A DNA stretch of 64,000 nt, taken from the IMG/VR virus record IMGVR_UViG_3300029305_004082; one strand, written 5' to 3'. How positions within the stretch are numbered: the stretch's first letter is position 1; every line of letters begins with the position of its first letter. This document shows positions 1 to 64,000 of the stretch, piece after piece. The DNA comes from a virus (taxonomy: Duplodnaviria > Heunggongvirae > Uroviricota > Caudoviricetes). Made by a program: the position numbers and the translations under genes. Under the pieces are notes generated by a model. The model had not been told where the DNA came from, made no database searches, and worked only from the letters and a program-made list of their open reading frames with translations.

Positions 1-223
1 TCAAATGCCACCAAGAGAACCCGGAGTTGCGGTATGCCTTAAAATAAACCTCACGCAGTTTGATGAGGTCAAGGCTGTAGTCCAGAGTATTAATAAAACG
101 CCGATAGTTATAATTACCATCGGCGAATTTTAATGTATATTCTTTTTTTCCAGAGATAGTGGCAAGGTACAAATCCTTGGCATCAATGCTTGCTATATAA
201 ACTGCGTTGTTCGCCGTAATACA

Positions 224-460
224 TCACTCCTTAATAAATAGTGGGCATTCGTGTATCATGTAAGAATGTTCAAAGCCGTCGTTACTTTTTATATATGTGG
301 GCGTTGCTTTCCAACCAGGAACAGGAGTTCCATTCCGCACCCAAGGGCACAGGTTGACATTGGTGGAACGCCTACACTTCCAACAAGGTTGCGCAAACAC
401 AATTTCGTCAGGTATCTTATTAGCCATTGTTACTCCTTGAAGCAGCCAACCTTGCCGCAC
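224..460 (-). CDS. hypothetical small Cys-containing protein
   Basis: 78-aa ORF in the leftward operon; CxxC pairs; no recognisable domain. Confidence 0.35.
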   Translation of the reverse strand: MRQGWLLQGVTMANKIPDEIVFAQPCWKCRRSTNVNLCPWVRNGTPVPGWKATPTYIKSNDGFEHSYMIHECPLFIKE

Positions 461-716
461 GTTGCTGCCGCTGTTCTTCCGTTAAGTTAACCTTGCGGGG
501 AGGTGCTACCTTCATCCAATTGCGGGGGATATGTGCAATTAAACCCCAACCATTGTCCTGTTGGATACGTACCTCGTTGGGGTACTGTTCTGCATAGCGC
601 CGCATCTTATTTATCCATTTGGTTTCGCCGGAATAAAACACGGCGTGATTGTCGCAGGTCAGGTAATCAATAGAAGTTTCCTTGAAATTATCGCTCATCT
701 TAATCTCCTTCCGCAC
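420..716 (-). CDS. hypothetical protein
   Basis: 98-aa ORF, tight overlap with neighbours in minus-strand operon. Confidence 0.35.
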   Translation of the reverse strand: MRKEIKMSDNFKETSIDYLTCDNHAVFYSGETKWINKMRRYAEQYPNEVRIQQDNGWGLIAHIPRNWMKVAPPRKVNLTEEQRQQRAARLAASRSNNG

Positions 717-898
717 ACGGGATAATGCTTAATCTTTGCGGCTCCAACATCATTTTCTGTTTCGCAAATCAGCCACCAATCGTTGTAATCGTGGTGCAGA
801 CAAAAAGAAAACAGAGCGTTTTTCTCAAACACTCTGTAATAATCCCCGATGCCGGAACTCCATTCAATTTCGGTGCAATGCTTACATTTTCTTCTCAT
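695..898 (-). CDS. hypothetical Cys/His-rich small protein
   Basis: 67-aa ORF, CKHC...CGRR motifs. Confidence 0.3.
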   Translation of the reverse strand: MRRKCKHCTEIEWSSGIGDYYRVFEKNALFSFCLHHDYNDWWLICETENDVGAAKIKHYPVCGRRLR

Positions 899-1113
899 AC
901 GGACTCCATGAAAATCTTATTATTAATTTCCAGAGGGGTGAATTCTTGGCTTGCCATAACACTGTTGCCAATATCCATCCGCAACACAATAGGCTTACCG
1001 AATTCAATCCTGCCAATATTCACATAACGTGTGCCGCAATGCGCACACTCAGTTGCGTCTAATTCGTTAAAGCCGTTACACACCAAACACGGTATTGAAA
1101 TCATGCGTGCCAA
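895..1113 (-). CDS. zinc-ribbon protein
   Basis: 72 aa, CLVCNG...CAHCGT four-Cys ribbon. Confidence 0.4.
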   Translation of the reverse strand: MARMISIPCLVCNGFNELDATECAHCGTRYVNIGRIEFGKPIVLRMDIGNSVMASQEFTPLEINNKIFMESV

Positions 1114-1352
1114 ACCTCCTCTAAGTTGCCGTATATACCCTCTATCTTATAAAAAGAGCTGAGCGCATTACACGCCTCAACTGCCTCAGCTATGCTTATA
1201 TTGCGCACCATTTTTTCAAACAATTCCTGCGAGAGTGCGCCGCCACCAATAAATTTATAGAAATCTGTGACAACCTGTTTTACGGAACTGCCAATAAAAA
1301 CCTCGAAGTCGCTACGCTCCGAGCTCGTAAATATAACCATATAAATATTCAT
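1101..1352 (-). CDS. hypothetical protein
   Basis: 83-aa ORF; the ATGA start/stop overlap with the adjacent minus-strand gene is exact. Confidence 0.4.
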   Translation of the reverse strand: MNIYMVIFTSSERSDFEVFIGSSVKQVVTDFYKFIGGGALSQELFEKMVRNISIAEAVEACNALSSFYKIEGIYGNLEEVWHA

Positions 1353-1588
1353 TTGTTTTTGCCTCGTTTACAATAAAATTCGGAATCCACGTATATACCA
1401 AGCAACCTACAGATATGGTCGGGTTTGCCACCCGCAGGGTCGTAACTTACCACATGATGTTTACATTGGAAGCATCGCACAGGCTCAGTCAAAATACCGC
1501 TACTAATTTTCCAACAAGGATATATGCAATTATTCGCACAACCATCACAGGGATTCATTTCCGCACCTCCTCTGGCGTAAATGCCCAT
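1349..1588 (-). CDS. Cys-rich hypothetical protein
   Basis: 79 aa, CDGCANNC...CFQCKHH motifs. Confidence 0.35.
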   Translation of the reverse strand: MGIYARGGAEMNPCDGCANNCIYPCWKISSGILTEPVRCFQCKHHVVSYDPAGGKPDHICRLLGIYVDSEFYCKRGKNK

Positions 1589-1890
1589 GTGTCGCCATAT
1601 TCCTCGGCAACGTATTCGTTAAAGTCTGGACCAGGACCACCCCACCGATAAAAGAACTTCTGCCTGTCTTTAGCCCATGTGAGTTTTGACGTTTTTATTT
1701 TGACCAAATCAGCATCCCACGGCGTCCTGTGCGGCGCATACGGTATTGAGTAAATGACATCGTGTCGCATTACCTCTTTATACAAATTCATCACCGCATC
1801 TCCTCCGCATCGGGTGTTGCGCATTCGCCGCAGTAGGGATATGTCCACGCCGTTCCTCTGTGTGTAGCAGGCTTGCCGCACTTGCCGCAA
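1555..1890 (-). CDS. hypothetical protein
   Basis: 111-aa ORF in operon. Confidence 0.4.
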   Translation of the reverse strand: MRQVRQACYTQRNGVDISLLRRMRNTRCGGDAVMNLYKEVMRHDVIYSIPYAPHRTPWDADLVKIKTSKLTWAKDRQKFFYRWGGPGPDFNEYVAEEYGDTWAFTPEEVRK

Positions 1891-2201
1891 ATCTTGCGGG
1901 ACAGCAGCAGGTAATTCTTTTCAATCTCATGAGTACCATTTGCACCGCCCCAACTATACCACCGCAGTTCGCCCCATTTTTCTTTAATGTCGCCCACCTG
2001 ATATCTGTCCAGCGCATCAGCCGCAATCAGCGCCGCACGCAGCTCTTCGCACATCTGGATACCAAACGCTTTCCGCCAACCAGGTTCCATGTTATCCAGA
2101 AGGGTACGTTCATATTTCCAATCATAAATCGAAATACGGCCTTCCCGCACTTTCCAAGGAATGAGGAAAGGGTAGCGTTCACACAATTCTTTATTCGTCA
2201 T
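1791..2201 (-). CDS. hypothetical protein with C-terminal CxxC...CxxC zinc ribbon
   Basis: 136 aa; C-terminal CGKCGK...CGEC; weak similarity (YDWKYER) to the two downstream paralogs. Confidence 0.45.
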   Translation of the reverse strand: MTNKELCERYPFLIPWKVREGRISIYDWKYERTLLDNMEPGWRKAFGIQMCEELRAALIAADALDRYQVGDIKEKWGELRWYSWGGANGTHEIEKNYLLLSRKICGKCGKPATHRGTAWTYPYCGECATPDAEEMR

Positions 2202-2490
2202 ATGTCAAGTCCTTTCTTATTTCGCAAAAACTACTCGGGGATATCACATAAGGGGCACCACCACAGGTAAACCTGTACTTCCATTCGTCATACCTCGGAA
2301 TCAATTTGGTGTTAACCTTGAACGACTTCCAGTATTCATCCCGCTTTTTCTCCATTGCCTTCAAAAATTCATCGTACCAGTAAAGCGCTCGTATCGCTAT
2401 ACAGAGTGCTTCACGCTGTTGCCAATCATTATTAATAAATGCGTCATGTTGCATCTCTTCCAACATATCTATCGCTTCTCTATTCGTCAT
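2191..2490 (-). CDS. hypothetical protein, tandem paralog A
   Basis: 99 aa; shares EAI..LE...ALC.AIRAL and YDEWKY[KR]FTCGG motifs with the 2480..2728 ORF. Confidence 0.5.
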   Translation of the reverse strand: MTNREAIDMLEEMQHDAFINNDWQQREALCIAIRALYWYDEFLKAMEKKRDEYWKSFKVNTKLIPRYDEWKYRFTCGGAPYVISPSSFCEIRKDLTYDE

Positions 2491-2728
2491 GTGTTAAATC
2501 CTTTCCGCCACAAGTAAACTTATACTTCCATTCATCATATTCTTCGGGAAACCGCACAATCCATTCGGGCTCGGGCGCAGGCTCAATTGGCCACCGAAAC
2601 CAAGTCTCTTGCTCTTTTTCAAGTGCCCGTATCGCCATATATAAAGCATTGCATAACTCGATATTTCCCATTCTAACTGCAGAGAATTTTAGCCTTTCCA
2701 ATTGCTGTATTGCTTCTTTAATTGTCAT
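2480..2728 (-). CDS. hypothetical protein, tandem paralog B
   Basis: 82 aa; same motifs as 2191..2490, arranged in tandem. Confidence 0.5.
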   Translation of the reverse strand: MTIKEAIQQLERLKFSAVRMGNIELCNALYMAIRALEKEQETWFRWPIEPAPEPEWIVRFPEEYDEWKYKFTCGGKDLTHDE

Positions 2729-2984
2729 ACTTTGCTCCTTCCGTGGGGGTAAAACTTATAACATCCTTATTGGTAAACATAAAGGTGTCGGTTTTTCCAT
2801 TTAACATATCGAACAGCAATGATTCCGCAAAACCGCACTTCTCGATTTCAATAATTCCTTTTTGTATTATCTTAGTGCCGTCTCCTAAAGTGACTTCGAA
2901 AACAACGGGTGCGCCCTCAGCCGGTATTTCATCAAGGTTAAACTTAATTGTCATAAACAACCCACCTTCCGTTTTCATCCACAC
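2718..2984 (-). CDS. hypothetical protein
   Basis: 88-aa ORF, tight overlap with both neighbours. Confidence 0.4.
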   Translation of the reverse strand: MWMKTEGGLFMTIKFNLDEIPAEGAPVVFEVTLGDGTKIIQKGIIEIEKCGFAESLLFDMLNGKTDTFMFTNKDVISFTPTEGAKYDN

Positions 2985-3318
2985 ATTCGACCCGAATATT
3001 AGAAGGGCACATTTGACGCTCTACTTCTTCAAGCATCACAGCGTATTCGCCTGTTCGCCGCATTGTTTCCAGACGAAACCACTGTTTAAAAGACTCTTTT
3101 TCAACAAGGCGCTCAAATGCCTTCTTTTTGTTCTGTTCAAAAGAGCGTTCTTCTTGACATTCTGAAACCGTACCACTGGCGGGATGCGTGATGCGGCACG
3201 CCGACATTGTTTTATTGCGCTTCTGACCGCCATTACCACTTCCTTTAAACGGTTGCACTATAAAATCCCCTTTTTCTTTGGAAAGAGAAAAGAGTAGTTC
3301 TTTATTATTCACAAACAA
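2944..3318 (-). CDS. peptidyl-tRNA hydrolase / class-I release-factor GGQ-domain protein (ArfB/ICT1-like)
   Basis: GSGNGGQKRNKTMSACRITH...VSECQEERSFEQNKKKAFERL matches the GGQ catalytic domain of RF1/ArfB (GxGPGGQxVNKxxS.V.L.H...V.VQ.ERSQ.KN+.KA); 124 aa, about ArfB size. Confidence 0.65.
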   Translation of the reverse strand: MFVNNKELLFSLSKEKGDFIVQPFKGSGNGGQKRNKTMSACRITHPASGTVSECQEERSFEQNKKKAFERLVEKESFKQWFRLETMRRTGEYAVMLEEVERQMCPSNIRVECVDENGRWVVYDN

Positions 3319-3679
3319 TTACCTCCATCAAACTACCTTTGCCGGGACGCCGCAATGCCTCAAATTGTATGTTGATTTCCGCATAACGGTTTAAAGTCGC
3401 ACTGTAACCGACAGTGCCATACGGCCCAATCATATCAACTGTGTCGCAGCCGTACTCCACGTTGCCGCACACCGGCCGCACAAGCTGCGTGATTATCATA
3501 TTGCCGTTGCGTATCTTCAACGCCACAGGCTCGCGGCTGTTAAAGTCAATGGCCGTCATATCAAAATAGCTTGTCTTGCAATACGGACACCTATCCGCAT
3601 CAATATCAATAGGTGCGCCGCAATTAATACAGTTTCTTTTCATCCCGCAGCTCCTCAATAATCTGTAATGTATCTTCAT
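3305..3679 (-). CDS. zinc-ribbon protein (paralog of 49660..50010)
   Basis: CINCGAPI...CPYCKTSY motif, also present as CSNCGAPI...CPYCKTQY in the 49660 gene. Confidence 0.45.
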   Translation of the reverse strand: MKIHYRLLRSCGMKRNCINCGAPIDIDADRCPYCKTSYFDMTAIDFNSREPVALKIRNGNMIITQLVRPVCGNVEYGCDTVDMIGPYGTVGYSATLNRYAEINIQFEALRRPGKGSLMEVIVCE

Positions 3680-4001
3680 ATTTCCTCAACATCGGGGCAA
3701 AAACCTCATTCTTAATATCTTCCGGCACTGCTTCATCTATTATCAGCATGTGACAGCGAGTGCCTCGGGCTGTTGCCGTAGGCCGAACACACCACAAAAT
3801 ACTTCCATTGAGGAACGTTACCGTAATATCGTTTCTGCAATTGCGCACCCATGCGGTATTTTCCAGAGAAGAAAGGATTGAATTTCTTTCCTTATCTAAG
3901 TCTGCGCACACAACCAGTGCGCGGAACCGCTTTTTTGTGAGGCATTCCGTTATTGCTTCCTGTATCTTATTTATCACCGCATTTCCTCCAACCATTCGCA
4001 A
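3624..4001 (-). CDS. hypothetical protein with a Walker-B-like LIIDEA motif
   Basis: 125 aa, HMLIIDEAV; immediately downstream of the P-loop NTPase. Confidence 0.35.
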   Translation of the reverse strand: MRMVGGNAVINKIQEAITECLTKKRFRALVVCADLDKERNSILSSLENTAWVRNCRNDITVTFLNGSILWCVRPTATARGTRCHMLIIDEAVPEDIKNEVFAPMLRKYEDTLQIIEELRDEKKLY

Positions 4002-5173
4002 AATAAGCCGCGCATTCTACTGCTCGGCACGTACAACCAAATTTCTTCGCCACGCCGAATGGCGCTGCGCCACACCCACTGTATCATTTCGGACAGCGCA
4101 TATTTATCTTCGTCAACCCGCACACCTTGTGATTCAAAATAATGTTTTAGTGAAGGCCGCAAAAATATGTTAACGCAATATCCAAGGTAATGTCTGTCGG
4201 CGTAATTGTTGCAAGCCCTTGCGTTATAACTTAGGAACGACTTTGCGTATCCTTTACCTTTAAGTAGCCCCGTATAATCTTTGTATGTAGTCCACAGTAT
4301 GTCGCCGGATGCCGCATTAAACTTATTGCGGAAGGCGTTATACAAATTCTTTTTTAACTTATCTATGGTGGGGTGCCCCAACACAGACCGCTCACGCTCA
4401 TGCCATTTAACAGACAAATCGTAAAACCCGCCCCCAACTTCATTTAGCGCCGCATCTTCCAATATGTGTATTTTTCCAGAAAGAGAAGGAGAGGGGTCGG
4501 CATCTTCAACGGCGCAAAACTCGTAATCAATGCCTGTTATGCGGCGAGTGCCAATCTGCTCGTATGTGTGGCCGTGCAAGTCAAAGTAATATTTCTGCAT
4601 CTGGGCATCAAACATGTAGGTCAGTATGATTACTTCCTCGAACGCCTCAAACACTTCCACTGGAAATAACCAAAGCAGTAACTTATCGTCGTCGCCTATT
4701 ATGACGTAGCCGGATTGTATCTGTTGTTTGAACCGCTTGAAATACCCGCGGTATTCTTCGTCAATCCAAAACACCCTGCCATTCTCACCTACGGCAATGT
4801 GGCGACGTTCAATAGCGTCCCGCACATCATCTGGATGCACGTCCAACGGTTCAACCACATCTGCAACTTCGTCCAAAATTAAAGTGTAGCCACCCTGTTT
4901 GATGAGGGAGGCTACATATTTATCGTACCGCCGGAACAATGCATGGGTACTCGCAATATTATGTTTGTTTTCCAGAAGAGAAAGAAGGTTGCTGAACTTG
5001 CCGCCGTCATCAAGTGCCATTGGCTCGACAAACTTGAGCGCTGGACAACTGCTGCGAATGCGGTCAACCTCATCCAAGAATGGGGTGATGAACAAGAACT
5101 TGCGGTCTGGGTTTTCGTTCATTAAATGAATGGCGGCTTGGGTTTTACCCGCCCCACACATTGCGTCACACAC
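3974..5173 (-). CDS. P-loop NTPase (SF2-helicase / terminase-like ATPase)
   Basis: Walker A MCGAGKT at residues 5-11, ITP motif, Walker B/DExx LILDEVAD; 399 aa. Confidence 0.5.
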   Translation of the reverse strand: MCDAMCGAGKTQAAIHLMNENPDRKFLFITPFLDEVDRIRSSCPALKFVEPMALDDGGKFSNLLSLLENKHNIASTHALFRRYDKYVASLIKQGGYTLILDEVADVVEPLDVHPDDVRDAIERRHIAVGENGRVFWIDEEYRGYFKRFKQQIQSGYVIIGDDDKLLLWLFPVEVFEAFEEVIILTYMFDAQMQKYYFDLHGHTYEQIGTRRITGIDYEFCAVEDADPSPSLSGKIHILEDAALNEVGGGFYDLSVKWHERERSVLGHPTIDKLKKNLYNAFRNKFNAASGDILWTTYKDYTGLLKGKGYAKSFLSYNARACNNYADRHYLGYCVNIFLRPSLKHYFESQGVRVDEDKYALSEMIQWVWRSAIRRGEEIWLYVPSSRMRGLFCEWLEEMR

Positions 5174-6350
5174 TTTTAAATTGATAAGACATCATCCTTT
5201 CTGAACTTGTTCTAAGTTCGTTCGCGCTGCTCACTCACTGATAACTGCGTTCAGTGGTACTGCGTTCAGTGGTGATGTGGCGAACTTACAATTACACAAC
5301 TAACCAAGCGACGCCGTTTTAAGCGAGCGAAAACGAAACCAAGGGCGAAGTTTTTGAAGTCAAAAACGAGCCCTTAGCACCAAAAAAATAAGGTTTAGCA
5401 CGTTTGAGGTGCTAAATCCGAAAAAAAGTGTAGGTATTTAGGGAAAAAATCGACCTACCCCGTAATAGAGGGGGTAGAAAAAATAATTAAGTTCTTTACT
5501 ATAGAAAGAGCATTAGGAGAACTACGGTTCGCGCAATAAATTAGGACTTTGCGCTCACCGATAATAGGTGGGCAATACTCACAACTTCAACATAGTCTCG
5601 TTGTTCGTATTGCCTTGCATAGCAAGGCCAATGTCAGCAGTTCGGGACGAGGCGATACAGTGCAAATTCCTCCCCGTACCGAACAATGACATTCCAACTC
5701 CTCGGCAAAGCCTCGTCGTTGGGGAAAATCACTGACGGAAGGCTGTCCTCAGCCAACGTCAGTATTATACCACAAAAGACTTGTTTTGTCAAGTTGGCGA
5801 TAAGGTGGGGTTATACCTCTATTTAAGACTGACTCATTTGTTTTTGCACAAATTATCACCCATTGTTATACCATTCTTGTCAAGATGGGAGTGTTTTGAC
5901 ATGATTGTGGGGTGATTTTTATGCAATTTTGGATTGAATTTGTATACTTGAATTGAAAGAACACCCTGGTCGACAGTCTCCGGCTGCGCTACAATCAGGT
6001 GCAAACTCACCCCCTATCATAGGCGATATAATGGCGGTTAATTCGCCTATCGGCCGTTGTATCGGTTGCGTGGCTGTACTGCGTCCATGATACAGGGGAT
6101 ACCATGCAGGGGGAAAGCAGGGATTAATGATTATTCATATTTAAAAGCAAAGGCATATCCTTATCAATTCCATTTCAATTCCATCAAATTATCAGATATA
6201 ACCTAAATTTATATAAGCCATAAATAATCCGTATAATCCATCCTTATATTTAACCCTGCGTTTTGTTGTCTTTTATTACTATTATCGTTTATACTATTAG
6301 TTAGCAAGGTACACCACAGCCTTGACTAAATTTTAAGTGAGGTTTTTACC
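5174..6350. promoter_or_regulatory. 1.2-kb non-coding region between the leftward (minus) and rightward (plus) gene blocks
   Basis: No ORF; direct repeat CTGCGTTCAGTGGT x2 (5244-5273); palindromes GTTTTTGAAGTCAAAAAC, CCTTGCATAGCAAGG, TTTAGCACgtttgagGTGCTAAA; repeated TTGTCAAG.TGG...GTGGGGT motifs; several TTGACA-like hexamers. Confidence 0.4.
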
Positions 6351-7241
6351 ATGAAGAACAACAACACAATCAGTATCATCGAGTTTGCCGCCGCTATGCG
6401 TGCTATGCCCACTGTAAGCAAGGCTGTATCTATGGATACAGAGCGCAGGGAAAAGCGCATAGCAACCGAATTAGAGCGTGCCGCCGCACGTAACGCCGCC
6501 GAACGTGCCGCCGCACAGCCTCAAATTATTGCCGCCGCTGAACGTGAGTATACCAACGATAATACGTTAATCGGCCACGCCTCAAAGGTTGCATATTGCG
6601 CTGTTCGTACATGCCGCAATAAAGCAGGCGAGAATCCTGTATTGCGTCAGCTTACATATGGCTTTGCGTTTGACGCAAGAGAAAAGCGCAAGCTGTCTGT
6701 ATTGTACAATGCTGACAGCAACAAGCAAGGCACAGATATTCCCTTTGATGGTACATTATCCACCCTATCCGACAGTGCCGAATTAGTTAATATCGCCGCT
6801 CTTGCTATGATTGAAACGGACGGCGAACAGGCCACAGGCAAAGAGTATCAGCCCACCGAAAACGCTATTAAAGCCGCCTATAAAGCCGTATATCATGCCA
6901 TTTATGAAAGCCGTAATAAACGTGGTAGTATCAAGTCTGTATATGTTGATGACTTACAGCAAAATGATGACGGTGAAATAATAGATACTGACTATGTACG
7001 TGTTACCAAATACTACGATATCGACAATATCGTTGACTACCATTATACCATGGGCATTCTTGAAGGCGTTTCCGACAGGCTCACAACAAGACAGGCGGAA
7101 ATACTGCATTTACGCATGCAGGGGTTGAGCCATGATACCATAGCGGAACGGCTGAACATCCGCCGCCAAACGGTTGCGGAACATATGGAATGCATACAGC
7201 AAATAACAATGCGCTATATCGCAATGGTTAACCGTGATTAA
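6351..7241 (+). CDS. sigma-70 region-4 / HTH_LuxR-like transcription regulator with Ala-rich N-terminus
   Basis: C-terminus LTTRQAEILHLRMQGLSHDTIAERLNIRRQTVAEHMECIQQ resembles sigma-70 region 4; first plus-strand gene after the switch region. Confidence 0.55.
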   Translation: MKNNNTISIIEFAAAMRAMPTVSKAVSMDTERREKRIATELERAAARNAAERAAAQPQIIAAAEREYTNDNTLIGHASKVAYCAVRTCRNKAGENPVLRQLTYGFAFDAREKRKLSVLYNADSNKQGTDIPFDGTLSTLSDSAELVNIAALAMIETDGEQATGKEYQPTENAIKAAYKAVYHAIYESRNKRGSIKSVYVDDLQQNDDGEIIDTDYVRVTKYYDIDNIVDYHYTMGILEGVSDRLTTRQAEILHLRMQGLSHDTIAERLNIRRQTVAEHMECIQQITMRYIAMVNRD

Positions 7242-7250
7242 AACACATTC

Positions 7251-7313
7251 AGCCCTCATTATGGGGGCTTTTCTTTTTACAGCCCCTTACAGCCCTCTGT
7301 AAGGGGTTTTTGC
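7251..7313 (+). terminator. two tandem rho-independent terminators
   Basis: AGCCCtcattatgGGGCT+TTTCTTTTT, then CCTTACAGccctCTGTAAGG+GGTTTTTGC. Confidence 0.6.
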
Positions 7314-7454
7314 TTTGCGTTGATATAAATATCAAGGGGGCAACAAAACGGCCCACAGGGCAAATATGGGGCTTATGCGGCGTTTTGCTATATTTCACCC
7401 ATCTATTTATGCAAATAGATATGTTAGAATGTTACAATATAATTCTTTAAAAAT

Positions 7455-7505
7455 TTTTTTTATTTTCACCCTGCGTTTTTGCCGTTTTCGTTACTATATA
7501 CACGC
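7455..7505 (+). promoter_or_regulatory. repeated upstream motif (copy 2), similar to 6244-6292
   Basis: ACCCTGCGTTTT(T)G...TTACTAT(T)AT... occurs upstream of both the 6351 and 7910 genes, each followed about 90 nt later by CCTTGAC. Confidence 0.3.
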
Positions 7506-7909
7506 AGAGCAGGAACGCAAGCGAAAGCAAGCGCCGCCTTGCATTGCCGTATTGCTTGACGAAAGCAAGCAAGCAAAGCCTTGAGCGAATAGGCTTGACT
7601 GTATCAGGGTTAGTCACCAACAGGCATAAGGCCATAAATGCATGCTGTGCAGTTTGTCGCAGGCTGTCTGTTGTGTTCCGCACAACAGGAACAACAGTCC
7701 ATTAAATAGGGATGTTCCGCATTTACTATTTAAGCGTGGCGAACGGCACAAAAGGCTTTGTTGGCTAAATGTTGAGGTTAATCAATGGTTTATTATGGGA
7801 TGGTTTATACCGTCCCTTTTTAATCCTATACACGGCGCTATGCTGTAAGGTATAGCGCCCCATATAGGGTTAAGGCTCTAAATAAAAAACACACAAGGAG
7901 AAAACTACA

Positions 7910-8692
7910 ATGACTAAAAGTGCATCCGAACTCCGCATCGAACTTAACGCCGCCTGTGAAAAGGTGAACGAACTTACTCTTGAAAATGCCGCCAATGACA
8001 GGGTGGAAAAGGCTATCGCAATCGCCAAAGACCTTGCAAGCGATTACAATGCCGCAAAGTGCAAGGAAGTTTTCGCTGAGCTGAGGGATAAGGAAAATCC
8101 CATGTATGAGGCAATCATGCTGCTTGAAGTCCCCTGTGTAAACTTCAAGGGTGTATCCGATAAGGATACCGACATCAAGACATACATCGTTGAGGACGAT
8201 ACAAAGCTCATCGACATCGCTGCATTTGACAGGTTCTGTGGGGCAATGTCAATCACGCCTGTGGCCGGTTGGCAGAGTGAGGCAGAGCATTTCGCAAAAC
8301 TGCTTGCGGCAAGGGCAACAAAGGATATGGGTGGCGATTACAAGAAACTGCTCAATACATGGGCTTTGTCCAAAAAGGCAAAGGCTTGGGAAGCAAGCAA
8401 TGCCGTTCCCTTCAGTAATAAACAGCTCACCAAAGACCTCCAGAAATTCATCGACATGATTATCTTCAAGCCCTATTCTGGTGATGAGTCCCTTAATGAG
8501 TACAAAGTTACATCTCAGGATGTGGCATTCCTGCTGTATACTGCTTGTAAGGCAGGCAAAAAGCCCCTGACCGTTGTAATGCCCCGTGGCAATACCATAA
8601 TCAAGCTTGCTACCCAGATTATCAACCGCATCATGACTGGTGGAACCTATGAATCCCTGTACAAGCGTGCCGAAAAGGAAGTAGGCAAGTAA
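7910..8692 (+). CDS. hypothetical protein (260 aa)
   Basis: Strong RBS AAGGAGAAAAC; no start-less extension; no recognisable motif. Confidence 0.55.
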   Translation: MTKSASELRIELNAACEKVNELTLENAANDRVEKAIAIAKDLASDYNAAKCKEVFAELRDKENPMYEAIMLLEVPCVNFKGVSDKDTDIKTYIVEDDTKLIDIAAFDRFCGAMSITPVAGWQSEAEHFAKLLAARATKDMGGDYKKLLNTWALSKKAKAWEASNAVPFSNKQLTKDLQKFIDMIIFKPYSGDESLNEYKVTSQDVAFLLYTACKAGKKPLTVVMPRGNTIIKLATQIINRIMTGGTYESLYKRAEKEVGK

Positions 8693-8702
8693 AGCACAAA
8701 TC

Positions 8703-8745
8703 AATGGGCATGGGGTTTACAAATTCATGCCCATGAATTTGGGTT
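8703..8745 (+). terminator. putative terminator hairpin
   Basis: ATGGGCATGgggtttacaaattCATGCCCAT followed by a T-rich run. Confidence 0.45.
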
Positions 8746-8753
8746 TTGCAAAA

Positions 8754-8782
8754 TTGACAATCAAATTCGGAAATCGTATAAT
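8754..8782 (+). promoter_or_regulatory. consensus sigma-70 promoter
   Basis: TTGACA - 17 nt - TATAAT (8754-8759, 8777-8782). Confidence 0.55.
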
Positions 8783-8912
8783 AATTTTGCCCCGCTTCTT
8801 AGCATTGTGAAAATGCAAACTGGATACCTCACCCAGTTTACATATAAAAGGCGTTTGGTGGTGCATTCGCCGTCAATGCGGCGGGGCGTTTTAATAATTA
8901 CGGAAGGACTTT

Positions 8913-9308
8913 TTGCCTATGGACAAAGAAATCATAGACATAACCCCACCTACGGACGAAGAAATCTTTCTTGCTGCAATGCAAAAATATGTGGCACAAA
9001 CCGAAAAGGGGTTGTATGTCTTTAATGATAAGCGGTATAAGGAATTGCAACGGGCCTATAATCTGTTGCGCAAACTGCTGTTGGAATACGACCCAGAAGC
9101 AGAAATTGAAATTGAGCCATCACCGATAAATAAAAAGAATTGGCAAATCCAGTTCAAAACAACGGAAATAACCGTGATGACCGATGAAATGCCGGTGTGG
9201 ACGGAAATTACGAATTTGGCCGATAATTTCTGTTGCGACCCAATGACAAGAGGAAAACGGCTGCGGGGCGGCTTTGTATTCCTCGATGTTATGACAAAAA
9301 GAAGATAG
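8913..9308 (+). CDS. hypothetical protein
   Basis: 131-aa ORF. Confidence 0.45.
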   Translation: MPMDKEIIDITPPTDEEIFLAAMQKYVAQTEKGLYVFNDKRYKELQRAYNLLRKLLLEYDPEAEIEIEPSPINKKNWQIQFKTTEITVMTDEMPVWTEITNLADNFCCDPMTRGKRLRGGFVFLDVMTKRR

Positions 9309-9378
9309 AGAAATTGTGCCCAGAAATAAGGAACAGCGAAAGCTGTTCTTTTATATTGCCGAAAGGGGAAATTCAAAA

Positions 9379-9633
9379 ATGAAAACTGCAGATGAAATGC
9401 GCACAATCGCAACCCGTGTCCAGGAAGAAGAACAGGCTCGTATAAGAAATCGTTCCCTTGATGTTCTGAAAAACAGGATTGCCCCGCAAATTGAAGTGGC
9501 CGCAAATGAGGGGAAAATGTACATAAAGTACATAGTGGGTGCCGATGTGGATACTCAAATTGTGGTGGACGAACTCAGAAAAATCGGGTACGAAATCGAA
9601 TATCTCGGTAACACAATAGAAATCTGTTGGTAA
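9379..9633 (+). CDS. hypothetical protein
   Basis: Internal ATG with RBS AAAGGGGAAAT; 84 aa. Confidence 0.45.
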   Translation: MKTADEMRTIATRVQEEEQARIRNRSLDVLKNRIAPQIEVAANEGKMYIKYIVGADVDTQIVVDELRKIGYEIEYLGNTIEICW

Positions 9634-9649
9634 AGGAGAAATCGCAAAA

Positions 9650-9835
9650 ATGAAAAAGGAAATGCAAGAGCTTATCGACCGCATTCATTATTTCGATGTT
9701 GCTTTTCAAGAATACTTTCTGAATGGCAAAACCAACGCCGCACTTTATAAAATGCTTGATGCGAAAATGAAAATGGACTTTGCTGTTGTAGATGTTGAAT
9801 TTGAGGAAGGCGTAGCCGCCATAATTAAAATCTAA
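9650..9835 (+). CDS. hypothetical small protein
   Basis: RBS AAAGGAGAAAT; 61 aa. Confidence 0.45.
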   Translation: MKKEMQELIDRIHYFDVAFQEYFLNGKTNAALYKMLDAKMKMDFAVVDVEFEEGVAAIIKI

Positions 9836-9848
9836 AGGAGAATTTATC

Positions 9849-10118
9849 ATGTACAAATCATTACTTTCCATTCTGGAAAAAGAAAAGGCAACAGTTGAAA
9901 AAGTTAACGCTCTTATTGGAGTGCGGAACTATCACATCGCAGAACTCACAAAAATAACGGATGACTGCGATGATTGGGAAATGCAACGTAGAAAATGCCA
10001 TTGTGAAGGACTTGCGGCTGTTAATGCAGAAATTGAAACGCAAAAGAAGACGCTTGCTGAAATCCGCAGCGAAATGCAGGCATACCTACGGCGTACACTT
10101 GAAGACTGGTTGCTGTAA
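9849..10118 (+). CDS. hypothetical small protein
   Basis: RBS AAAGGAGAAT; 89 aa. Confidence 0.45.
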   Translation: MYKSLLSILEKEKATVEKVNALIGVRNYHIAELTKITDDCDDWEMQRRKCHCEGLAAVNAEIETQKKTLAEIRSEMQAYLRRTLEDWLL

Positions 10119-10236
10119 ATCGAAATTGATTCTCTGGAAATTCTGCGTGCGGTGTGCCAAATCAAGGACGATGTGGGACGCATGATTGCAAAATGAGTCT
10201 CGTAATGTTAAACTACTTAAAAAGGAGGTTGTTATT

Positions 10237-10452
10237 ATGAAATGCTTGTGCGGAAATGATACATTTTACGCTTGCCAAGTTATCAAAACAATGATAATTG
10301 TGGACGAAGAAAATAACTTTGTGAGCAACCCTATGCGGGAAAACCCTTTTACAAAGATGCATGAAGAGTTTATGGATGTTTGTGAATACGAGAGCCCCTG
10401 TGGTCCTTATGTTTGTACCGCTTGCGGCAGAGAATACGAAAATATTGAATAA
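10237..10452 (+). CDS. zinc-ribbon small protein
   Basis: Start MKCLCGND with RBS AAAAGGAGG; CxC...CxxC motifs. Confidence 0.45.
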   Translation: MKCLCGNDTFYACQVIKTMIIVDEENNFVSNPMRENPFTKMHEEFMDVCEYESPCGPYVCTACGREYENIE

Positions 10453-10455
10453 GAG

Positions 10456-10487
10456 TGGGCGTAGGAAATCCACGCCTATTTTTTTTA
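10456..10487 (+). terminator. rho-independent terminator
   Basis: GGGCGTAGGaaatcCACGCCTA + TTTTTTTT. Confidence 0.6.
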
Positions 10488-10710
10488 CCCATAAAGTTTC
10501 TGCTCAGGAAATCTGCTCCTAAAATTACAAATTTTAGTCGCAGGAATATCCAAATAGGAAAGAATCGGACATGGCAAAAGTCATGTTCTTTTCTTTGCCA
10601 TTTGGTTTGGCAAAACGAAAGTGAGGAAAGAGAAGGGCGAAGCCCCCTTCTCGACGAACGAATTTAACCCAGAAAACCATTACAAAATTAATGAAAGTGA
10701 GGAAGAGAAG

Positions 10711-10863
10711 ATGAGTAAGTTTGATGCACTCAGAATCGTAAAGGAGTACGAAGCACGCAAGGAAAACTGGAAGAACGTTCCCAAGGGTTGTTCTTTCGTA
10801 AAGGAAGATGAACGTGAAATGCGGCGGCAGTACAATGCGGCGCTGCGTGTGCTGAGTTGCTAA
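10711..10863 (+). CDS. hypothetical small protein
   Basis: RBS GAAAGTGAGGAAGAGAAG; this RBS-like motif also occurs 75 nt upstream. Confidence 0.35.
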   Translation: MSKFDALRIVKEYEARKENWKNVPKGCSFVKEDEREMRRQYNAALRVLSC

Positions 10864-10878
10864 TGTGAGGTGCAAAAA

Positions 10879-11016
10879 ATGAAGAATCGTATTCTGGATA
10901 TCAAAATCGGCAAATACAATCTGCGCACCTTCAGCATTGTGTGGTGGATTGCGGTCGGCGGTGTTGTGGCCGCCGGTTATGCGTGGTGCTTGGGAATGTG
11001 TGTGCTGCTTGTATAG
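10879..11016 (+). CDS. small hydrophobic (membrane) peptide, 45 aa
   Basis: RBS GAGGTGCAAAAA; MKNRILDIKIGKYNLRTFSIVWWIAVGGVVAAGYAWCLGMCVLLV; below the ORF-track size cutoff. Confidence 0.3.
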   Translation: MKNRILDIKIGKYNLRTFSIVWWIAVGGVVAAGYAWCLGMCVLLV

Positions 11017-11028
11017 CGAGGTAAAAGC

Positions 11029-11281
11029 TATGTGGAAAATCCGCTCGTTTTATGAGCAGTTCGTCAAGGAATACGAATTCCTGTACGACAACGATGATAT
11101 GGTGGCAGGCTATACCGAAGCAGTTGAAGCATTTGATGATTTCGTCAAGTGGTTCCCTGAATTCGTAAGGGAATTCGCCCGTTTTCGTGGGGATTTCATT
11201 TCCAGCGACAGAGAAGCAGCGGCGTTCATGTTTGCACTTGATGTGCTTGTGGACGATGGTGAGGAATTAGAAAATGACTGA
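11029..11281 (+). CDS. hypothetical acidic protein
   Basis: Start MWKIRSF with RBS GCGAGGTAAAAG. Confidence 0.45.
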
Positions 11282-11711
11282 TGCATTAGCAAAAGCAACT
11301 ATTGTAACATTGGCGGCCGTCATATTTTTCCTGCTTGTTGTGTTTGGCGGCAAGCTTGTCATCGACCGAGATGATTTCATCGAGAAAAATGTAATTTCTC
11401 TTCTGGAAAGTGCGGGATTTGAAAACGTAAAAGTGTACGACTCCAGTGAAATAACCCCCGACATTCTGGAAAATCGGGAAGGCAAAACCATTGTGGAGCG
11501 TTGCTACGGCGTTGTTCTGGACATGGAAACTGGTGACGGCCGGATTATCAATGCGGCGGACGGTGCGGGAAACTATATTAGTTATCGCAGTGTGTACCAA
11601 ACCCATGATGAAAACTCAATAATGCTGACCTATCTGGTATACAATCCCGAAAACAATTACTGCGACGACATCATAATAAGATACGATTTTGTACTTGAAA
11701 AGGAGCAATAA
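11274..11711 (+). CDS. membrane-anchored hypothetical protein
   Basis: N-terminal transmembrane segment TIVTLAAVIFFLLVVFGG; 145 aa. Confidence 0.45.
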   Translation: MTDALAKATIVTLAAVIFFLLVVFGGKLVIDRDDFIEKNVISLLESAGFENVKVYDSSEITPDILENREGKTIVERCYGVVLDMETGDGRIINAADGAGNYISYRSVYQTHDENSIMLTYLVYNPENNYCDDIIIRYDFVLEKEQ

Positions 11712-12085
11712 AAATGTGTTACAAAAAAATTGCGGCAAACCTTATATCCTTCATTGTGAAAAACTGGCATTATTGCCCGATTGATAGCAACGTTAACGTC
11801 CCAAACTGTCAGTGTTGGCACAGCGAACACTGCAAGGAATGCTTGTTAAAACATGCCGCGCATATAAGGTAATTTCTTATGAGAAAACGGAAAACCACGC
11901 GGCGTTATCCAGGCGTTGAAGAAGCCGAAAAGCAAAGGTGCATTACCTCTGTTGAAATCGAGGAAGAACCCGATTGGAAAGCAGGGGCACCCAATTATGA
12001 AAAGTGGCCGAGCAAATCACCCGAAGAAGTGTTGGTTTGGCTGAATGTGGATTAGAAAACGGATGTTAGAAGGAGGAACGCAAAA

Positions 12086-12397
12086 ATGCTTAGAAAAATA
12101 ATGCGGAACATCGACCAAAACCTTAATGAATATGCGGATGACGAATCCGACATGAGCAGTTACCTTAATGACGTTAAGGATTACGAATTTATCGTGAGTA
12201 AATATGGTGAATTCAGTGGAGTGCGGGTTTGGTTTGCGGTTGGCAGCCTGAGTATTTATCTGGACACTTCCACTGGAGAATTCAATGGTGCGCTTATGGA
12301 AGAACGTGTGAGGTGGAGAACCCTCAACCGTGTGTGCGAGGGAATCAATCAGATATTCAAGGAGATTTACAAAAATGAAATACAAAATAAGAGTTGA
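12086..12397 (+). CDS. hypothetical protein
   Basis: 103-aa ORF with RBS GAAGGAGGAACG. Confidence 0.45.
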   Translation: MLRKIMRNIDQNLNEYADDESDMSSYLNDVKDYEFIVSKYGEFSGVRVWFAVGSLSIYLDTSTGEFNGALMEERVRWRTLNRVCEGINQIFKEIYKNEIQNKS

Positions 12398-12650
12398 ATA
12401 TGAAGTGGCACCAATTCGCAATTTGGTGGTGCAGTGCCCTCACTGCGGCGAGTGGTTCGCCGCATGCGACATAACGGACAGAGAAAATAAGAGTCCAAAC
12501 TATAATTATGAACTCGCATACGCGGAATATGTTTGTCCAATTTGCAAACTTGGTTTCGGTTTTGAAGAGGGTATGGATTATGAAGAAGACCCCATTCCGG
12601 TCGAGGGAATTCATCACGGAGTATTGCGTAAAAAGGTGATGTGGGAATGA
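12375..12650 (+). CDS. zinc-ribbon small protein
   Basis: MKYKIRV...CPHCGEW...CPICK. Confidence 0.45.
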   Translation: MKYKIRVEYEVAPIRNLVVQCPHCGEWFAACDITDRENKSPNYNYELAYAEYVCPICKLGFGFEEGMDYEEDPIPVEGIHHGVLRKKVMWE

Positions 12651-12869
12651 ACTACAAAATCAACATAAGCGTTAACGGAAAGGAAAAGAAATGATAGGAA
12701 AGATGTTATTGTTCAGCGACCACACATGGTTCTACTGTTACGAACATCAGGTTGATGAATTTATTCGTAACCACAAGTGGAAGCTGCCCGACAATGCATT
12801 AAAGTACGTTATGGTTTATGACGGAGATATGGATAATACGCTAATCAAAATAAAGGAGTAGAATTACGA

Positions 12870-13073
12870 ATGACAACAGAAACGCATGATTACATTGCCA
12901 AACTGGAAAAATGGGTGGTTGATTTGATGGACTTGTATGCAGATATGTGTCTTGATAGCTGTTATACAGACAACGATTTCATTGAATCGCTTATCGACAT
13001 TGGATTTACCGAAAAGGATTTCCAGACGTTTGGTTACGGAGAATTTGTAAAGGAGTATTTTGCAGATGAATAG
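12870..13073 (+). CDS. hypothetical acidic protein
   Basis: 67-aa ORF. Confidence 0.4.
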   Translation: MTTETHDYIAKLEKWVVDLMDLYADMCLDSCYTDNDFIESLIDIGFTEKDFQTFGYGEFVKEYFADE

Positions 13074-13326
13074 ACGTGAATTCTATATCGAAACCCCGAT
13101 GGGCAAACTGAAGGTGTACGCAAAGCACCCCGATGGTGATTGTGAGCAGGATTATCCTGGAATATTTGTTGACATTGTGAGAGAAGGAAGCGTGGACGAA
13201 TTCGTTGCTTGTATAGAATACGACTCCAACATGGGCGGCATTCTCACTACAGTATACGAATTCGGAAGTGATTGCCCCTCGGTATGCACAAGGATTGACG
13301 AAAACGGCAATCTGGTTGAGGAGTAA
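13060..13326 (+). CDS. hypothetical protein
   Basis: 88-aa ORF. Confidence 0.45.
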   Translation: MQMNRREFYIETPMGKLKVYAKHPDGDCEQDYPGIFVDIVREGSVDEFVACIEYDSNMGGILTTVYEFGSDCPSVCTRIDENGNLVEE

Positions 13327-13429
13327 AACATGAAAATAATACAGGAATTTGGGCATTACGCCGCTTATACCACGAGCGGTGTTTTTGTTTGCTCTGGCGA
13401 CACATACAACGAAGTGGAGAGAGAACTTG

Positions 13430-13603
13430 ATGAGTGGGAAGCAGAAAACAGCAAAGGTGGACAGAATGCTGCGTGATTCGGGGTTTGAATTTCATCGCGA
13501 AAATCACGGCGTAATCATTTACGAAAATAAATTCACCGGAACGATGCTTGAACGACGTGGCAATAAGTTGTCCAGCCCGAAGAAGTTGCGGCAAACCTCG
13601 TGA
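13430..13603 (+). CDS. small basic protein, faint HicA/YcfA-like resemblance
   Basis: RBS GGAGAGAG; MSGKQKTAKVDRMLRDSGFEFHRENHGVIIYEN...; low-confidence similarity only. Confidence 0.25.
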   Translation: MSGKQKTAKVDRMLRDSGFEFHRENHGVIIYENKFTGTMLERRGNKLSSPKKLRQTS

Positions 13604-13872
13604 CGAACGAAGGGAGGAACGAGATGGGACATTATTACGAAACTGCAAATTACGATTACGGCAATTATATGACCGCAAAGGCGCACGATACTCTGGATGG
13701 CGCAATCGAGTACGCCAACATGTATGACATCAATATGATATATGAAATCGGCGGCAATTGGATGGAATTCGGCAGATGCGCAATCTGCGGCGAATTCGTT
13801 GATGTGTGTGAATTGAACAGCGAAGAAATATGCGAATCTTGTGTAGCAAGGGGGTATGAACATGGATTCTAA
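13600..13872 (+). CDS. hypothetical Cys-containing protein
   Basis: 90 aa, CAICGEF...CESC. Confidence 0.4.
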   Translation: MTNEGRNEMGHYYETANYDYGNYMTAKAHDTLDGAIEYANMYDINMIYEIGGNWMEFGRCAICGEFVDVCELNSEEICESCVARGYEHGF

Positions 13873-14110
13873 ATACAAGGTTTGGTTCCGTGTAGGAATG
13901 GAGTTTGAATTCACCGAAGAAGAGTTACGACGTATGCATAACGGTGATGTCAAACCCCTTATGTACAAGATTGTGGCAGAAAACTACACAATAACGGGCG
14001 ACACATACGCTCCCGACAACGAGTGCAACGAAGAAGTTTATGCGCTTCTCGGAACATACGAAGCCGATGGTTACCGTTATGCCGTAGATGAAATTGGATT
14101 TGAGTTGTAA
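13856..14110 (+). CDS. hypothetical protein
   Basis: 84-aa ORF. Confidence 0.4.
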   Translation: MNMDSKYKVWFRVGMEFEFTEEELRRMHNGDVKPLMYKIVAENYTITGDTYAPDNECNEEVYALLGTYEADGYRYAVDEIGFEL

Positions 14111-14124
14111 AGGAGAAAAGAAAA

Positions 14125-14325
14125 ATGTTTGAAAAGCCTGTTGAAATTTATATTGGTAAGGAATACGGCGTTGTTTTGCACAAGCAGAGCAACGCTCCTT
14201 TTGAAATGTGGGCAACACACGAGTTCCGCACAGATGCGCCAGACGATTACTACTGGGGAAATTACACACCCAGTTTTGAAGAAGCCAAAAATGACTTTGC
14301 AAATCGAGTAAGGGGGATGCTGTGA
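14125..14325 (+). CDS. hypothetical protein
   Basis: RBS AAAGGAGAAAAG; 66 aa. Confidence 0.4.
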   Translation: MFEKPVEIYIGKEYGVVLHKQSNAPFEMWATHEFRTDAPDDYYWGNYTPSFEEAKNDFANRVRGML

Positions 14326-14654
14326 TGACAATAATGGAATTCAGCGAAAAATTGCACGAGTTTTGCGGCAAGCAGGAGGATTGTGAATATTGTCCGTTAT
14401 TTCACGTTTCGTGTTATACAGATTTAACAAAAGAAGGAATAGAAAAAACCGCTAAAATTATATTTCCTCCAACCTACAAAGAAGAATTCATTCGGAGGAT
14501 TGAACAGGTGTTCCCAAATTGTGTTTCGAAAGAGATTACTCCGGAGTATTGGGAAGGTATATGCGTTAAATCTTTCTTTGGCGACGTACTTACCGATGCT
14601 TGCCGCGATGGAGATTTGTGTTCAGACTGTTGGAACGAAAGGATGAAATCATAA
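14322..14654 (+). CDS. hypothetical Cys-rich protein
   Basis: 110 aa, multiple Cys. Confidence 0.4.
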   Translation: MMTIMEFSEKLHEFCGKQEDCEYCPLFHVSCYTDLTKEGIEKTAKIIFPPTYKEEFIRRIEQVFPNCVSKEITPEYWEGICVKSFFGDVLTDACRDGDLCSDCWNERMKS

Positions 14655-14690
14655 AAATCACCCGCAAAAACGAGGAAGGAGAATGGAATT

Positions 14691-15032
14691 ATGACAGTTG
14701 CAGAAATGCGCCGCAGGTCGGTACGCGAATTAGCTGAACGCCGCAACCCCAATCCCACTGAGGAAGACATAGCACTCGCTAAGAAGACCATGAATCGGTA
14801 TTACAGGCTGTGCGGCATGGATGAAAGGCTGCTGTATCTGGAAAACGATTATAAGATGCATGATAAGCCATACACCATTGCGCTTGCGGAAAAGAGAGAC
14901 AAGTTGCTCGACAGCCTTAATTCCGTATTCAAAAACGAATTCAACGCTCGTTTGATTTACTTTGGATATCTGCCTACTATATGCGAAGTAACATCAACGA
15001 GGGATTTGTATCTGGCACACTTCTACAATTAA
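14691..15032 (+). CDS. hypothetical protein
   Basis: RBS GAGGAAGGAGAATGG; 113 aa. Confidence 0.45.
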   Translation: MTVAEMRRRSVRELAERRNPNPTEEDIALAKKTMNRYYRLCGMDERLLYLENDYKMHDKPYTIALAEKRDKLLDSLNSVFKNEFNARLIYFGYLPTICEVTSTRDLYLAHFYN

Positions 15033-15117
15033 GCGAGGAATCTAAAGTATGACTTCATTTCTCTCAATGTTTGCTGTTGTTGTAACCCTTTTAGTAATGA
15101 GTGAGGAGGTATTTTAA

Positions 15118-15516
15118 ATGAAGAATGAAGCAATCCGCAGAATGCGTGAACTGGACATTTTTGAACCCGCAATTGAAATGTTCGAGAAGGACGGAATCGT
15201 AATGGTATCCGAGCCTCCCTTTGGAGCACTGTACGAACTGGATGATAACCAGAAGGAAATGGTGCGCAAGTTTGAGGAAGAAAGTGGTGGGCTGGTTTAT
15301 CTGGTAATCAGAACCTATGCCGAATTCGGCATCTGCGACAACCTGCTGTTCGTCAGCAAGTACGAGGACGAATGGGAAAGTGAGGTCGAAAAGACTGACG
15401 ACCCCAACAAGTTCTACGTATTCAGTTACGTTGTAAACCATACCTGCGAATGGTGCAGTGAGTACGGCACCATTGGTGTAAAGAAAGTGTTCGGCGGCCT
15501 GCTCCGCTGGTGCTAA
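15118..15516 (+). CDS. hypothetical protein
   Basis: RBS GAGGAGG; 132 aa. Confidence 0.45.
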   Translation: MKNEAIRRMRELDIFEPAIEMFEKDGIVMVSEPPFGALYELDDNQKEMVRKFEEESGGLVYLVIRTYAEFGICDNLLFVSKYEDEWESEVEKTDDPNKFYVFSYVVNHTCEWCSEYGTIGVKKVFGGLLRWC

Positions 15517-15544
15517 CAACAAAAATTAATAGGAGGAATTAAAT

Positions 15545-16360
15545 ATGTCTAACGCTGCAATTCTGGAAAACGCTCACAATATCGGTGGCAAGAAGTTCGC
15601 CACCATTCCCGTTTCTGAAATCAAGATTGACGCAGGGTATCAGCGCCGTCTGCGGGAGAAGGTAAACAGAATGGTTGCAAATTGGGATTACAACCTTTGC
15701 GACGTGGTTCTTGTAAGTTACCGCAACAATAAGTTCTATGTAATCGACGGTCAGCACAGGGTTGCGGCGGCAAAGCGTGTTGGTGCTGAATTCCTGCCTT
15801 GCCAGATTGTCGAAGGACTTTCCAGAGAAGATGAAGCCGCTCGTTTTGTGGCACTTAATTCCGCAACCAGTCCTCTCAGCCAGTATGACACATGGAAAGC
15901 AAATCTGTTGTGCGGCGACCCCGTAGATACTGAGGTAAAGCGTATTTGTGACAAGTGGGGAATTGAAGTTTCCGACCGCAGGGGCGGTGTTTACGGCAGG
16001 CTCGGTAATCTGAGGGAAGCACGCAAGATTGTGCGCGGTCAGGGCGGCGCGGCGTTTGATTGGATAATGGAAGCACTGTACACCGCACAGTGGCATATTG
16101 TGCGTGGCGGGTATTGCAGTGAAGTGCTGGCCGCCCTTTCAAATGTGTATAAGAAATTTGGTCCCGACACAATGGAATATGTGGTTTCCATTATCAAATC
16201 CAAGAATCCCAATACTCTGCGTGCTGTTGCTCAGGACAGATATACCGAATACGGCATACACAAGTCTCTGGTTAAGTACATGGAAGATGAAGTGCTGAAT
16301 GCAATTGCCCGTGCTTCGTCCACGACAACCGAAACCGAGAATATTTTCATGGCTGCGTAA
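15545..16360 (+). CDS. ParB-like nuclease (ParB N-terminal domain, DGQHR-type) protein
   Basis: VIDGQHRVAAAKRVGAEFLPCQIV matches the ParB/Srx-fold DGQHR motif; RBS AGGAGG. Confidence 0.6.
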   Translation: MSNAAILENAHNIGGKKFATIPVSEIKIDAGYQRRLREKVNRMVANWDYNLCDVVLVSYRNNKFYVIDGQHRVAAAKRVGAEFLPCQIVEGLSREDEAARFVALNSATSPLSQYDTWKANLLCGDPVDTEVKRICDKWGIEVSDRRGGVYGRLGNLREARKIVRGQGGAAFDWIMEALYTAQWHIVRGGYCSEVLAALSNVYKKFGPDTMEYVVSIIKSKNPNTLRAVAQDRYTEYGIHKSLVKYMEDEVLNAIARASSTTTETENIFMAA

Positions 16361-16376
16361 AGGAGGAAAACTAAAT

Positions 16377-17927
16377 ATGGATAAGGTTTGTAACTCTTGT
16401 GGTTGCGTAATCGAAACCGAGGCCGTCGAAATCGACGGTCTCTTTTATTGCCTCGAATGTATGGAAGATGAAAGCCTGTGGGGGGAATGCAAGGCCTGCG
16501 GCAAAAAGATATTCCTCGATAATGTCGAGTATCAAGCCGAAGACGGAGCCGTATTTTGCTCCGAGGAGTGTGTAGCGGACGCAGGCTATTTCATTTGCGC
16601 ATACTGCGAAGAAATTTACAATAAAGACGAGATTGAACCTATTGCCATTGACGAATTTACTTATTGCAGTGAAGAGTGTGCTCTCGATGATGGTTTCGAA
16701 AAATGCTCTGATTGTGGCAAATGGTGTAACTCATATGATGTGGAATTCGTAGAGAGTATTGATGCTTGTGTTTGCGATGAGTGTCTTCGTTATAGTGGCA
16801 ATTATTTCAAATGTGACCATTGCAACAAATGGTATAGAGAGAATGATTTGTGGCAAGTAGACGATAGGATTGCAATATGCGATAACTGCAGTGACCATTA
16901 TTATGTTTGTGCAGACTGTGACTGTATTGTGTATGAAGACGATGTATATTGGGTAGGCGATGATTATCCTCATTGTGAGTCTTGTTATTACGACAATCAT
17001 AACCGTGACGATGATGACGATGATGACGATGAAGGCGGCGACATCAACAGTTGGAATTACAGACCGAGTTTCCGTTTCTATCCCGATATGATTCCTGTTG
17101 CTGGACAGTTGTATATGGGTGTTGAACGTGAGGTTGACGGTGGCAATGGCCCTCGCGGACTTGCAAGTGAACTTGTTGATTACAGGGAAATCTATTGTAA
17201 GCATGACGGTAGTCTGAATTGCGGCGTTGAAATCATATCCCATCCTTGTACGCTGGATTATCACACCAACAAACTCCCTTGGGAAGAAATCGAAAATCTT
17301 GCTCTGGGACGCAATTTCAAGTCTCACGATACAAGCACCTGCGGTCTTCACGTCCATGTAAATAGGAGCTTCTTTGGAGACAATAGGGATGAACAGGATT
17401 TAAATATTGCAAAGGTAATCCTTATTGTGAATCGCTTCTGGGATTCTCACATCGTCCCCTTCACACGTCGCCAAACCGGCAACATTAACCAGTGGGCTAA
17501 GAAAAATGAAGTCGGCACGATTTATGATAGAGATGCGGTAGCGGTAAAGAGGAGGAAGACCATTGACGGGTCGAGTAGAATGGGACGATATGTTGCCGTA
17601 AACCTGCAGAATTACGAAACCATTGAATTCCGCATATTCCGCGGCACGCTGAAGCACTCCACATTTATTGCCACCCTGCAGTTTGTTGATACTCTCTGCC
17701 GTTTCGTTAAGAGTATCTCCATTGATGATGTGGACAACCTTACATGGGAAGACATCTTTGCCGGAACTGACTATCCCGAACTCAACGCTTATCTTGCGGA
17801 GCGTACGGATTTTAATCCTGCGTCAGTCAAAAAGGTATTTATCGAGCATAAACCCGCCACCATCAAGGAGAGGTTTGGTAATGAAAAAGAATTATCTTAT
17901 TACGAGCGAAATGATACGGTTCTTTAA
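16377..17927 (+). CDS. multi-FCS-zinc-finger protein fused to an Amidoligase_2-type domain
   Basis: Four to five repeats of CxxC-x(8-14)-[YF]C[SL]EEC (FCS/MYM-type zinc fingers); poly-Asp linker; C-terminal YMGVEREVDG...HDGSL.CGVEIISHP...CGLHVHV resembles the amidoligase (GS-like) family. Confidence 0.55.
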   Translation: MDKVCNSCGCVIETEAVEIDGLFYCLECMEDESLWGECKACGKKIFLDNVEYQAEDGAVFCSEECVADAGYFICAYCEEIYNKDEIEPIAIDEFTYCSEECALDDGFEKCSDCGKWCNSYDVEFVESIDACVCDECLRYSGNYFKCDHCNKWYRENDLWQVDDRIAICDNCSDHYYVCADCDCIVYEDDVYWVGDDYPHCESCYYDNHNRDDDDDDDDEGGDINSWNYRPSFRFYPDMIPVAGQLYMGVEREVDGGNGPRGLASELVDYREIYCKHDGSLNCGVEIISHPCTLDYHTNKLPWEEIENLALGRNFKSHDTSTCGLHVHVNRSFFGDNRDEQDLNIAKVILIVNRFWDSHIVPFTRRQTGNINQWAKKNEVGTIYDRDAVAVKRRKTIDGSSRMGRYVAVNLQNYETIEFRIFRGTLKHSTFIATLQFVDTLCRFVKSISIDDVDNLTWEDIFAGTDYPELNAYLAERTDFNPASVKKVFIEHKPATIKERFGNEKELSYYERNDTVL

Positions 17928-17988
17928 AAACCCATACGACGCTCTGGACAACATTTACCCCGAAGAGCTATACCCCTATAAAGGATAG
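17881..17988 (+). CDS. small ORF (35 aa) overlapping the amidoligase 3' end
   Basis: RBS AAGGAGAGG then ATG; ends at TAG 17986-17988; the +1 frame continues into the start-less N-terminus of the repeat protein. Confidence 0.3.
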   Translation: MKKNYLITSEMIRFFKNPYDALDNIYPEELYPYKG

Positions 17989-18037
17989 GCGCAATGTTGC
18001 TGTAGGAGACCGTGTTATAATTCGCAGCTGGGAAAAC

Positions 18038-18502
18038 ATGTGTAGTGAGTATGAATATGATTCAATAGCAATTATCACGGGGTGTTATCCTTTCGTTGAT
18101 GGCATGAAGCATCTTTGCGGCAGAACTGCAACCGTAATCCGTGTTACTGGCTCCGTATTGAGTCTTGACTTCGACGATAAGAGCGGAGATATAAGCTGGA
18201 ATTTCACGGCAGAAATGATTGATGTAATTGCTAAGAGGGATAGAAATGATGTACAGGTCGGTGACCGTGTAATATTCCGAAACTGGGATGACATGGCCGC
18301 AGAATTTGGTGTTCGTGATGACTTTATTACGAGTCCTATTGTTGTATCCCCAGCAATGATGGAGTTCTGCGGAAAGAAGGCAACAGTAACAGATATTGAC
18401 CGTGGTTATTCAAACACTTATATAAGCCTTGAATTTGACGACCAGAGTATTTCACAAAGCTTCTATTCCATAACCACTGATATGATTGCATTGCTTAGTT
18501 AA
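18038..18502 (+). CDS. tandem-repeat protein (2 x ~75-aa repeat); true 5' end probably upstream of the annotated ATG
   Basis: Repeat 2 begins VGDRVIFRNWDDM; an in-frame copy VGDRVIIRSWENM lies immediately upstream of the ATG with no canonical start codon. Confidence 0.45.
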   Translation: MCSEYEYDSIAIITGCYPFVDGMKHLCGRTATVIRVTGSVLSLDFDDKSGDISWNFTAEMIDVIAKRDRNDVQVGDRVIFRNWDDMAAEFGVRDDFITSPIVVSPAMMEFCGKKATVTDIDRGYSNTYISLEFDDQSISQSFYSITTDMIALLS

Positions 18503-18518
18503 GAGAGGAGAAATTGAT

Positions 18519-19643
18519 ATGTGTATTATTTGTGCAAAGAATAAGGGAATTGAAATGCCTTCTTGGGACATCATTGAAAATATGTGGTATAATAACACCG
18601 ACGGCGCAGGTCTGATGTGGGTAGAAGACGGCGCTGTTCGTATTTCCAAAGGATATATGAAGTATGAGGACTTTGAGGCCGAGCTGAATAGACTTGGTGA
18701 ACGCCTCGACCTTAAGGAAACCCCTGTTGTAATGCATTTTCGCATAACAACCCATGGCGGAACAAAGCCCGAAAACTGCCATCCGTTTCCTATTACCGAC
18801 CAGATTGGTCTTCTCCAGAAGCTGAGGTGTAATACCGACGTTGGTGTTGCTCACAACGGTATCCTGTCTTTCACCCCCAGAAAGGGGATTTCGGACACGA
18901 TGGAATATATCGCCACACAGCTCGCCATAATCAAGAAAATGAATCGCAAATTCCTCAAGCACGACTACCTGATGCAGCTTATCAAAAATGCTACAGAAGG
19001 AAGTCGTCTTTGTTTTCTGGATAAGTATGGCAAGATTTACACCACGGGCAATTTCATAGAAGACAACGGCATCCTATATAGTAACGGCAACTATAAGTCC
19101 ACGTATTTCTATAGTAGAAAGAAAAATTCCGACAGCACAGAAAAGCTGCTTTGCCACATCGACGACGTTGATATGTTCATAGAGGATAAGGACGGCAAGA
19201 AGGTAGATTCTTTTGCGGCTGATTTCTACGTGGACTACAGCAACAATGTATACTCCTACAGTTATGCAAAGGACGCATTCTATCGGATGTCCGATATGAC
19301 TGCTCGCAAATACCTTGGCAGTGAGGGATTCTGTTATAGTCAGGCGATAATTGCCGATGTGGTAAATGAAAAGGACAACGGCGATATACCCGATTACTGG
19401 TTTGATTACCTCTGCCCTTTTGATGGCGTGGTTCAGTACACCCCGGAAGAAGAGGAATGGGGTGGCAATTTTTACATTGACTCAAAGGGCAGGGTGTATG
19501 AGGAGCTTGAATACGGCATTGCGGTGCTTCTGGAAAATGCTAAGGCGTGTACCTACGATGGTCTTGCTCCTATTTATGCCGATAGAAACGCACTCGAGTT
19601 TACCTGCTGTACGGAGGAAGCATATTATGCTTGGAATAGTTAA
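18519..19643 (+). CDS. class-II (Ntn) glutamine amidotransferase-like protein
   Basis: Starts Met-Cys (MCIICAKNKG) with RBS AGAGAGGAG; HFRITTHG, CHPF, AHNGIL motifs typical of GATase_4/6 / YafJ-type. Confidence 0.6.
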   Translation: MCIICAKNKGIEMPSWDIIENMWYNNTDGAGLMWVEDGAVRISKGYMKYEDFEAELNRLGERLDLKETPVVMHFRITTHGGTKPENCHPFPITDQIGLLQKLRCNTDVGVAHNGILSFTPRKGISDTMEYIATQLAIIKKMNRKFLKHDYLMQLIKNATEGSRLCFLDKYGKIYTTGNFIEDNGILYSNGNYKSTYFYSRKKNSDSTEKLLCHIDDVDMFIEDKDGKKVDSFAADFYVDYSNNVYSYSYAKDAFYRMSDMTARKYLGSEGFCYSQAIIADVVNEKDNGDIPDYWFDYLCPFDGVVQYTPEEEEWGGNFYIDSKGRVYEELEYGIAVLLENAKACTYDGLAPIYADRNALEFTCCTEEAYYAWNS

Positions 19644-19854
19644 ACCATTCCTTTGGAAATTGCGCAAACGGTTTGCGCTGTATTATTACGAATATAAGGA
19701 GTTGTTTGTCCAGGAATACAGTAAGCCGCCCGATACAACAGGCGGCATGATTTTTAAATACGCAGACAGAGAGTTGTACGATACAGCTCTCTTTGTTTTT
19801 AACGTAAAAATGCGGCCTGTGTACGAAGTTAAGGGGATAAAGGTAAGGTTTTAG
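19627..19854 (+). CDS. hypothetical small protein
   Basis: 75 aa, overlaps the 3' end of the GATase gene. Confidence 0.3.
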   Translation: MLGIVKPFLWKLRKRFALYYYEYKELFVQEYSKPPDTTGGMIFKYADRELYDTALFVFNVKMRPVYEVKGIKVRF

Positions 19855-19856
19855 AA

Positions 19857-20072
19857 ATGAAAGTTGTTGATACGTATAACGTAAACCCTCACAGCAAAAT
19901 CTACGGGGTGGAGGTTGATGAAAACAAGTTTGTTGATGTATTCCACAATGAGCACACAGGGCTTATTTATGTAATGAATAATCACGATGGCACTTTAGTT
20001 TACGATAACGAAGGAAAGACATTCGATGCTGATGTAGACGAAGAAGAGATTTTTAAGAGTATTAAGGAATGA
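19857..20072 (+). CDS. hypothetical acidic small protein
   Basis: 71-aa ORF. Confidence 0.4.
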   Translation: MKVVDTYNVNPHSKIYGVEVDENKFVDVFHNEHTGLIYVMNNHDGTLVYDNEGKTFDADVDEEEIFKSIKE

Positions 20073-20075
20073 ATT

Positions 20076-20306
20076 ATGGATACTAATTACATTATGTTAA
20101 GAACAATTGCGGGGCTGATTTGTGACGCGATGGAAGAAGACTACTGGATGGAAGACAGTGCTTTGCTTGATGCATATGGAGAAATAGACAAGGGGGACGA
20201 AATGTCTTGTTCTTGTTGGATTGAAGACATGAGTAACAATGAAGCAAGATGTGTCCTTGAAATTAACGATGACAAATATTATATAGACATTATGCGTAGC
20301 AAATAG
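20076..20306 (+). CDS. hypothetical acidic small protein
   Basis: 76-aa ORF. Confidence 0.4.
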   Translation: MDTNYIMLRTIAGLICDAMEEDYWMEDSALLDAYGEIDKGDEMSCSCWIEDMSNNEARCVLEINDDKYYIDIMRSK

Positions 20307-20317
20307 GGGTTTGTGTT

Positions 20318-20566
20318 ATGGATTGGTACGAGGAAATCGCGAAAAGACTGTGCGAAGGCCGGATGCTTGATGTGTATTCGGACGGTTACGTAATCCTGTG
20401 TCGCAATGAATACGCTTCAAATCTTATGGCTGACCTAATAGAAAGCTTTTATTTATCCGATGGTGAGGAAGTGATTGTTAACACTGGTTACTTTGACCCC
20501 GATGAGGATGAACGAAATGGCGAAACCGACCGTTTTACTGGTTGGTGGTATGTGGATTTGGATTGA
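20318..20566 (+). CDS. hypothetical acidic small protein
   Basis: 82-aa ORF. Confidence 0.4.
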   Translation: MDWYEEIAKRLCEGRMLDVYSDGYVILCRNEYASNLMADLIESFYLSDGEEVIVNTGYFDPDEDERNGETDRFTGWWYVDLD

Positions 20567-20578
20567 TGGAGGTATAAA

Positions 20579-20881
20579 ATGATTGAGAAAACATTGCAAC
20601 TCACACTTCGCTTAAACGAAAACGGTTGGTTTGACGTAGATATATATGAGCTCGAAAGTGGAAGCTCCTTTCAACTAAACTATCCGTACTGCCCCGATGA
20701 ACACCCTGAGTTCAATGAGGACATTGGCGATGAAGTTTATTCGTGGCTTGGTATTATGGTGGAAGATTTGGAAGCACAGCTCACGGACGTTATTAATGCG
20801 AGGGAGAATTCGGAAGATTATCAGAGCCTTCTGGATGAAAGATATCTTGAAATCACAAACTTTTTGGAGGCGATAAAGTAA
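20579..20881 (+). CDS. hypothetical acidic protein
   Basis: RBS GGAGG; 100 aa. Confidence 0.4.
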   Translation: MIEKTLQLTLRLNENGWFDVDIYELESGSSFQLNYPYCPDEHPEFNEDIGDEVYSWLGIMVEDLEAQLTDVINARENSEDYQSLLDERYLEITNFLEAIK

Positions 20882-20884
20882 TTT

Positions 20885-21097
20885 ATGTCATTATGGGATG
20901 ATTTCGAAGCCGATGCCGCGTTTGTATGGGACTTTCCGTTCGGCATACCCTGCGACCACTGGACAACGCGAGATGGCACATTAATTCCTCTTGAAGAAAT
21001 GACAACATCCCACATACGAAACTGTATGCGGCTTGTTGGTGAAGATGATGCATGGTACGGACATTTCCAGAAAGAATTGGAAAGGAGAGGAGTATGA
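20885..21097 (+). CDS. hypothetical protein
   Basis: 70-aa ORF. Confidence 0.4.
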   Translation: MSLWDDFEADAAFVWDFPFGIPCDHWTTRDGTLIPLEEMTTSHIRNCMRLVGEDDAWYGHFQKELERRGV

Positions 21098-21324
21098 ATA
21101 AATATTATAGTTTGCTTATTCGTGGTGGCCGCGCCAGTTATCAAAGCTTTGATACTCTCACTGAATTAACCGAGGAGATTCGTCGTCATTTATCCCCTCG
21201 TGAAATAAATAGCGGTATTTTGGATAAACTCACAAACTTCGATATTCGACGCAAAGACGAAGATGGGCGTGTAGTAAATCATTACCAGAATATCGAAGCT
21301 GACTGCGTTTACTTTGATAAATAA
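21094..21324 (+). CDS. hypothetical protein
   Basis: Start MNKYYSL with RBS AAGGAGAGGAG. Confidence 0.4.
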   Translation: MNKYYSLLIRGGRASYQSFDTLTELTEEIRRHLSPREINSGILDKLTNFDIRRKDEDGRVVNHYQNIEADCVYFDK

Positions 21325-21408
21325 CCTACACAGGAGGTGTTGAAATGAATAACTACATTGTTGGCGGCGTGGCTTGCGGCTTTTGCGTTTAATGCGGGAG
21401 GTAATAAG

Positions 21409-21717
21409 ATGCTCAACTTTGAAAACTATCTGTGTTCTCAAAATGAAACTATCTACGGTTGTGCGTATAGGTTGCTGTGCGCAATGGCCGAGCCGGAAGC
21501 AGACCCATTTGAATCAAGAGATGAGATTATTCCTTGGGATGTAGGAATGATTGTTGAGGTTGTGGAGACAGCAGAAGCTGAACTGGAAAAGCGTGGAATA
21601 CACGCTTGCTATCCTTTCTACGATGATGATGATAAGCCCTGCTATTTGGGTAATGAATGCCAGAAACCTAACTGCCCTATAAAAAGGAGTGCCGCAAATG
21701 AAAATACTGCGTTATAA
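21409..21717 (+). CDS. hypothetical Cys-containing protein
   Basis: Start MLNFENY with RBS GGGAGGT. Confidence 0.4.
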   Translation: MLNFENYLCSQNETIYGCAYRLLCAMAEPEADPFESRDEIIPWDVGMIVEVVETAEAELEKRGIHACYPFYDDDDKPCYLGNECQKPNCPIKRSAANENTAL

Positions 21718-21985
21718 AGGCAAAATTGATTTTGATAATTGGGAAACAGATAGGATGTTTCATGTTGCTACTAATAAACAATATTTGTGGTCTTCAATTT
21801 GTGGTCATTGTATGCGCAAATATGGATTTACAAATGAATCGCCTGAGATTGATTATGATGCCGCAGGTGGAGTTTGTGGATGCTTGGGTTGCCAGCACAC
21901 AACTGAAAGGAATGAGTACCCTGGCTCTATGAGTTATATTGATTTCGATATGGAATTCGTGGAGGTGATTGAGATTGAAGATTAA
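21698..21985 (+). CDS. hypothetical Cys-rich protein
   Basis: Start MKILRYKG with RBS AAAAGGAG; CGHC...CGCLGC. Confidence 0.4.
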   Translation: MKILRYKGKIDFDNWETDRMFHVATNKQYLWSSICGHCMRKYGFTNESPEIDYDAAGGVCGCLGCQHTTERNEYPGSMSYIDFDMEFVEVIEIED

Positions 21986-22328
21986 ATATGGTGAGTGGGT
22001 TTATGGTGAATATGATATGCCGCACTGTTCGGAGTGTGGATATATGGTAACGCCGGATAAAATAACTTCTATGTGCCCCGAATGCAATACGGTTATGGAG
22101 GAAGATGATATGGATAAATTGGCGGCCGCCATTGAAATGGCACTGAACAAATACAGTAGTGATTATATTGACGTGGTATACAATGAAATGTTGGGCTACC
22201 TTGATGTAGTGTATTGCAGTGATAATAATTCATTCCCCATATTTGAAAATGTGGCTAATGTAGACGCAGTAGACAAGCATGAAGTAGCCAAGATGTGCGA
22301 CGATTATTATGTAGGGTTGGTGTGGTAA
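21969..22328 (+). CDS. zinc-ribbon protein
   Basis: Probable TTG start after GGAGGTG; CSECG...CPECN. Confidence 0.35.
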   Translation: MRLKIKYGEWVYGEYDMPHCSECGYMVTPDKITSMCPECNTVMEEDDMDKLAAAIEMALNKYSSDYIDVVYNEMLGYLDVVYCSDNNSFPIFENVANVDAVDKHEVAKMCDDYYVGLVW

Positions 22329-22541
22329 ATATGAATGATGAAAACAGAATTGTGTATGTATCTTATGACGGCGTAGTATTCAGTTCAAACACTGACTGTT
22401 CTGAGTATGAAGGTGATTCCGTAAAGGATATCGTTGGAACGATGGATAGGTTTTAGGAGAAGAAAATATATCTGCGGAAAAGTTTGATGAAGTTGGCAGA
22501 TGGTTTGAAAGTATGGTTTATAAGATAATGGAGGAAAGTTA

Positions 22542-22802
22542 ATGATTTCATTTTCTGATTGGAATGCACTGCTGCTCTACGCCGACGAACTGGAAGAAAA
22601 GTTTGCCGCCGACCACGGAACCAAAATTGTAATTCGCCCCTTCAACAACGTCATGTATGAAAAGTGTATGGCGATTTCTGTTCTGGACTATAAGGGCAAC
22701 GAATTCGGCAAACCCTATTTCACCGTCCCGCTCACCAACCTGCTGGATGGCAAAATAATAATGGCAGAAGCAATAGAGAAGATTGCGAAGTCACTTAAAT
22801 GA
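22542..22802 (+). CDS. hypothetical protein
   Basis: RBS GGAGGAAAG; 86 aa. Confidence 0.45.
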   Translation: MISFSDWNALLLYADELEEKFAADHGTKIVIRPFNNVMYEKCMAISVLDYKGNEFGKPYFTVPLTNLLDGKIIMAEAIEKIAKSLK

Positions 22803-22996
22803 AGACGTACCGCATAGATTACACAACAAGCACCGAGCCCGACAAGGTTCGGTGCGTTTTTATTAAGGCAGAAAGTATGGTGTTGGCAAAACACAAGGTT
22901 GCCAACATGCCATATTGTGACTGGATAGTAAAGAAAATTGAAGCCGATACTGAAAAGAACTACGAAGCGTGGAAGAAATCGTTCGGAGGTAAATGA
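22799..22996 (+). CDS. hypothetical protein
   Basis: 65-aa ORF. Confidence 0.4.
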   Translation: MKTYRIDYTTSTEPDKVRCVFIKAESMVLAKHKVANMPYCDWIVKKIEADTEKNYEAWKKSFGGK

Positions 22997-23283
22997 TGTT
23001 TGTCGTCATTGATTTAAAAACCGATTTGAAATATACAGTGTATGACGTAAGGGTGGATAAAAATGGATACCCCCATTTCCTTATCTATAAAAAAGACGAG
23101 TGGCTCTGGATAAGCGCCAAGCATTTCCGTCCTAAAAATGCATTCGATTAACAGGACAAAATCAGCTCTATTTCAAGAGTAAATGTTTAGACGACCAAGT
23201 TATCGACTAAGGTATGAAACAGGGCTATTTTGCCTAATTTTTCCCAACTGAGTATTCAAAAAATATAAACCAGGAGGTGCAAT

Positions 23284-23742
23284 ATGAGAACTGTAACCGA
23301 AACCATCTATGTAACCAAATATGAAGCGTACGACGGCACCAGATTTGATAATGAAAGTAGTTGCATTGAATATGAAAGAGATATAAAAGCGATACTGAAG
23401 GCGTGGGACGAAATACCCAAGCTCGTGTATAGCAATGAAAGCCTGCCGCTGAATTCCAGTGCAAGCGATGCTAACTTTATTTTGTGGTGCCGAAATGAAA
23501 ACGATATTGATGCCGCTAATGCGTACATAAAGGAATGCAGTGGAACTGATAGAAACTCTTTCCTTACTGATACAGATATTCACAGGCGTGTGATAATTTC
23601 TGTTTGGAATTACTACGATAGCAGAGACGGGTTTGGTGAAGGGACTACTCACTGTGGATATCCGGAGGATATACTTGAATCCTACAAAGAAATGCTGTTT
23701 GCGGCAATACCTGAAGAAATGGAAGGTGGATGGGATGAATGA
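23284..23742 (+). CDS. hypothetical protein
   Basis: RBS CAGGAGGTG; 152 aa. Confidence 0.45.
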   Translation: MRTVTETIYVTKYEAYDGTRFDNESSCIEYERDIKAILKAWDEIPKLVYSNESLPLNSSASDANFILWCRNENDIDAANAYIKECSGTDRNSFLTDTDIHRRVIISVWNYYDSRDGFGEGTTHCGYPEDILESYKEMLFAAIPEEMEGGWDE

Positions 23743-24220
23743 TGAATATTTTGGCGTAGTTCGTTGGTGTAAGGGTGACTTGGAATCCGCCCTTGAAGAC
23801 CACAATATAGCTGTTACAGAAAATAATATTGATAAACTGTTTGGCTTGGTTAACAACCGTTGGTTTACGGATTTTATGATTGAGCGTGGATGGGAATATA
23901 TCAATGAAATGTTCTATATGCATGACGTTGGTTGGGAAGAATACATTATCACGAAAGAAATGATAAGGAAAGAGCTTGAACAGAAAAATGGAACTATAAT
24001 TTTCAATAACGGATACACTGATATATGTTGTTGGATTGGAGACGACTTCGTTTGTCTGGATACAGACAATATGGATTCGGAGCAGTATGAAAGTGAAATA
24101 TCTCTCGATGATAAGGTCAATAATATATTTAATGCGTTAGAAGATTTAAAACACGACAAAGAAGAAGCGGAGCGATACGGCTATTTCTACAGAATATTGA
24201 CGGAGGGATATAATGAGTAA
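23735..24220 (+). CDS. hypothetical protein
   Basis: Start MNDEYFGVVRW overlapping the previous stop; 161 aa. Confidence 0.45.
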   Translation: MNDEYFGVVRWCKGDLESALEDHNIAVTENNIDKLFGLVNNRWFTDFMIERGWEYINEMFYMHDVGWEEYIITKEMIRKELEQKNGTIIFNNGYTDICCWIGDDFVCLDTDNMDSEQYESEISLDDKVNNIFNALEDLKHDKEEAERYGYFYRILTEGYNE

Positions 24221-24527
24221 GAAATGGAAAGATGAAATGAACATCAAGCCCTTTCCTTATACAATAATCACCAACCCTAAGCTCGCAGAATTTATTAGCA
24301 ATAATATGTGGTGGGGATGGTATTTGTCGGCCGATGGAAGTTATTGCTACTCATTTGGAAGATATATTCTTGCTGTTTTTATAAATAGCGACACCGGTGA
24401 ATTAGAAGTAACTGTTGATGATGTAATTACCGACAACAACGTTGCGTGGGAAACCATAGAAAATATCAAAAATCCTTATGAAATAATACGAGGACTAATG
24501 AGGAAATATTGCCTTGAACAAGCATAA
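24213..24527 (+). CDS. hypothetical protein
   Basis: 104-aa ORF. Confidence 0.4.
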   Translation: MSKKWKDEMNIKPFPYTIITNPKLAEFISNNMWWGWYLSADGSYCYSFGRYILAVFINSDTGELEVTVDDVITDNNVAWETIENIKNPYEIIRGLMRKYCLEQA

Positions 24528-24556
24528 ACATATTGCATTAAAAGAGAGGTAGCTAT

Positions 24557-24934
24557 ATGAGCAAAATGTTCATTGTATTATGGATGATTTTCTTCCATAT
24601 CGTAGATGATTATTATCTGCAGGGTTGGTTAGCCTCTTTAAAACAGAAACAGTGGTGGGAAGAAAACGCACCGCAGCCGAAATACAAATATGACTATAGT
24701 TGGGCACTGCTCATGCATAGTTTCAGTTGGGCATTTATGATTATGTTGCCCATTGCCGTAACAATGTCGTTTAATCTGGACAAGGTGTTTATAAGACTCT
24801 TTGTGCTCAATATATGTCTCCATGCGGTTATAGACGATATGAAAGCCAATCGTGGTCTTATAAATCTATGGCAGGACCAGCTCTTACATATAGCACAGAT
24901 AATTCTCACAGCTATTTTCACAATAGGGAGATAA
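24557..24934 (+). CDS. integral membrane protein
   Basis: 125 aa with about 3 hydrophobic helices. Confidence 0.45.
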   Translation: MSKMFIVLWMIFFHIVDDYYLQGWLASLKQKQWWEENAPQPKYKYDYSWALLMHSFSWAFMIMLPIAVTMSFNLDKVFIRLFVLNICLHAVIDDMKANRGLINLWQDQLLHIAQIILTAIFTIGR

Positions 24935-24939
24935 TTAAA

Positions 24940-25695
24940 ATGCGCTATTACGTTCTGGCCGACGTACACGGCTACTACACAAAAATGATAGACAAGCTTA
25001 CCGAGGTGGGGTTCTTTGATGACAAGGAGCCCCACAAACTTATTCTGTGCGGCGACATGATGGACCGTGGCAAAGAAGCTTGCAAGATGCAGGAATTTAT
25101 GTACAAACTCCTGTTGGAAGACAAACTGATATTCATTCGCGGCAACCACGAAGACCTTATGGTAAAAATGCTCGCGGAATTTCCAGAAAGAATGGATGAT
25201 ATTCTGTCGGGATATACGTACCATAATTCAAACCGCACATTCGACACTGCAGTGCAGCTCAGCAAAATGGGCAAAGCCGCCATACGCAACAACCCCTACG
25301 GCTTTATCCGCAAAGTAGCCAATTCTATTTATTGCAAAGACCTCATTCCCGCAAGCATTGATTATTTCGAGGCGCCGCATTACATATTTGTTCATGGCTG
25401 GATACCGCATTGGGGTAACGAGTATCATCACTACTGGCGTGACGCACAACCGCACCAGTGGCGTGAGGCAAGGTGGCACAACGGCATTGACTGCGCTATG
25501 ATGCAAGGCATCACCGAGCCCGGTAAAACCATTGTGTGCGGCCATTGGCATACATCGTATGCTCATTACTATTTTGGAAATCCGCCAGGACAGCAGGAGA
25601 ATTACGCTCCGTTCTATGGCGATGGAATTATCGCACTGGATGGATGTACTGCACTGAGTGGTATCGTGAATTGTGTTGTATTGGAGGACGATTAA
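24940..25695 (+). CDS. metallophosphoesterase (calcineurin-like Ser/Thr phosphatase / diadenosine tetraphosphatase family)
   Basis: DVHG, GDMMDRG, GNHE motifs; RBS AGGGAGATAATTAAA. Confidence 0.65.
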   Translation: MRYYVLADVHGYYTKMIDKLTEVGFFDDKEPHKLILCGDMMDRGKEACKMQEFMYKLLLEDKLIFIRGNHEDLMVKMLAEFPERMDDILSGYTYHNSNRTFDTAVQLSKMGKAAIRNNPYGFIRKVANSIYCKDLIPASIDYFEAPHYIFVHGWIPHWGNEYHHYWRDAQPHQWREARWHNGIDCAMMQGITEPGKTIVCGHWHTSYAHYYFGNPPGQQENYAPFYGDGIIALDGCTALSGIVNCVVLEDD

Positions 25696-25755
25696 TCACC
25701 CCTTTACAGCCCAATCAAAACATGATTTAATGAATTAACAGGAGGATTAATCGAC

Positions 25756-25965
25756 ATGAAAAAACAGGAATACATTGTCAAAAAGTACAACGAGCAGGGC
25801 TGTAATTATGATAATCTCTATTTTGACAACTACAAAGATGCATGGTCGCATACCAACAAGCGGGATATCATGCTTGTGTGCAAACCCGGCAGCGTTTACC
25901 ACGGCGATAACTTCCAAGGATGGACGGCTAAACCCAATGATATAATTAGGACGGTTGCACGATAA
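25756..25965 (+). CDS. hypothetical protein
   Basis: RBS CAGGAGG; 69 aa. Confidence 0.4.
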   Translation: MKKQEYIVKKYNEQGCNYDNLYFDNYKDAWSHTNKRDIMLVCKPGSVYHGDNFQGWTAKPNDIIRTVAR

Positions 25966-25996
25966 CCCACAGCCGCCCATAAAGGAGGATGATACC

Positions 25997-26272
25997 ATGA
26001 AAAACCTTGATAAACACGAATGGGATTTCAGCAAAGAAGAGATATATGCAATTAATTGGCTTGAATCTCATGGGTTTGATGTTGTTCTGAAAAAGCGGTA
26101 CATCTCTAAAGACATTTTTGAGGTCACACGGAACGGAATAAAGGATACTTTTCATCTGCCCCTTGGTGATAAGGATATCAAATACGCAGCCATAATGGAG
26201 CAATTCGATAAATCATTCCAAATGCACGAAGAAATAATACGGCTTCGAGAACAACTAAATGAACGGATATAA
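25997..26272 (+). CDS. hypothetical protein
   Basis: Start MKNLDKHEW with RBS AAAGGAGGATG. Confidence 0.4.
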   Translation: MKNLDKHEWDFSKEEIYAINWLESHGFDVVLKKRYISKDIFEVTRNGIKDTFHLPLGDKDIKYAAIMEQFDKSFQMHEEIIRLREQLNERI

Positions 26273-26275
26273 ATC

Positions 26276-26305
26276 CCATTGCCGCCCGTAGTGGCGGCTT
26301 TTTAA
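26276..26305 (+). terminator. rho-independent terminator
   Basis: GCCGCCCgtagtGGCGGC + TTTTTAATTT. Confidence 0.55.
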
Positions 26306-26321
26306 TTTAAAGGAGGTATCT

Positions 26322-26495
26322 ATGAATCGAGCAGAACATATGCGTACAACAGGCAAGGCGAAGATTGTGCAGGAACGACTGCACGAAAAAGGATTTATAT
26401 GTATAAGCGACACTTGGATGAGGTGGGCAAAGAAATACCTCAACCGCATCGACCGCAGAAAAATAAAGAATATTTATATAGATTTGGAAGACTGA
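26322..26495 (+). CDS. small basic protein (57 aa)
   Basis: RBS AAAGGAGGT; below the ORF-track size cutoff. Confidence 0.35.
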   Translation: MNRAEHMRTTGKAKIVQERLHEKGFICISDTWMRWAKKYLNRIDRRKIKNIYIDLED

Positions 26496-26608
26496 TTTCC
26501 AAAAAAGAAAATGCCGCTACCGGTGGTGCTTGGGGTAGCGGCTAAAAGGTATATGGGCAGTATCGTGCAGAACTGCTTGCCTTATTATACCATAATACGG
26601 CAAAATAA

Positions 26609-26890
26609 TCAAATCGAACGGCGAACATAGGAAGCTATTATTTCAATAAATTGCAACGAAGAAGGTGGCCCATCAAGCTTATATCCAGCTATATCGGATA
26701 AACGAGTTTTATCTACCTGTAAGTTCAAATCTACCGCTGTTGAAAAATAAACATCTCGCATCGCATTATCTAAGCGCGATTCATCTTCGACCACAAGACA
26801 TATGGCGTAAACAAGAGCTGTGAAACCACGGTAACACGGAGTAGCACCAAGGGTTCTGAGAATCTCGGCAATGTAGGACTTCATAAACAA
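26609..26890 (-). CDS. Spo0A C-terminal (DNA-binding, effector) domain homolog, standalone
   Basis: IAEILRTLGATPCYRGFTALVYAICLVVED...YFSTAVDLNLQVDKTRLSDIAGY...PPSSLQFIEIIASYV aligns with B. subtilis Spo0A-C ([23 protein letters not shown]...[23 protein letters not shown]...KPTNSEFIAMVADKL); no receiver domain; a lone minus-strand gene amid plus-strand genes, with its own terminator (hairpin 26507-26536 + T-run on the minus strand). Confidence 0.55.
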   Translation of the reverse strand: MFMKSYIAEILRTLGATPCYRGFTALVYAICLVVEDESRLDNAMRDVYFSTAVDLNLQVDKTRLSDIAGYKLDGPPSSLQFIEIIASYVRRSI

Positions 26891-26980
26891 ACCTTCCTTA
26901 AGGATTTTAGAAAATAATACGACAAAATTGGCGGTAATTGTAGAAAACCGTCAAAAATCGACATACGAAAGGAGCAAGCT

Positions 26981-27226
26981 ATGGAATACAGTATCGTTGG
27001 GTATCTTGGATACAAAGAAGGTGTTGGCGATTTGGTTTTTGAGGATGAAACACAGTTTGTTAACACGGCAAAAGCAGCCGTCGAATATTACAACAGGAAC
27101 GCATTAAAATACAGAGATGCCTGGTGGGGAATAGAGGAAAGTATTTTACAGGCATGTGCTGATAATGGTGTTAAAAACTATAGTTCGGACAGGCGCAAGA
27201 TACTCTTCAGTTCCAGTCTTTCTTGA
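26981..27226 (+). CDS. hypothetical protein
   Basis: 81-aa ORF with RBS AAAGGAG. Confidence 0.4.
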   Translation: MEYSIVGYLGYKEGVGDLVFEDETQFVNTAKAAVEYYNRNALKYRDAWWGIEESILQACADNGVKNYSSDRRKILFSSSLS

Positions 27227-27265
27227 GTTATAATATGAATAAGTAAACGGTAAGAGGTATAAAAT

Positions 27266-27670
27266 ATGATTATTATTCTCGGATTATTTGCGATGGCATT
27301 TCTTTTGAATGGGTTTCTTTCCGACGGTCCAAGCGAAAAAAGAGCATATGCGGAAGTAAAAAAGAATTGCCCGATGTGGAAGCGTGTTGGTTATTTGGAG
27401 AATAACCGAAGTGTGTCAGTGTATGAGATAAACGGTTACTTTTATTCCGCCGAAAATTACAATCCTCAGACAAACACCTATGAGAAATGCCATAAGGCTA
27501 CATGGATAGTTAGTGACAATTACAAGATTTACGACAACGACCTATATACCGCAACAATTATTATGCATGATGATAGGCATGAAGTTAAAAATGTAATCCT
27601 AAAAAATAAGACTAAAATGTGGTCGCGGAAATATTTCAGACAGGAGTGGGGCTGGGTCACATACGAATAA
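27266..27670 (+). CDS. membrane-anchored / secreted hypothetical protein
   Basis: N-terminal hydrophobic segment MIIILGLFAMAFLLNGFL; 134 aa. Confidence 0.45.
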   Translation: MIIILGLFAMAFLLNGFLSDGPSEKRAYAEVKKNCPMWKRVGYLENNRSVSVYEINGYFYSAENYNPQTNTYEKCHKATWIVSDNYKIYDNDLYTATIIMHDDRHEVKNVILKNKTKMWSRKYFRQEWGWVTYE

Positions 27671-27882
27671 CAAAAGAGAAAAGAAAAAGTAACCAAAAAG
27701 AAAAGAGAAAATATTAACTCTATGCTATTACTATAAAATATAGAGAAAATAATAACTCTATACTATTACTATAAAATATTATTAAACCAGCCGTAAAACC
27801 TCTGGCTTGAGCCATGAGGATATAAGGCAGCAGAAGAATATAGTATAATAACAATATCTTTAAGGAAGGAGACCTTAAAAGA

Positions 27883-29001
27883 ATGTGCGAGTACGCATAT
27901 AAATTTCGCATATATCCTACAGATAAGCAGGAACAGCAAATACTTCGCACATTCGGCTGCTGTAGGTATGTCTACAACTATTTCCTCGCGCTGAGGAGAG
28001 ATACGTACGCTGTGGAAAGCAAAACCATAAACTACAATGAGTGTTCCCGACAGCTCACTCTCCTAAAGCCTGCATTGCCCTGGCTGGAGGAAGTAGACGC
28101 AACAGCGCTACAGTCCTCTTTGAGGGCATTGGATACGGCTTATCAGAACTTCTTCGCCAAGATTAAGAAAGGGGAAAAGCCTGGCTATCCTCAGTTCAAG
28201 AGTAAGCGCAGCCCCGACCAGAAATACAAGAGCAAAAACAACAGAGGCACTATCAGAATCGAGGACGGCAAGCTCCGTCTGCCCCTGCTCGGATTTGTCA
28301 AGTGTCGCATATCCAGAGAAGTAAAAGGGCGCATACTCTCAGCTACCGTATCTCGCAATCCCAGCGGTAAGTATTTCGTATCCCTGTGTTGTACTGATGT
28401 AGAAATAGAGCCCTTGCCCCATACTGGTGCTATGGTAGGCGTTGATATGGGAATAAGCTCATATGCTGTCACATCTGACGGGATAGAGTATCCCAATCAT
28501 AAATACTTCGCCCAGTCTGAGAAACAACTGGCGCGACTGCAAAGGCAGCTCTCCCGAAAGACAAAGGGGAGTAATCGGCGCAGTAAGGCCAAAGCAAAGG
28601 TGGCAAGGCTCCATGAACACATACACAACCAGAGGCAGGACATGTTGCACAAGCTGTCTACACAGTTGGTAAGGGAATACGATGTAATCTGCATTGAGGA
28701 CCTGGCACCCAGCGATATGGTTAAGAACCACAAGCTGGCCAAGGACATATCTGACGCAGCATGGGGTGAGTTCAGAAGAATGCTCACCTACAAGGCGGAC
28801 TGGTATGGCAAAGAAGTGGTCACGGTGGACAGGTTCTTCCCATCAAGCCAGCTGTGCTCATGTTGCGGAGCAAAGTGGTCAGGAACCAAAGACCTCTCCG
28901 TAAGAGAGTGGACCTGCCCTGATTGCGGAGCACGTCACAACAGAGACCACAATGCAGCACTAAACATTCTCAACGAAGGTCTGCGCATCTTAGCAACGTA
29001 G
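27883..29001 (+). CDS. tnpB: TnpB (OrfB) RNA-guided endonuclease, IS605 family
   Basis: N-terminal YKFRIYPT...Q...L...FG..RYVYN (OrfB N-terminal HTH), Ruv[21 protein letters not shown], Ruv[14 protein letters not shown]-terminal CxxC...CxxC zinc ribbon. Confidence 0.8.
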
Positions 29002-29145
29002 ACTTAACATCAACGGTAGGGTAGGACATACCCGAACCTTCAACGCTCGGGGACACCGTGTAAGACCTCGCTCAATGCAGGCTGTGGCGAGCGAACCGAG
29101 AATCCCCTGGATTTATCCATGGGGAGTGTCAAATCACTATAGTAT
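29002..29145 (+). ncRNA. putative omega-RNA (reRNA) / right-end region of the TnpB element
   Basis: About 140-nt GC-rich structured sequence immediately 3' of tnpB with terminal hairpin; no ORF. Confidence 0.4.
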
Positions 29146-29162
29146 ATAAGGAGGTAAACAAA

Positions 29163-29393
29163 ATGAACAAAATGAGAAGGTCTGACATAGACGACTTGAT
29201 TACTGCTCTGGAAAAATTAAGAGAGAAGACCGAGGATATTCTGAGTGCGGAGCAGGACTACTATGACAACATGCCCGAAAACCTCCAATCAAGCAGCCGT
29301 GCCGATGCCGCCGAAGAAGCTATTAGCAATTTAGAGGATGCAATATCATCAATAGAAGATGCGATAGGCAGTCTTGAGGAGGCAAAAGCATGA
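29163..29393 (+). CDS. hypothetical acidic coiled-coil small protein
   Basis: RBS AAGGAGGTAAAC; 76 aa. Confidence 0.45.
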   Translation: MNKMRRSDIDDLITALEKLREKTEDILSAEQDYYDNMPENLQSSSRADAAEEAISNLEDAISSIEDAIGSLEEAKA

Positions 29394-30070
29394 GGGGAAC
29401 AACAGCTCCCCTCCTTTCTGGAAAGGTAATACAATTTCCAAAAAGGAAGGTATATAGTAAATCAACCACGGGATATAAATCCACCGGCGGCAGAGTCCCC
29501 CATGCCGCAGACCCGATTCCGCCAGAAGCCCTAAGCCGCATTAAGGATTACTTTTCTGGAAAAGAATTTGGCTTGCGCAACTGGACTTTTTTAATTTTTG
29601 GTATCAATTCGGGCAACAGATGCGGCGATATCGGCAAGTTGCGCATCGGCGATGTGGTAGGATTTGACGGCCAGATTAAGACTGATGTAGAATACATGGC
29701 ACAGAAAACCCGAACGTGGGAACACCTTTATATCCGCGATGAATTAAAGCCAGACATTGCGGCGTACATCAAAACATTACCAGACCAGTCGAGAGGAGCG
29801 TGGTTATTTCCAACAAAGACAGGTTGCCCGATGAGTTCAAAGACGTACTGGAAAATACTTAAAAAAACCAGTGAGGATTTGAATCTGGACTTTCACCTCA
29901 GCACACACTCAATGCGCAAAACATTGGGTAAAGCGGCTTACGAAACATATGGGATGGACGGAGCGAGGGAAATGCTTCGCCACAAGAACAATCAGGTCAC
30001 AGCAAGATATATTGGAGTCACAGAAGAAGCAGTTCGAGAAAAGGCCCTAAAATTACCTACAATCAAATGA
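29390..30070 (+). CDS. short tyrosine site-specific recombinase (catalytic domain)
   Basis: Box motifs: GNRCGDIGKLRIGDV (Arg I), HSMRKT (H-x-x-R), LRHKNNQVTARYIG (H...Y); 226 aa. Confidence 0.65.
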   Translation: MRGTTAPLLSGKVIQFPKRKVYSKSTTGYKSTGGRVPHAADPIPPEALSRIKDYFSGKEFGLRNWTFLIFGINSGNRCGDIGKLRIGDVVGFDGQIKTDVEYMAQKTRTWEHLYIRDELKPDIAAYIKTLPDQSRGAWLFPTKTGCPMSSKTYWKILKKTSEDLNLDFHLSTHSMRKTLGKAAYETYGMDGAREMLRHKNNQVTARYIGVTEEAVREKALKLPTIK

Positions 30071-30100
30071 CGGAGGCGGTAATCCCGCCTCCTTTTTTTG
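30071..30100 (+). terminator. rho-independent terminator
   Basis: CGGAGGCGGtaatcCCGCCTCC + TTTTTTT. Confidence 0.7.
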
Positions 30101-30194
30101 CGGAAAAATTTCTCATTGAGAAACAAATCTATCTGTAGTATAATAAAATACACCAAACAAATGTTCGATAATTTCTGGAAAAGGAGTCAAATAT

Positions 30195-31523
30195 ATGCAG
30201 AACATATCTATTAATTCCCTCAAACCCCATGAAAAGAATGATTACTTCTTCGATGATATGACGGGTTCCAAATGGTATGAATTTATTGAATCAATTCGTA
30301 CAAGCGGTGTAATTGAACCCATCGTTGTAACACGGGACTTCACCATTGTTTCCGGCCATCAGCGGGTCAGGGCGTGCAAGGAACTGGGTATTGAAGAAAT
30401 ACCTGCAAGGGTTAAGGATTACGCCGATGAAGATGCCATTATAAAGGACCTTCTGGAAACCAATGTGCGGCAGCGGGGTAACATCGACGGCAGCGCACTT
30501 AAGCTTGGACGCATTATTGCAGAGTTGGAAAGGATATACGGGATTCAGCATGGTAACAACCAGAGGACTTCCCATAATGGGAACTCCTCGGAACCTAAAT
30601 CACAGGACGAGTTGTTTGCTATGCTTGGTATAAGTTCAAGCTCTTACCATAGAGCTAAAAACCTTATTGAACTTATTCCTGAACTGCAGGATTCTCTTGA
30701 AGAAGGTTTTATTTCGGCTACCGCCGCTTCCAACCTTCTTGCCCGTCTTTCCAAAGAAGAACAGATTGCTGTATTTGCCGCCATGCCCAAGGATGTTAAA
30801 CTGTCTCAGCGTGAAGTAAAGGAATACATTGACGAAATTCGTGAGGAAGACGCAGAGGACTTTGAAGATATGCAGAAGCGTATTAAGCAGGCGAATTCCG
30901 AATTGGAAAAAGCTAAGGCAGAAATCCAGAATGCGAAACTTGAAGTTGCGCAGGTACGCCGCGAAATGGAGCGAGCTGACCGTGATGTTGCGGGAGAAGT
31001 TATGAATAAGCTGAATCTCTCCGAACTACAGCTTCGTGATGAATATGAGAAGCACGAGAAGACAAAAGTTCAGCTTCGTAACATAGCGTCCGAAAACTTC
31101 GAATTAAAAGACCAGAAGAGGAAAGCCGAAGCCCTGCTTGAATCCGCCCGTAAGAGGCTCGATGAACTTAAGAGTGTGGAAGAGTCCGGTCTGAGCATTG
31201 AAAACCAGAAGAAGATGGAAGAGCTCTTCAATCAGATTTCTCTTCTGGAAAAGAAATGCATGGAACTTGAGCGTGAAAATGAAGAACTCGCTGAAGCACA
31301 GCGTGCATATTGCTGTGATGTCGAGGAGCTTCTTAGATTTACCGAGAATGCTTGTAACGTAATTGATGCGTACTCCCGTGATGGCAGTACGATTGACCTT
31401 GTGGCGGCCAATCCCGAAGTAAAGCGCAAGGTAGAAACCCGAGTAAATACCCTGATTGATAGCGCAAAACGAATCATTAATTCTCTCTACGGTACTGAGT
31501 TCGCAGACATCGCCGTGGTTTGA
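30195..31523 (+). CDS. ParB-like nuclease-domain protein with long C-terminal coiled coil
   Basis: N-terminus PHEKNDYFF...EPIVVTRDFTIVSGHQRVRACKELGIEEIPARV (ParB N-terminal domain); C-terminal about 200 aa E/K-rich heptads. Confidence 0.55.
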   Translation: MQNISINSLKPHEKNDYFFDDMTGSKWYEFIESIRTSGVIEPIVVTRDFTIVSGHQRVRACKELGIEEIPARVKDYADEDAIIKDLLETNVRQRGNIDGSALKLGRIIAELERIYGIQHGNNQRTSHNGNSSEPKSQDELFAMLGISSSSYHRAKNLIELIPELQDSLEEGFISATAASNLLARLSKEEQIAVFAAMPKDVKLSQREVKEYIDEIREEDAEDFEDMQKRIKQANSELEKAKAEIQNAKLEVAQVRREMERADRDVAGEVMNKLNLSELQLRDEYEKHEKTKVQLRNIASENFELKDQKRKAEALLESARKRLDELKSVEESGLSIENQKKMEELFNQISLLEKKCMELERENEELAEAQRAYCCDVEELLRFTENACNVIDAYSRDGSTIDLVAANPEVKRKVETRVNTLIDSAKRIINSLYGTEFADIAVV

Positions 31524-31603
31524 TTTTTGTGCCAAAAAGTGCTATAATATAGGTGTAATCGAGGGTTGCAAGAGCGACCTAATTTTTATTTTTGGAGGTA
31601 CTA

Positions 31604-32422
31604 ATGGAAGTTAGTGCAAAAGGTTTTATCGCAATGGTAATTGTTGTTCTGCTTGTAGCAGGTTTGCTTCTTTCTATTGCAAATGTTCCTACTGGACACA
31701 CCGGCATTGTAGTAACATTTGGTAGGGTTGAGAATCGCACTCTGGAAAGTGGCATTCACTTTAAGCTGCCTTGGCAGAGGGTTGTTAAAATGGATAATCG
31801 TGTCCAGAAGGAAACCATACAGCTTGCCTGTTTCAGTTCCGATATCCAGGAAGTCAGCATGGTGTATACTATCAACTACCAGATAGACAGCAGTAATGCG
31901 ATGCAGATTTATCGCAATATTGGTAAGGATTATTACAACACAATTATTCTTCCCAACAGCATGGAATCCATAAAGGTAATTGCAGCACAGTATACCGCCG
32001 AAGAACTTGTTGGTGAACGCAGTAAGATGGCGCAGGATATCGAGGAAAATCTTGCCGCAAAGCTTAAGGATTACAATATTTATCTGGTAAGCACTTCTGT
32101 TGAAGATATGGATTTTACTGACGCATTTACTAATGCAGTTGAAGACAAGCAGGTTGCCGCACAGAATAAGCTGCGTGCCGAGACCGAAGCTGAACAGAAG
32201 ATTATCGAAGCCAACGCCGCCGCAGAAGTTCGCAAGGTAGAGGCAGAGGCAGAAGCTTTTGAGATTATGACTAAGGCAGAAGCAGAAGCGGCCGCCAACG
32301 AAAAGATTGCATCCAGTATTACGAACACCCTTATTGACTATGTTCAGGCAAATAACTGGAATGGCGAATATCCTACTTATTACGGTGGAAACGGCTCCCT
32401 GATTCTGAATGGACTTGAGTAG
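31604..32422 (+). CDS. SPFH/band-7 (stomatin/prohibitin/HflC-like) membrane protein
   Basis: N-terminal TM helix then GHTGIVVTFGRVENRTLESGIHFKLPWQRVVKMDNRVQ (SPFH core) and an Ala/Glu-rich coiled coil; RBS GGAGGT. Confidence 0.6.
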   Translation: MEVSAKGFIAMVIVVLLVAGLLLSIANVPTGHTGIVVTFGRVENRTLESGIHFKLPWQRVVKMDNRVQKETIQLACFSSDIQEVSMVYTINYQIDSSNAMQIYRNIGKDYYNTIILPNSMESIKVIAAQYTAEELVGERSKMAQDIEENLAAKLKDYNIYLVSTSVEDMDFTDAFTNAVEDKQVAAQNKLRAETEAEQKIIEANAAAEVRKVEAEAEAFEIMTKAEAEAAANEKIASSITNTLIDYVQANNWNGEYPTYYGGNGSLILNGLE

Positions 32423-32647
32423 AGGGGATGTGGTAGCATATTAACAGCAAAGCAAAGTCGTCTCGGGCAATACCGAGAAGCGATTGCCGAAACAGAAGTC
32501 CTTCTGCGATGTTTTGAAAAAGAGGTATATCCAGAAGGATTACAAAAATCAATATCTGAAATGAGCGAGGAAGAGTGCGATAAAGAAATGCAACTCTTTT
32601 TTGTTTTGCAAAAACGGTTAAAAAGTAGATTAAATAGGATTAAATAG

Positions 32648-33292
32648 ATGCCACGAATTCACGATTTAACGGGTAATAAATTTGGCAGACTGTTGGTTAT
32701 AAGTAAGGCTCCATCAAAAGGAAAAAATTCGGTGTGGCATTGCCTATGTGATTGCGGGAAAGAGGTAGACGTAAGGGCAGATTGCTTGATGTCTGGCGCA
32801 TCACAATCTTGTGGATGTTTGTGTCGTGAAAAATCAGGAGAAAGGGTAAAACAGATTAAACCTCATACAATACACGGCAAATCAAATACTCGACTATGGG
32901 CAATTTGGATGGGGATGAAAGCGAGGTGCTATAACCCAAATGTTGAAAAGTTTAAAAATTATGGTAGCCGGGGCATTAAAATATGCGATGGTTGGCTATC
33001 TGATTTTAAAAGCTTTTATGATTGGGCGGTGGAAAACGGGTACGATGACTCACTATCTATTGAACGCATAAATGTAGACGGCGATTATTGTCCAGATAAC
33101 TGCACATGGATTCCGATGAGTGAGCAAAGATTAAATAAAACCAATAGCCATTTTGTAACCATAAACGGAGAAACAAAAATATTGCATGAGTGGTTAAAAA
33201 TCACCGGCGTACCACCATGGGTATTTTATAAGAGAGTCAACGATGGTTGGCCTGAAGAATTGGCGGCAACGAAAGAATATAGAAAGGGATAA
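32648..33292 (+). CDS. conserved phage Cys-rich DNA-binding-type protein (LTGxxFGRL...CxCDCG...SCGC family)
   Basis: LTGNKFGRLLVISKAP...WHCLCDCGKE...SQSCGCL...RLWAIWMGMKARCYNP...YGSRGIKIC; family function uncertain. Confidence 0.4.
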   Translation: MPRIHDLTGNKFGRLLVISKAPSKGKNSVWHCLCDCGKEVDVRADCLMSGASQSCGCLCREKSGERVKQIKPHTIHGKSNTRLWAIWMGMKARCYNPNVEKFKNYGSRGIKICDGWLSDFKSFYDWAVENGYDDSLSIERINVDGDYCPDNCTWIPMSEQRLNKTNSHFVTINGETKILHEWLKITGVPPWVFYKRVNDGWPEELAATKEYRKG

Positions 33293-33295
33293 AAT

Positions 33296-34225
33296 ATGGC
33301 ATTTAAAGTTCAGAAAGCGGTTAGAGAAAAGATATTTGTTAAGATTGCACTGATGGGTGCGTCTGGAGCAGGTAAGTCATACAGCGCACTCAAGCTTGCA
33401 ACTGGTATGACTGATGAACTCGAAAAAATGAACAAGAAGGAAGCACGCATCCTTCTGGCAAACACCGAGGATTCTCGTGGCAGGTATTATGCCGATGAAT
33501 TTGAGTATGATATCGTTGATATTGAGCCTCCCCACAACCCCGAAAAGTACGTCGAACTTATTAACTTTGCGGTTGACGAGGGTTATGATGTTCTGATTAT
33601 CGACAGCACATCCCATGAGTGGGAAGGACAGGGTGGTTGTCTTGAACTTCAGCAGAAGGCTGGTGGCAACTATCAGGCTTGGTCAAAGGTTACTCCTCGC
33701 CACAATGCATTCATTGAAGCTATTGCGTCCAGTCCTATTCACATAATTGCAACCATGCGCGGCAAAGACCAGTATGTTATGGAATCCGACGATAAGAATA
33801 AGACTCAGGTAAAGAAGCTTGGCGTTGGTGCAAAGCAGCGTGATGGTTTTGAGTATGAATTCTCCTGCACCTTCCTTATCGACCAGAAGACCCATATGGC
33901 CGAAACTCAGAAGGATAATTCCCACCTATTCGAAGGCTCTATCGGCACCCTGCTGACCGAAGACCATGGCCGCAAGATTATCCAGTGGGCAAACTCCGGT
34001 GAGGGCTATACCCCCAAGGTAAAGAAGCCTGTTGCCACCACCAATCCCAAGGATGTTGTAGATAAGATTTCCGCTGTTGCAAAGGATGCATTTGCAAAGG
34101 GTGTAGATAGGGATGCATTCTACGGTGTGGTCGAGGAAATATGTGGCACCAAGAGTTACAACAAAGTAACTGATGTTGAGCTTCTGGAAAAAACTCTGGA
34201 AGCTGTAAAAAAGCTTAATGTGTAA
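33296..34225 (+). CDS. RecA-like AAA ATPase (Sak4-type recombination ATPase)
   Basis: Walker A GASGAGKS, Walker B VLIIDS; sits beside SSB-like and nuclease genes. Confidence 0.55.
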   Translation: MAFKVQKAVREKIFVKIALMGASGAGKSYSALKLATGMTDELEKMNKKEARILLANTEDSRGRYYADEFEYDIVDIEPPHNPEKYVELINFAVDEGYDVLIIDSTSHEWEGQGGCLELQQKAGGNYQAWSKVTPRHNAFIEAIASSPIHIIATMRGKDQYVMESDDKNKTQVKKLGVGAKQRDGFEYEFSCTFLIDQKTHMAETQKDNSHLFEGSIGTLLTEDHGRKIIQWANSGEGYTPKVKKPVATTNPKDVVDKISAVAKDAFAKGVDRDAFYGVVEEICGTKSYNKVTDVELLEKTLEAVKKLNV

Positions 34226-34237
34226 GGAGAAGTAGAA

Positions 34238-34597
34238 ATGTTTAGTAATGGTAGTTACGCAACTATTTGGGCAAATGAGGACAAGGGTAATTATTCCGTT
34301 CTGGAAATGACTACCAGTAGAAAGGATAAGGAAAGCGGTGAATACAAAACTGATTTTAGCAGTAAGTTTGTACGATTTGTTGGTCAGGCTCATAGCAAAG
34401 CCAAGAAATATAAGCTCGACAGGCAGAGCCGCATAAAGATTGAAAATTGCGGAGTTACTGTGGAGCCCGGTAATAACAACAAATGGTATACCAACTTCGT
34501 CGTATTTGACTTTAGCCTTCCCGAATCCAATAATAAGAGTGCTGATGACGGCGGCTACGATGGCGACTACAACGAAGACGATGAACTCCCCGTATAA
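34238..34597 (+). CDS. putative single-stranded DNA-binding protein (OB fold, acidic tail)
   Basis: 119 aa; acidic C-terminus ...DGDYNEDDELPV reminiscent of SSB tails ending D-D-D-I-P-F. Confidence 0.4.
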   Translation: MFSNGSYATIWANEDKGNYSVLEMTTSRKDKESGEYKTDFSSKFVRFVGQAHSKAKKYKLDRQSRIKIENCGVTVEPGNNNKWYTNFVVFDFSLPESNNKSADDGGYDGDYNEDDELPV

Positions 34598-34979
34598 AAA
34601 CTCCAAAGAAATAGCCGAATTCCTTGATTACATTGACGAGATTTCCAAACATCACGGATATCTGGTTGAAGCATTAGAGGACTGCAATAAGAAACAGCAG
34701 GATTTGCTTCATGCCATCGAAATGAACGAAGATGGTTACAAAGCAAGAAATAAAATGGCGGCACAGTTAGAAACTTGCCGCAAAGAAAGAAGATGGTATA
34801 AGGACAGGGTTGAGGAATCCAACCCTGTCGTATCATTTTTGGCCGACCCGCAAAACAAAGCGGCGATAAATAAACTTAAAAATACGCTGGGCCAGGTGAA
34901 AAAGGCGGAACGGCAACACGAGATGCGCACGTATTGTCCGAGGTCTTTGTCTCCTGAAATAAAAGAATGGTTTCTCTAA
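34581..34979 (+). CDS. hypothetical protein
   Basis: Start MNSPYKNSKEIAEFL; 132 aa. Confidence 0.4.
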   Translation: MNSPYKNSKEIAEFLDYIDEISKHHGYLVEALEDCNKKQQDLLHAIEMNEDGYKARNKMAAQLETCRKERRWYKDRVEESNPVVSFLADPQNKAAINKLKNTLGQVKKAERQHEMRTYCPRSLSPEIKEWFL

Positions 34980-35145
34980 TTTGATTAAGGTTGTGCGAAG
35001 TGAATTGTTACCATTATGCGCTCTCCTTCATGCTCTCGGTTTCCATCTCATAGCCTGTCAGTATGGTACTTACATCAGCAAGAAAAGTATTCGGTATCGC
35101 GCTTCGCACTTCCTTAAGCAAATTGAAGAAGAAAGGATTATAAAC

Positions 35146-36006
35146 ATGGTTGTTTCGTTTTCCAGATTAGGAACGGTAGATAATTGCTGTTACAGCTACT
35201 ACCTACAGTATATCGACGAATGCGGCACTTGCCGTTACTACGATAGGGATTACGGTGTTTGCGACAACACCGAGTGCATTTACTTTGGCAAGGAAATGGC
35301 AAGCAGTAATGTTTGCAATAAATATAAAAAGCTCGAACAGAAGGATAATGCATTTGCTCAGAGCGGCTCATTGGTCCACGAGTTAATGGAAGGCTATGCA
35401 AAAGGATGGCTTGTCGCTGAGGAATTGCCCGAACTGTTTGAAACGTACTTCGACGATTATGTGACCGAGCCATTTCCGTATAATCAATTTGCAGACCTGC
35501 GGGAAAGCTACTTCACTGGAAGTCATGTCTATCTGAGTGAATTTGATGGGTTCGGAGATGATTACGAAGTTGTCGGAAGTGAAATTGATTTTACCATCAA
35601 GATAACCGAAGAAGATTCACTTCATGGATTTATAGACCTTCTGCTGAGAAACAAAAAAACTAATAAACTTGTAGTGTGTGATTACAAATCTAAGGCAAAG
35701 TTCAAAAGCAAAGAAGAACAGGCTCATTACGCAAGGCAGCTCTACTTATACAGCCGTTATATTTTTGAACGGTACGGCGAACTTCCAGAAGAGTTGATAT
35801 TTATCATGTTTCGTAAACAGAATAAGGTACGTATTCCGTTCAATGAAGAGGCTTACGATGAGGCAAACATATGGATGTACACTCAGCTCAACCGCATTAA
35901 AATGCTGAAAGAATTTCCGCCGAAGTACGACGAATTCTTCTGCCGCAACCTTTGCAATTTCTGCAACAGTTGTCCAGAAAAGAAAAAGATAGAAGGAGAA
36001 ATTTAA
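35146..36006 (+). CDS. PD-(D/E)XK nuclease (Cas4/RecB-family exonuclease) with Cys cluster
   Basis: CRYYDRDYGVC (N-terminal Cys), CDYKSKAKFKS (D..K), QLYLYSRY (QxxxY), C-terminal CRNLCNFCNSC. Confidence 0.6.
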   Translation: MVVSFSRLGTVDNCCYSYYLQYIDECGTCRYYDRDYGVCDNTECIYFGKEMASSNVCNKYKKLEQKDNAFAQSGSLVHELMEGYAKGWLVAEELPELFETYFDDYVTEPFPYNQFADLRESYFTGSHVYLSEFDGFGDDYEVVGSEIDFTIKITEEDSLHGFIDLLLRNKKTNKLVVCDYKSKAKFKSKEEQAHYARQLYLYSRYIFERYGELPEELIFIMFRKQNKVRIPFNEEAYDEANIWMYTQLNRIKMLKEFPPKYDEFFCRNLCNFCNSCPEKKKIEGEI

Positions 36007-36007
36007 T

Positions 36008-36295
36008 ATGCGCAACACATGGAAGGTATTTGCGAGCATACTGCTTGCACTATTCATACTGGCAGGCACGCTGATGTTTATAACAAAGGCTGAGGCTTAC
36101 AATGCAACATGGTTTGATACAACTTACCGTTTTGACAAGGCTTGGATTTATATGCCAGACGGCTCCGTTGTAATCGGCGAAGTTGAATCATGGAAGGATT
36201 GGGAAGATAGTGACGCAGTACAGGTGAAGATAAAGAACGGCGGCACATATTACACCCACCTTAGTAACGTAGTGCTGATGGCGAAGAAAAAGTAA
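36008..36295 (+). CDS. membrane-anchored small protein
   Basis: N-terminal TM VFASILLALFILAGTLMFI; 95 aa. Confidence 0.45.
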   Translation: MRNTWKVFASILLALFILAGTLMFITKAEAYNATWFDTTYRFDKAWIYMPDGSVVIGEVESWKDWEDSDAVQVKIKNGGTYYTHLSNVVLMAKKK

Positions 36296-37632
36296 TGGCA
36301 GTAGAAGAGATTGTCGATATCCAGTCCGAAGCCGGTGTGGTTGGCACATTAATATGTCATCCCGAATTTATACATTTTAGTGACGAGCTGTTGCCGAATC
36401 ATTTTAGCAACGACCTCAACCGAATTTATTATGAGTCTGTTGGATATCTGGGCCGAGAAGGTATAAAAGAAATCGACTCGTACAATATATCCACAGCAAT
36501 GAACACGCTGAAAATAAAGAATCAGCCCACCACCTACGAGATAGACGACTTCATCATAAACAGTCAGTTGGTGGCTCGTCACAGCCCCGAGGAATACAAG
36601 ATGCTTGTGCGCAATGTGTCGGACAAGGCTTTCCGCCGTGACCTGCGCCGCAAACTGGTTGAGTGCCAAGGATTGTGCGGCAACGCAAACGAGTTCCAGA
36701 TACAGCAGAAGGTGTATGACACACTGGATTCTGTCATGTTGGATTATTCAAATGCAAAAGATATTCCCGAATACAAGGATGTGGTCGATGAACTGTTTGA
36801 TAAAATAGAGGCGGGTAAGGAAAAGAACCGCAACATTGGTTGGGAATTTGAGTTTCCTTCTTTGCACGAATACCTTTCTATTGACCGTGAAGAACTTTGT
36901 ATCGTTGCGGCGACAGAAAAAACAGGCAAGAGTTTGCTTCTGATGCAGAACGCCGTTAATCTATTGAAGAAGGGAGCGTCAGTTCTGTATCTGGATTCCG
37001 AGCTTAGCTCAGTTCAGTTCACGGCAAGATTGCTCACACATCTCACTGGCATACCGTACCGCAAGATTAAGCACGTCGAGTACAATGAGGAAGAACGAGA
37101 GCGTCTTCTGGCAGCAAAAGAAGAAATGAAGACGTGGAAGTTTACACATCTGTATATGCCGATAATGACCGACAATGATATTTATATGGCTTTCAAGAAA
37201 GTAATGCATCAACGCGGCGTTGATGTTTTTATTTTGGATTACATTAAGTCATCAAGCGATGACAAGGTTACTGAGAACGTAATGGGTAAAAATTACACTG
37301 CACTCGGCAACCGTGTAAATCTGATAAAGAATACTATTTGCGGCCAGTATCATGTTGCAGGTCTGGCAGCAGTACAGCTTACTGCTGGTGGAAAGATTGC
37401 GGACAGTGCCAACATCGCAAGGTTTGCCAGTTCGATTCTGATTCTGCGGGATAAGACGGACGACGAAATAGAAGATGATGGCGACCCAACGCAAACAAAA
37501 GCATTGATTGTTTACCGAAATCGCAATGGTGAACAGATGCGGGGTGAAGATTATATAAGTTTGAAATTTGACCCCATAAGCATACGGTTCTCTGAACCGA
37601 AGGAACAACCCAAGCGAAAGGAACCTGTTTAA
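36295..37632 (+). CDS. dnaB: replicative DNA helicase DnaB
   Basis: DnaB N-terminal domain then Walker A AATEKTGKS, FILDYIKSS, RecA-like C-terminal domain; 445 aa. Confidence 0.75.
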   Translation: MAVEEIVDIQSEAGVVGTLICHPEFIHFSDELLPNHFSNDLNRIYYESVGYLGREGIKEIDSYNISTAMNTLKIKNQPTTYEIDDFIINSQLVARHSPEEYKMLVRNVSDKAFRRDLRRKLVECQGLCGNANEFQIQQKVYDTLDSVMLDYSNAKDIPEYKDVVDELFDKIEAGKEKNRNIGWEFEFPSLHEYLSIDREELCIVAATEKTGKSLLLMQNAVNLLKKGASVLYLDSELSSVQFTARLLTHLTGIPYRKIKHVEYNEEERERLLAAKEEMKTWKFTHLYMPIMTDNDIYMAFKKVMHQRGVDVFILDYIKSSSDDKVTENVMGKNYTALGNRVNLIKNTICGQYHVAGLAAVQLTAGGKIADSANIARFASSILILRDKTDDEIEDDGDPTQTKALIVYRNRNGEQMRGEDYISLKFDPISIRFSEPKEQPKRKEPV

Positions 37633-37817
37633 TGTATATACCCAATGTCAACCACATATTGAAGGCGATAGAGTATATAGAAATGGCGATAATAATCGAC
37701 CCCATAGATAATGGAGTTAGGGAATATACAGCAGAAGAAATCGCCGCATTATATAATCAAACAAGGAATTGCAAAGAGGCTTTGGAATTAATGAGAAAGG
37801 CGGTTGGACTTAATTAA
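37632..37817 (+). CDS. hypothetical small protein
   Basis: 61-aa ORF. Confidence 0.35.
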   Translation: MYIPNVNHILKAIEYIEMAIIIDPIDNGVREYTAEEIAALYNQTRNCKEALELMRKAVGLN

Positions 37818-37818
37818 T

Positions 37819-38016
37819 ATGTTTTGCCCCTGCTGTATGGAAAATCATGAGGTGCAAATACACAAAGTAATAGAGAAAAATGTGTATAAAAACTATGAGA
37901 TTTCATATGATGCTGAGTATTGTTATTGCCCTGTTGCTGATGAATATTACGCCAACGAGGAACAGATACAAAGCAATTTTAAAAATATGGACGATGCATG
38001 GCATGAACTCGTGTAA
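37819..38016 (+). CDS. zinc-finger small protein
   Basis: MFCPCCMENHEV...CYCPV. Confidence 0.4.
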   Translation: MFCPCCMENHEVQIHKVIEKNVYKNYEISYDAEYCYCPVADEYYANEEQIQSNFKNMDDAWHELV

Positions 38017-38382
38017 GGAGAGGATATGACGATGGATGATGAAAGAGAGGTTTGTCCGTGTGAAACTTGCGGTTTAGAAGGTGGGTGCGACGTTTGGGAA
38101 GCGCTATACTGTTGCACATTATGTAAGTGGAATTATGGTGACATTGAGCCACCTTGTGAGGATTGTGACCCATGGGACATATAGATGTTTGCAACGCCCT
38201 GATAAGGGCTCATAAAAGTAGGGCATCAACATGTAGAGAGCTTGTTGAATTGTACGAAAAAATATATGCAGTCTCCGGCCTTACACCCGAAGCTATTCTT
38301 GAAATGTTTCGTATGGGATATACACTCGAAGCCCCCGACAACGACGAGTATTTATGGCAGAAGGTTGAAAGGTTGGCAACGG

Positions 38383-39108
38383 ATGATTGATATAAAGTGT
38401 GGTGATTGTCTGGAACTAATGAAGGATATTCCAGACGAAAGCGTAGACCTGATATTGTGTGACCTGCCGTATGGCGTAACGAATAACAAGAAGGATATTC
38501 AAATCCCTTTCAAGCCGCTCTGGGAACAATATGAGAGAATCATAAAACCCAGGGCGGCAATCCTTCTTTTTGGTCAGGGATTATTCTTTGTGGACCTTGT
38601 GAATAGCAATCGAAAGTTGTTTCGCTACGACTTGGTTTGGGATAAAGAATTGGTTTCTGGTTTCTTAAATGCCAACCGAATGCCGCTTAGACAGCACGAG
38701 CAGATTGCGGTATTCTATAAGGGGTTGCCCACGTACAACCCGCAATTCACTGAGGGCAAACCCCTGCATGGCAAGGGTTCGGCGTATAAGAATAAAGAAA
38801 CGAAAAACCAAAACTACGGCAAATTTGAAACCACAGATGATTCCCGCAAGGGTAGTACAGAAAAGTATCCGACAAGTATTTTGAGGTTCCAGAAACCTCA
38901 TCCATCAATAGCACTTCATAGAACAGAGAAACCCATTTCTCTTCTGGAAAATCTCATACTCACATACACAAATGAAAATGATATCGTCCTCGATAATTGC
39001 ATGGGGAGTGGTAGCACGGGCGTTGCTTGTAAGAATACGGGCAGACGCTTTATTGGTATGGAGTTAGACGAGGATTACTTCAACGTAGCGAAAGAAAGGT
39101 TAGCTTAA
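38383..39108 (+). CDS. DNA N6-adenine/N4-cytosine methyltransferase (beta class)
   Basis: Motif IV LILCDLPYG near the N-terminus, motif I DNCMGSGSTG near the C-terminus. Confidence 0.7.
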   Translation: MIDIKCGDCLELMKDIPDESVDLILCDLPYGVTNNKKDIQIPFKPLWEQYERIIKPRAAILLFGQGLFFVDLVNSNRKLFRYDLVWDKELVSGFLNANRMPLRQHEQIAVFYKGLPTYNPQFTEGKPLHGKGSAYKNKETKNQNYGKFETTDDSRKGSTEKYPTSILRFQKPHPSIALHRTEKPISLLENLILTYTNENDIVLDNCMGSGSTGVACKNTGRRFIGMELDEDYFNVAKERLA

Positions 39109-39110
39109 AT

Positions 39111-40091
39111 GTGGATATACGTGAACTGGTTGAGAAAGCGAGTTTGCTTGATTATGTAGGACAATATATTGAAATGAATCAGGACGGAGACGAGTGGTTT
39201 GGTGTGTGTCCATTCCACGGAGACACAGACCCCTCGTTCTCCATCAGTGAAAGCAGCCCGTATGTATATTACTGCTTCGGTTGCGGTGCCTCCGGCAACA
39301 TACTTCACTTTATGCAAGCCTACCACAAAGTTGGATTTCCAAAGGCAGTGGAGTTGCTTAAAGAGTTTGTTGGGTATACGGGCGAGGTTACGAACAGCGG
39401 AGCATCCGATGTGATGAAGGTGTTTCGGCAGTTTAAGCCACGCACAGAAAAAGAAGTAGTGCCGCATTCCATAATGGATGCAGGTGTAATGCGAAGGTAT
39501 GACGAAGATGCTGTTGAACTTCTGGATTGGGCTGACGAAGGAATAAGTTGGGAGTCTATGAGGCATTACCAAGTAAGGTATGACGCTCGTACGCAAAGAA
39601 TTGTATTTCCAATCCGTGATGTGAACGGAAATATAATCTCGATATCTGGTAGAACTACAGACCCCGAATGGAAAAGCAAGGGGTTAAGGAAATATACTTA
39701 CACAACGAAAATCCATCAGCTCGATACTTTATACGGACTGTACGAGAACAAAGATAAGATAAAAGAGCGGGGTGTTGTATACGTCGTAGAGGGGGCGAAA
39801 AGCGTCATGAAGCTTCGCTCTTACGGATATGAAAATGGCGTTGCTTTACTTACAAGCCATCTGTCTGATTCGCAATTAAAGCTTTTAATACAGCTTGGCT
39901 GCGACGTGGTGTTTGCGCTGGACAAAGGTGTAGATGTGCGGCAAGACAAAAATATAAGTAAGTTGAAACAGTTTTGTAGGGTATATGCGGTTTCTGATAA
40001 AGGCTCGTTGCTTAATATGAAAGACGCACCAGTGGACAAAGGAAAAGAAGTGTGGGAACAGCTTCTTAAAAACAAAACATTGCTTAGGTAA
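39111..40091 (+). CDS. dnaG: DNA primase (DnaG-like: CHC2 zinc finger + TOPRIM)
   Basis: CPFHGDTDPSFSI...CFGCGASGN (CHC2 zinc finger); YVVEGAKSVMKL...DKGVD (TOPRIM); probable GTG start. Confidence 0.75.
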   Translation: MDIRELVEKASLLDYVGQYIEMNQDGDEWFGVCPFHGDTDPSFSISESSPYVYYCFGCGASGNILHFMQAYHKVGFPKAVELLKEFVGYTGEVTNSGASDVMKVFRQFKPRTEKEVVPHSIMDAGVMRRYDEDAVELLDWADEGISWESMRHYQVRYDARTQRIVFPIRDVNGNIISISGRTTDPEWKSKGLRKYTYTTKIHQLDTLYGLYENKDKIKERGVVYVVEGAKSVMKLRSYGYENGVALLTSHLSDSQLKLLIQLGCDVVFALDKGVDVRQDKNISKLKQFCRVYAVSDKGSLLNMKDAPVDKGKEVWEQLLKNKTLLR

Positions 40092-40105
40092 AGGAGGGAG
40101 TCTCG

Positions 40106-41272
40106 ATGAATTATGTAACTTATCATCTGCATAGCGACAGAAGCCTTTTGGATAGCTGTACGCATTATAAGGATTATATAGATAAGGCGGTTGAATTGGG
40201 ACAACCTGCTATTTGCTTTACTGAGCACGGAAGGGTCTTGAACTGGGTAGCAAAGAAATTGTATTGCGCTGAAAAGGGTATAAAGTATATCCATGGTGTT
40301 GAAATATACCTTACAGAAACATTGGAAGAAAAAGTGAGGGATAATTACCATACCATCCTGATTGCTAAAAACTATGAGGGTGTTAAGGAAATTAACTCTC
40401 TGCTGACTCTATCGGAGCAACCCGACCATTTTTACTATAAAAATAGAATTACCTTCGATGAATTCTTAAATATAAGCGATAACATAATAAGTACATCTGC
40501 CTGTTTGGCAGGACCACTTAATAAACTTCATATTAGTCATCCTTACTATGAAAGGTTAGCTGAAAAATATACCTACTATGAAATTCAGCCACACAACCAT
40601 CCTGAACAAATAGCGTATAATCAGCTTCTTAAAATGCTTGCAAGAAAATACCGCAAGTCGCTTATTGCAGGAACTGATACCCACAGTCTTAATGATTATA
40701 AAGCAGAGTGCCGGAGCATTTTGCAGAAAGCAAAGCATATTGCTTATGCCGACGAAGATAGTTTCGACCTAACTTATAAATCATACGACGAACTTGTTGA
40801 TGCGTTTAGGCGTCAGAATTGTTTTGAAGAAAATGTTTATATAGAAGCTATTGGAAACACAGTAGTAATGGCTGAAAGTGTAGAGGACTTTGAATTAGAT
40901 ACAACCTTCAAATACCCTATGCTTTATGGTTCTTATGAAAAGGACGCCGAGGTATATGAGAAAAGGGTTGCAGAAAAGTTTGCTGAAAAGGTTGAGGCAG
41001 GAGTTATTCCCCAAGACCAGATAATAAATTTCCAGAAAGCGATAGACGAAGAGAGCGCCGTATTTGAGCAAATAAACATGAAGGGCTTTATGCTTTCAAT
41101 GAGCGAGTTTGTTTGTTGGTGCAAGGAAAATGGTATTCCTATCGGGTATAACCGTGGTTCTTGCGGCGGCAGCCGAATTGCTTACATTCTGGATATAACG
41201 GACATGAATCCAGAAACTTGGCATACTGTTTTTTCTCGGTTTGCTAATAGCTCACGAAAAGAAATTGGGGAT
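40106..41272 (+). CDS. dnaE: DNA polymerase III alpha subunit (DnaE-type), exon 1 (PHP domain)
   Basis: HLHSDRSLLD...FTEHG (PHP); ends ...FSRFANSSRKEIGD, aligning with E. coli DnaE FERFLNPERVSMPD. Confidence 0.75.
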
Positions 41273-42452
41273 TAAAACTAACGTTTATCTAACAACTATG
41301 AGTAATCAAGAATACAAAATGACGATTTCAAAGTCAGAAATCATAAGAATACATCAAGAAGAATATATGAATGGGATAAGCACTACTAAACTCGGTAAAA
41401 AATACGAAGTAAGTAGCGCATATTTTTCGAGGTGGTTTAAGAAACTTGGGCTACCTGTAAGAAATAACTCGGATAAATCAAGGAAGTATGTTTTCAACGA
41501 AAACGTATTTGAAAAAATAGATACCGAGGAAAAGGCTTACTGGCTTGGTTTCCTATACGCCGATGGCTATATTATGTCTCGTAGAAAGAACGGTAATCCC
41601 AAGGTGGGGATTACGTTGAGCGTGAACGATATAGGTCATCTCGAAAAATTTAGAAAGTTTGTAAGTGGCGACATGCCTATTAAGATTTATAAGCCGTCAA
41701 AAAGTGGTTATGAAGGTTCTGGTGATTATTGCCGAATTTTAATAACAAGCGAAAAAATGGCGTCCGACCTTATAAGGCATGGTGTGTTAGAGCATAAAAC
41801 AAATGTGCTTAAACCACCTAAACTGCCGCCAACATTTATAAAACATTTTATACGTGGTTATTATGATGGGGACGGAAGTATCTGGTGTCAGTCGAATAAG
41901 AGCGGTAAAGACACTCAATATTCCGTGGGATTTGTTGGCACAAAAGACATGCTTGAATTTATACAGCAGGAGTTAATGAGCCGAAGAATTTTGACCCGTG
42001 AATATCCCATGAGCCGCCGCAGGCCAGATAGTGATGTGTTGCAGTGGAAGTTTGGCGGAAATAATATTGTTATTGATTATTTGATGTATTTGTATTCTGA
42101 TGCCTCAGTTTATTTAGAAAGGAAGCTTAGAAAAGCAGACGGTTTAAAAACGTTAGCATATAGTCGTTTATAGTGGAAACATTATAAATTATTAGGCGGT
42201 GAATTGCTGGAAACTCCTTAGAGCCGCACAAACCACAGCATAGCGGGAAACTGCAGGTGCGACGGTTAGAAAATTGTGCGGATTGGACAATCAGCAGCCG
42301 AGCTTCGTACAGAAGAAGGTTCAACGACTATCCGGCCACGGAGTAGGGGAGACCCGAAGTACCGCCCACCCTAACGTAAAGGCGAGGGTGAAGATATAGT
42401 CTATGCCCAACCTGCAGGTTGTTAAAGTACCGCGAAAGCGGGGGTACAACAG
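41273..42452 (+). mobile_element. group I self-splicing intron in dnaE
   Basis: Starts right after exon-1 terminal U with a TAA stop; ends in G before the exon-2 codon ATA; splicing gives ...RKEIGD|IDIDASPDDRDK..., collinear with DnaE PDFDVDF; 3' part contains GC-rich structured core (…TCAACGACTATCCGGCC…). Confidence 0.7.
41298..42173 (+). CDS. LAGLIDADG homing endonuclease encoded in the intron
   Basis: Two LAGLIDADG motifs: YWLGFLYADGYI and FIRGYYDGDGSI. Confidence 0.75.
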   Translation: MSNQEYKMTISKSEIIRIHQEEYMNGISTTKLGKKYEVSSAYFSRWFKKLGLPVRNNSDKSRKYVFNENVFEKIDTEEKAYWLGFLYADGYIMSRRKNGNPKVGITLSVNDIGHLEKFRKFVSGDMPIKIYKPSKSGYEGSGDYCRILITSEKMASDLIRHGVLEHKTNVLKPPKLPPTFIKHFIRGYYDGDGSIWCQSNKSGKDTQYSVGFVGTKDMLEFIQQELMSRRILTREYPMSRRRPDSDVLQWKFGGNNIVIDYLMYLYSDASVYLERKLRKADGLKTLAYSRL

Positions 42453-44408
42453 ATAGACATAGATGCGAGTCCTGATGATAGAGACAAGATTTATAAATAT
42501 ATAATTGACCGATTTGGTCAAGATAGAGCCGCTTACATACTGGCTATCGGAACCATTTCCGATAAAGGAACTATTGATGAAATCGGCAGAGCGTTAGCTG
42601 AACGTTGGAAAGACGAGCATGAGGGTACGTCCAACGAAATAAATCCATATTCATTAAAAGTTATAAAAGAAGTTAAGGCTTTGTATGAAACGGACGAAGA
42701 GGCGGCTCGTAAAAAGTATCCTGACATATTTTATTATTTTGACGGCATGGTTAATACGGCAATATCACAATCAATGCATCCCGCAGGAATCGTGGTTAGC
42801 CCTATTTCACTGCCTGATAATTATGGTTATTTAACCAAAGAAGATAAGTCAATCCTTCAGATTGATATGGAAGAGATTCACGAAATCAGTCTGGTTAAGT
42901 ACGACATTCTGGGATTGAAAAACGTACAGATTATCCGCGATTGTTGCAAATTGGCAGGAATACCTTATCCTAAATCGCACGAAATCAATTGGTGTGACGA
43001 GGCAGTTTGGACGGACATGCTACGTTCTCCTGTTGGTATTTTCCAGTTTGAAAGTGCTTTTGCTTTCCAGTCGCTATGTAAAATGAAACCTAAAAGCATA
43101 GAAGATATGTCTCTTGTAACGGCGGCAATAAGGCCGTCCGGTACATCATATCGAGACTCACTCTTGCGTAGGGAAATAAATAAAAATCCTTCAAAGATTA
43201 TTGACGACATGTTAGAGAAGAACCTTGGGTTCTTGGTGTATCAGGAAGATACTATTAAGTTTCTCCAAGAAGTGTGCGGACTTACTGGTAGTGAAGCTGA
43301 TAATATCCGCCGAGCCATCGGCAGAAAAGATAAGGAGAGGCTTGATAAAGCCTTGCCGCAAATTCTTGAAGGATATTGTTCCAAGTCAAGCAGCCCCAGA
43401 GAAGTAGCCGAGACAGAGGCAAAGGCGTTCTTGAAAATAATTGAGGATAGCGCTTCATATCAGTTTGGTTATAACCATTCGATTGGATACTGTCTTATTG
43501 GTTACACTTGTGCCTATCTTAGACATTATTATCCATACGAATTTATCACTGCGTTTCTCAACAATGCAGATAACGACGAAGATATAGCAAATGGAGCTTC
43601 GTTGTGTAGAGAGTACGGGATTAGGTTAACATCTCCCAGATTTGGTGTGTCCAGAGATAATTATACTTTTGATAAGAACGGCAAAATTATTGCGATGGGA
43701 GTCTCGGCAATTAAGTTCCTTAGCAAAAAGATTGCGAATCAGCTATACAAAACCTATCAGAACAATCGACTGGATACTTTTGTAGATGTTTTATATGCAA
43801 TTACAGAACAAACGGAGATTGATACGAGACAGCGTGACATTCTGATACACACAGACTATTTCGCAGAATTTGGCGAAATGGGGAAGCTTATTGAGGTTGC
43901 CAAGGCTTTTGATTATTTCAAGAGCGGGAAAGCAAAAAAGGTAAGCAAGGAAAAAGAATGCCCGTATATAAAATTTGTTGCCGCATACGGGAGCGACAAA
44001 AACGCAAAAGGCGCTGAGCTTAAGGCGTTTACAATTGCCGACTGCAAAGGGTTGCTTAAAGCTATAGAGCAGGATATTGCTGAGAGCGACAAGAATGTTA
44101 TTACATATGCCGACCGTGTAGCATGGCAAATGGAATATCTTAATTCTATACAGGGTTCTGGAAAACCCGAAGATAGATGGAAGATATATATTAAAGAACT
44201 TCGTCCTGCGTGTCGCAAGGCCGATGGCAGACAGTTCGGATACAACATAAACTACATTTCACTTGGTAGCGGTAAGTCCGGCACTGCAACGATATTTAAT
44301 AAAAATTTCAAGGAAGGAACAAAGGTTGGCTCCGTACTGCAGACTTCTCAGAGCGGGTGGTCTCGCAACGGTAAGTATTTCAACCTCGACAGATATAGTT
44401 TGATATGA
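42453..44408 (+). CDS. dnaE: DNA polymerase III alpha subunit (DnaE-type), exon 2
   Basis: Frame opens at 42426; IDIDASPDDRDKIYKYIIDRFGQDRAAYILAIGT... HPAGIVVSP ... matches the DnaE polymerase core. Confidence 0.7.
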   Translation: MDIDASPDDRDKIYKYIIDRFGQDRAAYILAIGTISDKGTIDEIGRALAERWKDEHEGTSNEINPYSLKVIKEVKALYETDEEAARKKYPDIFYYFDGMVNTAISQSMHPAGIVVSPISLPDNYGYLTKEDKSILQIDMEEIHEISLVKYDILGLKNVQIIRDCCKLAGIPYPKSHEINWCDEAVWTDMLRSPVGIFQFESAFAFQSLCKMKPKSIEDMSLVTAAIRPSGTSYRDSLLRREINKNPSKIIDDMLEKNLGFLVYQEDTIKFLQEVCGLTGSEADNIRRAIGRKDKERLDKALPQILEGYCSKSSSPREVAETEAKAFLKIIEDSASYQFGYNHSIGYCLIGYTCAYLRHYYPYEFITAFLNNADNDEDIANGASLCREYGIRLTSPRFGVSRDNYTFDKNGKIIAMGVSAIKFLSKKIANQLYKTYQNNRLDTFVDVLYAITEQTEIDTRQRDILIHTDYFAEFGEMGKLIEVAKAFDYFKSGKAKKVSKEKECPYIKFVAAYGSDKNAKGAELKAFTIADCKGLLKAIEQDIAESDKNVITYADRVAWQMEYLNSIQGSGKPEDRWKIYIKELRPACRKADGRQFGYNINYISLGSGKSGTATIFNKNFKEGTKVGSVLQTSQSGWSRNGKYFNLDRYSLI

Positions 44409-44635
44409 GAATAGAACCTATTACGCAGGAAAAGTTGTTTACACTTGCTGATGCGGGTGTGTCTGACGAAATAATCGTGGTGGATATCCAAAACAAATGT
44501 CTGCATACAGAAGTGATTCTGGACTACGACGAGAATAATAACAGTGTCGTTGCTGTTTTGGATGACGATGAGGGCGGATATTTTCTTTCCGAGGAGTACG
44601 GCAATACATGGATAGCATTCGACGTAGAGATATAG
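44405..44635 (+). CDS. hypothetical acidic protein
   Basis: 76-aa ORF. Confidence 0.4.
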   Translation: MRIEPITQEKLFTLADAGVSDEIIVVDIQNKCLHTEVILDYDENNNSVVAVLDDDEGGYFLSEEYGNTWIAFDVEI

Positions 44636-44907
44636 AAGAATTCATAAAGCTGTTTGCGGGAACAGAAACGGTATTCACAAGCGGACTATGTTACTGGTTT
44701 GCGCACATTCTTACCAATAAGTTCGGTGGGGAGATTGTTTACGACGCAATCGAAGGACATTTTGTGTCCCGAATAGTAGGTAGAGTTTGGGACGTAACTG
44801 GCGACATTACCGATAAGTATCTGGCGGCACCGCTTGTAGAGTGGAGCACGATTCAGGAATGTGACCCAAAGTGGGCAAAACGACTGAAAGAGGGATGCAA
44901 TATATGA
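44608..44907 (+). CDS. hypothetical protein
   Basis: 99-aa ORF. Confidence 0.4.
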   Translation: MDSIRRRDIEEFIKLFAGTETVFTSGLCYWFAHILTNKFGGEIVYDAIEGHFVSRIVGRVWDVTGDITDKYLAAPLVEWSTIQECDPKWAKRLKEGCNI

Positions 44908-45140
44908 CCGATTATGAAAGAAAAATCAAGGCCGACTATGAGCGAGCAGGATATGAGTTCCGGTATGATACCATTGGAGTAAGCGTGCAACAGGTCAACC
45001 GTAAGATAGCTTATGAGCACGGACTGCCATACGGCAAAATCTTCGCTGTACAGGGTGAAACTGTGGCGTACGACGAAGTTTCTAAGCAATGGCATAAGCG
45101 ATTCCTTGTGTTCTCCAAGAGAAATACTAAACGCTATTAA
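44904..45140 (+). CDS. hypothetical protein
   Basis: Start MTDYERKIK with RBS GAGGGATG. Confidence 0.4.
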   Translation: MTDYERKIKADYERAGYEFRYDTIGVSVQQVNRKIAYEHGLPYGKIFAVQGETVAYDEVSKQWHKRFLVFSKRNTKRY

Positions 45141-45158
45141 CAAAAAACTTAATGATGG

Positions 45159-45192
45159 CAGGGCTGAGTTGTCAGCCCTGTTTTAATTTTTG
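45159..45192 (+). terminator. rho-independent terminator
   Basis: CAGGGCTGAgttgTCAGCCCTG + TTTTAATTTTT. Confidence 0.65.
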
Positions 45193-45200
45193 GAGGAAAA

Positions 45201-45371
45201 ATGAATTCAAAAGAACATTTTATAATTTCTATTATAAAGTCCGTGCTTCGTATTGCTGGTTGTCTTGTTGTTGCAGTCTGGGGCGAAGGCACCGTGTTCA
45301 GAACATTCGCCTATTTATTCTGTATGGCTGAAATGGCGGGTATTCTTGAAGAGGTGTTCGACGGGCGATGA
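45201..45371 (+). CDS. small membrane peptide (56 aa)
   Basis: RBS TGGAGGAAAAATG; hydrophobic core SVLRIAGCLVVAVWG. Confidence 0.4.
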   Translation: MNSKEHFIISIIKSVLRIAGCLVVAVWGEGTVFRTFAYLFCMAEMAGILEEVFDGR

Positions 45372-46579
45372 TAAAGATATTGTTCTGCGGTTTTCCATGT
45401 ACCAAATTCAGCATAGCCAATAACAAAGATAGAGAAACCCATCCTTGCAGTGGCGAAGGATGGGAGCTTTTTTACAACGGCCTTCTTGCCAAAGAAAAGT
45501 GGAAGCCCGACTATATACTGTTTGAAAACAACTACAGCATTGCGCAGCCGATAAAGGATGCCGTAAGCGAATGTCTCGGTGTTGGATATACTATGATTGA
45601 CTCTGCAAAGGTGTCGGCACAGCAGAGAAAGCGCTGTTACTGGACAAACTTTGATGTGCCTCAGCCCGAAGACAGAGGAATTCTTCTGCGTGACATTCTG
45701 GAAAGCGGTATTGTGGACCGAGAAAAGAGTTATGCCCTTAAACATCAGCAGGGAAATGCTCGTGATTATATCAAGAAGAACCACACTCAGGTAGCATTTG
45801 AGCCTATTCGTGTAGGTACAATAGAGAACGAAGCACAGCGTGAGGATTTCGACAGTAAACAGTACCGAGTTTACTCACCCGAAGGTAAAGCAACAACACT
45901 CTGCGGACAGGGTGGTGGCGTGGGAGCTAAAACAGGATTGTACGCCACTCCAATAAAGATGTTAACCGAAGGAGAAATGGATTATATGGTGCGTTCCCTG
46001 GCAGATGGACGCACTCATTTTGATTTTGGATATATACAGGACGCAACAAAGGATAAAGGAAAGTGTCTTACCGCCAATATCCACAAAGGTGTGCCATACA
46101 ACGTTTGCATTGAACGTGCTGATGGCACAATGACACCTGTTTATGAGGTGCGGGATGGAGCTATTAAGTATAAGGACATTTGGTATCCGATAAATCTGCC
46201 TGACGGTTATTACATCATCCGCAAGCTGACGGTGAATGAATGCCGGAGACTGCAGACTATACCTGATTGGTACAAGATGCCTGTGTCGGCAACACAGAGT
46301 TACAAGATGCTTGGCAACGGCTGGACAAATGAAGTAATAATGCACATCTTGAGTCAGATTCCCAATATCCAGAATGAAGAAATTGAGGTTCTGTCAATGT
46401 ATGACGGTATGGCCGGTGCCATGATTGCTCTGCGGGAACTCTGTTGTAACGTGGTGCGGTACGACGCATACGAAATAGATAAGTATTGTATCCAGACAGC
46501 AAAGGCAAATTTCCCCGAAATAATACATCACGGCGATGCATTTGAACTGCGGCGTGATGATTGGAGTTTAGATAGATAA
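45368..46579 (+). CDS. DNA (cytosine-5)-methyltransferase with apparently circularly permuted motif order
   Basis: Order along the protein: IV (ILFCGFPCTKFS), VI (ILFENNYSI), VIII (QQRKRCYW), TRD, IX (RKLTVNECRRLQTIPDWY), X (MLGNGWTNEV), then I (VLSMYDGMAG), II (YEIDKY), III (GDAFEL) at the C-terminus. Confidence 0.6.
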   Translation: MIKILFCGFPCTKFSIANNKDRETHPCSGEGWELFYNGLLAKEKWKPDYILFENNYSIAQPIKDAVSECLGVGYTMIDSAKVSAQQRKRCYWTNFDVPQPEDRGILLRDILESGIVDREKSYALKHQQGNARDYIKKNHTQVAFEPIRVGTIENEAQREDFDSKQYRVYSPEGKATTLCGQGGGVGAKTGLYATPIKMLTEGEMDYMVRSLADGRTHFDFGYIQDATKDKGKCLTANIHKGVPYNVCIERADGTMTPVYEVRDGAIKYKDIWYPINLPDGYYIIRKLTVNECRRLQTIPDWYKMPVSATQSYKMLGNGWTNEVIMHILSQIPNIQNEEIEVLSMYDGMAGAMIALRELCCNVVRYDAYEIDKYCIQTAKANFPEIIHHGDAFELRRDDWSLDR

Positions 46580-46580
46580 T

Positions 46581-46829
46581 ATGGGTGGATTTATATCAAA
46601 GCAACCAAACGGATTATACTGCCGTTTTTCCACGATTATGGATTGTCCTACCGATTGGAACATGACGGAAGATGATTACATCGAGTTGTGCAAACAAAAA
46701 GCAGAAGAGGATGCGAGGTACGTGCTCAAAAATTGTTTGCTGCCGTTTGCCATGGTAGAAGAACGTTTTTTCCCGAACAATATGACGCAGGAAGAATTTG
46801 AGCTATTTTTGAAAGATGTAGCGTTATAG
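46581..46829 (+). CDS. hypothetical protein
   Basis: 82-aa ORF. Confidence 0.4.
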   Translation: MGGFISKQPNGLYCRFSTIMDCPTDWNMTEDDYIELCKQKAEEDARYVLKNCLLPFAMVEERFFPNNMTQEEFELFLKDVAL

Positions 46830-47093
46830 TTTTTGATTTGCGGTGGCGGAATAGACACTATCATCGAGGTGGTAAAGCGAAAAGCGCAATGCCGAGGTGA
46901 CCAAGGTACAGTAAGTCGCAGAAGTAGCAATAGTAGACGCAAGTGGCGAGCCTGTTGGATGTATGCCCTATTGTCACCGATAGGGACGCCATTCGGCCAA
47001 AAGATGGATACGGGCATGTGGGGTGCAAATCCTCACCCGCAAATCAATTTTAAACTTGGAAAGTTGACAAAAAAATACTCGGAGGGTTGGAGA

Positions 47094-47387
47094 ATGACTG
47101 ATAAAGAATTTAAAAGAGCCGTTGAATTAAAAGAAAAAATTGAGTTCTACGAGGAAAACAAAGGGATTCTAAAAAGGTTTCTAAGCACCAATCATCCTAA
47201 CTTCACAATCAGGCTCACAAACAGACGGGGTAAGGCAGGTATATGGGTTTTTCAAAATAGTTGGATGGATTATGCCGATATACCCGTAAATGCTGACACA
47301 GTAAAACTTATCATGGAAAGTCTTGACCTCAGCCTGGAGGAAATGAAAAAGGAGTTTGAGGGCATTGGAAAGGATACTGATAATTGA
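47094..47387 (+). CDS. hypothetical protein
   Basis: Start MTDKEFKRAVEL with RBS GGAGGGTTGGAGA; upstream 260 nt look non-coding. Confidence 0.45.
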   Translation: MTDKEFKRAVELKEKIEFYEENKGILKRFLSTNHPNFTIRLTNRRGKAGIWVFQNSWMDYADIPVNADTVKLIMESLDLSLEEMKKEFEGIGKDTDN

Positions 47388-47803
47388 ATATGAACAAAAT
47401 AATAATGGGCCGAGGTTTCGGCAAAACATATAATCTCGTTAAGCTGTCGGCTGTAATGCAAATCCCTATAATCTGTGCGTACAACAAGGATTATATAATC
47501 AAGATGTCAAAAGAACTTGGTGTTGCAATTCCTAAGCCGTTAACCGCAAGAGAAGTTTTTAGCGGCGGACATAAGGTACGCGAAGGAGATGTTCTTGTTG
47601 ATGACGCAGAGCAAGTTCTTGATTACCTGATGAGAGAAATGCTCGGTGCCAATATTCACACACTAACTATCACATCCACTGATGATTCTCTTAATTCAAT
47701 GATGGATGGCGGGAGAAGTAACCGTAATTTTGCGAGATTGAAGCATAACGAGGTTTCTCCTAATGGTCGATGTGAAATGTTTGATAGAAGGGAGGACATA
47801 TGA
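47384..47803 (+). CDS. hypothetical protein with P-loop-like GRGFGKT
   Basis: 139 aa; MGRGFGKTYNL. Confidence 0.35.
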   Translation: MNMNKIIMGRGFGKTYNLVKLSAVMQIPIICAYNKDYIIKMSKELGVAIPKPLTAREVFSGGHKVREGDVLVDDAEQVLDYLMREMLGANIHTLTITSTDDSLNSMMDGGRSNRNFARLKHNEVSPNGRCEMFDRREDI

Positions 47804-47973
47804 AAATCTTAGTCGATAAATTACCAGACAAACAGGAGAATTGTCTATTTTATAAAATAGAAAGCTCAAGAGACGATTATTCGGGGGCTTTATATGTTTG
47901 GCAAAATTGTTCAATCGACGGTCGTTTTTGTGATGGCGAGTCTTGTGATAAGTTGGCGGCGATACAACCATGA
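47800..47973 (+). CDS. small Cys-containing protein (57 aa)
   Basis: RBS GGGAGGACAT; below ORF-track cutoff. Confidence 0.3.
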   Translation: MKILVDKLPDKQENCLFYKIESSRDDYSGALYVWQNCSIDGRFCDGESCDKLAAIQP

Positions 47974-48227
47974 GGCTTCAGTGCGAAGATTGTAAATTTT
48001 ATGAGCCATACCACAAATATCCCAACCCGCTTGCCACTTCAAAACACTGGTGTCAGAAATGCGGTGAGGAAATACGCCTCGTGAGAATAAACCAACGTGG
48101 GGATAAGGCTGCGTGGCTTCCGAAAGCGTGTTACTTCAATGGATACTTTGAAGAGTCGGAAGAAAGCAAAAGGCGAAGACAACAACGTTACATTTTAGAT
48201 AATGAGTGGTGTCAGATAGAGGATTAA
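47970..48227 (+). CDS. zinc-ribbon protein
   Basis: CEDCKFY...CQKCGEE. Confidence 0.4.
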   Translation: MRLQCEDCKFYEPYHKYPNPLATSKHWCQKCGEEIRLVRINQRGDKAAWLPKACYFNGYFEESEESKRRRQQRYILDNEWCQIED

Positions 48228-48242
48228 TCCAAAGGAGGATAA

Positions 48243-48479
48243 ATGACGATGAAGAGAATTGTTCTGCTGATTGCGGTGTTAATGATGTTGTGTGTTGGAT
48301 GTGCAGCTCCTTCGGATATGGAATATACGGAAGATAACGAACAAACAATGGTCGCGGTTGAGAGAGGTTTAAATTACCTTATCTGTAAACATAGGGCTAC
48401 TGGTGTTTATTATTTTGCGTTTGGCGATGATGTTTGCGTAATGGTTAACGCTGACGGCACTCCGTATACAGGGAGGTAG
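48243..48479 (+). CDS. lipoprotein
   Basis: Signal peptide with lipobox MLCVGC; RBS AAAGGAGGATAA. Confidence 0.5.
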   Translation: MTMKRIVLLIAVLMMLCVGCAAPSDMEYTEDNEQTMVAVERGLNYLICKHRATGVYYFAFGDDVCVMVNADGTPYTGR

Positions 48480-48482
48480 AGT

Positions 48483-48965
48483 ATGGTTTATGTAAATGGT
48501 GATATTTTAACACCTGTTACAGATGACAGACCGACTATTGTTTGTCATCAGGTAAATTGCAAGGGTGTTATGGGGTCTGGGTTGGCAAAACAGGTGCGAG
48601 CAGAACTTCCTGGTGTATACGAGGTTTATAAGGAAAAGTGTGATGCGGGATTTGCTCGTTTGGGGCAGGTACAAGTATGTAGTGCCATACTCACCACTGG
48701 TTATTTGGTGGCGAATGTGTTTGGTCAGTGGGGATATGGCACAGAAAAACGTCATACGGACTATGAAGCTTTGCGTAATGCATTTACATATCTTGCAGAA
48801 GCATATTCCCAGTACACTATTCGAATTCCGTATAAGATGGGGTGCGGTCTTGGTGGTGGTGATTGGGAAATTGTTGAGTCAATCATTAAGGAAACTTTGT
48901 GCGATAAAGGCATAGAAGTTGAAATTTGGAGGTGTGATAGTAGAAGTGAGAGAAAGGCTGATTGA
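48483..48965 (+). CDS. macro-domain (ADP-ribose binding/processing) protein
   Basis: GDILTPVTDDRPTIVCHQVNCKGVMGSGLAKQV ... RIPYKMGCGLGGGDWEIV matches macro/Appr-1''-pase motifs. Confidence 0.6.
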   Translation: MVYVNGDILTPVTDDRPTIVCHQVNCKGVMGSGLAKQVRAELPGVYEVYKEKCDAGFARLGQVQVCSAILTTGYLVANVFGQWGYGTEKRHTDYEALRNAFTYLAEAYSQYTIRIPYKMGCGLGGGDWEIVESIIKETLCDKGIEVEIWRCDSRSERKAD

Positions 48966-49329
48966 TAAGCTAACTGGATACAGCTTGGATACTCCTGCCG
49001 ATGTGGAATATGTGGCGGATGAATTGATAAAAAAGGGAGTGGGGGTGATGGAGTGGGTAAACATTGATGGCGTACAAGATTTGCCAAAGAGTTACGGCAA
49101 GTATCTTGTTGTTATACATCGTGTGAACGATTGGTTTGGAGAGCGTGATGAAGTAGTAGAGGTTGATTCAGCATGTTTTGATTGCACACAAAAGATATGG
49201 GAGATAACACCTCACGAATCAATCAATGCACTGACTTCCATATTCGGTTTGAGCGATGACCTTCCAACAAAGTATGTAACACACTGGTTAGAGCTGCCCG
49301 AATTACCAAAGGAGAAAAATAATGTTTAA
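48919..49329 (+). CDS. hypothetical protein (start uncertain; alternative ATG at 49048 with RBS AAGGGAGTGGGGG)
   Basis: 136-aa ORF overlapping the macro gene end. Confidence 0.35.
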   Translation: MKFGGVIVEVRERLIDKLTGYSLDTPADVEYVADELIKKGVGVMEWVNIDGVQDLPKSYGKYLVVIHRVNDWFGERDEVVEVDSACFDCTQKIWEITPHESINALTSIFGLSDDLPTKYVTHWLELPELPKEKNNV

Positions 49330-49663
49330 TACCTATCATGCAGGAAACCAAAGTTACAGTTCTTCCACAAAAATAAACGCCGTCACAGGTGCGATTTTGA
49401 AGAATCATCCTAAGAGTTGGTTTGAAAGGTTTCACCTTGACAGTGAAAGAGCAAAAAAACTCATGGCAGAGGGCGGCTACAAAGGCAACAAAAGGGAACA
49501 CAGTTGGACAGACTCCAGAGGGTATGACTATTACCGCAATGTCGAAAACCCTGAAAACGCCATAACAATTTTGCAAATGGTTATATGCGGCGATATGGAA
49601 GTAATAGCCGAGTGTGTTTATACAAAGGATTATGAAGAGTCGGTTATAAAGGAGAGCATATGA
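49322..49663 (+). CDS. hypothetical protein
   Basis: 113-aa ORF. Confidence 0.4.
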   Translation: MFNTYHAGNQSYSSSTKINAVTGAILKNHPKSWFERFHLDSERAKKLMAEGGYKGNKREHSWTDSRGYDYYRNVENPENAITILQMVICGDMEVIAECVYTKDYEESVIKESI

Positions 49664-50010
49664 TTATTTCTGGAGCATTAACTTGTTCAAACTGCGGAGC
49701 TCCCATCAATAGGGCTACAATGACGTGCCCGTACTGTAAAACACAGTATTCGTTTCCAAACCCAGAAATAAAGAAGACGGTCATCAAGCCGGGGGTGCAT
49801 AGGATTTATACCCAAACAAAGGTATCAAATCAGGTAATTGCCGTAGCTCCCGAGGCGGCCAAAGATAAAACCCTCGCCCAACTGCGAGAACAACTTGCCG
49901 ATGCGTTGCTTGGCTACATGAAAATAACCACGGCAGAAGAGTGGGATTTTATGGGCGATTCAACCGTTTTTCGTGGCGAAGTAATAGTATTAGACCCTTG
50001 CCTCGAGTAA
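49660..50010 (+). CDS. zinc-ribbon protein (paralog of 3305..3679)
   Basis: CSNCGAPINRATMTCPYCKTQY. Confidence 0.45.
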   Translation: MIISGALTCSNCGAPINRATMTCPYCKTQYSFPNPEIKKTVIKPGVHRIYTQTKVSNQVIAVAPEAAKDKTLAQLREQLADALLGYMKITTAEEWDFMGDSTVFRGEVIVLDPCLE

Positions 50011-50018
50011 GGGTACAT

Positions 50019-50092
50019 TGCCCCATGGTGTAATGGAAGCACATCTGCCTTTGAAGCAGAAGGCCACCGGTCGGTACGGTGTGGGGCAGCCA
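50019..50092 (+). tRNA. tRNA-Gln (anticodon UUG); unusual T-loop
   Basis: Acceptor TGCCCCA/TGGGGCA, D-arm GTGTaatggaaGCAC, anticodon arm TCTGC-cTTTGaa-GCAGA, T-stem CACCG/CGGTG with loop GTCGGTA, G73 then CCA encoded. Confidence 0.6.
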
Positions 50093-50113
50093 TTTATTTT
50101 TTTGGAGGAAATT

Positions 50114-50320
50114 ATGACGAATTTAGAATGGATAAAAGGATTGTCCGTAGAAGAAATGGCAGAATTTTTAACTTACTACAGATGGATTTGTTCTGATTGT
50201 CCTGAAGATAAATTGGTATATTGTAGTTGGGAATGTGAAAAACATCGCCGCGAATGGCTGATGAAAGAGCATGAGATGCGTATAGGTTCAGAATTTGAAA
50301 AGGAATGGCTGCAGGAATGA
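50114..50320 (+). CDS. hypothetical protein
   Basis: Start MTNLEWIKG with RBS GGAGGAAATT (the longer ORF would overlap the tRNA). Confidence 0.4.
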   Translation: MTNLEWIKGLSVEEMAEFLTYYRWICSDCPEDKLVYCSWECEKHRREWLMKEHEMRIGSEFEKEWLQE

Positions 50321-50619
50321 TTACAGATATGGAAACTTTTATGATGGATGAAAGTGACCGCATATGGGGCTTTCATGTTTACCGCCGCATGTTCACACCG
50401 TATGAACAAGATGCGAAGTTTATAGATGAAAGCTACTACGAGAATGGAACAATTATAAGCTACGGCAAAATTGTTGAAGCCATTGACCTTGGCGGCGGCG
50501 AATGGTTGCTCGGTATAAGAGAGTGTTGGGATGAAGGTAAAGAAGAATTAGAATATTCCGACTTTATAACGTATTACATGCTGAGTGAATTAAGGTTGAT
50601 GGCCAAGGTGGAAGAGTAG
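50305..50619 (+). CDS. hypothetical protein (alternative start 50317)
   Basis: 104-aa ORF. Confidence 0.4.
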   Translation: MAAGMITDMETFMMDESDRIWGFHVYRRMFTPYEQDAKFIDESYYENGTIISYGKIVEAIDLGGGEWLLGIRECWDEGKEELEYSDFITYYMLSELRLMAKVEE

Positions 50620-50627
50620 TACAGTGG

Positions 50628-50710
50628 GCGGATGTGGTGGAACGGCATACACAGCAGACTTAAAATCTGCCGGCGAAAGCTTGCGGGTTCAAATCCCGCC
50701 ATCCGCACCA
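50628..50710 (+). tRNA. tRNA-Leu (anticodon UAA)
   Basis: Acceptor GCGGATG/CATCCGC, anticodon arm GCAGA-cTTAAaa-TCTGC, long variable arm, T-arm CGGGTTCAAATCCCG, A73 + CCA. Confidence 0.75.
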
Positions 50711-50713
50711 AAC

Positions 50714-50788
50714 GCTGGTGTAGCTCAATGGCAGAGCAACTGATTTGTAATCAGTAGGTTGTAGGTTCGACTCCTATCACCAGCTCCA
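50714..50788 (+). tRNA. tRNA-Thr (anticodon UGU)
   Basis: Acceptor GCTGGTG/CACCAGC, D-arm TAGCTCAATGGCAGAGCA, anticodon arm ACTGA-tTTGTaa-TCAGT, T-arm TAGGTTCGACTCCTA, CCA encoded. Confidence 0.75.
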
Positions 50789-51043
50789 AAAGGACGGTTC
50801 GATTCCGTCTCGTTGGCAGAGGACTGGCGTGAAGGGAGTAAGGTTCGATTCCTTATGAATGTGGTTTATTAAACCTATCTCTGGTGAGACAAACTGCTCC
50901 GATGGCTCGTCGGTTAAATTACAGTCGGAATACTGTAAGGGAGCACTAATTGGAGAGTGAGACTGGCTGTCATGGGTCGCTCCCAAAGAGAGGTTCGATT
51001 CCTCTGAGGTAATAATGTGGTTCGAATCCACCGCTCTCCACCA
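50789..51043 (+). ncRNA. tRNA-like array: four T-arm-like hairpins, the last ending in a tRNA-type acceptor 3' end (GCTCTCCACCA)
   Basis: GACGGTTCGATTCCGTC (50793), TAAGGTTCGATTCCTTA (50840), AGAGGTTCGATTCCTCT (50988), GTGGTTCGAATCCAC (51017); GGAGAGT (50952) can pair with GCTCTCC (51033); no canonical cloverleaf resolved by eye. Confidence 0.4.
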
Positions 51044-51517
51044 ACGGTTAAACTTCTGCGGCAAACTGTGAAGTCCCTTATGACACCGCATAGTAGAGTA
51101 GGTAAACATTGAGGTGTGTAGCCCGATAAAGACGGTATGGCGGACTTGGATTGTGCTGACGAGCACAAGTATTACGTGGCCCAACGAGTTAGGAGAAAAC
51201 CCTGCTGGCCATACGCGGTCCTAAAATTCCCTTGAGGTCAAGACTACATATCAATAGTCTGTGGAAACAAATCCGTAAGGTTGGTCGTGAGGCAAGTGCA
51301 CTGAGGTCGGCGAGCCTCTAAGTAACGACTGTGAAACAGCTTTGTGAGTTGGGCGTGACAACTACCAAACCAGCGGAATGAGTGGAAAGCTCATAACCCT
51401 ACTCTATTTTTCTACAACTCAGATAGAAAAAATTGCACAAAATAGACGACTTTGTGCTTCGTTTGATAACTTGGTCGTCTAAAACAGAAGAACCGAATTA
51501 GGAGGAATTTTACCCTA

Positions 51518-51682
51518 ATGACAAGGCGTGAAAAGATGGTTAAATGCATCGACGAAATTGAGAATGGCCAGATAAAACTGCAGGAACACGTACAGAATTA
51601 CGGCACAAGTGGTATGAGCGAATTATTGTATTGGTTGTGCGTAGGGATTAGGTTGATATTGGAAAAGGAGTTGAAATCATGA
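51518..51682 (+). CDS. small protein (54 aa)
   Basis: RBS TTAGGAGGAATTTT; below ORF-track cutoff. Confidence 0.35.
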   Translation: MTRREKMVKCIDEIENGQIKLQEHVQNYGTSGMSELLYWLCVGIRLILEKELKS

Positions 51683-52059
51683 CACCTGTAATTAACCCTT
51701 GGGTATTTTATTGGCTATCGGTTAGTGATGGCATAGGCGGCGTCCTTACAACGCTCCTGATAAGCTGCGGACTCATCACAATCTTTTTTATATTAAAAGG
51801 CTTTGCAGAGAAAGAAGATTGGCATGACGAGGAGAAAAGCAAGGAAACCTTTAAGCTTGCAAAGCGACTTGGCGTAATACTGGCAATCCTTATGGTTTTG
51901 GATGTCTTTATTCCCACCGCAGATACCATTACCAAAATGATAGTAGCACAAAACGTCACATACGAACGAGTAGAAACGGCAACCGATGTAGTACAAACAG
52001 TATATGAGGACATAATGGACTTGTTTGCGGAAGGAAAGGGAGAACAGCAAGCGGGGTGA
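51679..52059 (+). CDS. two-TM membrane protein (holin-like topology, unproven)
   Basis: Hydrophobic helices VFYWLSVSDGIGGVLTTLLISCGLITIFFIL and LGVILAILMVLDVFIP; RBS GGAAAAGGAG. Confidence 0.4.
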   Translation: MTPVINPWVFYWLSVSDGIGGVLTTLLISCGLITIFFILKGFAEKEDWHDEEKSKETFKLAKRLGVILAILMVLDVFIPTADTITKMIVAQNVTYERVETATDVVQTVYEDIMDLFAEGKGEQQAG

Positions 52060-52210
52060 TAACATGGGAAGAGTGGCTAATGAAGTCAGGAAAAAGACCT
52101 GGCTTCTTTTATATGAAGCAAGGAATACAAATGACCCCGAATATTTAAAAGCCATTATTCAGGAATGTACCAAATTGTTATTCAAATGTGCGGAAAGGAT
52201 AAACGAATAA

Positions 52211-53389
52211 ATGTACGAATATGAAAAAGCTTTGCTGAAAAAGAAGCTTGGCTCGTTTTATGAAACATTCAAAAAACATGATTGTTTCTTGGCCGGTGGA
52301 GCGATAAACAGTCTTTTTACCCATGCCGAAATAAATGATTACGACCTGTATTTCCGCAGTCAGCAAGACCTATATGGTTTTATGACAGAATCCCCGAGTT
52401 CAACTTGGATAATTGCGGATTCAGATAAGTCATTCACGGTGAATATGGGCGGACTTATTGTGCAGCCCATCTTTTTTAGATACTTTGACAACGCCGAACA
52501 GATATTTGAATCATTTGATTTTACCGTATGCATGGGCGCTTTTGATTTCCAGAAAGAAGAATTTGTGTTGCACGAAGACTTCCTCAAGGACATTGCGGCA
52601 AGGCGTTTAGTATTTAATCCTCGCACCGCATTCCCCATAATATCTGCGCTTCGTATCGCTAAGTACAAAGAGAAGGGGTACGAAATCGACAGGCGGCAGT
52701 TTATGCGGATTATGCTTACTGTATCTATGTTGAAGATTACCAGTCTGGAAATGTTGCGGCGGCATCTTGGTGGTATGTACGGCGAAAGCATTGAAGCGCA
52801 TATCAAGATTGACGAGAACGAACCTTTTAACCTCAATAAGATAATTGAGCGCATGGGAGAGTACACCGTCGAAGGAGACGAACGAGAAATACCTACAGTT
52901 TATTTCGAAGATGATTATGAGCTGTATGTAGCCAAGAGAATCGGCATGAAAATTCCCATTATCCAGATAGACAATAAATATTACACTCGCAACTCGACTG
53001 GACTGCGGCGGATAAAACCTGACGCCATAGACGAGAATTTTGTTCTGGATAGAGGTTTCACCGTAAATGAATTCCCAATGGTTAAGTATAAGTGTGTGAA
53101 GAAGATTGGCGATGGTCTGTATCGAAGCTTCTATGATTCCGATTTTGTGTACGAACTTGGACGTGTGGCTGAGGCAAAGAACTGCTATCACGGCCTGTAC
53201 ATGGTTGGCGAAAGTGGCAAGGAGACGTGTCAGTATAGTGATAAAGAGGGTGCCGTAATGCTGAAATTGCTTATTATGGACGCTCGCGATGTGACACCTC
53301 GTGGACTCGGTACTCTATTCCACGGCAGTACAACGGCAGACAGGGTGTACGTAATGGAAGAAATACCTATAAAGAAGGAGAGCGTATGA
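52211..53389 (+). CDS. Pol-beta-superfamily nucleotidyltransferase of the tRNA CCA-adding / poly(A) polymerase head-domain type
   Basis: CFLAGGAINSLFTHAEINDYDLYF ([G][GS]-x11-DxD) like class-II CCA-enzyme head (LVGGAVRD...DiD); third acidic residue in FDFTVCMG; RRLVFNPRTAFPIISALRIAKYKEKGYEID resembles the CCA-enzyme neck (R.LRA.RFA.+LGF.I). Confidence 0.5.
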   Translation: MYEYEKALLKKKLGSFYETFKKHDCFLAGGAINSLFTHAEINDYDLYFRSQQDLYGFMTESPSSTWIIADSDKSFTVNMGGLIVQPIFFRYFDNAEQIFESFDFTVCMGAFDFQKEEFVLHEDFLKDIAARRLVFNPRTAFPIISALRIAKYKEKGYEIDRRQFMRIMLTVSMLKITSLEMLRRHLGGMYGESIEAHIKIDENEPFNLNKIIERMGEYTVEGDEREIPTVYFEDDYELYVAKRIGMKIPIIQIDNKYYTRNSTGLRRIKPDAIDENFVLDRGFTVNEFPMVKYKCVKKIGDGLYRSFYDSDFVYELGRVAEAKNCYHGLYMVGESGKETCQYSDKEGAVMLKLLIMDARDVTPRGLGTLFHGSTTADRVYVMEEIPIKKESV

Positions 53390-53838
53390 GGATTATAAAT
53401 GACGAACCTAACATAATAAAATGCACTGGCTGCAAGGTTAAGCTTGAATATGACGTTGAGGATATACAAGTTGGGGCATGTGGGTGTGCGTACATTAAGT
53501 GCCCTAAGTGTGGCGAGCTAATTTTTTTAGATAGCGAAGTTCATTCAATTATCCTCACCAAAGATAATATTCGGTTTCCTCAGCATTTCTTTGAAGCTGG
53601 CCCCAATGTGGTTAATCTGTCTAACCAAAAGATTAATCAGTACATAAGAGAGTGTATAGATAGCTTGGAAGAGAGAGAGGAGGATTATGGCGGGTATGCT
53701 CTTGCCGGCTCTGGCAATACACTGGTGTTTGCAGTAAAGTACGAGGACGAATACGCAATTTATGTAACAAAAGGATATTACGAATCCAGTATCCCCCGTC
53801 AATCCATGTCCCAAATCACATTTTGTGATATAATATGA
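53386..53838 (+). CDS. zinc-ribbon domain protein
   Basis: CTGCKVKLEYDVEDIQVGACGCAYIKCPKCGEL at the N-terminus; 150 aa. Confidence 0.45.
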   Translation: MRIINDEPNIIKCTGCKVKLEYDVEDIQVGACGCAYIKCPKCGELIFLDSEVHSIILTKDNIRFPQHFFEAGPNVVNLSNQKINQYIRECIDSLEEREEDYGGYALAGSGNTLVFAVKYEDEYAIYVTKGYYESSIPRQSMSQITFCDII

Positions 53839-53899
53839 TTCCTTCGTCACACAATAAGTTGTGACGCACATCTATAAATTTCCAAAGGAGAATGTATAT

Positions 53900-54145
53900 A
53901 TGAAGATTCAGTATATGTGTGAAGAATGCGGCAAGAGTTTCCCCACAGAAGAAGCAGCACGGGTGTGTGAGGCTAAGCATATCGAAGCGAGAAATAAAGC
54001 TAAGAAAGATAAGGAAGAACTGGATAGGATGATAAGTCAGTATATGGAGGCATCCGCAACTCTGGATAAGCTTGGGCAGGATATCGCAAAGAAGAGTAAG
54101 CTTCCTCTTAGTTGGATGCTGATTAGCCGCATGAGCAGAAGATGA
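53900..54145 (+). CDS. zinc-finger small protein
   Basis: Start MKIQYMCEECGKSF with RBS AAAGGAGAATG. Confidence 0.4.
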   Translation: MKIQYMCEECGKSFPTEEAARVCEAKHIEARNKAKKDKEELDRMISQYMEASATLDKLGQDIAKKSKLPLSWMLISRMSRR

Positions 54146-54320
54146 TAAACAAAGTAGATATGGAATGGGTCAACGAACAGTTGGCTTTTTTTATTGCCAA
54201 AGAAGAAGATAAGTGCGTGGGGTGCGAGAACGCCGAATTGGTCCGCGATGAGTGTGATGAGTGGTGGCGTTGCATCCTGCCCGATGGTAGAAATGCGTGT
54301 CCGTATAAAGGAGTGAAATA

Positions 54321-54944
54321 ATGTCGGGTATAGCAAATGTAAAAGTGTACGATATGGAAGAAAGCATTCGGGCCAGTAAGTATCCGATGTCCACAGACAC
54401 AGAGCTTTGTAATTGTGAAATAACCGATAGAACTGAATCGCTGGCGGCTGCCCCAAGAGGGTCAGGCCACGACTGCTTTCTTAAAGGTGTGTTAGTTGCA
54501 TTTGATTTAACGTTTTCTAATAAAGCATGGGTTGAGGCGGAGCGTTATCATTGGTTTGATTTCGTAAGCTCACAATCTACAATGCACCGCATAACCAAAT
54601 TTGATTTAAGCAAAGGATACAATACGTATGTAGACCCTCGCATTGTTGCGATTATGCAAGAGTTGGTTGATGATTATAACGAACTATTTGAGTATAGCAA
54701 GGCCGTAAAGGATGAGCATGAAAAGAAAAGGATGGGCGAGGAGTTGGCGTTAAAGTACCTGCACATCCTGTACTCAAACCCTGCAGGTTTTGAACTTACA
54801 GCACGAATAACAACCAATTACCTTCAGCTTAAAACGATATACGCCCAGAGGCACAACCATAGGCTGCCGGAATGGAGATGGTTTTGTGAATGGATTAAGC
54901 AGAACCTACCCAACAGTCATTGGATTACAGGAGAGGAGAAGTAA
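54321..54944 (+). CDS. ThyX-like (flavin-dependent thymidylate synthase fold) protein with diverged active-site motif
   Basis: HDCFLKGVLVAFDLTFSNKAWVEAERYHWFDFVSSQSTMHR parallels ThyX HETPFEH...[30 protein letters not shown], but RHR is replaced by RYH; 207 aa, about ThyX size; embedded in a dNTP-metabolism cluster. Confidence 0.4.
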   Translation: MSGIANVKVYDMEESIRASKYPMSTDTELCNCEITDRTESLAAAPRGSGHDCFLKGVLVAFDLTFSNKAWVEAERYHWFDFVSSQSTMHRITKFDLSKGYNTYVDPRIVAIMQELVDDYNELFEYSKAVKDEHEKKRMGEELALKYLHILYSNPAGFELTARITTNYLQLKTIYAQRHNHRLPEWRWFCEWIKQNLPNSHWITGEEK

Positions 54945-54946
54945 TT

Positions 54947-55360
54947 ATGGCCGAAAAAGTAAATCACCCTGCGCATTACGGCGGCGCAATAGAATGTATT
55001 GATGCTATTGCAGTTGCCACCCACGACCTTAGCGGGGAAGAAGCTTTTAACACCGGCAACGCCATCAAGTATTTGTGGCGTTGGAAAAAGAAGAACGGTA
55101 TCGAGGATATTAAAAAGGCCATCTGGTACTGCAATAGAATTATTGAAAAGTCAGAAGAAGAGACTTTAATTGATGCTGAAATGTCAAAAATTATCACAGG
55201 AGAATGGATTCCTGATGTTCTCATAACCAATGGTACTTCAGTAACGAACCTTCCATACGTGCCAACTGATAGTACTTCAACAAAAACCCTTACCAACGGT
55301 ACTTCAGCAAAAACCCTTCCAACGGTGGAGGGGGTAATTAAGATTGTTGATACGGAGTAG
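54947..55360 (+). CDS. DUF3310-like phage protein
   Basis: HPAHYGGAIECIDAI...FNTGNAIKYLWRWKKKNGIEDIKKAIWY pattern typical of the DUF3310 phage family. Confidence 0.5.
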   Translation: MAEKVNHPAHYGGAIECIDAIAVATHDLSGEEAFNTGNAIKYLWRWKKKNGIEDIKKAIWYCNRIIEKSEEETLIDAEMSKIITGEWIPDVLITNGTSVTNLPYVPTDSTSTKTLTNGTSAKTLPTVEGVIKIVDTE

Positions 55361-55363
55361 TGT

Positions 55364-55963
55364 ATGAGCATATATAACAAAAATTGGTCGGTGGTTGTAG
55401 ACGTTGATGAGGTGCTGAACAACCTTATGACGGAAACGATATACCACCTTAAAGAAAGCTTTGCAATTGGAGATGACGAATTATCTCTGGATGACTTTAC
55501 TGAGTACGAGGTAAAGAAATGTGTGACGCCCGATGTTTACAACAAGATGGAAAAGGTTTGGGCCGACAAATCATTCTGGGGTAATCTTGTTCCCTCTGAT
55601 GGAGCAGTTGAAGCAATGCACAAGCTTATCCAGAACGGAATTGAGGTATTTATTATGACTGCTTGTACGCCCGACATTGTTGAAGGGCGCTCAAAATGGT
55701 TTGCAAAATGCTTTCCTTTTATAAAGCAGGAGAACATCATTTATGGCTATCCTAAATGGTTGGTTAAATGTGATTTTATACTCGAGGATAAACTGGAAAC
55801 CGTGATGAGGTCTCCTTCTTGGACGTATCGCGTGCTTGTAGACAAGCCTTGGAATAGGCGCAAATCTGACTTTGATGAAATTCATGGTATTATTCGCACC
55901 AAATCCGTAATGGATGCGGTTGAGCGAATAATTAAGATTGTTGATGATGAGAGGAATTGGTAG
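55364..55963 (+). CDS. 5'(3')-deoxyribonucleotidase (HAD superfamily, NT5C-like)
   Basis: HAD motif I VVVDVDEVLNN (DxDxV); overall size and pattern of phage/bacterial NT5C-type nucleotidases. Confidence 0.6.
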   Translation: MSIYNKNWSVVVDVDEVLNNLMTETIYHLKESFAIGDDELSLDDFTEYEVKKCVTPDVYNKMEKVWADKSFWGNLVPSDGAVEAMHKLIQNGIEVFIMTACTPDIVEGRSKWFAKCFPFIKQENIIYGYPKWLVKCDFILEDKLETVMRSPSWTYRVLVDKPWNRRKSDFDEIHGIIRTKSVMDAVERIIKIVDDERNW

Positions 55964-55965
55964 TT

Positions 55966-58158
55966 ATGGTAGTAAAACGAGACGGAAGGGTTGTGAAGTT
56001 TGATGGTGAAAGGGTTTATGCGGCGGTAATTAAGGCCATGAATGAGTGTGGTGTTAATGACGAGCAGCTTGCAGAAACCATAGCAGAAAAGACAGAAAAG
56101 AAATGTACCGATAAGGATGTTGGTGTTGAACAGATACAGGATTGGGTTGAAGAATACCTGATGGCATCTAAGTACAAGGATGTGGCGAGAGCGTACATTA
56201 AGTATCGTGATAGGCGTAACACGGTGCGTGAACGTAATGCCGAACTGCACCGCAAGATTAAGAATATTCTGGAATGCAATAACACCCAGAACAGCAATGC
56301 CAATGTAGATGAGTTTTCTTATAGTGGCAGAAAGTTTGAGAGCGCAAACGCCATGCATAAGGATTTTGCCCTCAACGAATACATGTCGCCCGAGGTAGCG
56401 GAGGCCCACAGGGAAGGCCGTTTATACAACCATGACCTGAGCGAGTATGACGTAGGTTCCCACAACTGTTTGTTTGCAGACGTAGCAAAACTCCTCAACA
56501 ATGGTTTTACCACCAGAAACGGGGATGTGCGTCCCGCAAACTCATTCTCAACGGCATGTCAGCTTGTGGCTGTTATTTTCCAGATACAGAGTCAAGTACA
56601 GTTTGGCGGCTGTGCTTCTGCGCACCTTGATTATGACCTTGCTTCTTTTGTTCGCAAGAGCTTTGCAAAGAAGTTGCGTGACGGTATCAAATGGGTAGAA
56701 GGTGTTGAGCCTCATGTTCCCGATGAAGTGGATATTGCCGACCCCGTTTGGAGCGAAGGCCATCCTGCGGCACACAGGTATGCTATGAGTATGCTTGAAA
56801 AGGAACTGGCACAGTCTTGTCAGGGTTTATTCCACAACCTCAACACGCTGGAAAGCCGCGCAGGGTCTCAGGTGCCTTTCACCTCTATTAACTTTGGGCG
56901 CGACACTTCTCCAGAGGGAAGGATGGTTATTAAACATCTTCTGGAAGCAAGTTTGGACGGCATTGGCAAGCATCATAGAACCCCCATTTTCCCTATATCT
57001 ATTTTTAACTACAAGAAGGGCGTTAATGATAAGCCCGGTACTCCCAACTACGACATGAAACAGCTTGCCATCAAGTCTCTGTCGAAGCGCATTTATCCTA
57101 ATATTGTTAACGGTGATTGGAGCCGCAACGTGGATGACCCCGACAATCCCGACACCTATATGGCTACTATGGGTTGCCGCACTCTGCTCGGCAAGGATAG
57201 GCACGGTCTTGGCTATTCCAAGATTGGTCGCGGCAACGTGTGTCCTGTAACAATGAATCTTCCCGCAATCGGCATTAACCATGGTATTTGCCTTGGTGAA
57301 AGAACTGAACCCGACCTTGACGGATTCTGGGCCGAGCTGGATGAAGTGCTTGCGCTCACCGAAAAGGCGCTCATCGACAGGTTCTATCACATTTGCAGCC
57401 AGAGTGTTAAGTCCGCGCCTTTCATGTATGATAACGGTACTATTGCGGATGCCGAAGCCGCTCGTGAGAAGGGCATATACGAAGCTATGAAGCATGGCAC
57501 ACTGGCAATCGGCTATATCGGCATTGCGGAAATGTGTAAGGCTTTGTTTGGCAAGTACCACGATGAGGATGAAGATGTGCTCAGGTTTGCTGTGAGTGTT
57601 GTAGAACATATTGCAAACTACGTAAATGAAGCCGCAGAACGTAACAACCTGAACTTCTCCTGTTATGCCACTCCCGCAGAAAGCCTGTGCAAGACTTTTG
57701 CTGAATCCCTTAAAAAGAAGTACGGCGTAATCGAAGGTGTATGTGATAGGGAATACATCACTAATTCTCATCACGTTCCTGTGTGGGAAAAGGTTTCTAT
57801 TTACCGCAAGCTTGAAATCGAAGCTCAGTTCTGTAAGTACCCCACTGGCGGCTGCATTACCTACATTGAACTGGAAAGTTCCGTGGTAAATAACCACAAG
57901 GCTATTGAGGATATTATTGACTACGCTATGTCTCTGGATATCCCTTACCTCGCATTCAATTTCCCCATTGATTCCTGCCTTGCTTGCGGCTATCAGGGCG
58001 AAATCGAAGAAAACTGTCCCGCTTGCAACGGTACAAACATAGAGAGACTGCGCAGAGTAACTGGTTATCTTACTACGGACTATCGTAATTTTAACGATGG
58101 CAAGATTGCTGAGTGTCTCGACAGAGTAAAACATTCTAAATACACGGAGTTTAAGTAA
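55966..58158 (+). CDS. nrdD: anaerobic ribonucleoside-triphosphate reductase NrdD
   Basis: N-terminal ATP-cone (VVKRDGRVVKFDGERVYAAVIKA), C-terminal Zn site CLACGYQGE...CPACNG and glycyl-radical motif RRVTGYL. Confidence 0.85.
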   Translation: MVVKRDGRVVKFDGERVYAAVIKAMNECGVNDEQLAETIAEKTEKKCTDKDVGVEQIQDWVEEYLMASKYKDVARAYIKYRDRRNTVRERNAELHRKIKNILECNNTQNSNANVDEFSYSGRKFESANAMHKDFALNEYMSPEVAEAHREGRLYNHDLSEYDVGSHNCLFADVAKLLNNGFTTRNGDVRPANSFSTACQLVAVIFQIQSQVQFGGCASAHLDYDLASFVRKSFAKKLRDGIKWVEGVEPHVPDEVDIADPVWSEGHPAAHRYAMSMLEKELAQSCQGLFHNLNTLESRAGSQVPFTSINFGRDTSPEGRMVIKHLLEASLDGIGKHHRTPIFPISIFNYKKGVNDKPGTPNYDMKQLAIKSLSKRIYPNIVNGDWSRNVDDPDNPDTYMATMGCRTLLGKDRHGLGYSKIGRGNVCPVTMNLPAIGINHGICLGERTEPDLDGFWAELDEVLALTEKALIDRFYHICSQSVKSAPFMYDNGTIADAEAAREKGIYEAMKHGTLAIGYIGIAEMCKALFGKYHDEDEDVLRFAVSVVEHIANYVNEAAERNNLNFSCYATPAESLCKTFAESLKKKYGVIEGVCDREYITNSHHVPVWEKVSIYRKLEIEAQFCKYPTGGCITYIELESSVVNNHKAIEDIIDYAMSLDIPYLAFNFPIDSCLACGYQGEIEENCPACNGTNIERLRRVTGYLTTDYRNFNDGKIAECLDRVKHSKYTEFK

Positions 58159-58160
58159 TA

Positions 58161-58673
58161 ATGAATATTGTCGGCATAGATTTTGAATCTATTGCTGATG
58201 GCGTAGGCGTAAGGGTTGTAGTATTCGTCGCAGGTTGTAAGCACAACTGCGCAGGGTGCCACAACCCTGATTCGCATTCGTTCACAGCAGGTAAGCCTTT
58301 CACCGAAGATATCCAAAAAGAAATAATTGAATACGTGCGGCAGACACCTTATATCAGCGGCATTACTATGAGCGGAGGAGACCCTGTTTTTAGCATTGAC
58401 GATACTATTTCTTTTCTGGACATGGTGGCTGATGAACTGCCTGACATAGATGTGTGGCTGTACACGGGTTTTACGTTTGAAGAGCTTTATGGCGAAATTG
58501 ACAGAGGTAGGAAGTTGCTTTCCTTGGTTAATGTACTTGTTGACGGCAAATTCGATATAACCAAACGTAGCGTAAACCTGCCGTATCGTGGTAGTTCAAA
58601 CCAGAGGATTATTGACGTATATGAAAGCTGTAAGGCTGAGAAAGCAATATTGGTTAAGGAGTTTGAAGAGTAG
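58161..58673 (+). CDS. nrdG: anaerobic RNR activating enzyme NrdG (radical SAM)
   Basis: CKHNCAGCHNP (CxxxCxxC) near the N-terminus; immediately downstream of nrdD. Confidence 0.8.
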   Translation: MNIVGIDFESIADGVGVRVVVFVAGCKHNCAGCHNPDSHSFTAGKPFTEDIQKEIIEYVRQTPYISGITMSGGDPVFSIDDTISFLDMVADELPDIDVWLYTGFTFEELYGEIDRGRKLLSLVNVLVDGKFDITKRSVNLPYRGSSNQRIIDVYESCKAEKAILVKEFEE

Positions 58674-59210
58674 ATGAATACAAGATTTGAAGTATTACAG
58701 GAAGATGCGGTAATGCCTATCCGCGCTACAAAAACTTCCTGTGGTTATGACTTTTATGCAACTGAGGACATAAAAATTCCTCCGCAGACCGCCGTTAAGT
58801 TTAATACTGGCATTGCGGCGCACATTAACGATGATGAGTTCCTGATGATTGTGCCTCGCAGCAGTATCGGCATTAAGCGTCATCTGATGCTTTCCAATAC
58901 AGTTGGTGTAATCGACAGTGATTTTATTAACGGTGATACCAAGGGTAATATTATTATAAGCCTGTACAATTACGCTCCTGCGATTAAGTATGACGGAGAT
59001 ATGGAAATAGATGTTCGTGATGTTTACATAAATTTTGGTATTAAGAGAATTCCTATTCCCGTAATAATTGACCTTACAGAAGAGAATACTGTTTATATCC
59101 AGAAAGGGGAGCGTGTGGCTCAGGGCATAATACTGAATTACAACGTAATGGATGAAGACAACTGCAGTCAGAGCGAGCGTACAGGCGGCGTTGGCAGTAG
59201 TGGAAAGTAA
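58674..59210 (+). CDS. dut: dUTP diphosphatase (trimeric dUTPase)
   Basis: Motifs PRSSIG, GVIDSDF, GERVAQ, ERTGGVGSSG. Confidence 0.75.
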   Translation: MNTRFEVLQEDAVMPIRATKTSCGYDFYATEDIKIPPQTAVKFNTGIAAHINDDEFLMIVPRSSIGIKRHLMLSNTVGVIDSDFINGDTKGNIIISLYNYAPAIKYDGDMEIDVRDVYINFGIKRIPIPVIIDLTEENTVYIQKGERVAQGIILNYNVMDEDNCSQSERTGGVGSSGK

Positions 59211-59212
59211 CA

Positions 59213-59245
59213 TTACGGCGGGGGCAACCCCGCCTTTTTTATTTT
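59213..59245 (+). terminator. rho-independent terminator
   Basis: GGCGGGGGCAACCCCGCC + TTTTTTATTTT. Confidence 0.7.
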
Positions 59246-59254
59246 GGAGGAAAA

Positions 59255-59394
59255 TGTTTGAAAAAAGCTTTGCGGAAACATTATTAGAATTGTTGTGTGA
59301 TGATTATGTTTTAACAGAAGAAGAAACAGGTCTTGCTATAGCAAACATCCAGGTGTATTATGATAGCATAGAACACAAAAGGAGAGAAACATGA
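59255..59394 (+). CDS. small protein (46 aa)
   Basis: RBS TTGGAGGAAAATG; overlaps the integrase start. Confidence 0.3.
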
Positions 59395-60968
59395 GAGCCT
59401 GTTTTTACGCAAGAGTTTCCACAGAAGAAGAAAAGCAAGCTGACGCTCTGGTAATACAATGCCAAGAGTTGCGGGACTTTATTGCGGAAATGGGATGGGA
59501 ATTGGTGCGGGAGTATGTTGATGAAGGTAAGTCCGGCACAACAATAAAGAAAAGAGATGAATATCGAAACCTGTACAATGACCTCGGGGAAGATATCTTT
59601 GACGTGGTTGTAATTAAGTCGCAGGATAGGTTGATGCGTAGTGCAAAAGACTGGTATACTTTCCTCAGCCGCATGGTTGAAAATGGGAAGAAATTATACT
59701 TTTTTATTGACCGCAAATTCTATCAGTCTGATGATAGCTTGATTACGGGCATTAAGGCGATACTCGCAGAAGATTATAGCCGAGAACTTTCCAAAAAGAT
59801 AAATAATGCAACTCGCACAAGACAAAAGAATGGGTCGAGTATTATAACGAATGGCTCTATGTGGGGGTTCGAGCAGAAAGACGGAGAGCTTATTGTTGTG
59901 CCCAAGGAAGCTGAATTAATACGGCGCATATTTAAAATGTATGCCGACGGTATGGGCGCACGCAGAATAAAGGCTACTCTTGATGAAGAAGGTGTTGTTT
60001 CCAGAAGAGGAACCAAAATTGGCCTTACTACATTAAAGAGGATGATAAGCAATCCTATTTATTATGGCACCGTAGTTCAAAATAAACTCCACTTTGATTT
60101 TGACACAAAGAAGATTAATCGTGTTGACGAAAAGGAGTGGGTATGGCACGAGAATAGGGTTGAACCTATCGTATCAAAAGAATTGTGGGATAAGGCGAAC
60201 GAACAAAGAGTTCGAAACACAACCAGTGACGGAACTGCGCGGCGTGGTATTAAGAGAGGTTCTTATCCACTGTCCAGTAAAATAGTGTGCGGCGATTGCG
60301 GCGCAAAATATCATCACGTATACCGCATTTTTGCCAGAGGAGAGAATTTGCCCTGTTGGATTTGCGGCACCTACCAGAATTATGGAAGGAAGCACCCGCA
60401 AGGAAAACCTGAGCGGACAATGGGTTGCGACAATCCGTTGGTGCGGCAAGATTACCTTGATGAAATATTCGCTAAAATTGCGGAGAATTACGAGGAAGAC
60501 TTCGTGCGTGGCCTGCAGGTTGCTATGAAGGCTATTGCGGCTGCAATTAGTTCCGGCGCGGCAGAAAAAGAGATTGCGGAATTGCGGCAAAGGTTACAGG
60601 AAGTGGAACATAAGAAAGAGCTTTTGCTGGATAATCTGTTAGATGGTACAATAAGTAAAGAAATGTACGCCAGAAGAAATGCTAAGTTTGAAGATGATTG
60701 TGCGGCATTGGAAGAAAAGATTGCCAGACTGGAAGAAACCAATAGGAAGAGAGGAAGCATAGAGAATAGACTTAATAAGATAAAAGAAGAAATAGAAAAT
60801 ACCTATGATAAAAAAGCTCGTGTTGCAACTATAATGAACCACGTTGAGTGCGTTACAGTTTACAGCGACAAGGTGACTATTAAGCTTGATATGTTAAAGG
60901 ATGTTGTGGAAGTTGTTGACGGCAATGTTCCCGCAGAAGAACGCTATAAAATTGTATCGGTAAATTAA
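59391..60968 (+). CDS. large serine recombinase (integrase)
   Basis: N-terminus CFYARVSTEEE (catalytic Ser), resolvase domain, recombinase domain, zinc ribbon (CGDCGAKYHH...CWICG), C-terminal coiled coil; 525 aa. Confidence 0.8.
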   Translation: MRACFYARVSTEEEKQADALVIQCQELRDFIAEMGWELVREYVDEGKSGTTIKKRDEYRNLYNDLGEDIFDVVVIKSQDRLMRSAKDWYTFLSRMVENGKKLYFFIDRKFYQSDDSLITGIKAILAEDYSRELSKKINNATRTRQKNGSSIITNGSMWGFEQKDGELIVVPKEAELIRRIFKMYADGMGARRIKATLDEEGVVSRRGTKIGLTTLKRMISNPIYYGTVVQNKLHFDFDTKKINRVDEKEWVWHENRVEPIVSKELWDKANEQRVRNTTSDGTARRGIKRGSYPLSSKIVCGDCGAKYHHVYRIFARGENLPCWICGTYQNYGRKHPQGKPERTMGCDNPLVRQDYLDEIFAKIAENYEEDFVRGLQVAMKAIAAAISSGAAEKEIAELRQRLQEVEHKKELLLDNLLDGTISKEMYARRNAKFEDDCAALEEKIARLEETNRKRGSIENRLNKIKEEIENTYDKKARVATIMNHVECVTVYSDKVTIKLDMLKDVVEVVDGNVPAEERYKIVSVN

Positions 60969-61025
60969 TGTTCTTTTTGTAGCCTATGCTGGACAGAATA
61001 GGGCACATAAAGAAGGTAAAATAAT

Positions 61026-61080
61026 AGGCTAACGATGTGGCAATGTTTTGTATTGCTATGCCGTTAGCCTTTTTGTTTTT
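61026..61080 (+). promoter_or_regulatory. imperfect 45-bp palindrome + T-run downstream of the integrase: candidate attP core and/or terminator
   Basis: AGGCTAACGATGTGGCAATG ttttgt ATTGCTATGCCGTTAGCCT then TTTTTGTTTTT. Confidence 0.4.
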
Positions 61081-61148
61081 ATTGTAGATTTTTTAATAAT
61101 ATGATAACATGTTTTATGAAAGTATAACGTTAAAGGAGAACTTTGCCG

Positions 61149-62180
61149 ATGCGCCGTTTCTTTTTGGTTATTATATTACTATTATGCTTTACCACTGCCG
61201 CATGTGGAGAATGTGAGCATGAATATATCCAGAAAGAAAGTATTCCGTCTACTTGCGAAGAACAAGAAGTGGTGTATGAATGTACAAAATGTGGACACAC
61301 CATTCATCAAATAAGTGTTGGAGAAGGGCATAAATATTCCGAAACCGTCATAAAAGAAGCAACGTACACTCAGGCCGGTGAGGTTATGTATACTTGTTCT
61401 GTTTGCGGGGATAGTTACACAGAAGCTACACCCATAAAAGAGGAAGAAGTTACTGTTGTTGCTATTGGTAAAAACTCTGTGGACGATGAGCTGTTTGAAT
61501 ATATTGAGATTACTTTTGAGATTACAAACCACACAGATAAGTCCGTTATAGGTATTGATGGCAATGTAGAAATATCTGATTTATACGATAGGCAAATTGC
61601 ATATATACCTTTTACTATTGCGCAGAAAAAGATACAGGCTGGCGAGACCATTACAGTTGTAGGGACTCAATATATGTTCAGTGATGAGTTATGGGATGCA
61701 TATTACAAGGATTTCGACCAACTCATTATTAATTATGATATTGTAGATATTGCTTATCTTGAAGATGAGGTAGAACAGCGTAAGGAAGAGACTTTTATTG
61801 AAACGAATACCTGCGAAAAGGTTACGGTCACTGTTACTGATAAACATAGTCTTGAGGAAAATTGGGATAGGGGTCGGTATTCACCTCGTGTTGAATTTGA
61901 TTTTTCTATAAGCAATAACACCGATAAACCAATAAAAGGGGTTGATGGTACTTTAACTATTTATGATATGTTTGACCAAGAAATAATTGTGGTTAGTGCC
62001 GATTTTACTGAACATATCATAAAACCAACAGAAACGGCTACATATGAAGGGATAGGCATAGATGTTAACCAGTTTAGAACAGAACATGTTCGATTGTATA
62101 GCGAGGATTATGAGAATTTATCCTTTAAATACGATGTGTCAATGATAGTTTATGAAGACGGCACCAAGGAAGAATTTTAA
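61149..62180 (+). CDS. secreted/lipoprotein with two tandem ~120-aa repeat domains
   Basis: Signal peptide MRRFFLVIILLLCFTTAAC; repeats ...ITFEITNHTDKSVIGIDGNVEISDLYDRQI... and ...FDFSISNNTDKPIKGVDGTLTIYDMFDQEI... Confidence 0.5.
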   Translation: MRRFFLVIILLLCFTTAACGECEHEYIQKESIPSTCEEQEVVYECTKCGHTIHQISVGEGHKYSETVIKEATYTQAGEVMYTCSVCGDSYTEATPIKEEEVTVVAIGKNSVDDELFEYIEITFEITNHTDKSVIGIDGNVEISDLYDRQIAYIPFTIAQKKIQAGETITVVGTQYMFSDELWDAYYKDFDQLIINYDIVDIAYLEDEVEQRKEETFIETNTCEKVTVTVTDKHSLEENWDRGRYSPRVEFDFSISNNTDKPIKGVDGTLTIYDMFDQEIIVVSADFTEHIIKPTETATYEGIGIDVNQFRTEHVRLYSEDYENLSFKYDVSMIVYEDGTKEEF

Positions 62181-62192
62181 ATCGTAAAAAAT

Positions 62193-62220
62193 GGGCTAAT
62201 AGCATATTTACTATTAGCCC
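62193..62220 (-). terminator. terminator hairpin serving the convergent minus-strand genes
   Basis: GGGCTAATAGcatatttaCTATTAGCCC with a T-run on the minus-strand side. Confidence 0.5.
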
Positions 62221-62252
62221 AAAATTAAAAATACTCAACCCGGTAGTCAAGT

Positions 62253-62852
62253 TTACTCTGCCTTATTAAATATTGCAGATACGTCGGCAGGGTCATAAAC
62301 AAGTGTGTTAGTTGCATTAGCATAGCAAACATAAATATTGCCATCTTTTGCACTACGCACTTTCATGCCTATTGTAACCGCCATATTTCTTATATAGGGA
62401 TAAACACCTTCGGAATCAGGAGTGGGCCTTATTCCGTACAGTGCTTCTACGCCCAGTGCATCAGGGGGATATACAGAACTGGACGTAAGTTTCTGTTTTG
62501 CAAAATAAGCATTGCCCTTGTATATAAACATATCGTACTGTTCATAATCAGTGTTCTCGTGCCACTCATCGTAAGTAAACACCCCTGCGTTTGCCGAAGG
62601 TTCAGTGCCAGATGATTTTGCTGATGTTTGCACAATTTCCGCTCCTGCGGCGTTCAAAAGGTTTATTCTATTTGCCCCATCGAACCAATAAATATCAACA
62701 TTTCCAATGGGCTCAACAATATCATTTCCAATAACAACACCTTCTGCCTCGGTTTGTTCAACGGGGATATATATATCATTTCTATTCTTTTTTACAAGAA
62801 TGAGTTCATCACACAAGATGAACCTCTCGCCATCCTTTATTATTTCATACAT
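62253..62852 (-). CDS. hypothetical protein downstream of the DGR RT
   Basis: RBS AAGGAG 8 nt upstream; 199 aa; overlaps the RT stop by 13 nt (co-transcribed). Confidence 0.5.
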   Translation of the reverse strand: MYEIIKDGERFILCDELILVKKNRNDIYIPVEQTEAEGVVIGNDIVEPIGNVDIYWFDGANRINLLNAAGAEIVQTSAKSSGTEPSANAGVFTYDEWHENTDYEQYDMFIYKGNAYFAKQKLTSSSVYPPDALGVEALYGIRPTPDSEGVYPYIRNMAVTIGMKVRSAKDGNIYVCYANATNTLVYDPADVSAIFNKAE

Positions 62853-63964
62853 AAGAATAACTCCTTATATAGTTCATTTAGTCTCTGTCGTGTTTTATAA
62901 GCATTATAATAGTTGGCGTACCCAACCCAAGACTTACATGATGTCCAAACATCGTCGATTGTCATTTTGCCGCTATCAACAAATCTTTTAAATTTCTTGA
63001 GTTTTCGACGCATAGTAGTGACCGACCGAGGATTAATTCTTTTTATGACACGTCCTGTATCGGTAAGAAAGAAATGGCCTTTAAGAAAATTTACGCCGCG
63101 AGAAAGCTTTATTATCTGAGTCTTTTTCTCATTAAGTTTAATACCTAACTCATTACATATGGAGCGTATTTCGACCAAACACTTCTGCAGATACTCTTTG
63201 CTTGGGTGAATAAGGTAAGCATCATCCATGTAACGGGCATAACAATGCACACGGAGTTTTTCTTTTATATAGTGGTCAAGACGATTAGGCAGAGCTAAAG
63301 CGGCTATTTGAGACACTTGACTACCCAAACCCAAACCAACATTTCCAAATTGGCGAATAAAATATTTGGTTTGTTCGCATAGCTTTTCGTCGGAGATACA
63401 CCTATCTATTTCCTTAAAAATAGCGTCGTGGTTTGCCAAATCAAAGTATTTAGAAAAGTCAAAGGTGAGCACATAACCCTCTGTGCCGTATCGCCGATAA
63501 TGCCAGCGCATATGCTCGCACAACCTATTCATTGTAAAATGAATTCCTTTACCTTTAAGACTGGCTCCGTTGTCATAAATAAAAGTGCAACTTAATGCGG
63601 AAACAAGGTGGTTATCACACAAACAACGTTGCACGACTCTTTCGCTGATATGTACACTGCGGATGTGTCGAGGTTTGCCTCGTTCCATGATATCAAACTC
63701 AACAAACCCTTTGCTTCTATATGCGCCGTTTATTAGTTCTTTATGTGTGCGGTATGCTTTGGCGAGATGTCCGGCAACATAACCCTGCACACTGGTTTTC
63801 CACATAACGCCATTCTTGCATTTATTAAACGCAGAGTATATGTTTTCAAAGCTAAACACTTCTTCGTATGTCATAGCATTTCGTTTACGCTTTTGCTCTT
63901 CTCGCTTTGCTTTTCTTCTTTGATATCGAGCCTCATGTCTTTCTTCGCTCGTCATAAAAAACAC
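62840..63964 (-). CDS. diversity-generating retroelement (DGR)-type reverse transcriptase
   Basis: N-terminus FENIYSAFNKCKNGVMWK...FDIMERGKPRHIRSVHISERVVQRC (DGR-RT pattern F.NLY.A...A.KGKR...F.I.EPK.R.I.....DRVVHHA); motif 4 GLGSQVSQIAALALPNRLDHYIKEKL (SQ in place of group-II QGG.ISP); YARYMDDAYLI (YxDD); GIKLNEKKTQII; 374 aa, no X/En domains. Confidence 0.7.
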   Translation of the reverse strand: MFFMTSEERHEARYQRRKAKREEQKRKRNAMTYEEVFSFENIYSAFNKCKNGVMWKTSVQGYVAGHLAKAYRTHKELINGAYRSKGFVEFDIMERGKPRHIRSVHISERVVQRCLCDNHLVSALSCTFIYDNGASLKGKGIHFTMNRLCEHMRWHYRRYGTEGYVLTFDFSKYFDLANHDAIFKEIDRCISDEKLCEQTKYFIRQFGNVGLGLGSQVSQIAALALPNRLDHYIKEKLRVHCYARYMDDAYLIHPSKEYLQKCLVEIRSICNELGIKLNEKKTQIIKLSRGVNFLKGHFFLTDTGRVIKRINPRSVTTMRRKLKKFKRFVDSGKMTIDDVWTSCKSWVGYANYYNAYKTRQRLNELYKELFLCMK

Positions 63965-64000
63965 CTCCGTGTATAGCGGGTTAACTATGAAAACGGAATT

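Follow-up and report, generated by a model that had tools for sequence, protein, structure and literature searches.

The locus examined here raises the question of which of its genes act together and on what substrate. It lies in the early region of a 64,000-nucleotide caudoviricete stretch (IMG/VR record IMGVR_UViG_3300029305_004082; hereinafter, the window), surrounded by small acidic ORFs and with the replication genes downstream of it, and all of the ORFs described below are present at their coordinates on the plus strand in the ORF list of the window. We surveyed 165 related loci, located on phages or on SCC-like clostridial integrative elements, for an amidoligase-like gene accompanied by a class-II glutaminase. 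The glutaminase gene was found directly 3' of the ligase gene on the same strand in 127 of the 139 loci with a detected class-II glutaminase, and the two genes overlap or are separated by ≤30 nucleotides (nt) in 109 of the loci surveyed. The remaining 26 ligase loci have no detected glutaminase, and about half of these stop at a contig edge right after the ligase. The slot that follows the ligase is filled by either of two glutaminase subfamilies, one GATase_4-like ("MCIIA") and one GATase_6-like ("MCALFG"); therefore, their common property is glutaminase chemistry. The conserved unit is the ligase-glutaminase pair, in agreement with the amidoligase and class-II amidotransferase neighborhood proposed in the initial annotation. 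The module of zinc finger ligase and glutaminase is frequent among gut clostridial phages and integrative elements; in Clostridia genomes, the pair adjoins recombinases and relaxases. Its folds, conserved catalytic residues, strict pairing, and mobile-element distribution are established here.

A phage neighborhood combining a COOH-NH2 ligase (Amidoligase_2) with a class-II GATase was reportedly predicted in 2009 by Iyer, Abhiman, Burroughs, and Aravind (Mol Biosyst). According to papers citing it, this neighborhood occurs in phiEco32, LUZ24/PaP3/tf-like phages, mycobacteriophage Marvin (gp105-gp106), and OM43 phages, and it resembles the window pair in its two Pfam families, their order, their tight linkage, and their position in an early or accessory region. 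The window lineage differs from it in having six zinc modules, an octa-aspartate linker, and an ancestral tandem SH3-like C-terminal domain in the ligase, and a glutaminase of the "MCIIA" (GATase_4-like) type whose C-terminal beta module is duplicated. We found no experimental characterization of such ligase-glutaminase modules in the searchable literature, as the initial annotation had also held. Because the module was predicted in 2009 and its target was never found, the window copy is an ordinary member of an uncharacterized family.

The ligase is encoded by positions 16377 to 17927 (516 aa), starting at an ATG 9 nt past an AGGAGG Shine-Dalgarno sequence. The Pfam Amidoligase_2 profile (PF12224), which had been expected on this ORF, matches it at 36.8 bits (gathering threshold, 22), and the quoted motifs YMGVEREVDG, HDGSL, EIISHP, and CGLHVHV are all present. 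The domain, with approximate boundaries at 17097 and 17866, is predicted to be an ATP-dependent carboxylate-amine ligase of the glutamine synthetase/glutamate-cysteine ligase fold, and its homologs have in common about 40 invariant residues with polar or charged side chains, as is typical where this fold binds metal and ATP. Its best matches among solved structures are YbdK, glutamate-cysteine ligase, glutamine synthetase, and GmaS; the identity to these fold relatives, including the YbdK/GCS2 ligases, is only 8 to 15%, and none of the ligase relatives detectable by sequence has a solved structure. The window ligase further differs from them in its additional zinc finger and SH3-like domains. 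As previously noted, a poly-Asp linker is present (D8; aa 211 to 218, positions 17007 to 17030), and it is predicted to be disordered, given a pLDDT of <50 at the equivalent residues 211 to 219 of the P0001 model.

N-terminal to this linker, a regular-expression search delineated six C4 zinc modules (aa 5 to 203; positions 16389 to 16985) of the form C-x2-C...C-x2/3-C, regularly spaced at aa 5 to 28, 38 to 65, 74 to 101, 110 to 136, 146 to 171, and 178 to 203 and arranged like about three LIM domains. Since their cysteines are nearly invariant across homologs, the C4 pattern is not due to chance. The initial annotation had recognized four or five fingers of the FCS/MYM type. The cysteine modules are real, and two of them (the second and third) contain an FCSEEC motif, but there are six of them, and the FCS/MYM identity is not supported: the expected zf-FCS profile has no match on the ligase ORF even at E ≤ 10, and the Foldseek matches of the region are the LIM domains of LMO2, PINCH1, FHL2, and LMO4 (probability, 0.97 to 0.99). 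The fingers thus look LIM-like in their modeled fold, with LIM profile matches in PDB being weak. Zinc fingers are found in 153 of 177 ligases, and both their number and the copy number of the C-terminal SH3 unit (0, 1, or 2) differ among close relatives.

The closest relatives of the window ligase are fused to the SH3-like domain in proteins of 671 to 681 aa. Alignment to one such fused allele (locus L004) pairs window positions 16359 to 17866 with positions 464 to 1966 and positions 17959 to 18568 with positions 1967 to 2576, at 95 to 97% identity, leaving a frame-shifting 92-nt insertion in the window (17867 to 17958). The insertion supplies the final 20 residues of the ligase ORF (KERFGNEKELSYYERNDTVL) and its stop codon, and it splits the ligase from its C-terminal tandem SH3-like domain. 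The insertion region is 100% identical in seven contigs from seven samples. The window contains no further copy of the insertion, IMG/VR and JGI contigs gave no match to it, and inspection by eye revealed neither a target-site duplication nor inverted ends. It also provides the start codon and a strong Shine-Dalgarno sequence (AAGGAGAGG) of a 35-aa ORF (17881 to 17988, plus strand; MKKNYLITSEMIRFFKNPYDALDNIYPEELYPYKG) that is called as a gene in locus L090. The detached coding sequence (17960 to 18502, plus strand) specifies two SH3-like (Mind-bomb/KOW/Tudor-like) units of about 85 aa, a promiscuous domain that occurs in 525 representative proteins. The sole in-frame start in the window allele, ATG 18038, falls within the first unit, has no good Shine-Dalgarno sequence, and opens a 154-aa ORF (18038 to 18502) in which the two units can be aligned with each other; the detached domain might go unmade. 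What had been described as a small tandem-repeat protein is, accordingly, a genuine ORF with genuine repeats but represents a split-off ligase domain, fused in relatives, and no independent conserved component.

The glutaminase (18519 to 19643, plus strand; 374 aa) is preceded at 8 nt by the Shine-Dalgarno sequence GAGGAG, begins with MCIIC, and contains the motifs HFRITTHG, AHNGIL, and ISDTMEY. A GATase_4 or GATase_6 match had been anticipated; GATase_4 was indeed recovered (E = 2.7e-4), but its 20.4 bits fall below the threshold of 23. A GlmS-type NCBIfam model also matches (E = 7e-5), homologs carry PF13230, and the structural model (pLDDT, 89) retrieves PurF and the glutaminase domain of GlmS as its top Foldseek matches (probability, 1.0). 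Every homolog starts with Met-Cys, and C2, R75, N113, G114, and D126 are invariant. By comparison with PurF and GlmS, we take these to be the nucleophile (C2), the binder of the glutamine alpha-carboxylate (R75), the oxyanion hole (N113-G114), and the alpha-amino binder (D126). Fold and catalytic residues therefore agree with the proposed Ntn glutamine amidotransferase with Cys at position 2, and the invariant residues indicate that its substrate is free glutamine or a gamma-glutamyl compound. Beyond the glutaminase domain (aa 1 to about 200; 18519 to 19118), there is only an extension of 100 to 170 aa, which in the window lineage is a duplicated beta-rich module (aa ~205 to 374). No known synthase or acceptor domain matches this extension, so that the chemistry on the acceptor side is presumably provided in trans.

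At about even confidence, we consider it most likely that the ligase and glutaminase work as one heteromeric, glutamine-dependent amidotransferase whose substrate is a carboxylate on a macromolecule. The first gene would provide an ATP-dependent carboxylate-amine ligase with N-terminal LIM-like fingers and, ancestrally, the C-terminal tandem SH3-like domain, and the gene directly downstream would provide a stand-alone class-II glutaminase with an N-terminal cysteine. The glutaminase would hydrolyze glutamine and pass on the ammonia, while the ligase would use ATP to convert the substrate carboxylate to an acyl-phosphate and then capture the ammonia, turning -COOH into -CONH2. The variable zinc finger and SH3-like adaptors would pick the macromolecule to be modified, either in the early phase of infection or upon entry of the element; a protein of the infected cell is the most probable candidate. 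That the two proteins form a complex, that ammonia passes between them, and what they target are inferences. The logic proposed here would be that of the two-subunit amidotransferases MurT/GatD (lipid II), GatCAB (Glu-tRNA-Gln), and Gat-QueC, which amidate a carboxylate through ATP activation, a separate glutaminase subunit feeding ammonia to the carboxylate-activating ATP enzyme, and adjacent genes are common to both; this is an analogy only, and the folds differ from those of the window pair (MurT is Mur ligase-like, GatD is a class-I glutaminase, and neither GatB nor QueC is related to glutamine synthetase). Several observations count against the amidotransferase reading. No ligase-glutaminase fusion protein occurs among the 165 loci, so this support for a heteromeric complex is absent; the window glutaminase scores under the Pfam gathering threshold; the SH3-like domain is detached; and the LIM-like and SH3-like folds identify no target. 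Moreover, EgtC, a gamma-glutamyl amidohydrolase acting together with the GCS2-type ligase EgtA, is among the GATase_4 relatives, and conservation of the same residues would also be expected of an Ntn enzyme that cleaves a gamma-glutamyl adduct. LUZ24-like phages encode, alongside the pair, an ATP-grasp enzyme and another COOH-NH2 ligase, both absent from the window lineage; this arrangement is easier to reconcile with stepwise peptide building than with simple amidation.

These points bear on a possible but rather doubtful alternative, in which a ligase and then a hydrolase act on a small molecule or cell wall precursor, yielding a novel metabolite or an envelope that blocks superinfection. 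The ligase would add an amino acid (e.g., gamma-glutamyl) to an amine or amidate the peptidoglycan stem peptide, and the Ntn enzyme would trim a gamma-glutamyl handle, as in EgtA/EgtC, or feed ammonia, as GatD does for MurT. The small-molecule ligases among the closest solved folds and the gamma-glutamyl hydrolases of the GATase_4 family are consistent with this, as are the pairing of amidoligases with gamma-glutamyl cyclotransferase in some prophages and the location of the pair, in bacterial genomes, beside an integrative-element recombinase, a typical spot for host-benefiting cargo genes. The ergothioneine pathway offers a similar combination of a GCS2-type ligase and a GATase_4-type Ntn amidohydrolase, but there EgtA and EgtC catalyze separate steps of a five-gene pathway, in which the gamma-glutamyl group is added and later removed, and neither an EgtB- nor an EgtD-like gene accompanies the pair here. 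With just two conserved genes, a ligase and a hydrolase of the same bond would run a futile cycle without more enzymes; two to six zinc modules and SH3-like adaptors are unusual for enzymes acting on small soluble substrates; and direct reading of the ligase and glutaminase sequences revealed no recognizable signal or membrane segment. As relayed by later papers, this alternative is the proposal of Iyer et al. (2009); in its favor, its cell wall/superinfection exclusion form is repeated in the literature. A very unlikely reading is that the two genes are auxiliary metabolic genes enhancing the nitrogen or glutamine metabolism of the host; such a role has been suggested for some phages of marine and deep-sea origin, and some genome papers list the pair in this way. 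The ligase, however, is no glutamine synthetase orthologue, having the fold alone in common, it bears targeting domains, and a glutaminase combined with a synthetase would bring nothing to nitrogen assimilation.

Nucleic acids are an improbable target. The fingers and the upstream ParB-like DGQHR protein might direct the ligase to DNA or RNA, for amidation of a carboxylate on a base or tRNA or for attachment of an amino acid. DGQHR/ParB-fold proteins do occur in the DNA modification systems Dnd and Dpd, Gat-QueC-type glutamine-dependent amidation yields modified phage DNA bases, KOW-like barrels often contact nucleic acids, and the window has a tRNA-Gln gene. Against this stand the LIM-like character of the fingers, LIM domains being mediators of protein-protein contacts, the restriction of the ParB-like neighbor to one lineage (see below), and the presence of the pair on integrative elements copied along with the host DNA. 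In addition, a scan of about 40 larger window ORFs recovered only methyltransferases, NrdD/G, dUTPase, and a nucleotide kinase and no base hypermodification enzyme. Somewhat more improbable is Pup-like tagging, with the ligase linking a small protein or peptide, through its C-terminal or a side chain carboxylate, to a target lysine in the manner of PafA and the Ntn enzyme readying the tag by deamidation or trimming, as Dop does. At about 60 loci of a sister subfamily, the gene for a small DUF960 protein with the C terminus ...LLAEEY lies 3 to 66 nt upstream of the ligase. Yet DUF960 is also part of the ccr complex of staphylococcal SCC elements, and its adjacency may therefore merely reflect the element backbone; it is absent from the window, whose subfamily has no third conserved gene. 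Unlike PafA/Dop, the module is found here without a Pup-like tag or proteasome genes, and the partner of the ligase is an Ntn glutaminase rather than a second glutamine synthetase-like enzyme, one whose retained Arg and Asp, which would bind the free alpha-carboxylate and alpha-amino groups of glutamine, are a misfit with a protein C terminus as the substrate.

The ParB-like gene (15545 to 16360, plus strand; 271 aa; DGQHR motif at aa 68) encodes a ParB/Srx-fold protein of the DUF6551 family (E = 6e-13; 49.3 bits against a threshold of 26.8) that matches the ParB-like phrog_1033 and, weakly, DGQHR, SbnI, and SerK. DUF6551 adjoins the ligase only in loci L006, L007, and L091 of 175 related loci, all from the phage lineage of the window. 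It is a lineage-specific upstream neighbor and no conserved partner of the module, and the previous suggestion that it points to a nucleic acid target is not supported. The label nuclease, given to it in the initial annotation, is at most putative; phage DUF6551 ParB-fold proteins have been reported to bind CTP or ATP (2025 preprint). On the other side, a 75-aa ORF (19627 to 19854, plus strand), called as a gene in loci L089 and L090, has no match in Pfam, PHROG, or PADLOC, and neither a family match nor conservation was found to tie it to the module. The description of these genes as all tightly coupled holds for the ParB-like gene and the ligase (16 nt), the repeat ORF and the glutaminase (16 nt), and the glutaminase and the 75-aa ORF, which overlap by 17 nt, but not for the ligase and the repeat ORF, which are 110 nt apart because of the 92-nt insertion between them.

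The interval 15545-19854 lies within a long same-strand gene run of a large phage, and a nucleotide search with this region against GenBank phages matched nothing; identical proteins are also present on a contig of ~110 kb. All genes in the interval are on the plus strand. They encode, in order, a ParB-fold protein (271 aa; 15545 to 16360), a zinc-finger amidoligase (516 aa; 16377 to 17927), a protein with two internal repeats (154 aa; 18038 to 18502), and a protein beginning Met-Cys (374 aa; 18519 to 19643), whose end is overlapped by a 75-aa open reading frame (ORF). The amidoligase and the Met-Cys protein are each preceded by a good Shine-Dalgarno sequence. Elsewhere the window encodes NrdD, NrdG, a DnaB-like helicase, a primase, a split DNA polymerase, DNA methyltransferases, a serine recombinase, and three tRNAs.

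The C-terminal part of the 516-aa protein (aa 270 to 438) matches Amidoligase_2 (PF12224) as the initial annotation had expected, with 36.8 bits against a gathering threshold of 22 (E = 5e-9), and the protein matches phrog_16683 with E = 4e-73. Roughly 40 polar residues show no variation among 17 to 39 homologues and include the motifs GVExEVD, KHDGS, EIxSHP, SHD, CGxHxH, RR, GRY, and IEFRxFRG, all of which are found in the window protein. The acidic, histidine, and arginine residues of these motifs probably form the metal/ATP site, with the role assigned to each residue being conjectural. A single homology search scored >4,500 homologous proteins at E ≤ 1e-5. A profile search of the PDB with the ligase domain alone gave no meaningful match, and no sequence-detectable relative has a solved structure; an AlphaFold model was made of the fused homologue P0001 (92% identical), with a pLDDT of 87. 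The window ligase has the catalytic fold of the glutamine synthetase/glutamate-cysteine ligase class, and the Pfam and phrog matches, the invariant residues, and the homologue model together argue against placing this domain in an unrelated fold.

Upstream of the catalytic domain, aa 5 to 203 comprise six C-x2-C...C-x2/3-C modules, with a run of eight aspartates at aa 211 to 218. The motif C-x2-C-x18-[FY]-C-S-E-E-C, which had suggested FCS-type fingers, is restricted to zinc modules 2 and 3. A Pfam scan of aa 1 to 240 at E ≤ 10 recovered no zf-FCS, YHS, or TRASH domain and only matches to metallothionein (0.059) and C2H2 (0.77). The FCSEEC motif is genuine yet does not suffice to assign the array to that family, and an identity as zf-FCS or MYM was rejected. 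Foldseek comparison of the modeled array recovered the LIM domains of LMO2, PINCH1, FHL2, and LMO4 with probabilities of 0.97 to 0.99 but E values of only 1e-3. LIM proteins were likewise the weak matches (E, 0.01 to 0.1) of a hidden Markov model search of the PDB, and some ligase homologues carry a precomputed LIM (PF00412) or double-zinc-ribbon annotation. Within the coding sequence of the first zinc module (EAVEIDGLFYC), a GC-rich hairpin of 10 bp with TTTTATT after it (16419 to 16442) looks like a terminator, yet it lies 40 nt inside the ligase gene.

For the 374-aa product of 18519 to 19643, a GATase_4 or GATase_6 domain had been expected. The fold and the catalytic residues bear this out, but the GATase_4 score of 20.4 bits falls just under the threshold of 23. 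A weak GlmS-type NCBIfam match was also found; homologues of 44 to 51% identity carry PF13230, and a sister subfamily passes GATase_6, GATase_7, and GATase_4. The window protein begins MCIIC, an in-frame Met-Cys occurs at or near the annotated start in nearly all of the 75 homologues detected, and C2, R75, N113-G114, and D126 are invariant. We take the last three of these, by motif position and established knowledge in place of superposition, to correspond to PurF R73, N101-G102, and D127. In PurF and GlmS, the counterparts of C2, R75, N113-G114, and D126 provide, in that order, the nucleophile, the contact to the carboxylate of glutamine, the oxyanion hole, and the contact to its amino group. 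In a model with a pLDDT of 89, the protein is predicted to adopt the four-layer Ntn glutaminase fold: the top 15 Foldseek matches, with probabilities of 0.9 to 1.0, belong to the GlmS glutaminase domain and PurF, and other Ntn hydrolases come next. Residues ~205 to 374 form a beta-rich module without a family match, which is duplicated in the window lineage and single in most relatives.

The 154-aa repeat protein, which the initial annotation treated as a separate component of the system, is a detached domain of the ligase. In the nearest homologues (P0001, P0002, P0004, and P0122 to P0126; 671 to 681 aa), the ligase domain runs on into the repeat sequence. Window positions 16359 to 17866 align at the DNA level with positions 464 to 1966 of the related phage locus L004, and positions 17959 to 18568 align with 1967 to 2576, both at 95 to 97% identity; the window thus bears a precise 92-nt insertion at 17867 to 17958. 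The insert length is not divisible by three, and translation in the ligase frame ends at a stop at 17925 to 17927. The first in-frame ATG, GTG, or TTG of the repeat frame, at 18038, lies within the first repeat and lacks a good Shine-Dalgarno sequence. The insertion itself supplies a strong Shine-Dalgarno sequence and the ATG (17881) of a 35-aa ORF (17881 to 17988). An assembly error does not account for the split allele: seven JGI and ENA samples each yielded a contig in which this region is 100% identical. No second copy of the insert was found within the window, no exact or peptide-level match was recovered from IMG/VR or JGI contigs, and inspection by eye revealed neither a target-site duplication nor a terminal inverted repeat; we therefore discarded the idea that it is a repeated or mobile element.

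Recoding across the insert was also rejected, as inspection by eye showed no plausible signal: no slippery heptamer precedes the TAA at 17925 in the zero frame, and a +1 shift at CTT-TAA leads only into the 35-aa frame. By the same inspection, a 98-nt hop might in theory use the AAG codons at 17865 and 17963 for take-off and landing; the take-off codon is not followed by a stop codon, so we regard this arrangement as a coincidence and a real hop as highly improbable. Decay of the detached domain was likewise rejected. Between the window and L004, its dN/dS is 1.74, versus 0.50 in the ligase domain; with just 19 differences to draw on, the contrast does not reach significance (Fisher p, 0.11; binomial p, 0.40), and the same positions vary in intact alleles.

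The repeats have the fold of tandem SH3-like barrels, with Foldseek matches (including 5ohq) among the KOW pairs of Spt5/DSIF, the tandem Tudor domains of UHRF1 and 53BP1, and the Mind bomb repeats. Pfam matches of the window sequence itself are weak only; the relatives P0276 and P0278 match PF18346 (SH3_15) above the threshold. A word-indexed homology search with this domain returned almost nothing, and an exhaustive search was needed to recover the unit in 525 representative proteins, identifying it as a promiscuous domain. Among close relatives of the ligase, the copy number is two, one, or zero, so a ligase without the domain represents a normal state.

Loci with a related ligase were gathered from two sources, IMG/VR and one genome per GTDB species, for a total of 165. 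At 139 of them, a class-II glutaminase was identified, directly downstream and on the same strand in 127 of the 139 and overlapping or ≤30 nt away in 109; about half of the 26 loci that lack it break off at a contig edge just past the ligase. In the window, only the detached SH3-like ORF, which the fused alleles hold within the ligase, separates the two genes. The slot is filled by the window's "MCIIA" type of glutaminase at 42 loci and by a GATase_6-type enzyme ("MCALFG") at 94, and zinc fingers are present on 153 of 177 ligases. No third conserved gene was found in the window's subfamily. The pair occurs on gut and rumen phages, on Pseudomonas, mycobacterial, and marine phages, and on SCC-like integrative elements of Clostridia. 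In clostridial genomes, among them those of Ruminococcus, Oscillospiraceae, and Christensenellaceae, it is flanked by DUF960 and a serine recombinase, with DUF1643, DUF4314, tyrosine integrases, or MobA-type relaxases nearby; the ccr complex of staphylococcal SCC elements consists of DUF960, DUF1643, and the ccr serine recombinases. From these neighbors, it follows that the pair is cargo of several kinds of mobile elements beyond phages.

In the GATase_6-type subfamily (e.g., the loci L151, 4269 to 7439, and L148, 2897 to 8904, and ~60 other genome loci), DUF960 lies 3 to 66 nt upstream of the ligase and has a conserved C terminus (...HSTMLLAEEY), and the serine recombinase lies downstream of the ligase, a layout that resembles the staphylococcal ccr complex. 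That an acidic -EEY tail lies beside a ligase is suggestive, although this adjacency may reflect only the backbone architecture of the element. Paralogues of the ligase or glutaminase were observed within single elements or genomes (locus L068, 3703 to 4917 and 6792 to 7838; locus L083, 2667 to 3968), as in the case of the homologues P0010 and P0025 on one 61-kb contig and of three copies (L151, L153, and L168) in the chromosome of Ruminococcus callidus ATCC 27760.

The upstream gene matches DUF6551 of the ParB/Srx fold (49.3 bits; threshold, 26.8), with DGQHR at aa 68. It adjoins the ligase in only 3 of 175 related loci (L006, L007, and L091), all of one lineage, and was accordingly dismissed as a conserved partner; the earlier use of this neighborhood as a pointer to ligase function is not supported. 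A 2025 preprint shows CTP or ATP binding by phage ParB-fold proteins of the DUF6551 family, which makes "nuclease" an unsafe label for it. Sister phages (L004, 65 to 460; L006, 9586 to 9981) have, between the ParB-like gene and the amidoligase, an extra 131-aa gene that matches no family and is cleanly missing from the window.

It is clear from their families that the ligase would activate a carboxylate with ATP and join it to an amine and that the Ntn enzyme would cleave an amide, either that of glutamine or that of a gamma-glutamyl compound. Given the strictly paired two-gene unit, the most economical reading is a heteromeric glutamine-dependent amidotransferase, toward which our confidence is evenly balanced, and lower for a protein target specifically. 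By analogy with MurT/GatD, GatCAB, and Gat-QueC, such a pair would turn -COOH into -CONH2. The small C-terminal extension of the glutaminase matches no acceptor domain, and fusions of the two enzymes, sought as evidence for a complex, were absent from the 165 loci. The variability of the zinc-finger and SH3-like adaptors favors a macromolecular target, probably a protein, to which they would direct the pair. In its most specific form, which we consider doubtful, the pair would amidate Glu or Asp side chains, or the carboxylate at the C terminus, of a particular host protein (for example, a defense, transcription, or translation factor), guided by the rapidly varying adaptors. If true, amidation would neutralize charge and inactivate or redirect the host protein, a posttranslational modification new to phage-host conflict. 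PADLOC gave no defense-system match for the ligase or the glutaminase and only marginal ones for other proteins.

The main rival to the amidotransferase reading, though a minority view, is that the ligase and the Ntn enzyme act sequentially on a small molecule or cell wall precursor. This would cover an add-then-remove logic of the EgtA/EgtC type as well as superinfection exclusion, an idea reportedly put forward by Iyer et al. in 2009, and the second ligase and ATP-grasp enzyme added by LUZ24-like phages fit this rival better. The nucleic acid-directed modification suggested earlier appears unlikely: it loses its main support with the ParB-like gene, which is not a conserved partner, and no base-hypermodification enzyme was found among the ~40 larger window ORFs scanned. 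Less likely still are a Pup-like tagging of proteins, for which the DUF960 tail (...EEY) was downgraded as a candidate tag because DUF960 belongs to the SCC ccr complex, and, at the far end of improbability, a role of the pair in nitrogen metabolism.

The window module belongs to the phage amidoligase plus class-II GATase neighborhood already described in silico, and the pair is annotated in many phage genomes and is very common on mobile elements. In the searchable literature, we found no experimental work on it, and to this extent the assertion that such neighborhoods lack experimental characterization holds. Seventeen years after the pair was predicted, we know of no report of a modified target. 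The window pair is thus a further copy of a known, uncharacterized module; it adds only the split allele and the domain assignments and brings no new principle, its value being that of a well-defined example. Its lineage would be a reasonable entry point to the substrate, as it includes a naturally split allele and natural variants bearing zero, one, or two SH3-like units, and as both proteins have high-confidence models. The window also cautions that a ParB-like gene and a "repeat protein" next to the pair are not independent parts of the system.

Several other features of the phage were observed. Heading the long plus-strand block, a 296-aa protein (6351 to 7241) with a C-terminal LuxR/GerE and sigma-70 region 4 helix-turn-helix is possibly a phage transcription factor. 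The segment 27883 to 30070 looks like an insertion sequence-like element within the phage: its transposase (phrog_506; E = 5e-141) coincides with a local rise in GC content (0.48 versus ~0.43) and is followed by a short tyrosine recombinase-like ORF (29390 to 30070). A second, bigger ParB-like protein (442 aa; phrog_12047 and phrog_4715) is encoded at 30195 to 31523, a position unrelated to the amidoligase. The DNA polymerase (phrog_405; 40106 to 44408) is in two parts, 40106 to 41275 and 42681 to 44408, with a LAGLIDADG-type ORF (41241 to 42173) between them, probably as a result of an intron- or intein-type invasion. Genes for tRNA-Gln(UUG), tRNA-Leu(UAA), and tRNA-Thr(UGU) cluster at 50019 to 50788. 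A large serine recombinase (59391 to 60968) and, on the other strand, a reverse transcriptase (phrog_1423; 62840 to 63964) suggest that the phage may be temperate and carry a diversity-generating retroelement; near 62 kb, both the coding strand and the GC skew switch.

What the first reader, a model, noticed from the sequence alone, without database searches (positions are those of the whole stretch)
26609..26890. Standalone Spo0A C-terminal (effector) domain homolog on the opposite strand, a candidate sporulation-hijacking gene
This 93-aa protein aligns along its whole length with the DNA-binding effector domain of Spo0A, including the HTH region and the C-terminal sigma-A activating region. 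It lacks the phospho-receiver domain, so it would be constitutively active or act as a dominant competitor at 0A boxes. It is a lone minus-strand gene with its own terminator among plus-strand genes, which is moron-like. This implies a spore-forming Firmicute host and possible phage control of the sporulation decision.
Basis: partly seen in the sequence, partly recalled or inferred. Interest (0 to 1): 0.65.

Follow-up and report, generated by a model that had tools for sequence, protein, structure and literature searches.

The report
Phage Spo0A-like gene missing its DNA-reading helix
This small phage gene is a real relative of the DNA-binding half of the sporulation master regulator Spo0A, but this copy has lost, through a clean 51-base deletion, the helix that reads DNA, so it is most likely a crippled allele and not an active sporulation hijacker.

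Summary
The ORF is real. The likely start is the ATG at 26884, which gives 91 aa. It passes Pfam's Spo0A_C threshold (40.5 bits against a cutoff of 25), but only in two pieces.

Its closest relatives are all 108-111 aa. The window protein lacks exactly 17 residues (DVCNIERNIRTIIHRVW), a 51-bp in-frame deletion relative to near-identical sister phages. That segment aligns with Spo0A's recognition helix ([17 protein letters not shown] in 1LQ1/1FC3) and is the most conserved motif of the family. Of 266 family proteins examined, only this one lacks the helix while keeping both flanks.

In this phage species the intact allele is the common one: at least 67 contigs against 11 with the deletion.

"Aligns along its whole length including the HTH" is wrong, and with it the idea of competition at 0A boxes for this copy.

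Effector-domain-only spo0A genes in phages are already published. As a by-product, 0A-box cores (TGTCG) are strongly enriched upstream of phage Spo0A_C genes, including this one. This suggests that intact members are autoregulated or controlled by host Spo0A.

Best reading: a recent allele that cannot bind DNA and is probably null.

The parts
26609..26884 (-). CDS of 91 aa (stop codon TGA at 26611-26609). It is a Spo0A_C-family protein that lacks the recognition helix. The maximal ORF from the TTG at 26890 would give 93 aa.
   Evidence: It is identical to P0001, which was seen on 10 contigs.
26719..26720 (-). Junction of the 51-bp in-frame deletion, which removes 17 codons (DV[C/Y]NIERNIRTIIHRVW). 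There is no microhomology at the junction.
   Evidence: DNA alignment with L011/L012/L015/L016. BLAST breakpoints fall at 26720 and 26719. P0299 is identical to the window protein outside the gap.
26892..26899 (-). Ribosome-binding site AAGGAAGG, 7 nt upstream of the ATG.
   Evidence: Read directly from the sequence. Invariant in sister loci.
26957..26963 (-). 0A-box-like motif TGTCGAT inside the block TGTCGAnTTTTGnC, which is invariant in three diverged phages. L013 has a perfect TGTCGAA here. The motif lies just upstream of the RBS of the divergent plus-strand gene (ATG at 26981).
26918..26924 (-). Second 0A-box-like motif TGTCGTA, 39 nt downstream of the first. It overlaps a conserved TATTAT (26919-26914) that may be the -10 element.
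   Evidence: No sigma-70 consensus promoter was called here.
26499..26542 (-). Intrinsic terminator on the minus strand: stem GCCGCUACC/GGUAGCGGC, 12-nt loop, then AUUUUCUUUUUU.
   Evidence: Fold of -25.2 kcal/mol, z=-4.2. Conserved with compensatory pairs in L013 and L018.
26584..26612 (-). Strong promoter-like site TTGATT-17-TGgTATAAT whose -35 element overlaps the stop codon. Together with the terminator it delimits a candidate RNA of about 75 nt.
   Evidence: 10 of 12 matches, with TG. The -35 and the extended -10 are invariant in L013 and L018.

Best explanation
The gene is a recently arisen deletion allele of a conserved accessory gene of a roughly 110-kb phage of anaerobic Bacillota. 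The intact gene encodes a 108-aa protein that consists only of the Spo0A effector (DNA-binding) domain.

In the window's phage, a clean 51-bp in-frame deletion has removed the second helix of the helix-turn-helix, the recognition helix. In Spo0A this helix carries the base-contacting E-R-x-I-R residues. The remaining five-helix protein therefore cannot read 0A-box DNA in the normal way. It is most likely a loss-of-function (regulator-null) allele that the phage tolerates.

Inferred, not shown: intact family members bind 0A-box-like operators, including two in their own promoter and divergent-promoter region. Their expression or targets would then be tied to host Spo0A~P and/or to autoregulation. 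In this phage that circuit is broken on the protein side, while the boxes remain.
For: Shown:
- All close homologues are 108-111 aa. The window protein lacks exactly 17 residues.
- At the DNA level it is a 51-bp gap within otherwise near-identical sequence (89% mean column identity over four sequences, flanks included). P0299 is identical to the window protein outside the gap.
- The missing segment aligns to [17 protein letters not shown] of Spo0A in 1LQ1/1FC3 (E about 2e-7). It equals helix H57-74 of the AF2 model of P0002. That model superposes on 1FC3/1LQ1 at TM 0.85 and rmsd 2.1 A.
- E-R-N-I-R-T..A-W is the most conserved motif in 121 family members (E 119/119, R 119/119).
- Of 266 family proteins, only P0001 lacks the helix while keeping both flanks.
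- The AF2 model of the window protein drops to pLDDT 59-74 around the junction. Its match to Spo0A weakens to E 0.12, TM 0.67, rmsd 6.5 A.
- The intact gene is under purifying selection (dN/dS about 0.2 for P0002 against P0006) and keeps its position and orientation.
- The intact allele is the common one: 23 variants on at least 67 contigs, against 11 contigs with the deletion.
- The one variant of the deletion allele (P0287) carries G->W at a glycine that is invariant among the seven close relatives of alignment A2.
- Other disrupted alleles exist: a frameshift in L015 and a 3' truncation in L016.
- The deletion is not an assembly artefact. The same sequence occurs at 100% identity in at least 10 JGI and ENA assemblies.
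- 0A-box cores are enriched upstream of phage family members: TGTCG 12 observed against about 1.3 expected, with 0 of 2000 shuffles reaching that count.
Against: - The deletion is in frame and coincides almost exactly with one helix. The start codon, RBS, stop codon and terminator are all untouched.
- AF2 still predicts a compact five-helix protein (mean pLDDT 82), so a DNA-independent function is not excluded.
- The deletion genotype is found at 100% identity in many samples, so it is not obviously deleterious.
- Post-deletion divergence is too small to measure selection on the shortened ORF: 3 synonymous and 3 non-synonymous differences from L011.
- The frameshift and truncation alleles each rest on a single contig.
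- No DNA-binding or expression data exist for any family member.
Confidence: 0.7

Rival explanations
1. The helix-less protein is a selected, functional decoy. It keeps the scaffold and the helix that corresponds to Spo0A's sigma-A-contact region. It acts without binding DNA, for example by titrating host Spo0A, sigma-A or the full-length phage protein, as a natural dominant-negative.
For: - The deletion is in frame, coincides with a single helix (residues 56-72 against helix 57-74) and leaves all expression signals intact.
- AF2 predicts five packed helices, with pLDDT above 87 for residues 1-40 and 81-90.
- The genotype is widespread at 100% identity.
Against: - There is only one such architecture among 266 relatives.
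- There is no divergence since the deletion.
- The only variant has a radical change at a glycine that is invariant among the seven close relatives.
- Confidence at the junction is low, and the model superposes poorly on Spo0A.
- Of the sigma-A-activating positions that I recall for B. subtilis Spo0A (G227, S233, F236, V240; from memory), the alignment shows only S233 conserved.
Confidence: 0.14
2. The loss is adaptive. The intact protein is mainly a regulator of the phage itself, a repressor-like or decision protein acting at the 0A-like boxes in the divergent intergenic region next to the integrase/ParB module. Knocking out its DNA binding gives a variant with altered lifestyle, for example more lytic, that swept in the sampled communities.
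For: - It is a lone HTH gene placed divergently from the operon that leads to the integrase and ParB.
- The conserved box lies directly upstream of the RBS of the divergent gene.
- The family member in Faecalibacterium phage Aster also abuts the integrase.
- Several independent disruptive alleles exist, plus an IS insertion directly upstream in L011/L012.
- The deletion clone is found in at least 10 samples.
Against: - Intact alleles predominate.
- There are no data on lifestyle or phenotype.
- The JGI sample numbers come in runs, which suggests few independent projects, so apparent spread may reflect sampling.
- 0A boxes could just as well serve host Spo0A.
Confidence: 0.12
3. One reading: this protein is a constitutively active Spo0A effector domain that binds host 0A boxes and hijacks the sporulation decision.
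For: - Family membership is supported.
- An isolated Spo0A DNA-binding domain binds legitimate targets without phosphorylation (PMC3485338).
- The same hypothesis was put forward for phage homologues (PMC10294663).
Against: - The recognition helix, which carries the invariant E-R-x-I-R motif, is absent from this copy.
- 0A boxes are not enriched in the window as a whole: 5 observed against 7.9 expected.
Confidence: 0.03
4. The 51-bp gap is an assembly or sequencing artefact, and the real gene is intact.
For: None was found.
Against: - The same junction appears in 11 contigs from JGI and ENA assemblies made independently.
- There are no repeats at the junction that could collapse.
Confidence: 0.01

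Closest known systems
Spo0A C-terminal effector domain (Pfam PF08769; structures 1FC3 and 1LQ1)
   Same: The homology is clear: Pfam 40.5 bits for this copy and 75-84 bits for intact sisters. The family profile matches 1LQ1/1FC3 over the full domain. The sister model superposes at TM 0.85.
   Different: There is no receiver domain. In this copy the recognition helix of the HTH is deleted, leaving five helices instead of six.
Phage- and MGE-carried receiver-less spo0A homologues (Schwartz et al. 2023 mBio, PMC10294663; PF08769 enrichment in gut Firmicutes mobile elements, PMC6907783)
   Same: It is an effector-domain-only protein encoded by a phage of gut or anaerobic Bacillota. The family is large: 2993 representative clusters, mostly 105-140 aa.
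   Different: [quoted passage not shown] This allele lacks the DNA-reading helix. No member has been tested experimentally in the papers found.
Host-Spo0A sensing by phages through 0A boxes in phage promoters (phi29 paradigm; recalled from memory, not checked here)
   Same: 0A-box-like motifs sit in a phage regulatory region (26918-26963). They are conserved in relatives and enriched upstream of family genes.
   Different: Here the boxes precede a phage gene that itself encodes a Spo0A-type DNA-binding domain, so autoregulation is an equally good reading. Binding has not been tested.

Membership tests
Pfam PF08769 Spo0A_C | Profile match above the curated gathering score | tested here: met
   40.5 bits against a cutoff of 25, E=3e-10, but in two stretches; the best covers residues 5-54 and profile positions 1-50 of 104.
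Pfam PF08769 Spo0A_C | Complete six-helix domain including the HTH recognition helix (Spo0A residues about 208-224) | tested here: not met
   Seventeen residues are absent relative to all 108-111-aa relatives. They align to [17 protein letters not shown] of 1LQ1. The family HMM skips these positions. The model has 5 helices against 6 in the sister.
Pfam PF08769 Spo0A_C | Fold similarity to solved Spo0A C-domains | tested here: inconclusive
   The window model's best hits are 1LQ1/1FC3, but at E 0.12-0.17, TM 0.66-0.68 and rmsd about 6.5 A. The intact sister gives E 1.5e-4, TM 0.85 and rmsd 2.1 A.
Bona fide Spo0A (NCBIfam TIGR02875, response regulator) | N-terminal phospho-receiver domain plus effector domain, scoring above the equivalog cutoff | tested here: not met
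   14.2 bits against a cutoff of 200. Only residues 3-52 match, to profile positions 150-199. The protein is 91 aa.
Phage-carried truncated spo0A (as in PMC10294663) | Effector-domain-only homologue encoded in a phage genome | tested here: met
   The window carries phage replication genes: DnaB, a DnaE-type polymerase, NrdD, ParB and recombinases. The same gene lies on 110-116-kb phage contigs.
Phage-carried truncated spo0A (as in PMC10294663) | Retains the DNA-binding function of the effector domain (0A-box binding) | not testable with these tools
   Sequence argues against it for this allele, since the recognition helix is deleted. An EMSA is needed.
Moron (independently expressed accessory gene) | Own terminator, and an orientation independent of the flanking operons | tested here: met
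   Opposite strand to all neighbours. Conserved hairpin plus U-run.
Moron (independently expressed accessory gene) | Own promoter | tested here: inconclusive
   The scan found no sigma-70 consensus upstream. A conserved TATTAT and 0A-like boxes are present.
Moron (independently expressed accessory gene) | Sporadic presence or absence among related phages | tested here: not met
   The gene keeps the same position and orientation in relatives whose copy is only 56-64% identical to the window protein (L013, L018).

The most novel reading that the evidence does not exclude
The precise in-frame removal of only the recognition helix produced a selected 'anti-Spo0A_C'. This would be a folded five-helix protein that no longer binds DNA but still engages the partners of the domain: host Spo0A, sigma-A or the intact phage regulator. 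It would then be a natural dominant-negative that rewires how the phage responds to the host's sporulation state. Near-isogenic phages with the 108-aa and 91-aa alleles coexist in nature and would form a ready-made allelic series.
Probability: 0.12. Interest if true: 0.6.

Novelty: new member of a known kind. Interest (0 to 1): 0.33.

Why it matters
Receiver-less spo0A genes in phages were proposed in 2023 as tools for controlling host dormancy, but none has been tested. This locus does not add a new kind of system, and the copy in the window is most likely defective. It still offers two practical handles.

1. Natural near-isogenic phage genomes carry the intact allele (108 aa), the helix-less allele (91 aa), a frameshifted allele and a 3'-truncated allele. 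This is an allelic series for asking what the protein does.
2. 0A-box cores are conserved upstream of this gene and enriched upstream of phage Spo0A_C genes in general. This predicts a concrete and testable circuit: control by host Spo0A~P and/or autoregulation.

The case is also a caution for annotation. A Pfam hit above threshold can hide the loss of the one element that the inferred function depends on.

Tried and rejected
- A megablast of window 20000-32000 against INPHARED phages found nothing.
- A phmmer search of the 91-aa protein against PDB sequences found nothing; the family profile was needed.
- Narrow family patterns found no relatives in GTDB genomes or in IMG/VR. A DnaB query in GTDB genomes also found nothing. 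The host could therefore not be assigned through a prophage.
- A tblastn of P0002 against PLSDB plasmids found nothing.
- Cluster look-ups gave no organism names. P0007 is not on record.
- The consensus 0A box is not enriched in the whole window: 5 observed against 7.9 expected.
- There is no relocated copy of the deleted 51 bp and no second family gene in the 64-kb window. One weak out-of-frame hit inside the Metallophos gene was judged to be chance.
- Pfam found nothing informative in ten neighbouring ORFs.
- I first read the four alleles in the loci at hand as decay of the gene across the whole phage species. I withdrew this after the cluster listing showed that intact alleles predominate.
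- I looked for microhomology or direct repeats at the deletion junction. A nearby GGTAGAT repeat does not match the breakpoints.

Full report
**The feature**

The window holds an ORF at 26609..26890 on the minus strand. The Shine-Dalgarno sequence AAGGAAGG (26899-26892) lies 7 nt before the ATG at 26884 and only 1 nt before the TTG at 26890. The product is therefore most likely 91 aa, MKSYIAEIL...VRRSI. This is the same sequence that gene callers gave for P0001 in public assemblies.

All neighbouring genes are on the plus strand. Downstream on the minus strand there is a 9-bp GC-rich hairpin (26513-26542) followed by AUUUUCUUUUUU. It folds at -25.2 kcal/mol, z=-4.2. It is conserved with compensatory base-pair changes in two diverged relatives.

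**Homology**

- Pfam Spo0A_C (PF08769) matches at E=3e-10 and 40.5 bits, against a gathering score of 25. The match comes in two stretches, the best covering residues 5-54 and profile positions 1-50 of 104.
- The NCBIfam equivalog for real Spo0A scores 14 bits against a cutoff of 200. This is not a Spo0A orthologue, and it has no receiver domain.
- PHROGs gives only a family of unknown function.

**The key observation: a missing helix**

A search of 5.8 billion proteins returned close relatives of 108-111 aa. Laid side by side, the window protein lacks exactly 17 residues, DV[Y/C]NIERNIRTIIHRVW.

At the DNA level this is a clean 51-bp gap in sequence that is otherwise almost identical to sister phage contigs L011/L012. 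The breakpoints fall at window 26720 and 26719. There is no microhomology at the junction. One intact variant, P0299, is identical to the window protein at every other residue, so the deletion is very recent.

It is not an assembly artefact. Eleven contigs from JGI and ENA assemblies carry it, and ten of them were fetched as loci. Nine of those are 100% identical to the window over up to 5 kb, and the tenth (L001) is 99.8% identical.

**What was deleted**

- A profile of the family matches the solved Spo0A C-domains 1LQ1 (DNA complex) and 1FC3 over the whole domain, with E about 2e-7. The missing segment aligns to [17 protein letters not shown], the second (recognition) helix of the helix-turn-helix.
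- The intact sister P0002 scores 75 bits over Pfam profile positions 1-103 of 104.
- AlphaFold2 with a 118-sequence alignment gives P0002 pLDDT 97.5 and six helices. H57-74 is the deleted one. The model superposes on 1FC3/1LQ1 at TM 0.85 and rmsd 2.1 A.
- The window protein gives pLDDT 82, falling to 59-74 around the junction, and five helices. Its match to Spo0A is only weak: E 0.12, TM 0.67, rmsd 6.5 A.
- In an alignment of 121 family members, V-E-R-N-I-R-T..A-W is the most conserved block (E 119/119, R 119/119). Only the window protein and a frameshifted fragment lack it.
- Among 266 family proteins from two searches, P0001 is the only one that has both flanks but no helix.
- A family HMM run against all six-frame ORFs of the window confirms the split match. 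It finds no second, intact copy. The deleted 51 bp are not elsewhere in the window.

**Population picture**

The 90%-identity cluster around the intact allele holds 23 protein variants, all listed ones 108 aa. They lie on at least 67 contigs, including phage genomes of 110-116 kb. The deletion allele is on 11 contigs: P0001 on 10 and P0287 on 1. P0287 differs by G->W at a glycine that is invariant among the seven close relatives of alignment A2.

Two other disrupted alleles exist, each on a single contig. One has an extra T in a T-run, which gives a 60-aa product (L015). The other has a deletion of the 3' end, which gives a 173-aa read-through product (L016). In L011/L012 the ORF is intact, but a TnpB insertion element has replaced the sequence directly upstream.

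From the loci I had at first, I read this pattern as decay of the gene across the species. The cluster listing shows instead that the intact gene is the norm and the window allele is a derived minority variant.

Across more distant relatives the gene is under purifying selection: dN/dS is about 0.2 for P0002 against P0006, with dS near saturation. It also keeps its position and opposite-strand orientation between a metallophosphoesterase gene and a module of small ORFs, a tyrosine recombinase and ParB.

**Context and host**

The window is the replication and nucleotide-metabolism region of a large phage. It carries:

- a DnaB-like helicase;
- a DnaE-type polymerase;
- a DNA methyltransferase;
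- anaerobic ribonucleotide reductase NrdD;
- ParB;
- a tyrosine recombinase and a large serine recombinase;
- a TnpB element;
- three tRNAs.

It has no near relative in INPHARED at the DNA level. The polymerase is closest to the 132-134-kb Clostridioides difficile phages LIBA2945/LIBA6276 (48% identity) and to large Bacillus phages. NrdD is closest to Thomasclavelia ramosa phages.

The host is therefore probably an anaerobic member of the Bacillota. I could not assign it, and whether it sporulates is unknown. A family member also occurs in Faecalibacterium phage Aster, next to the integrase. To my knowledge that host genus is not known to sporulate, so carrying a Spo0A_C gene does not prove a sporulating host.

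**What is already known**

- Schwartz et al. (mBio 2023, PMC10294663) reported that gut phages carry truncated spo0A homologues containing only the DNA-binding effector domain. They proposed that these act without host signals.
- Jiang et al. (PMC6907783) found PF08769 enriched in mobile elements of gut Firmicutes.
- The isolated Spo0A DNA-binding domain binds genuine targets without phosphorylation (PMC3485338).
- The exhaustive search here found 2993 representative clusters, mostly 105-140 aa.

**A by-product that bears on mechanism**

The 90-bp divergent intergenic region upstream of the gene contains TGTCGAT (26963-26957) and TGTCGTA (26924-26918) on the gene's strand. Each matches 6 of the 7 positions of the 0A box TGTCGAA.

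In the otherwise poorly alignable upstream regions of L013 and L018, the block TGTCGAnTTTTGnC is invariant, and L013 has a perfect TGTCGAA.

I fetched 23 further family loci from IMG/VR and took one representative of each of 15 lineages. In the 130 nt upstream, on the sense strand:

| Motif | Observed | Expected | Shuffles reaching the observed count |
|---|---|---|---|
| TGTCG | 12 | 1.3-1.5 | 0 of 2000 |
| TTTGTCG | 6 | 0.1-0.2 | 0 of 2000 |
| TGTCGAA (a-priori motif) | 3 | 0.17 | 3 of 2000 |

In several lineages the TGTCGA core sits 69-76 nt before the start codon.

Two caveats apply. The shorter cores were chosen after I had seen the sequences. The lineages were also de-replicated by eye.

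The pattern suggests that intact family members are autoregulated at 0A-like operators and/or placed under host Spo0A~P. Neither has been tested.

**Mechanism, as far as it can be stated**

- Shown: this copy lacks the helix that carries the family's invariant E-R-x-I-R motif.
- From established knowledge of HTH proteins and the Spo0A-DNA complex: without that helix, sequence-specific binding in the major groove is lost.
- Inferred: the allele is null for the regulator's DNA-dependent function, and the phage tolerates this.

Not excluded are a DNA-independent decoy role and an adaptive loss that changes the phage's lifestyle. The in-frame, helix-precise nature of the deletion and the wide occurrence of the clone are the points in favour of those readings. 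Against them stand the lack of any divergence since the deletion, the uniqueness of the architecture and the low model confidence at the junction.

**Verdict**

The gene is a new, probably defective, member of a known kind. Interest is modest. It comes mainly from the natural allelic series and from the association with 0A boxes.

Noticed in passing
window 26499-26612, minus strand: A strong promoter-like site (TTGATT-17-TGgTATAAT) has its -35 element over the stop codon of the Spo0A_C gene. It is followed about 35-40 nt later by the conserved terminator. The -35, the extended -10 and the terminator stem are conserved in L013 and L018, while the body between them varies. This is a candidate small RNA of about 75 nt. 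Rfam has no match at gathering threshold.
   Followed up: partly
window 40106-44408, plus strand: The phage DnaE-type DNA polymerase III alpha gene is interrupted. Its parts, in order: a PHP and NTPase N-terminal part (40106-41275); a LAGLIDADG endonuclease ORF (41241-42173); an Rfam group I intron at 42144-42423 (87 bits); and the C-terminal end of the NTPase domain plus the finger domain (42681-44408). NTPase profile positions 104-188 are unaccounted for.
   Followed up: partly
window 27883-29001 (+); L011 3682-4821 and 5559-6677: TnpB (IS605 OrfB / Cas12f-like) elements sit at different sites in phage strains that are about 96% identical. The window copy is absent from that site in L011. 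L011 instead has a copy of the same element (about 96% identical in DNA) just downstream of the Spo0A_C terminator, and a different TnpB directly upstream of the gene. This points to active transposition around the locus.
   Followed up: partly
upstream regions of L013, L018, L021, L024, L027, L028, L033-L036: 0A-box-like TGTCG / TTTGTCG motifs recur upstream of phage standalone Spo0A_C genes. They often occur in two or three copies about 10-11 or about 40 nt apart.
   Followed up: yes
proteins P0122 (439 aa), P0123 (454 aa), P0226 (849 aa): Some proteins in the representative library contain 4-5 tandem Spo0A_C-like domains. I did not look at this architecture further.
   Followed up: no
L017 3794-4312 (Faecalibacterium phage Aster orf27): This 172-aa hypothetical protein has a Spo0A_C-like C-terminal half (31% identity to P0002). 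It lies convergent with, and directly next to, the integrase of a temperate phage. To my knowledge the host genus is not known to sporulate.
   Followed up: partly
window 50019-50788: Three tRNA genes (Gln-TTG, Leu-TAA, Thr-TGT) are clustered in the phage genome.
   Followed up: no
P0287 (single 3.5-kb JGI contig): The only sequence variant of the deletion allele has Trp in place of the glycine of the LDGPPS motif, which is invariant among the seven close relatives of alignment A2. This fits relaxed constraint after the deletion, but it rests on one contig.
   Followed up: partly

Follow-up and report, generated by a model that had tools for sequence, protein, structure and literature searches.

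Four T-boxes behind the tRNA genes of a phage

What are four T-arm-like hairpins doing directly behind the tRNA genes of a phage, in an interval (50789-51043) where no tRNA is recognised? In the whole stretch of DNA that we analysed (64,000 nucleotides; hereafter the window), exact GGTTCGAWTCC boxes occur four times, at 50796, 50842, 50992 and 51019, all on the plus strand and within a span of 50796-51029. The expectation from 100 dinucleotide shuffles of the 64-kb window was 0.08, and 0/100 shuffles gave four, so the tRNA-like T-arm hairpins noticed in a first-pass annotation are real. They had been described there as four perfect 17-nt hairpins, which is correct for hairpins 1-3 but not for hairpin 4. 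Hairpin 1 (50792-50810, GGACGG UUCGAUU CCGUCU), as read from the sequence, has the 5-bp stem GACGG/CCGUC at 50793-50809 with an outer G.U pair added, and its stem pairs covary in 17 family cores. Hairpin 2 (50839-50855, UAAGG UUCGAUU CCUUA) likewise has 5 bp, with covarying pairs of 4-6 pair types, and hairpin 3 (50989-51005) has the 5-bp stem AGAGG/CCUCU. Hairpin 4 (51017-51031, GUGG UUCGAAU CCAC) has only 4 bp, the fifth stem position being a U.C mismatch (51016/51032). All four lie on the plus strand.

The tRNAs preceding the hairpins are ordinary ones. ARAGORN places tRNA-Gln at 50019-50092, tRNA-Leu(UAA), the first element of the RNA island, at 50628-50710 (plus strand; Rfam tRNA model, 60.4 bits) and tRNA-Thr(UGU), an optional cassette, at 50714-50788 (plus strand; 74.8 bits). 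Their T-arms differ from all four hairpins, and none of the four repeats a neighbouring tRNA 3’ end. Within 50789-51043 ARAGORN calls no tRNA, nor does it call a tmRNA anywhere in the window; Rfam gives nothing above threshold over the same interval, its top match there being tRNA-Sec, which reaches 20.6 bits where the gathering score is 47. With the Rfam tRNA model (RF00005) even E up to 10 brings no match in the interval. The failure to fold the hairpins into ordinary cloverleafs is thereby borne out.

The hairpins had also been viewed as a single array of four equivalent elements. A covariance model built for the family of hairpins 3 and 4 (model R1, below) matches one full copy only, which rejects the idea of one unit repeated four times; elsewhere it finds hairpin 2 as an isolated arm (13.7 bits), and hairpin 1 only by pairing it up with the T-arm of tRNA-Thr (20.2 bits). 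On the comparative sequence evidence the four hairpins are two predicted independent RNA genes behind tRNA-Leu and tRNA-Thr rather than one array. The two belong to unrelated families, here called RNA-A (hairpins 1-2) and RNA-B (hairpins 3-4), which were not found to co-occur elsewhere; a functional pairing of RNA-A with RNA-B was rejected on that ground.

RNA-B, a predicted double-T-arm RNA without an anticodon arm

RNA-B is a 92-nt tRNA-like RNA at 50952-51043, on the plus strand like all of its parts. The 5’ strand of its acceptor stem, GGAGAGU (50952-50958), is of tRNA-Ser type and pairs with GCUCUCC at 51033-51039; the 3’ portion (51033-51043) continues into the discriminator A and an encoded CCA (A-CCA at 51040-51043). 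This pairing, already proposed in the first-pass annotation, comprises 7 bp, one U.G pair among them, with A-U as pair 3:70. Inside it follow a mini D-arm (50961-50971, GAC UGGCU GUC), a short hairpin at the position of the anticodon arm but without an anticodon loop (50973-50985, UGGG UCGCU CCCA), hairpin 3 as an extra T-arm, a single-stranded linker (51006-51016, GAGGUAAUAAU; family consensus nUGG(A/U)UAAU) and hairpin 4 as the true T-arm. The topology is a five-way junction shaped like a class II tRNA, in which a T-arm replica takes the variable-arm position and a stub replaces the anticodon arm; the first-pass guess that there might be a tRNA of non-canonical type here, possibly one whose variable arm is long, came close for these two hairpins. 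The minimum-energy fold of the window copy accounts for 55% of the ensemble (z = -1.9), and the five-way junction is the unconstrained minimum-energy fold in 8/15 members.

Two T-boxes 12-22 nt apart were found at 23 non-redundant viral loci. A complete 7/7 acceptor complement is present at 12/23 RNA-B-type loci, compared with 11.8% when the 3’ strands are shuffled. Model R1 was seeded with eight sequences aligned in register, and 16 members were also compared by anchored counting. In the covariation analysis 97% of cells are paired and 13/17 pairs are compensatory, against 34-49% in slid controls, and in the acceptor helix all seven pairs are compensatory (8 members). A D-arm equivalent with a UGG loop and covarying stems occurs in most members. 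The model scores about 25 RNA-B members at 33-82 bits (33-60 bits for those outside the seed) and ordinary tRNAs at no more than 27; the window copy scores 73.6 bits (E = 1.3e-23), a value that is partly circular since this copy is in the seed alignment. As defined here by R1, the family consists of an acceptor stem, a mini D-arm with UGG, a stub hairpin, an extra T-arm, an nUGGwUAAU linker and a T-arm, and the window copy has them all. Where the extra arm varies it keeps its likeness to a T-loop (e.g. GGUUCAAGUCC and GGUUCGAGUCC), and hairpin-loop classes GACG and GCGCGC are conserved. Members lie inside phage tRNA arrays at tRNA-gene-like spacing. A T-box-style pairing of the linker UGGN with the RNA’s own NCCA end was considered and rejected, there being by eye no covariation between N and the discriminator.

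RNA-A, a predicted twin-T-arm RNA with a long-range helix

RNA-A occupies 50789-50947, again with every element on the plus strand, and begins immediately 3’ of the CCA of the preceding tRNA. It is about 156 nt long, the portion common to relatives stopping at 50944, and has no acceptor stem. In a five-member consensus fold its parts are the two T-arms and the conserved 29-nt linker that joins them, plus three more hairpins and a long-range helix. The linker (50810-50838, UCGnUGGnnGAGGnCUGGyGnGAAGGGAG) carries D-loop-like UGG motifs, and T-box pairs of this type peak sharply at a box-to-box gap of 35 nt, with the linker conserved. GGCAG inside the linker (50815-50819) pairs with CUGCU (50894-50898) in the long-range helix, where 5/5 pairs show changes on both sides. 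A variable hairpin at 50863-50875 (GGUUU AUU AAACC, as read from the sequence) differs in length among the aligned members. It is followed by a mini D-arm-like hairpin (50879-50888, CUC UGGU GAG, then ACAAA) that is invariant in 5/5 full-length members, by a hairpin with a UGGC-type loop (50899-50913, CCGAUG GCU CGUCGG, then a conserved UUAAA) with both-side changes in 3/6 pairs, and by a 7-bp hairpin with an invariant CGGAAU loop (50919-50938) with compensatory changes in 7/7 pairs, directly after which stands the tail GGGAGC (50939-50944).

The fold has 35 pairs, 21 of them compensatory in the five full-length members, and 96% of positions are paired compared with 42-48% when partners are slid; 0/500 shuffles matched the observed values, the same five-sequence alignment having been used both to derive and to score the fold. 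Thermodynamically, the whole RNA-A folds no better than shuffled sequence (z = 0.08). The RNA-A core was found in at least 28 non-redundant viral contigs. As defined here, the family has two GGUUCGAUUCC boxes about 35 nt apart, the conserved linker, the CUC-UGGU-GAG hairpin, the long-range helix and the CGGAAU-loop hairpin, every one of which is present in 50789-50944. A closing helix UGCUCC/GGAGCA for the 3’ domain was rejected, RNAalifold and covariation favouring 50815-19 with 50894-98. The reading of 50817-50884 as a degenerate RNA-B paralogue was dropped because hairpins 1-2 proved to be a family of their own.

Both RNAs behave as cassettes in phage genomes

Among close relatives whose flanks are 92-98% identical, tRNA-Thr, RNA-A and RNA-B are cleanly present or absent as cassettes, each beginning right 3’ of the previous element’s CCA. 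RNA-A moves as a single unit (L130, L140, L142, L144, L147-149), and RNA-B is a clean presence/absence cassette in comparison with L130. tRNA-Thr is missing from L142 and L147, where tRNA-Leu directly precedes RNA-A. Natural variants include phages without RNA-B (L140 type), without tRNA-Thr (L142 type) and without both RNAs (L141 type). One relative that looked like an alternative RNA cassette (L143) was rejected as such, because it is a tRNA-Leu(UAA) gene interrupted by a group I intron that encodes an HNH endonuclease. A CCAACGA 7-mer at 51182, considered as the partner of hairpin 1 in a split or permuted arrangement, was likewise rejected, hairpin 1 being 100% identical in L130 where that block is lacking.

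Both families span phages of very different base composition and show compensatory base changes across them, which argues against the earlier suggestion of degenerate or fragmented tRNAs. Members of both were gathered by patterns with a fixed T-box sequence, so their T-loops are in part conserved by construction. The signature is almost confined to phages, with 7 matches in 596 Gb of bacterial and archaeal genomes, at least one of which is a phage-like contig with 18 tRNAs. No cultured phage carrying RNA-A or RNA-B was found, BLAST with 13 members and two loci having matched flanking tRNAs only, nor did we find a conserved protein partner for either RNA; for these two reasons nothing points to a specific target. 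A full-text literature search returned no description of either architecture.

The neighbourhood and the Gad2 gene downstream

The genes surrounding the locus are accessory and of anti-defence type: a Macro-domain protein, a C5 methylase and Gad2. A promoter scan at the locus gave background level, and thermodynamic folding of the stretch 51044-51432 was uninformative (z = -0.02). ORF 52211-53389 had been put forward as a CCA-adding-type enzyme. The ORF itself has no Pfam match in the local library, and its homologues carry PF26128 (Gad2) in 120/120 cases among the matches listed. Gad2 has been shown by experiment to counter Gabija, and a nucleotidyltransferase fold is predicted for it (bioRxiv 10.1101/2023.05.01.538930). 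By homology the ORF is a Gad2-family protein. It appears unlinked to RNA-A and RNA-B because its presence among relatives is independent of theirs, phages without one or both RNAs still keeping it. Gad2 could nonetheless act on RNA ends.

Proposed non-decoding tRNA mimics and the alternatives

Both RNAs are conserved in sequence, show compensatory pairing, behave as cassettes and are absent from Rfam. The reading we prefer, at a probability of roughly 0.55, is that the hairpins are parts of two distinct genes for conserved, non-decoding RNAs that mimic tRNA, carried on the same strand as independent cassettes behind phage tRNAs, with a putative role as competitors or decoys. “tRNA mimic”, one of several terms used in the first-pass annotation, is the best description for both. 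Their most likely function would be that of non-decoding mimics that are matured by tRNA-processing enzymes and serve as decoys or competitors. RNA-A and RNA-B would be co-transcribed with the tRNAs and excised and stabilised by the tRNA maturation machinery, with RNase P presumably cutting at the acceptor/T minihelix, the 3’ end being trimmed to CCA, and TrmA and TruB modifying the T-loops. RNA-A would adopt a multi-helix fold in which D-loop-like UGG segments accompany each of the two T-arms, while RNA-B would stack its 7-bp acceptor stem on the normal T-arm and end in A-CCA. Factors that bind tRNA would then meet, in the mature RNAs, tRNA “elbows” and an acceptor end but no means of reading a codon. 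In this way they may be decoys or competitors directed at a host factor whose recognition of tRNA depends on shape; among the candidates, a tRNA-directed defence or toxin enzyme is the most attractive. Such a decoy or sponge role, proposed by association and analogy, is plausible.

A bolder form of this proposal, which we offer tentatively and regard as improbable as it stands, is that phages have a class of anti-defence RNAs, of which RNA-A and RNA-B would be the first examples: anticodon-less “tRNA top-half” decoys with two elbows each, and in RNA-B also a CCA end, that are swapped as cassettes in accessory loci and soak up host effectors recognising tRNA shape. Candidate effectors would be toxins like AbiE/MenT and CapRel that act on the acceptor end as nucleotidyltransferases or pyrophosphokinases, nucleases acting on the T-loop or acceptor stem, and tRNA-processing enzymes. 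In a variant of the same proposal, the tRNA-Ser-type RNA-B would mimic class II tRNA-Ser, the preferred substrate of some such toxins.

Processing alone might account for the elements if RNase P and RNase Z cut or protect the ends of a polycistronic transcript at them, as at the t-elements of plant mitochondria or at mascRNA (MALAT1), and the excised RNAs have no function in trans. We consider this unlikely, though not negligibly so. The position of every cassette exactly 3’ of a CCA agrees with it, as does the canonical acceptor/T minihelix of RNA-B, an RNase P determinant; about 10/28 RNA-A cores lie directly 3’ of a tRNA and many just upstream of ORFs, and some RNA-B members (L035, L065, L009, L046) stand alone between protein-coding genes. 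For punctuation, however, a single tRNA-like unit suffices and an ordinary tRNA would serve, which leaves the second T-arm, the conserved linkers, the GACG and GCGCGC loop classes and the 29-nt linker and CGGAAU loop of RNA-A unexplained; several RNA-B genes, moreover, have a T-run after them, which is what a stand-alone gene would show. It is very improbable that the locus is debris at the DNA level, whether tRNA pseudogenes, leftovers of recombination at T-boxes, or copies of tRNA 3’ ends serving as integration (att) sites. The island is indeed a recombination mosaic, with junctions at CCA ends and within tRNA sequence; in one relative an HNH homing endonuclease lies here, a serine recombinase gene lies 8 kb away, and a separate class of double-T loci consisting of duplicated tRNA or tmRNA 3’ ends or truncated tRNAs does exist (e.g. 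L011, L022 and the Streptococcus locus L134). The absence of any repeated neighbouring 3’ end speaks against debris, however, as do the conservation of whole units, the conserved linker sequences and the compensatory changes, which include the 5’ acceptor strand of RNA-B and internal helices of both RNAs that an att site or duplicated tRNA 3’ end does not need.

Two further possibilities concern RNA-B and its serine-like features. RNA-B may be a chargeable, non-decoding tRNA, read in this phage by seryl-tRNA synthetase through its acceptor stem and long variable arm. It would then donate its aminoacyl group in reactions other than translation, or act as a sponge that binds up the synthetase or a toxin specific for tRNA-Ser. 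A start in GGAGAG is confined to tRNA-Ser (7/85, against 0/1,276 other tRNAs), one phage tRNA-Ser shares the identical GGAGAGU 7-mer, and the layout is that of class II, with a 5-bp arm at the variable-arm position and an encoded CCA. Charging by SerRS, LeuRS and AlaRS is independent of the anticodon, and two members (L135 and L016) have G3.U70, the alanine identity pair. We nevertheless find the proposal doubtful: the discriminator is A73 where tRNA-Ser typically has G73, the 11-nt single strand between the “variable arm” and the T-arm is unlike tRNA-Ser, and an aminoacyl-tRNA-dependent transferase was not found nearby. Other members have unrelated acceptor stems, use all four discriminator bases and show no G1 preference, a diversity that argues against any single shared aminoacyl-tRNA synthetase or sequence-specific partner. 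Harder still to credit is an odd but genuine decoding tRNA-Ser(CGA), with hairpin 3 as the anticodon arm (loop U-U-CGA-U-U) and the 11-nt linker as variable region. ARAGORN labels three family members in exactly this way, the loop has U33, and the window copy has its Ser-type acceptor stem. Against this, neither ARAGORN nor the Rfam tRNA model recognises the window copy, position 37 is U, the stem-loop fits the T-arm consensus at 11/11 positions, the arm varies along the T-loop consensus with no anticodon pattern, an additional hairpin stands between the D-arm and hairpin 3, and the other members are without Ser-type acceptor stems. UCG is, besides, the rarest Ser codon in the phage (7.7% of Ser codons, 0.45% of all codons).

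Unexplained tRNA-like stable RNAs have been known from phage tRNA clusters for some fifty years, beginning with T4 species 1 and 2. The present locus yields two sharply defined RNA families that are widespread in phages and have no Rfam family, and that ARAGORN misses or reads as tRNA-Ser(CGA); because three members received that label, some “tRNA-Ser(CGA)” annotations in phages are likely RNA-B-type RNAs. Near-isogenic natural phage variants with and without a cassette make the role of such non-decoding tRNA look-alikes directly testable. If they are decoys against tRNA-directed immunity or toxins, an RNA-based branch would be added to phage counter-defence; should they prove to be something else, for instance processing modules or carriers of aminoacyl groups, tRNA mimicry would still reach further than is now known.

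Comparison with known tRNA-like RNAs

Neither RNA-A nor RNA-B matches an Rfam family. RNA-B has the 7-bp acceptor stem, the T-arm (by the UUCRANY-loop criterion), the discriminator and the CCA of a canonical tRNA. It lacks a canonical anticodon arm (5-bp stem, 7-nt loop, U33, purine 37): in the window copy its place is taken by a stem of 4 bp under a 5-nt loop, in other members by stems of 4-6 bp with loops of 3-10 nt, and the sole 7-nt loop available is the T-loop copy, with U at 37. With the class II tRNAs (Ser, Leu, Tyr) RNA-B shares the five-arm topology, a 7-bp acceptor, GG in the D-loop, an arm in the variable position, a T-arm, and discriminator plus CCA. Unlike them, it has a stub (4-6 bp, 4-10 nt loop) for an anticodon arm, a full T-arm copy in the variable position, an extra conserved single strand of 8-11 nt before the real T-arm, and a D-arm of just 3-5 bp with a 3-6 nt loop; the window copy is undetected by the Rfam tRNA model, and ARAGORN misses or mislabels members. 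In the match to tRNA-Sec (RF01852, a family with 8/5 or 9/4 acceptor/T geometry and a long variable arm; 20.6 bits, E = 0.19-0.86, gathering threshold 47) only the acceptor stem and T-arm align.

RNA-B resembles the tRNA-like domain of tmRNA in having an acceptor stem and T-arm, a stem-poor D-loop analogue and no anticodon. Its 5’ segment NN-(U)CUGG-U resembles AU-UCUGG-AUUCGAC of E. coli tmRNA, and phage-encoded tmRNAs share its arrays (one in L047). Unlike tmRNA, RNA-B is only about 90 nt long and lacks both pseudoknots and an mRNA-like reading frame for a tag, and the window copy is without G3.U70. No tmRNA was found in the window, where the permuted-tmRNA model reached 14.1 bits at the tRNA-Leu/Thr junction only. 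The t-elements and mascRNA are likewise acceptor/T-arm mimics without anticodon function that are recognised by RNase P and RNase Z and define RNA ends; unlike the phage RNAs, they are organellar or nuclear eukaryotic and have a single tRNA-like unit without a duplicated T-arm or conserved linker (the t-element concept is taken from PMC1920247).

YrlA, the Y RNA of bacteria and phages, is a non-decoding tRNA mimic of permuted order, in which a T-arm, an acceptor-like hairpin and a D-arm follow one another inside a closing helix. For the inner module of RNA-A the same order is modelled, with T-arm 50839-50855, hairpin 50863-50875 and D-arm-like hairpin 50879-50888 closed by 50815-19/50894-98. 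Unlike YrlA, RNA-A has two T-arms and additional hairpins, and no Ro-binding stem motif was identified in it. The YrlA model (RF02553) has no match within 50780-51450, and its sole match, 27.4 bits against a gathering score of 69, lies at 50660-50767 and combines the tRNA-Leu T-arm with the tRNA-Thr D-arm, a dimeric-tRNA pattern that is a known false positive according to the authors. A Ro60/TROVE domain was absent from the eight neighbouring ORFs and nine large ORFs of the window, the scan elsewhere in the window covering ORFs of 380 aa and above. GOLLD (RF01998) and ROOL (RF03087), large ornate RNAs that are frequent neighbours of phage tRNAs, gave no match at E up to 10 (49500-52500 and 50780-51450) or window-wide at the gathering threshold.

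T4 rnaC and rnaD (species 1 and 2) share no detectable similarity in sequence with the RNAs described here; in rnaC one T-arm is present and no clear 7-bp acceptor pairing was found, and rnaD is without a T-box. The likeness lies elsewhere: rnaC and rnaD are unexplained small stable RNAs encoded where a phage tRNA cluster ends, and rnaC, with its final UAAUAA, canonical T-arm and acceptor-like 3’ end, resembles the 3’ part of RNA-B.

T-arm motifs downstream of the tRNA cluster

In the 64-kb window the T-arm motif GGTTCGAWTCC has four copies, all of them on the + strand (50796, 50842, 50992 and 51019). Its chance expectation there is 0.08, and none of 100 dinucleotide shuffles gave four copies. 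The first-pass annotation had described four perfect T-arm hairpins; as read from the sequence, hairpins 1 to 3 do have perfect 5-bp stems and the loop UUCGAUU, but hairpin 4 has a 4-bp stem and the loop UUCGAAU, with a U.C mismatch at the would-be fifth pair. The proposed pairing of an acceptor-like GCUCUCC-A-CCA (51033-51043) was borne out, its GCUCUCC being complementary to GGAGAGU at 50952-50958.

We ran ARAGORN and Rfam 15 over this region. Nearby, ARAGORN calls only tRNA-Gln, tRNA-Leu(UAA) and tRNA-Thr(UGU), all upstream of the hairpins, and it finds no tmRNA in the window. Rfam has no above-threshold match over 50789-51043; the best is tRNA-Sec (20.6 bits, gathering score 47), with only the acceptor stem and T-arm aligned. 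The stretch 50789-51517 has no convincing ORF. The impression that the hairpins do not fold as ordinary tRNAs thus stands, and what was offered as the plain alternative, a larger tRNA cluster, finds no support: the hairpins belong to two phage RNA families, a twin-T-arm RNA (RNA-A, 50789-50947, hairpins 1 and 2) and a double-T-arm tRNA-like RNA with an encoded A-CCA (RNA-B, 50952-51043, hairpins 3 and 4).

RNA-B is a double-T-arm tRNA-like RNA

Hairpins 3 and 4 are assigned to one gene because T-boxes 16 nt apart cannot derive from adjacent tRNAs. Scanning viral contigs for GGTTCGATTCC-N6-30-GGTTCGAATCC gave 78 loci. Where the gap is 26-29 nt, the locus is in most cases the 3' end of a tRNA or tmRNA with a duplicated or foreign fragment behind it, as at integration sites; the loci with gaps of 12-22 nt form a coherent family. 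Its members have, from 5' to 3', a 7-nt 5' strand, about 2 nt, a small hairpin with UGG within the loop, a variable hairpin, T-arm 1, the conserved linker nUGG(A/U)UAAU, T-arm 2 and a 7-nt 3' strand complementing the 5' strand. The 5' strand was picked by best complementarity; of the 23 non-redundant loci, 12 have a perfect 7/7 acceptor complement, and in the control for that choice shuffled 3' strands gave one in 11.8%.

Covariation was assessed on an alignment of eight sequences that is in register at every anchor. In it 97% of cells are paired, falling to 34-49% once partners are slid, and compensatory changes are found in 13 of 17 pairs, with all seven acceptor pairs varying on both sides. 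None of 500 shuffles matched the observed pairing or covariation score, and two matched the 13 compensatory pairs. A covariance model built from this alignment (R1) gives 73.6 bits for the window copy, 33-82 bits for other members and at most 27 for ordinary tRNAs. The window copy has one dominant predicted fold (55% of the ensemble), a five-way junction of acceptor stem, mini D-arm GAC-UGGCU-GUC, 4-bp stub, T-arm 1, 11-nt linker and T-arm 2; folded without constraints, 8 of 15 members have this junction as their minimum-energy structure. The stems of the mini D-arm vary among members and its loop keeps UGG. In topology RNA-B is like a class II tRNA, but its anticodon arm is shrunk to a stub and a T-arm replica occupies the variable-arm position.

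Two classes of stub loop occur, a GACG tetraloop (five members) and the self-complementary GCGCGC (L045, L060, L016, L051, L135); the window copy has UCGCU. GCGCGC is the sequence of the HIV-1 dimerisation-site kissing loop, which suggests that loop-loop homodimers of RNA-B may be possible.

Bacterial and archaeal genomes totalling 596 Gb contain 7 matches to the RNA-B signature. The strongest comes from a phage-like 10-kb contig that carries 18 tRNAs; the Streptococcus match has a second T-arm directly against a truncated tRNA-Phe and resembles an integration junction. BLAST of deposited phage genomes with 13 RNA-B members and member loci gave matches only to flanking tRNAs.

Other unusual tRNA-like elements were seen among the fetched loci. 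A looser group of anticodon-less tRNA-like genes, RNA-B-like in theme, is built on tRNA scaffolds that have a normal Leu-type D-arm and, in place of the anticodon loop, a T-arm-like hairpin and UGG segment (L026, L040, L064, L010, L063). Five loci (L094, L102, L104, L112, L118) have a conserved element of about 65 nt directly behind different tRNAs, made up of a hairpin, UGGUUAAU, a T-arm and ACCAAGC-U-CCA; a 5' strand to complement its acceptor end was not found, and the element could be the 3' half of a tRNA or some other tRNA-like RNA. In two IMG/VR contigs (L067, L008) an insert in a tRNA anticodon loop looks like a complete tRNA itself, in L067 a tRNA-Cys-like inner gene within a tRNA-Asn-like outer gene.

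RNA-A is a twin-T-arm RNA

Searching for two GGTTCGATTCC boxes 28-45 nt apart gave at least 119 loci. Among the matches listed, 23 of the 78 non-redundant loci have a gap of exactly 35 nt, which is a sharp peak, and the 35-nt loci have a common linker, UCGnUGGnnGAGGnCUGGyGnGAAGGGAG, near-identical to window 50810-50838. The fetched loci contain at least 28 non-redundant cores, about 10 of 28 lying directly behind a tRNA. A subset also has the entire downstream part of the window copy: after a hairpin that varies come an invariant mini hairpin (CUC-UGGU-GAG) with ACAAA behind it, a small hairpin whose loop is of UGGC type, UUAAA, a 7-bp hairpin whose CGGAAU loop is invariant and a GGGnGCAA tail. 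Rfam recognised only ordinary tRNAs in ten member loci.

For five full-length members RNAalifold predicts 35 pairs, 21 of them compensatory, including a long-range helix of 50815-50819 with 50894-50898 that encloses T-arm b. Pairing is 96%, against 42-48% with slid partners, and 0 of 500 shuffles match the observed values, in a test that covers five sequences and scores a structure taken from the very alignment on which it is tested. Both T-arm stems covary in a set of 17 cores, in which the linker keeps its sequence and has no covarying partner, pointing to a tertiary or protein contact. Folded singly, RNA-A does no better than shuffled sequence (z = 0.08), and the case for it is therefore comparative.

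A weak Rfam psbNH match at 50912-50971 (22 bits, gathering score 45, E = 0.009) spans the UUAAA segment and CGGAAU hairpin. RNA-A is often near replication and recombination genes, as judged by eye from translations. Three loci (L158, L205, L222) have a double-T-box element of a third type, also with a 35-nt gap but with another conserved linker, GGAUGGGGnUUGGGG...CCCGG.

Cassette mosaic among close relatives

Through the nearby Gad2-family protein and a 54-aa ORF identical to that of the window, fifteen loci from close relatives were retrieved, all with flanks at 92-98% identity to the window. In L128, L129, L141, L145 and L146 tRNA-Leu is joined directly to window position ~51433. L140, L148 and L149 have tRNA-Leu, tRNA-Thr and RNA-A, and L130, which starts within tRNA-Thr, is grouped with them; L142 and L147 have tRNA-Leu and RNA-A without tRNA-Thr. 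L144 has tRNA-Leu, tRNA-Thr, RNA-A and a 270-nt block, L143 an intron-split tRNA-Leu and the block, and among the compared loci only the window has all elements including RNA-B. RNA-A (50789-50944) moves as a single piece in all cases, RNA-B and its 7-nt leader (50945-51043) are precisely inserted when compared with L130, and each cassette starts right behind the CCA of the preceding element. RNA-A and RNA-B were not found together in other phages, and neither has a recurrent protein neighbour.

Behind the RNAs lies a terminator-like hairpin (arms 51093-51102 and 51398-51407, T-run 51407-51411), which is intact and compact in L130, L140, L142 and L147-149. The 270-nt block (51103-51372) is inserted in its loop and showed no Rfam match, convincing ORF or thermodynamic signal. 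In L143 (ENA ERZ27317341 k141_470913, 1723-2526) a group I intron (RF00028, 39.8 bits, E = 1.7e-8) splits tRNA-Leu(UAA) at the anticodon, the exons having matching acceptor strands GCUGAGG and CCUCAGC-A-CCA. It encodes an HNH endonuclease, a plausible driver of gene conversion at this site, by analogy with SegB in the T4 tRNA cluster.

The island lies in a hypervariable stretch of small ORFs between accessory genes for a C5 cytosine methylase (45368-46579), a Macro-domain protein (48483-48965) and Gad2, an anti-Gabija protein (52211-53389). Small-ORF content varies even among the near-identical relatives L140-L149, a 197-aa ORF being present in L140 and L147-149 and absent from the window. ORF 52211-53389, annotated at first pass as a CCA-adding-type enzyme 1.2 kb downstream, has no match in the local Pfam copy and belongs to the Gad2 family, PF26128 being present in all 120 homologues among the matches listed. 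Gad2, of about 400 aa, inhibits the Gabija defence system and has an AlphaFold-predicted nucleotidyltransferase domain (bioRxiv 10.1101/2023.05.01.538930), which probably explains the earlier assignment. Gad2 is kept in relatives without RNA-B or RNA-A and so provides no evidence of a functional link to the RNAs; with the Macro-domain protein and C5 methylase also near, it places the island in an accessory, anti-defence-type neighbourhood.

Elsewhere in the window, a group I intron (42144-42423, RF00028, 87.1 bits) lies between ORFs 40106-41275 (PHP and NTPase domains) and 42681-44408 (finger and HhH domains), whose products jointly form a DNA polymerase III alpha subunit; the replicative polymerase gene thus appears to be split by the intron.

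Possible functions

The window contains two conserved structured RNA genes built of tRNA parts, without an anticodon, that behave as independent cassettes. We regard it as very probable that both are real, non-decoding tRNA-mimic genes; that the hairpins are recombination debris or att remnants is very improbable. Three RNA-B members were labelled tRNA-Ser(cga) by ARAGORN because the T-arm 1 loop U-U-CGA-U-U was taken as an anticodon loop. We rejected this reading on five grounds: T-arm 1 fits the T-arm consensus at 11/11 positions, and position 37 would be U; the arm varies in T-loop fashion (GGUUCAAGUCC, GGUUCGAGUCC, GGUUCGAAUCC) in members outside the search pattern's selection; an extra hairpin lies between the D-arm and T-arm 1; acceptor stems differ widely among members, with no G1 preference; and UCG is the rarest Ser codon of this phage (7.7% of Ser codons). 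A true decoding tRNA-Ser(CGA) is extremely improbable. The window copy does have a tRNA-Ser type acceptor stem: of the 1,361 non-redundant tRNAs that the fetched loci contain, GGAGAG is found as a start only in tRNA-Ser (7/85, against 0/1,276 other tRNAs), and one phage tRNA-Ser starts with the identical GGAGAGU. Since seryl-tRNA synthetase ignores the anticodon, charging of this copy is a live possibility on sequence grounds, although its discriminator is A and not the G usual in tRNA-Ser; a chargeable, non-decoding carrier or sponge is nevertheless a long shot.

From the location of all elements on one strand, with a terminator-like hairpin and T-run after them (51093-51411), we infer that the two tRNA mimics would be co-transcribed with the tRNAs. 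The tRNA maturation machinery might then release and stabilise them, as for YrlA, a bacterial Y RNA. They could act in trans, offering tRNA elbows, plus the acceptor-CCA end in RNA-B, to factors that recognise tRNA shape. A competitor or decoy role taken by itself is tentative, and a role as processing punctuation is rather unlikely. For the combined reading, two non-decoding tRNA-mimic genes acting as competitor or decoy, we estimate a probability of about 0.55. Natural cassette-plus and cassette-minus phage variants make function testable. The observation goes beyond a larger tRNA cluster and reveals two phage RNA families with a putative role in trans.

Comparison with known RNAs

RNA-A and RNA-B are tRNA mimics that have no Rfam family, and their architectures are undescribed in the literature searched. 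The nearest known concepts are YrlA, the tmRNA tRNA-like domain, tRNA-like processing signals and T4 rnaC. In PMC4201824 the tRNA-like domain of YrlA is given the permuted order T-arm, hairpin, D-arm, helix closure. The YrlA covariance model does not match RNA-A, and no Ro60 gene was found near the island or among the large window ORFs; the inner RNA-A module as predicted, consisting of T-arm, hairpin, mini D-arm and closing helix, follows the permuted order of YrlA. T4 rnaC (species 1 RNA; L126 1409-1547, record 70908-71046) has no detectable sequence homology to RNA-B. Its 3' end, UAAUAA, CCGGG UUCGAAU CCCGG and an 8-nt acceptor-like tail, recalls the 3' third of RNA-B.
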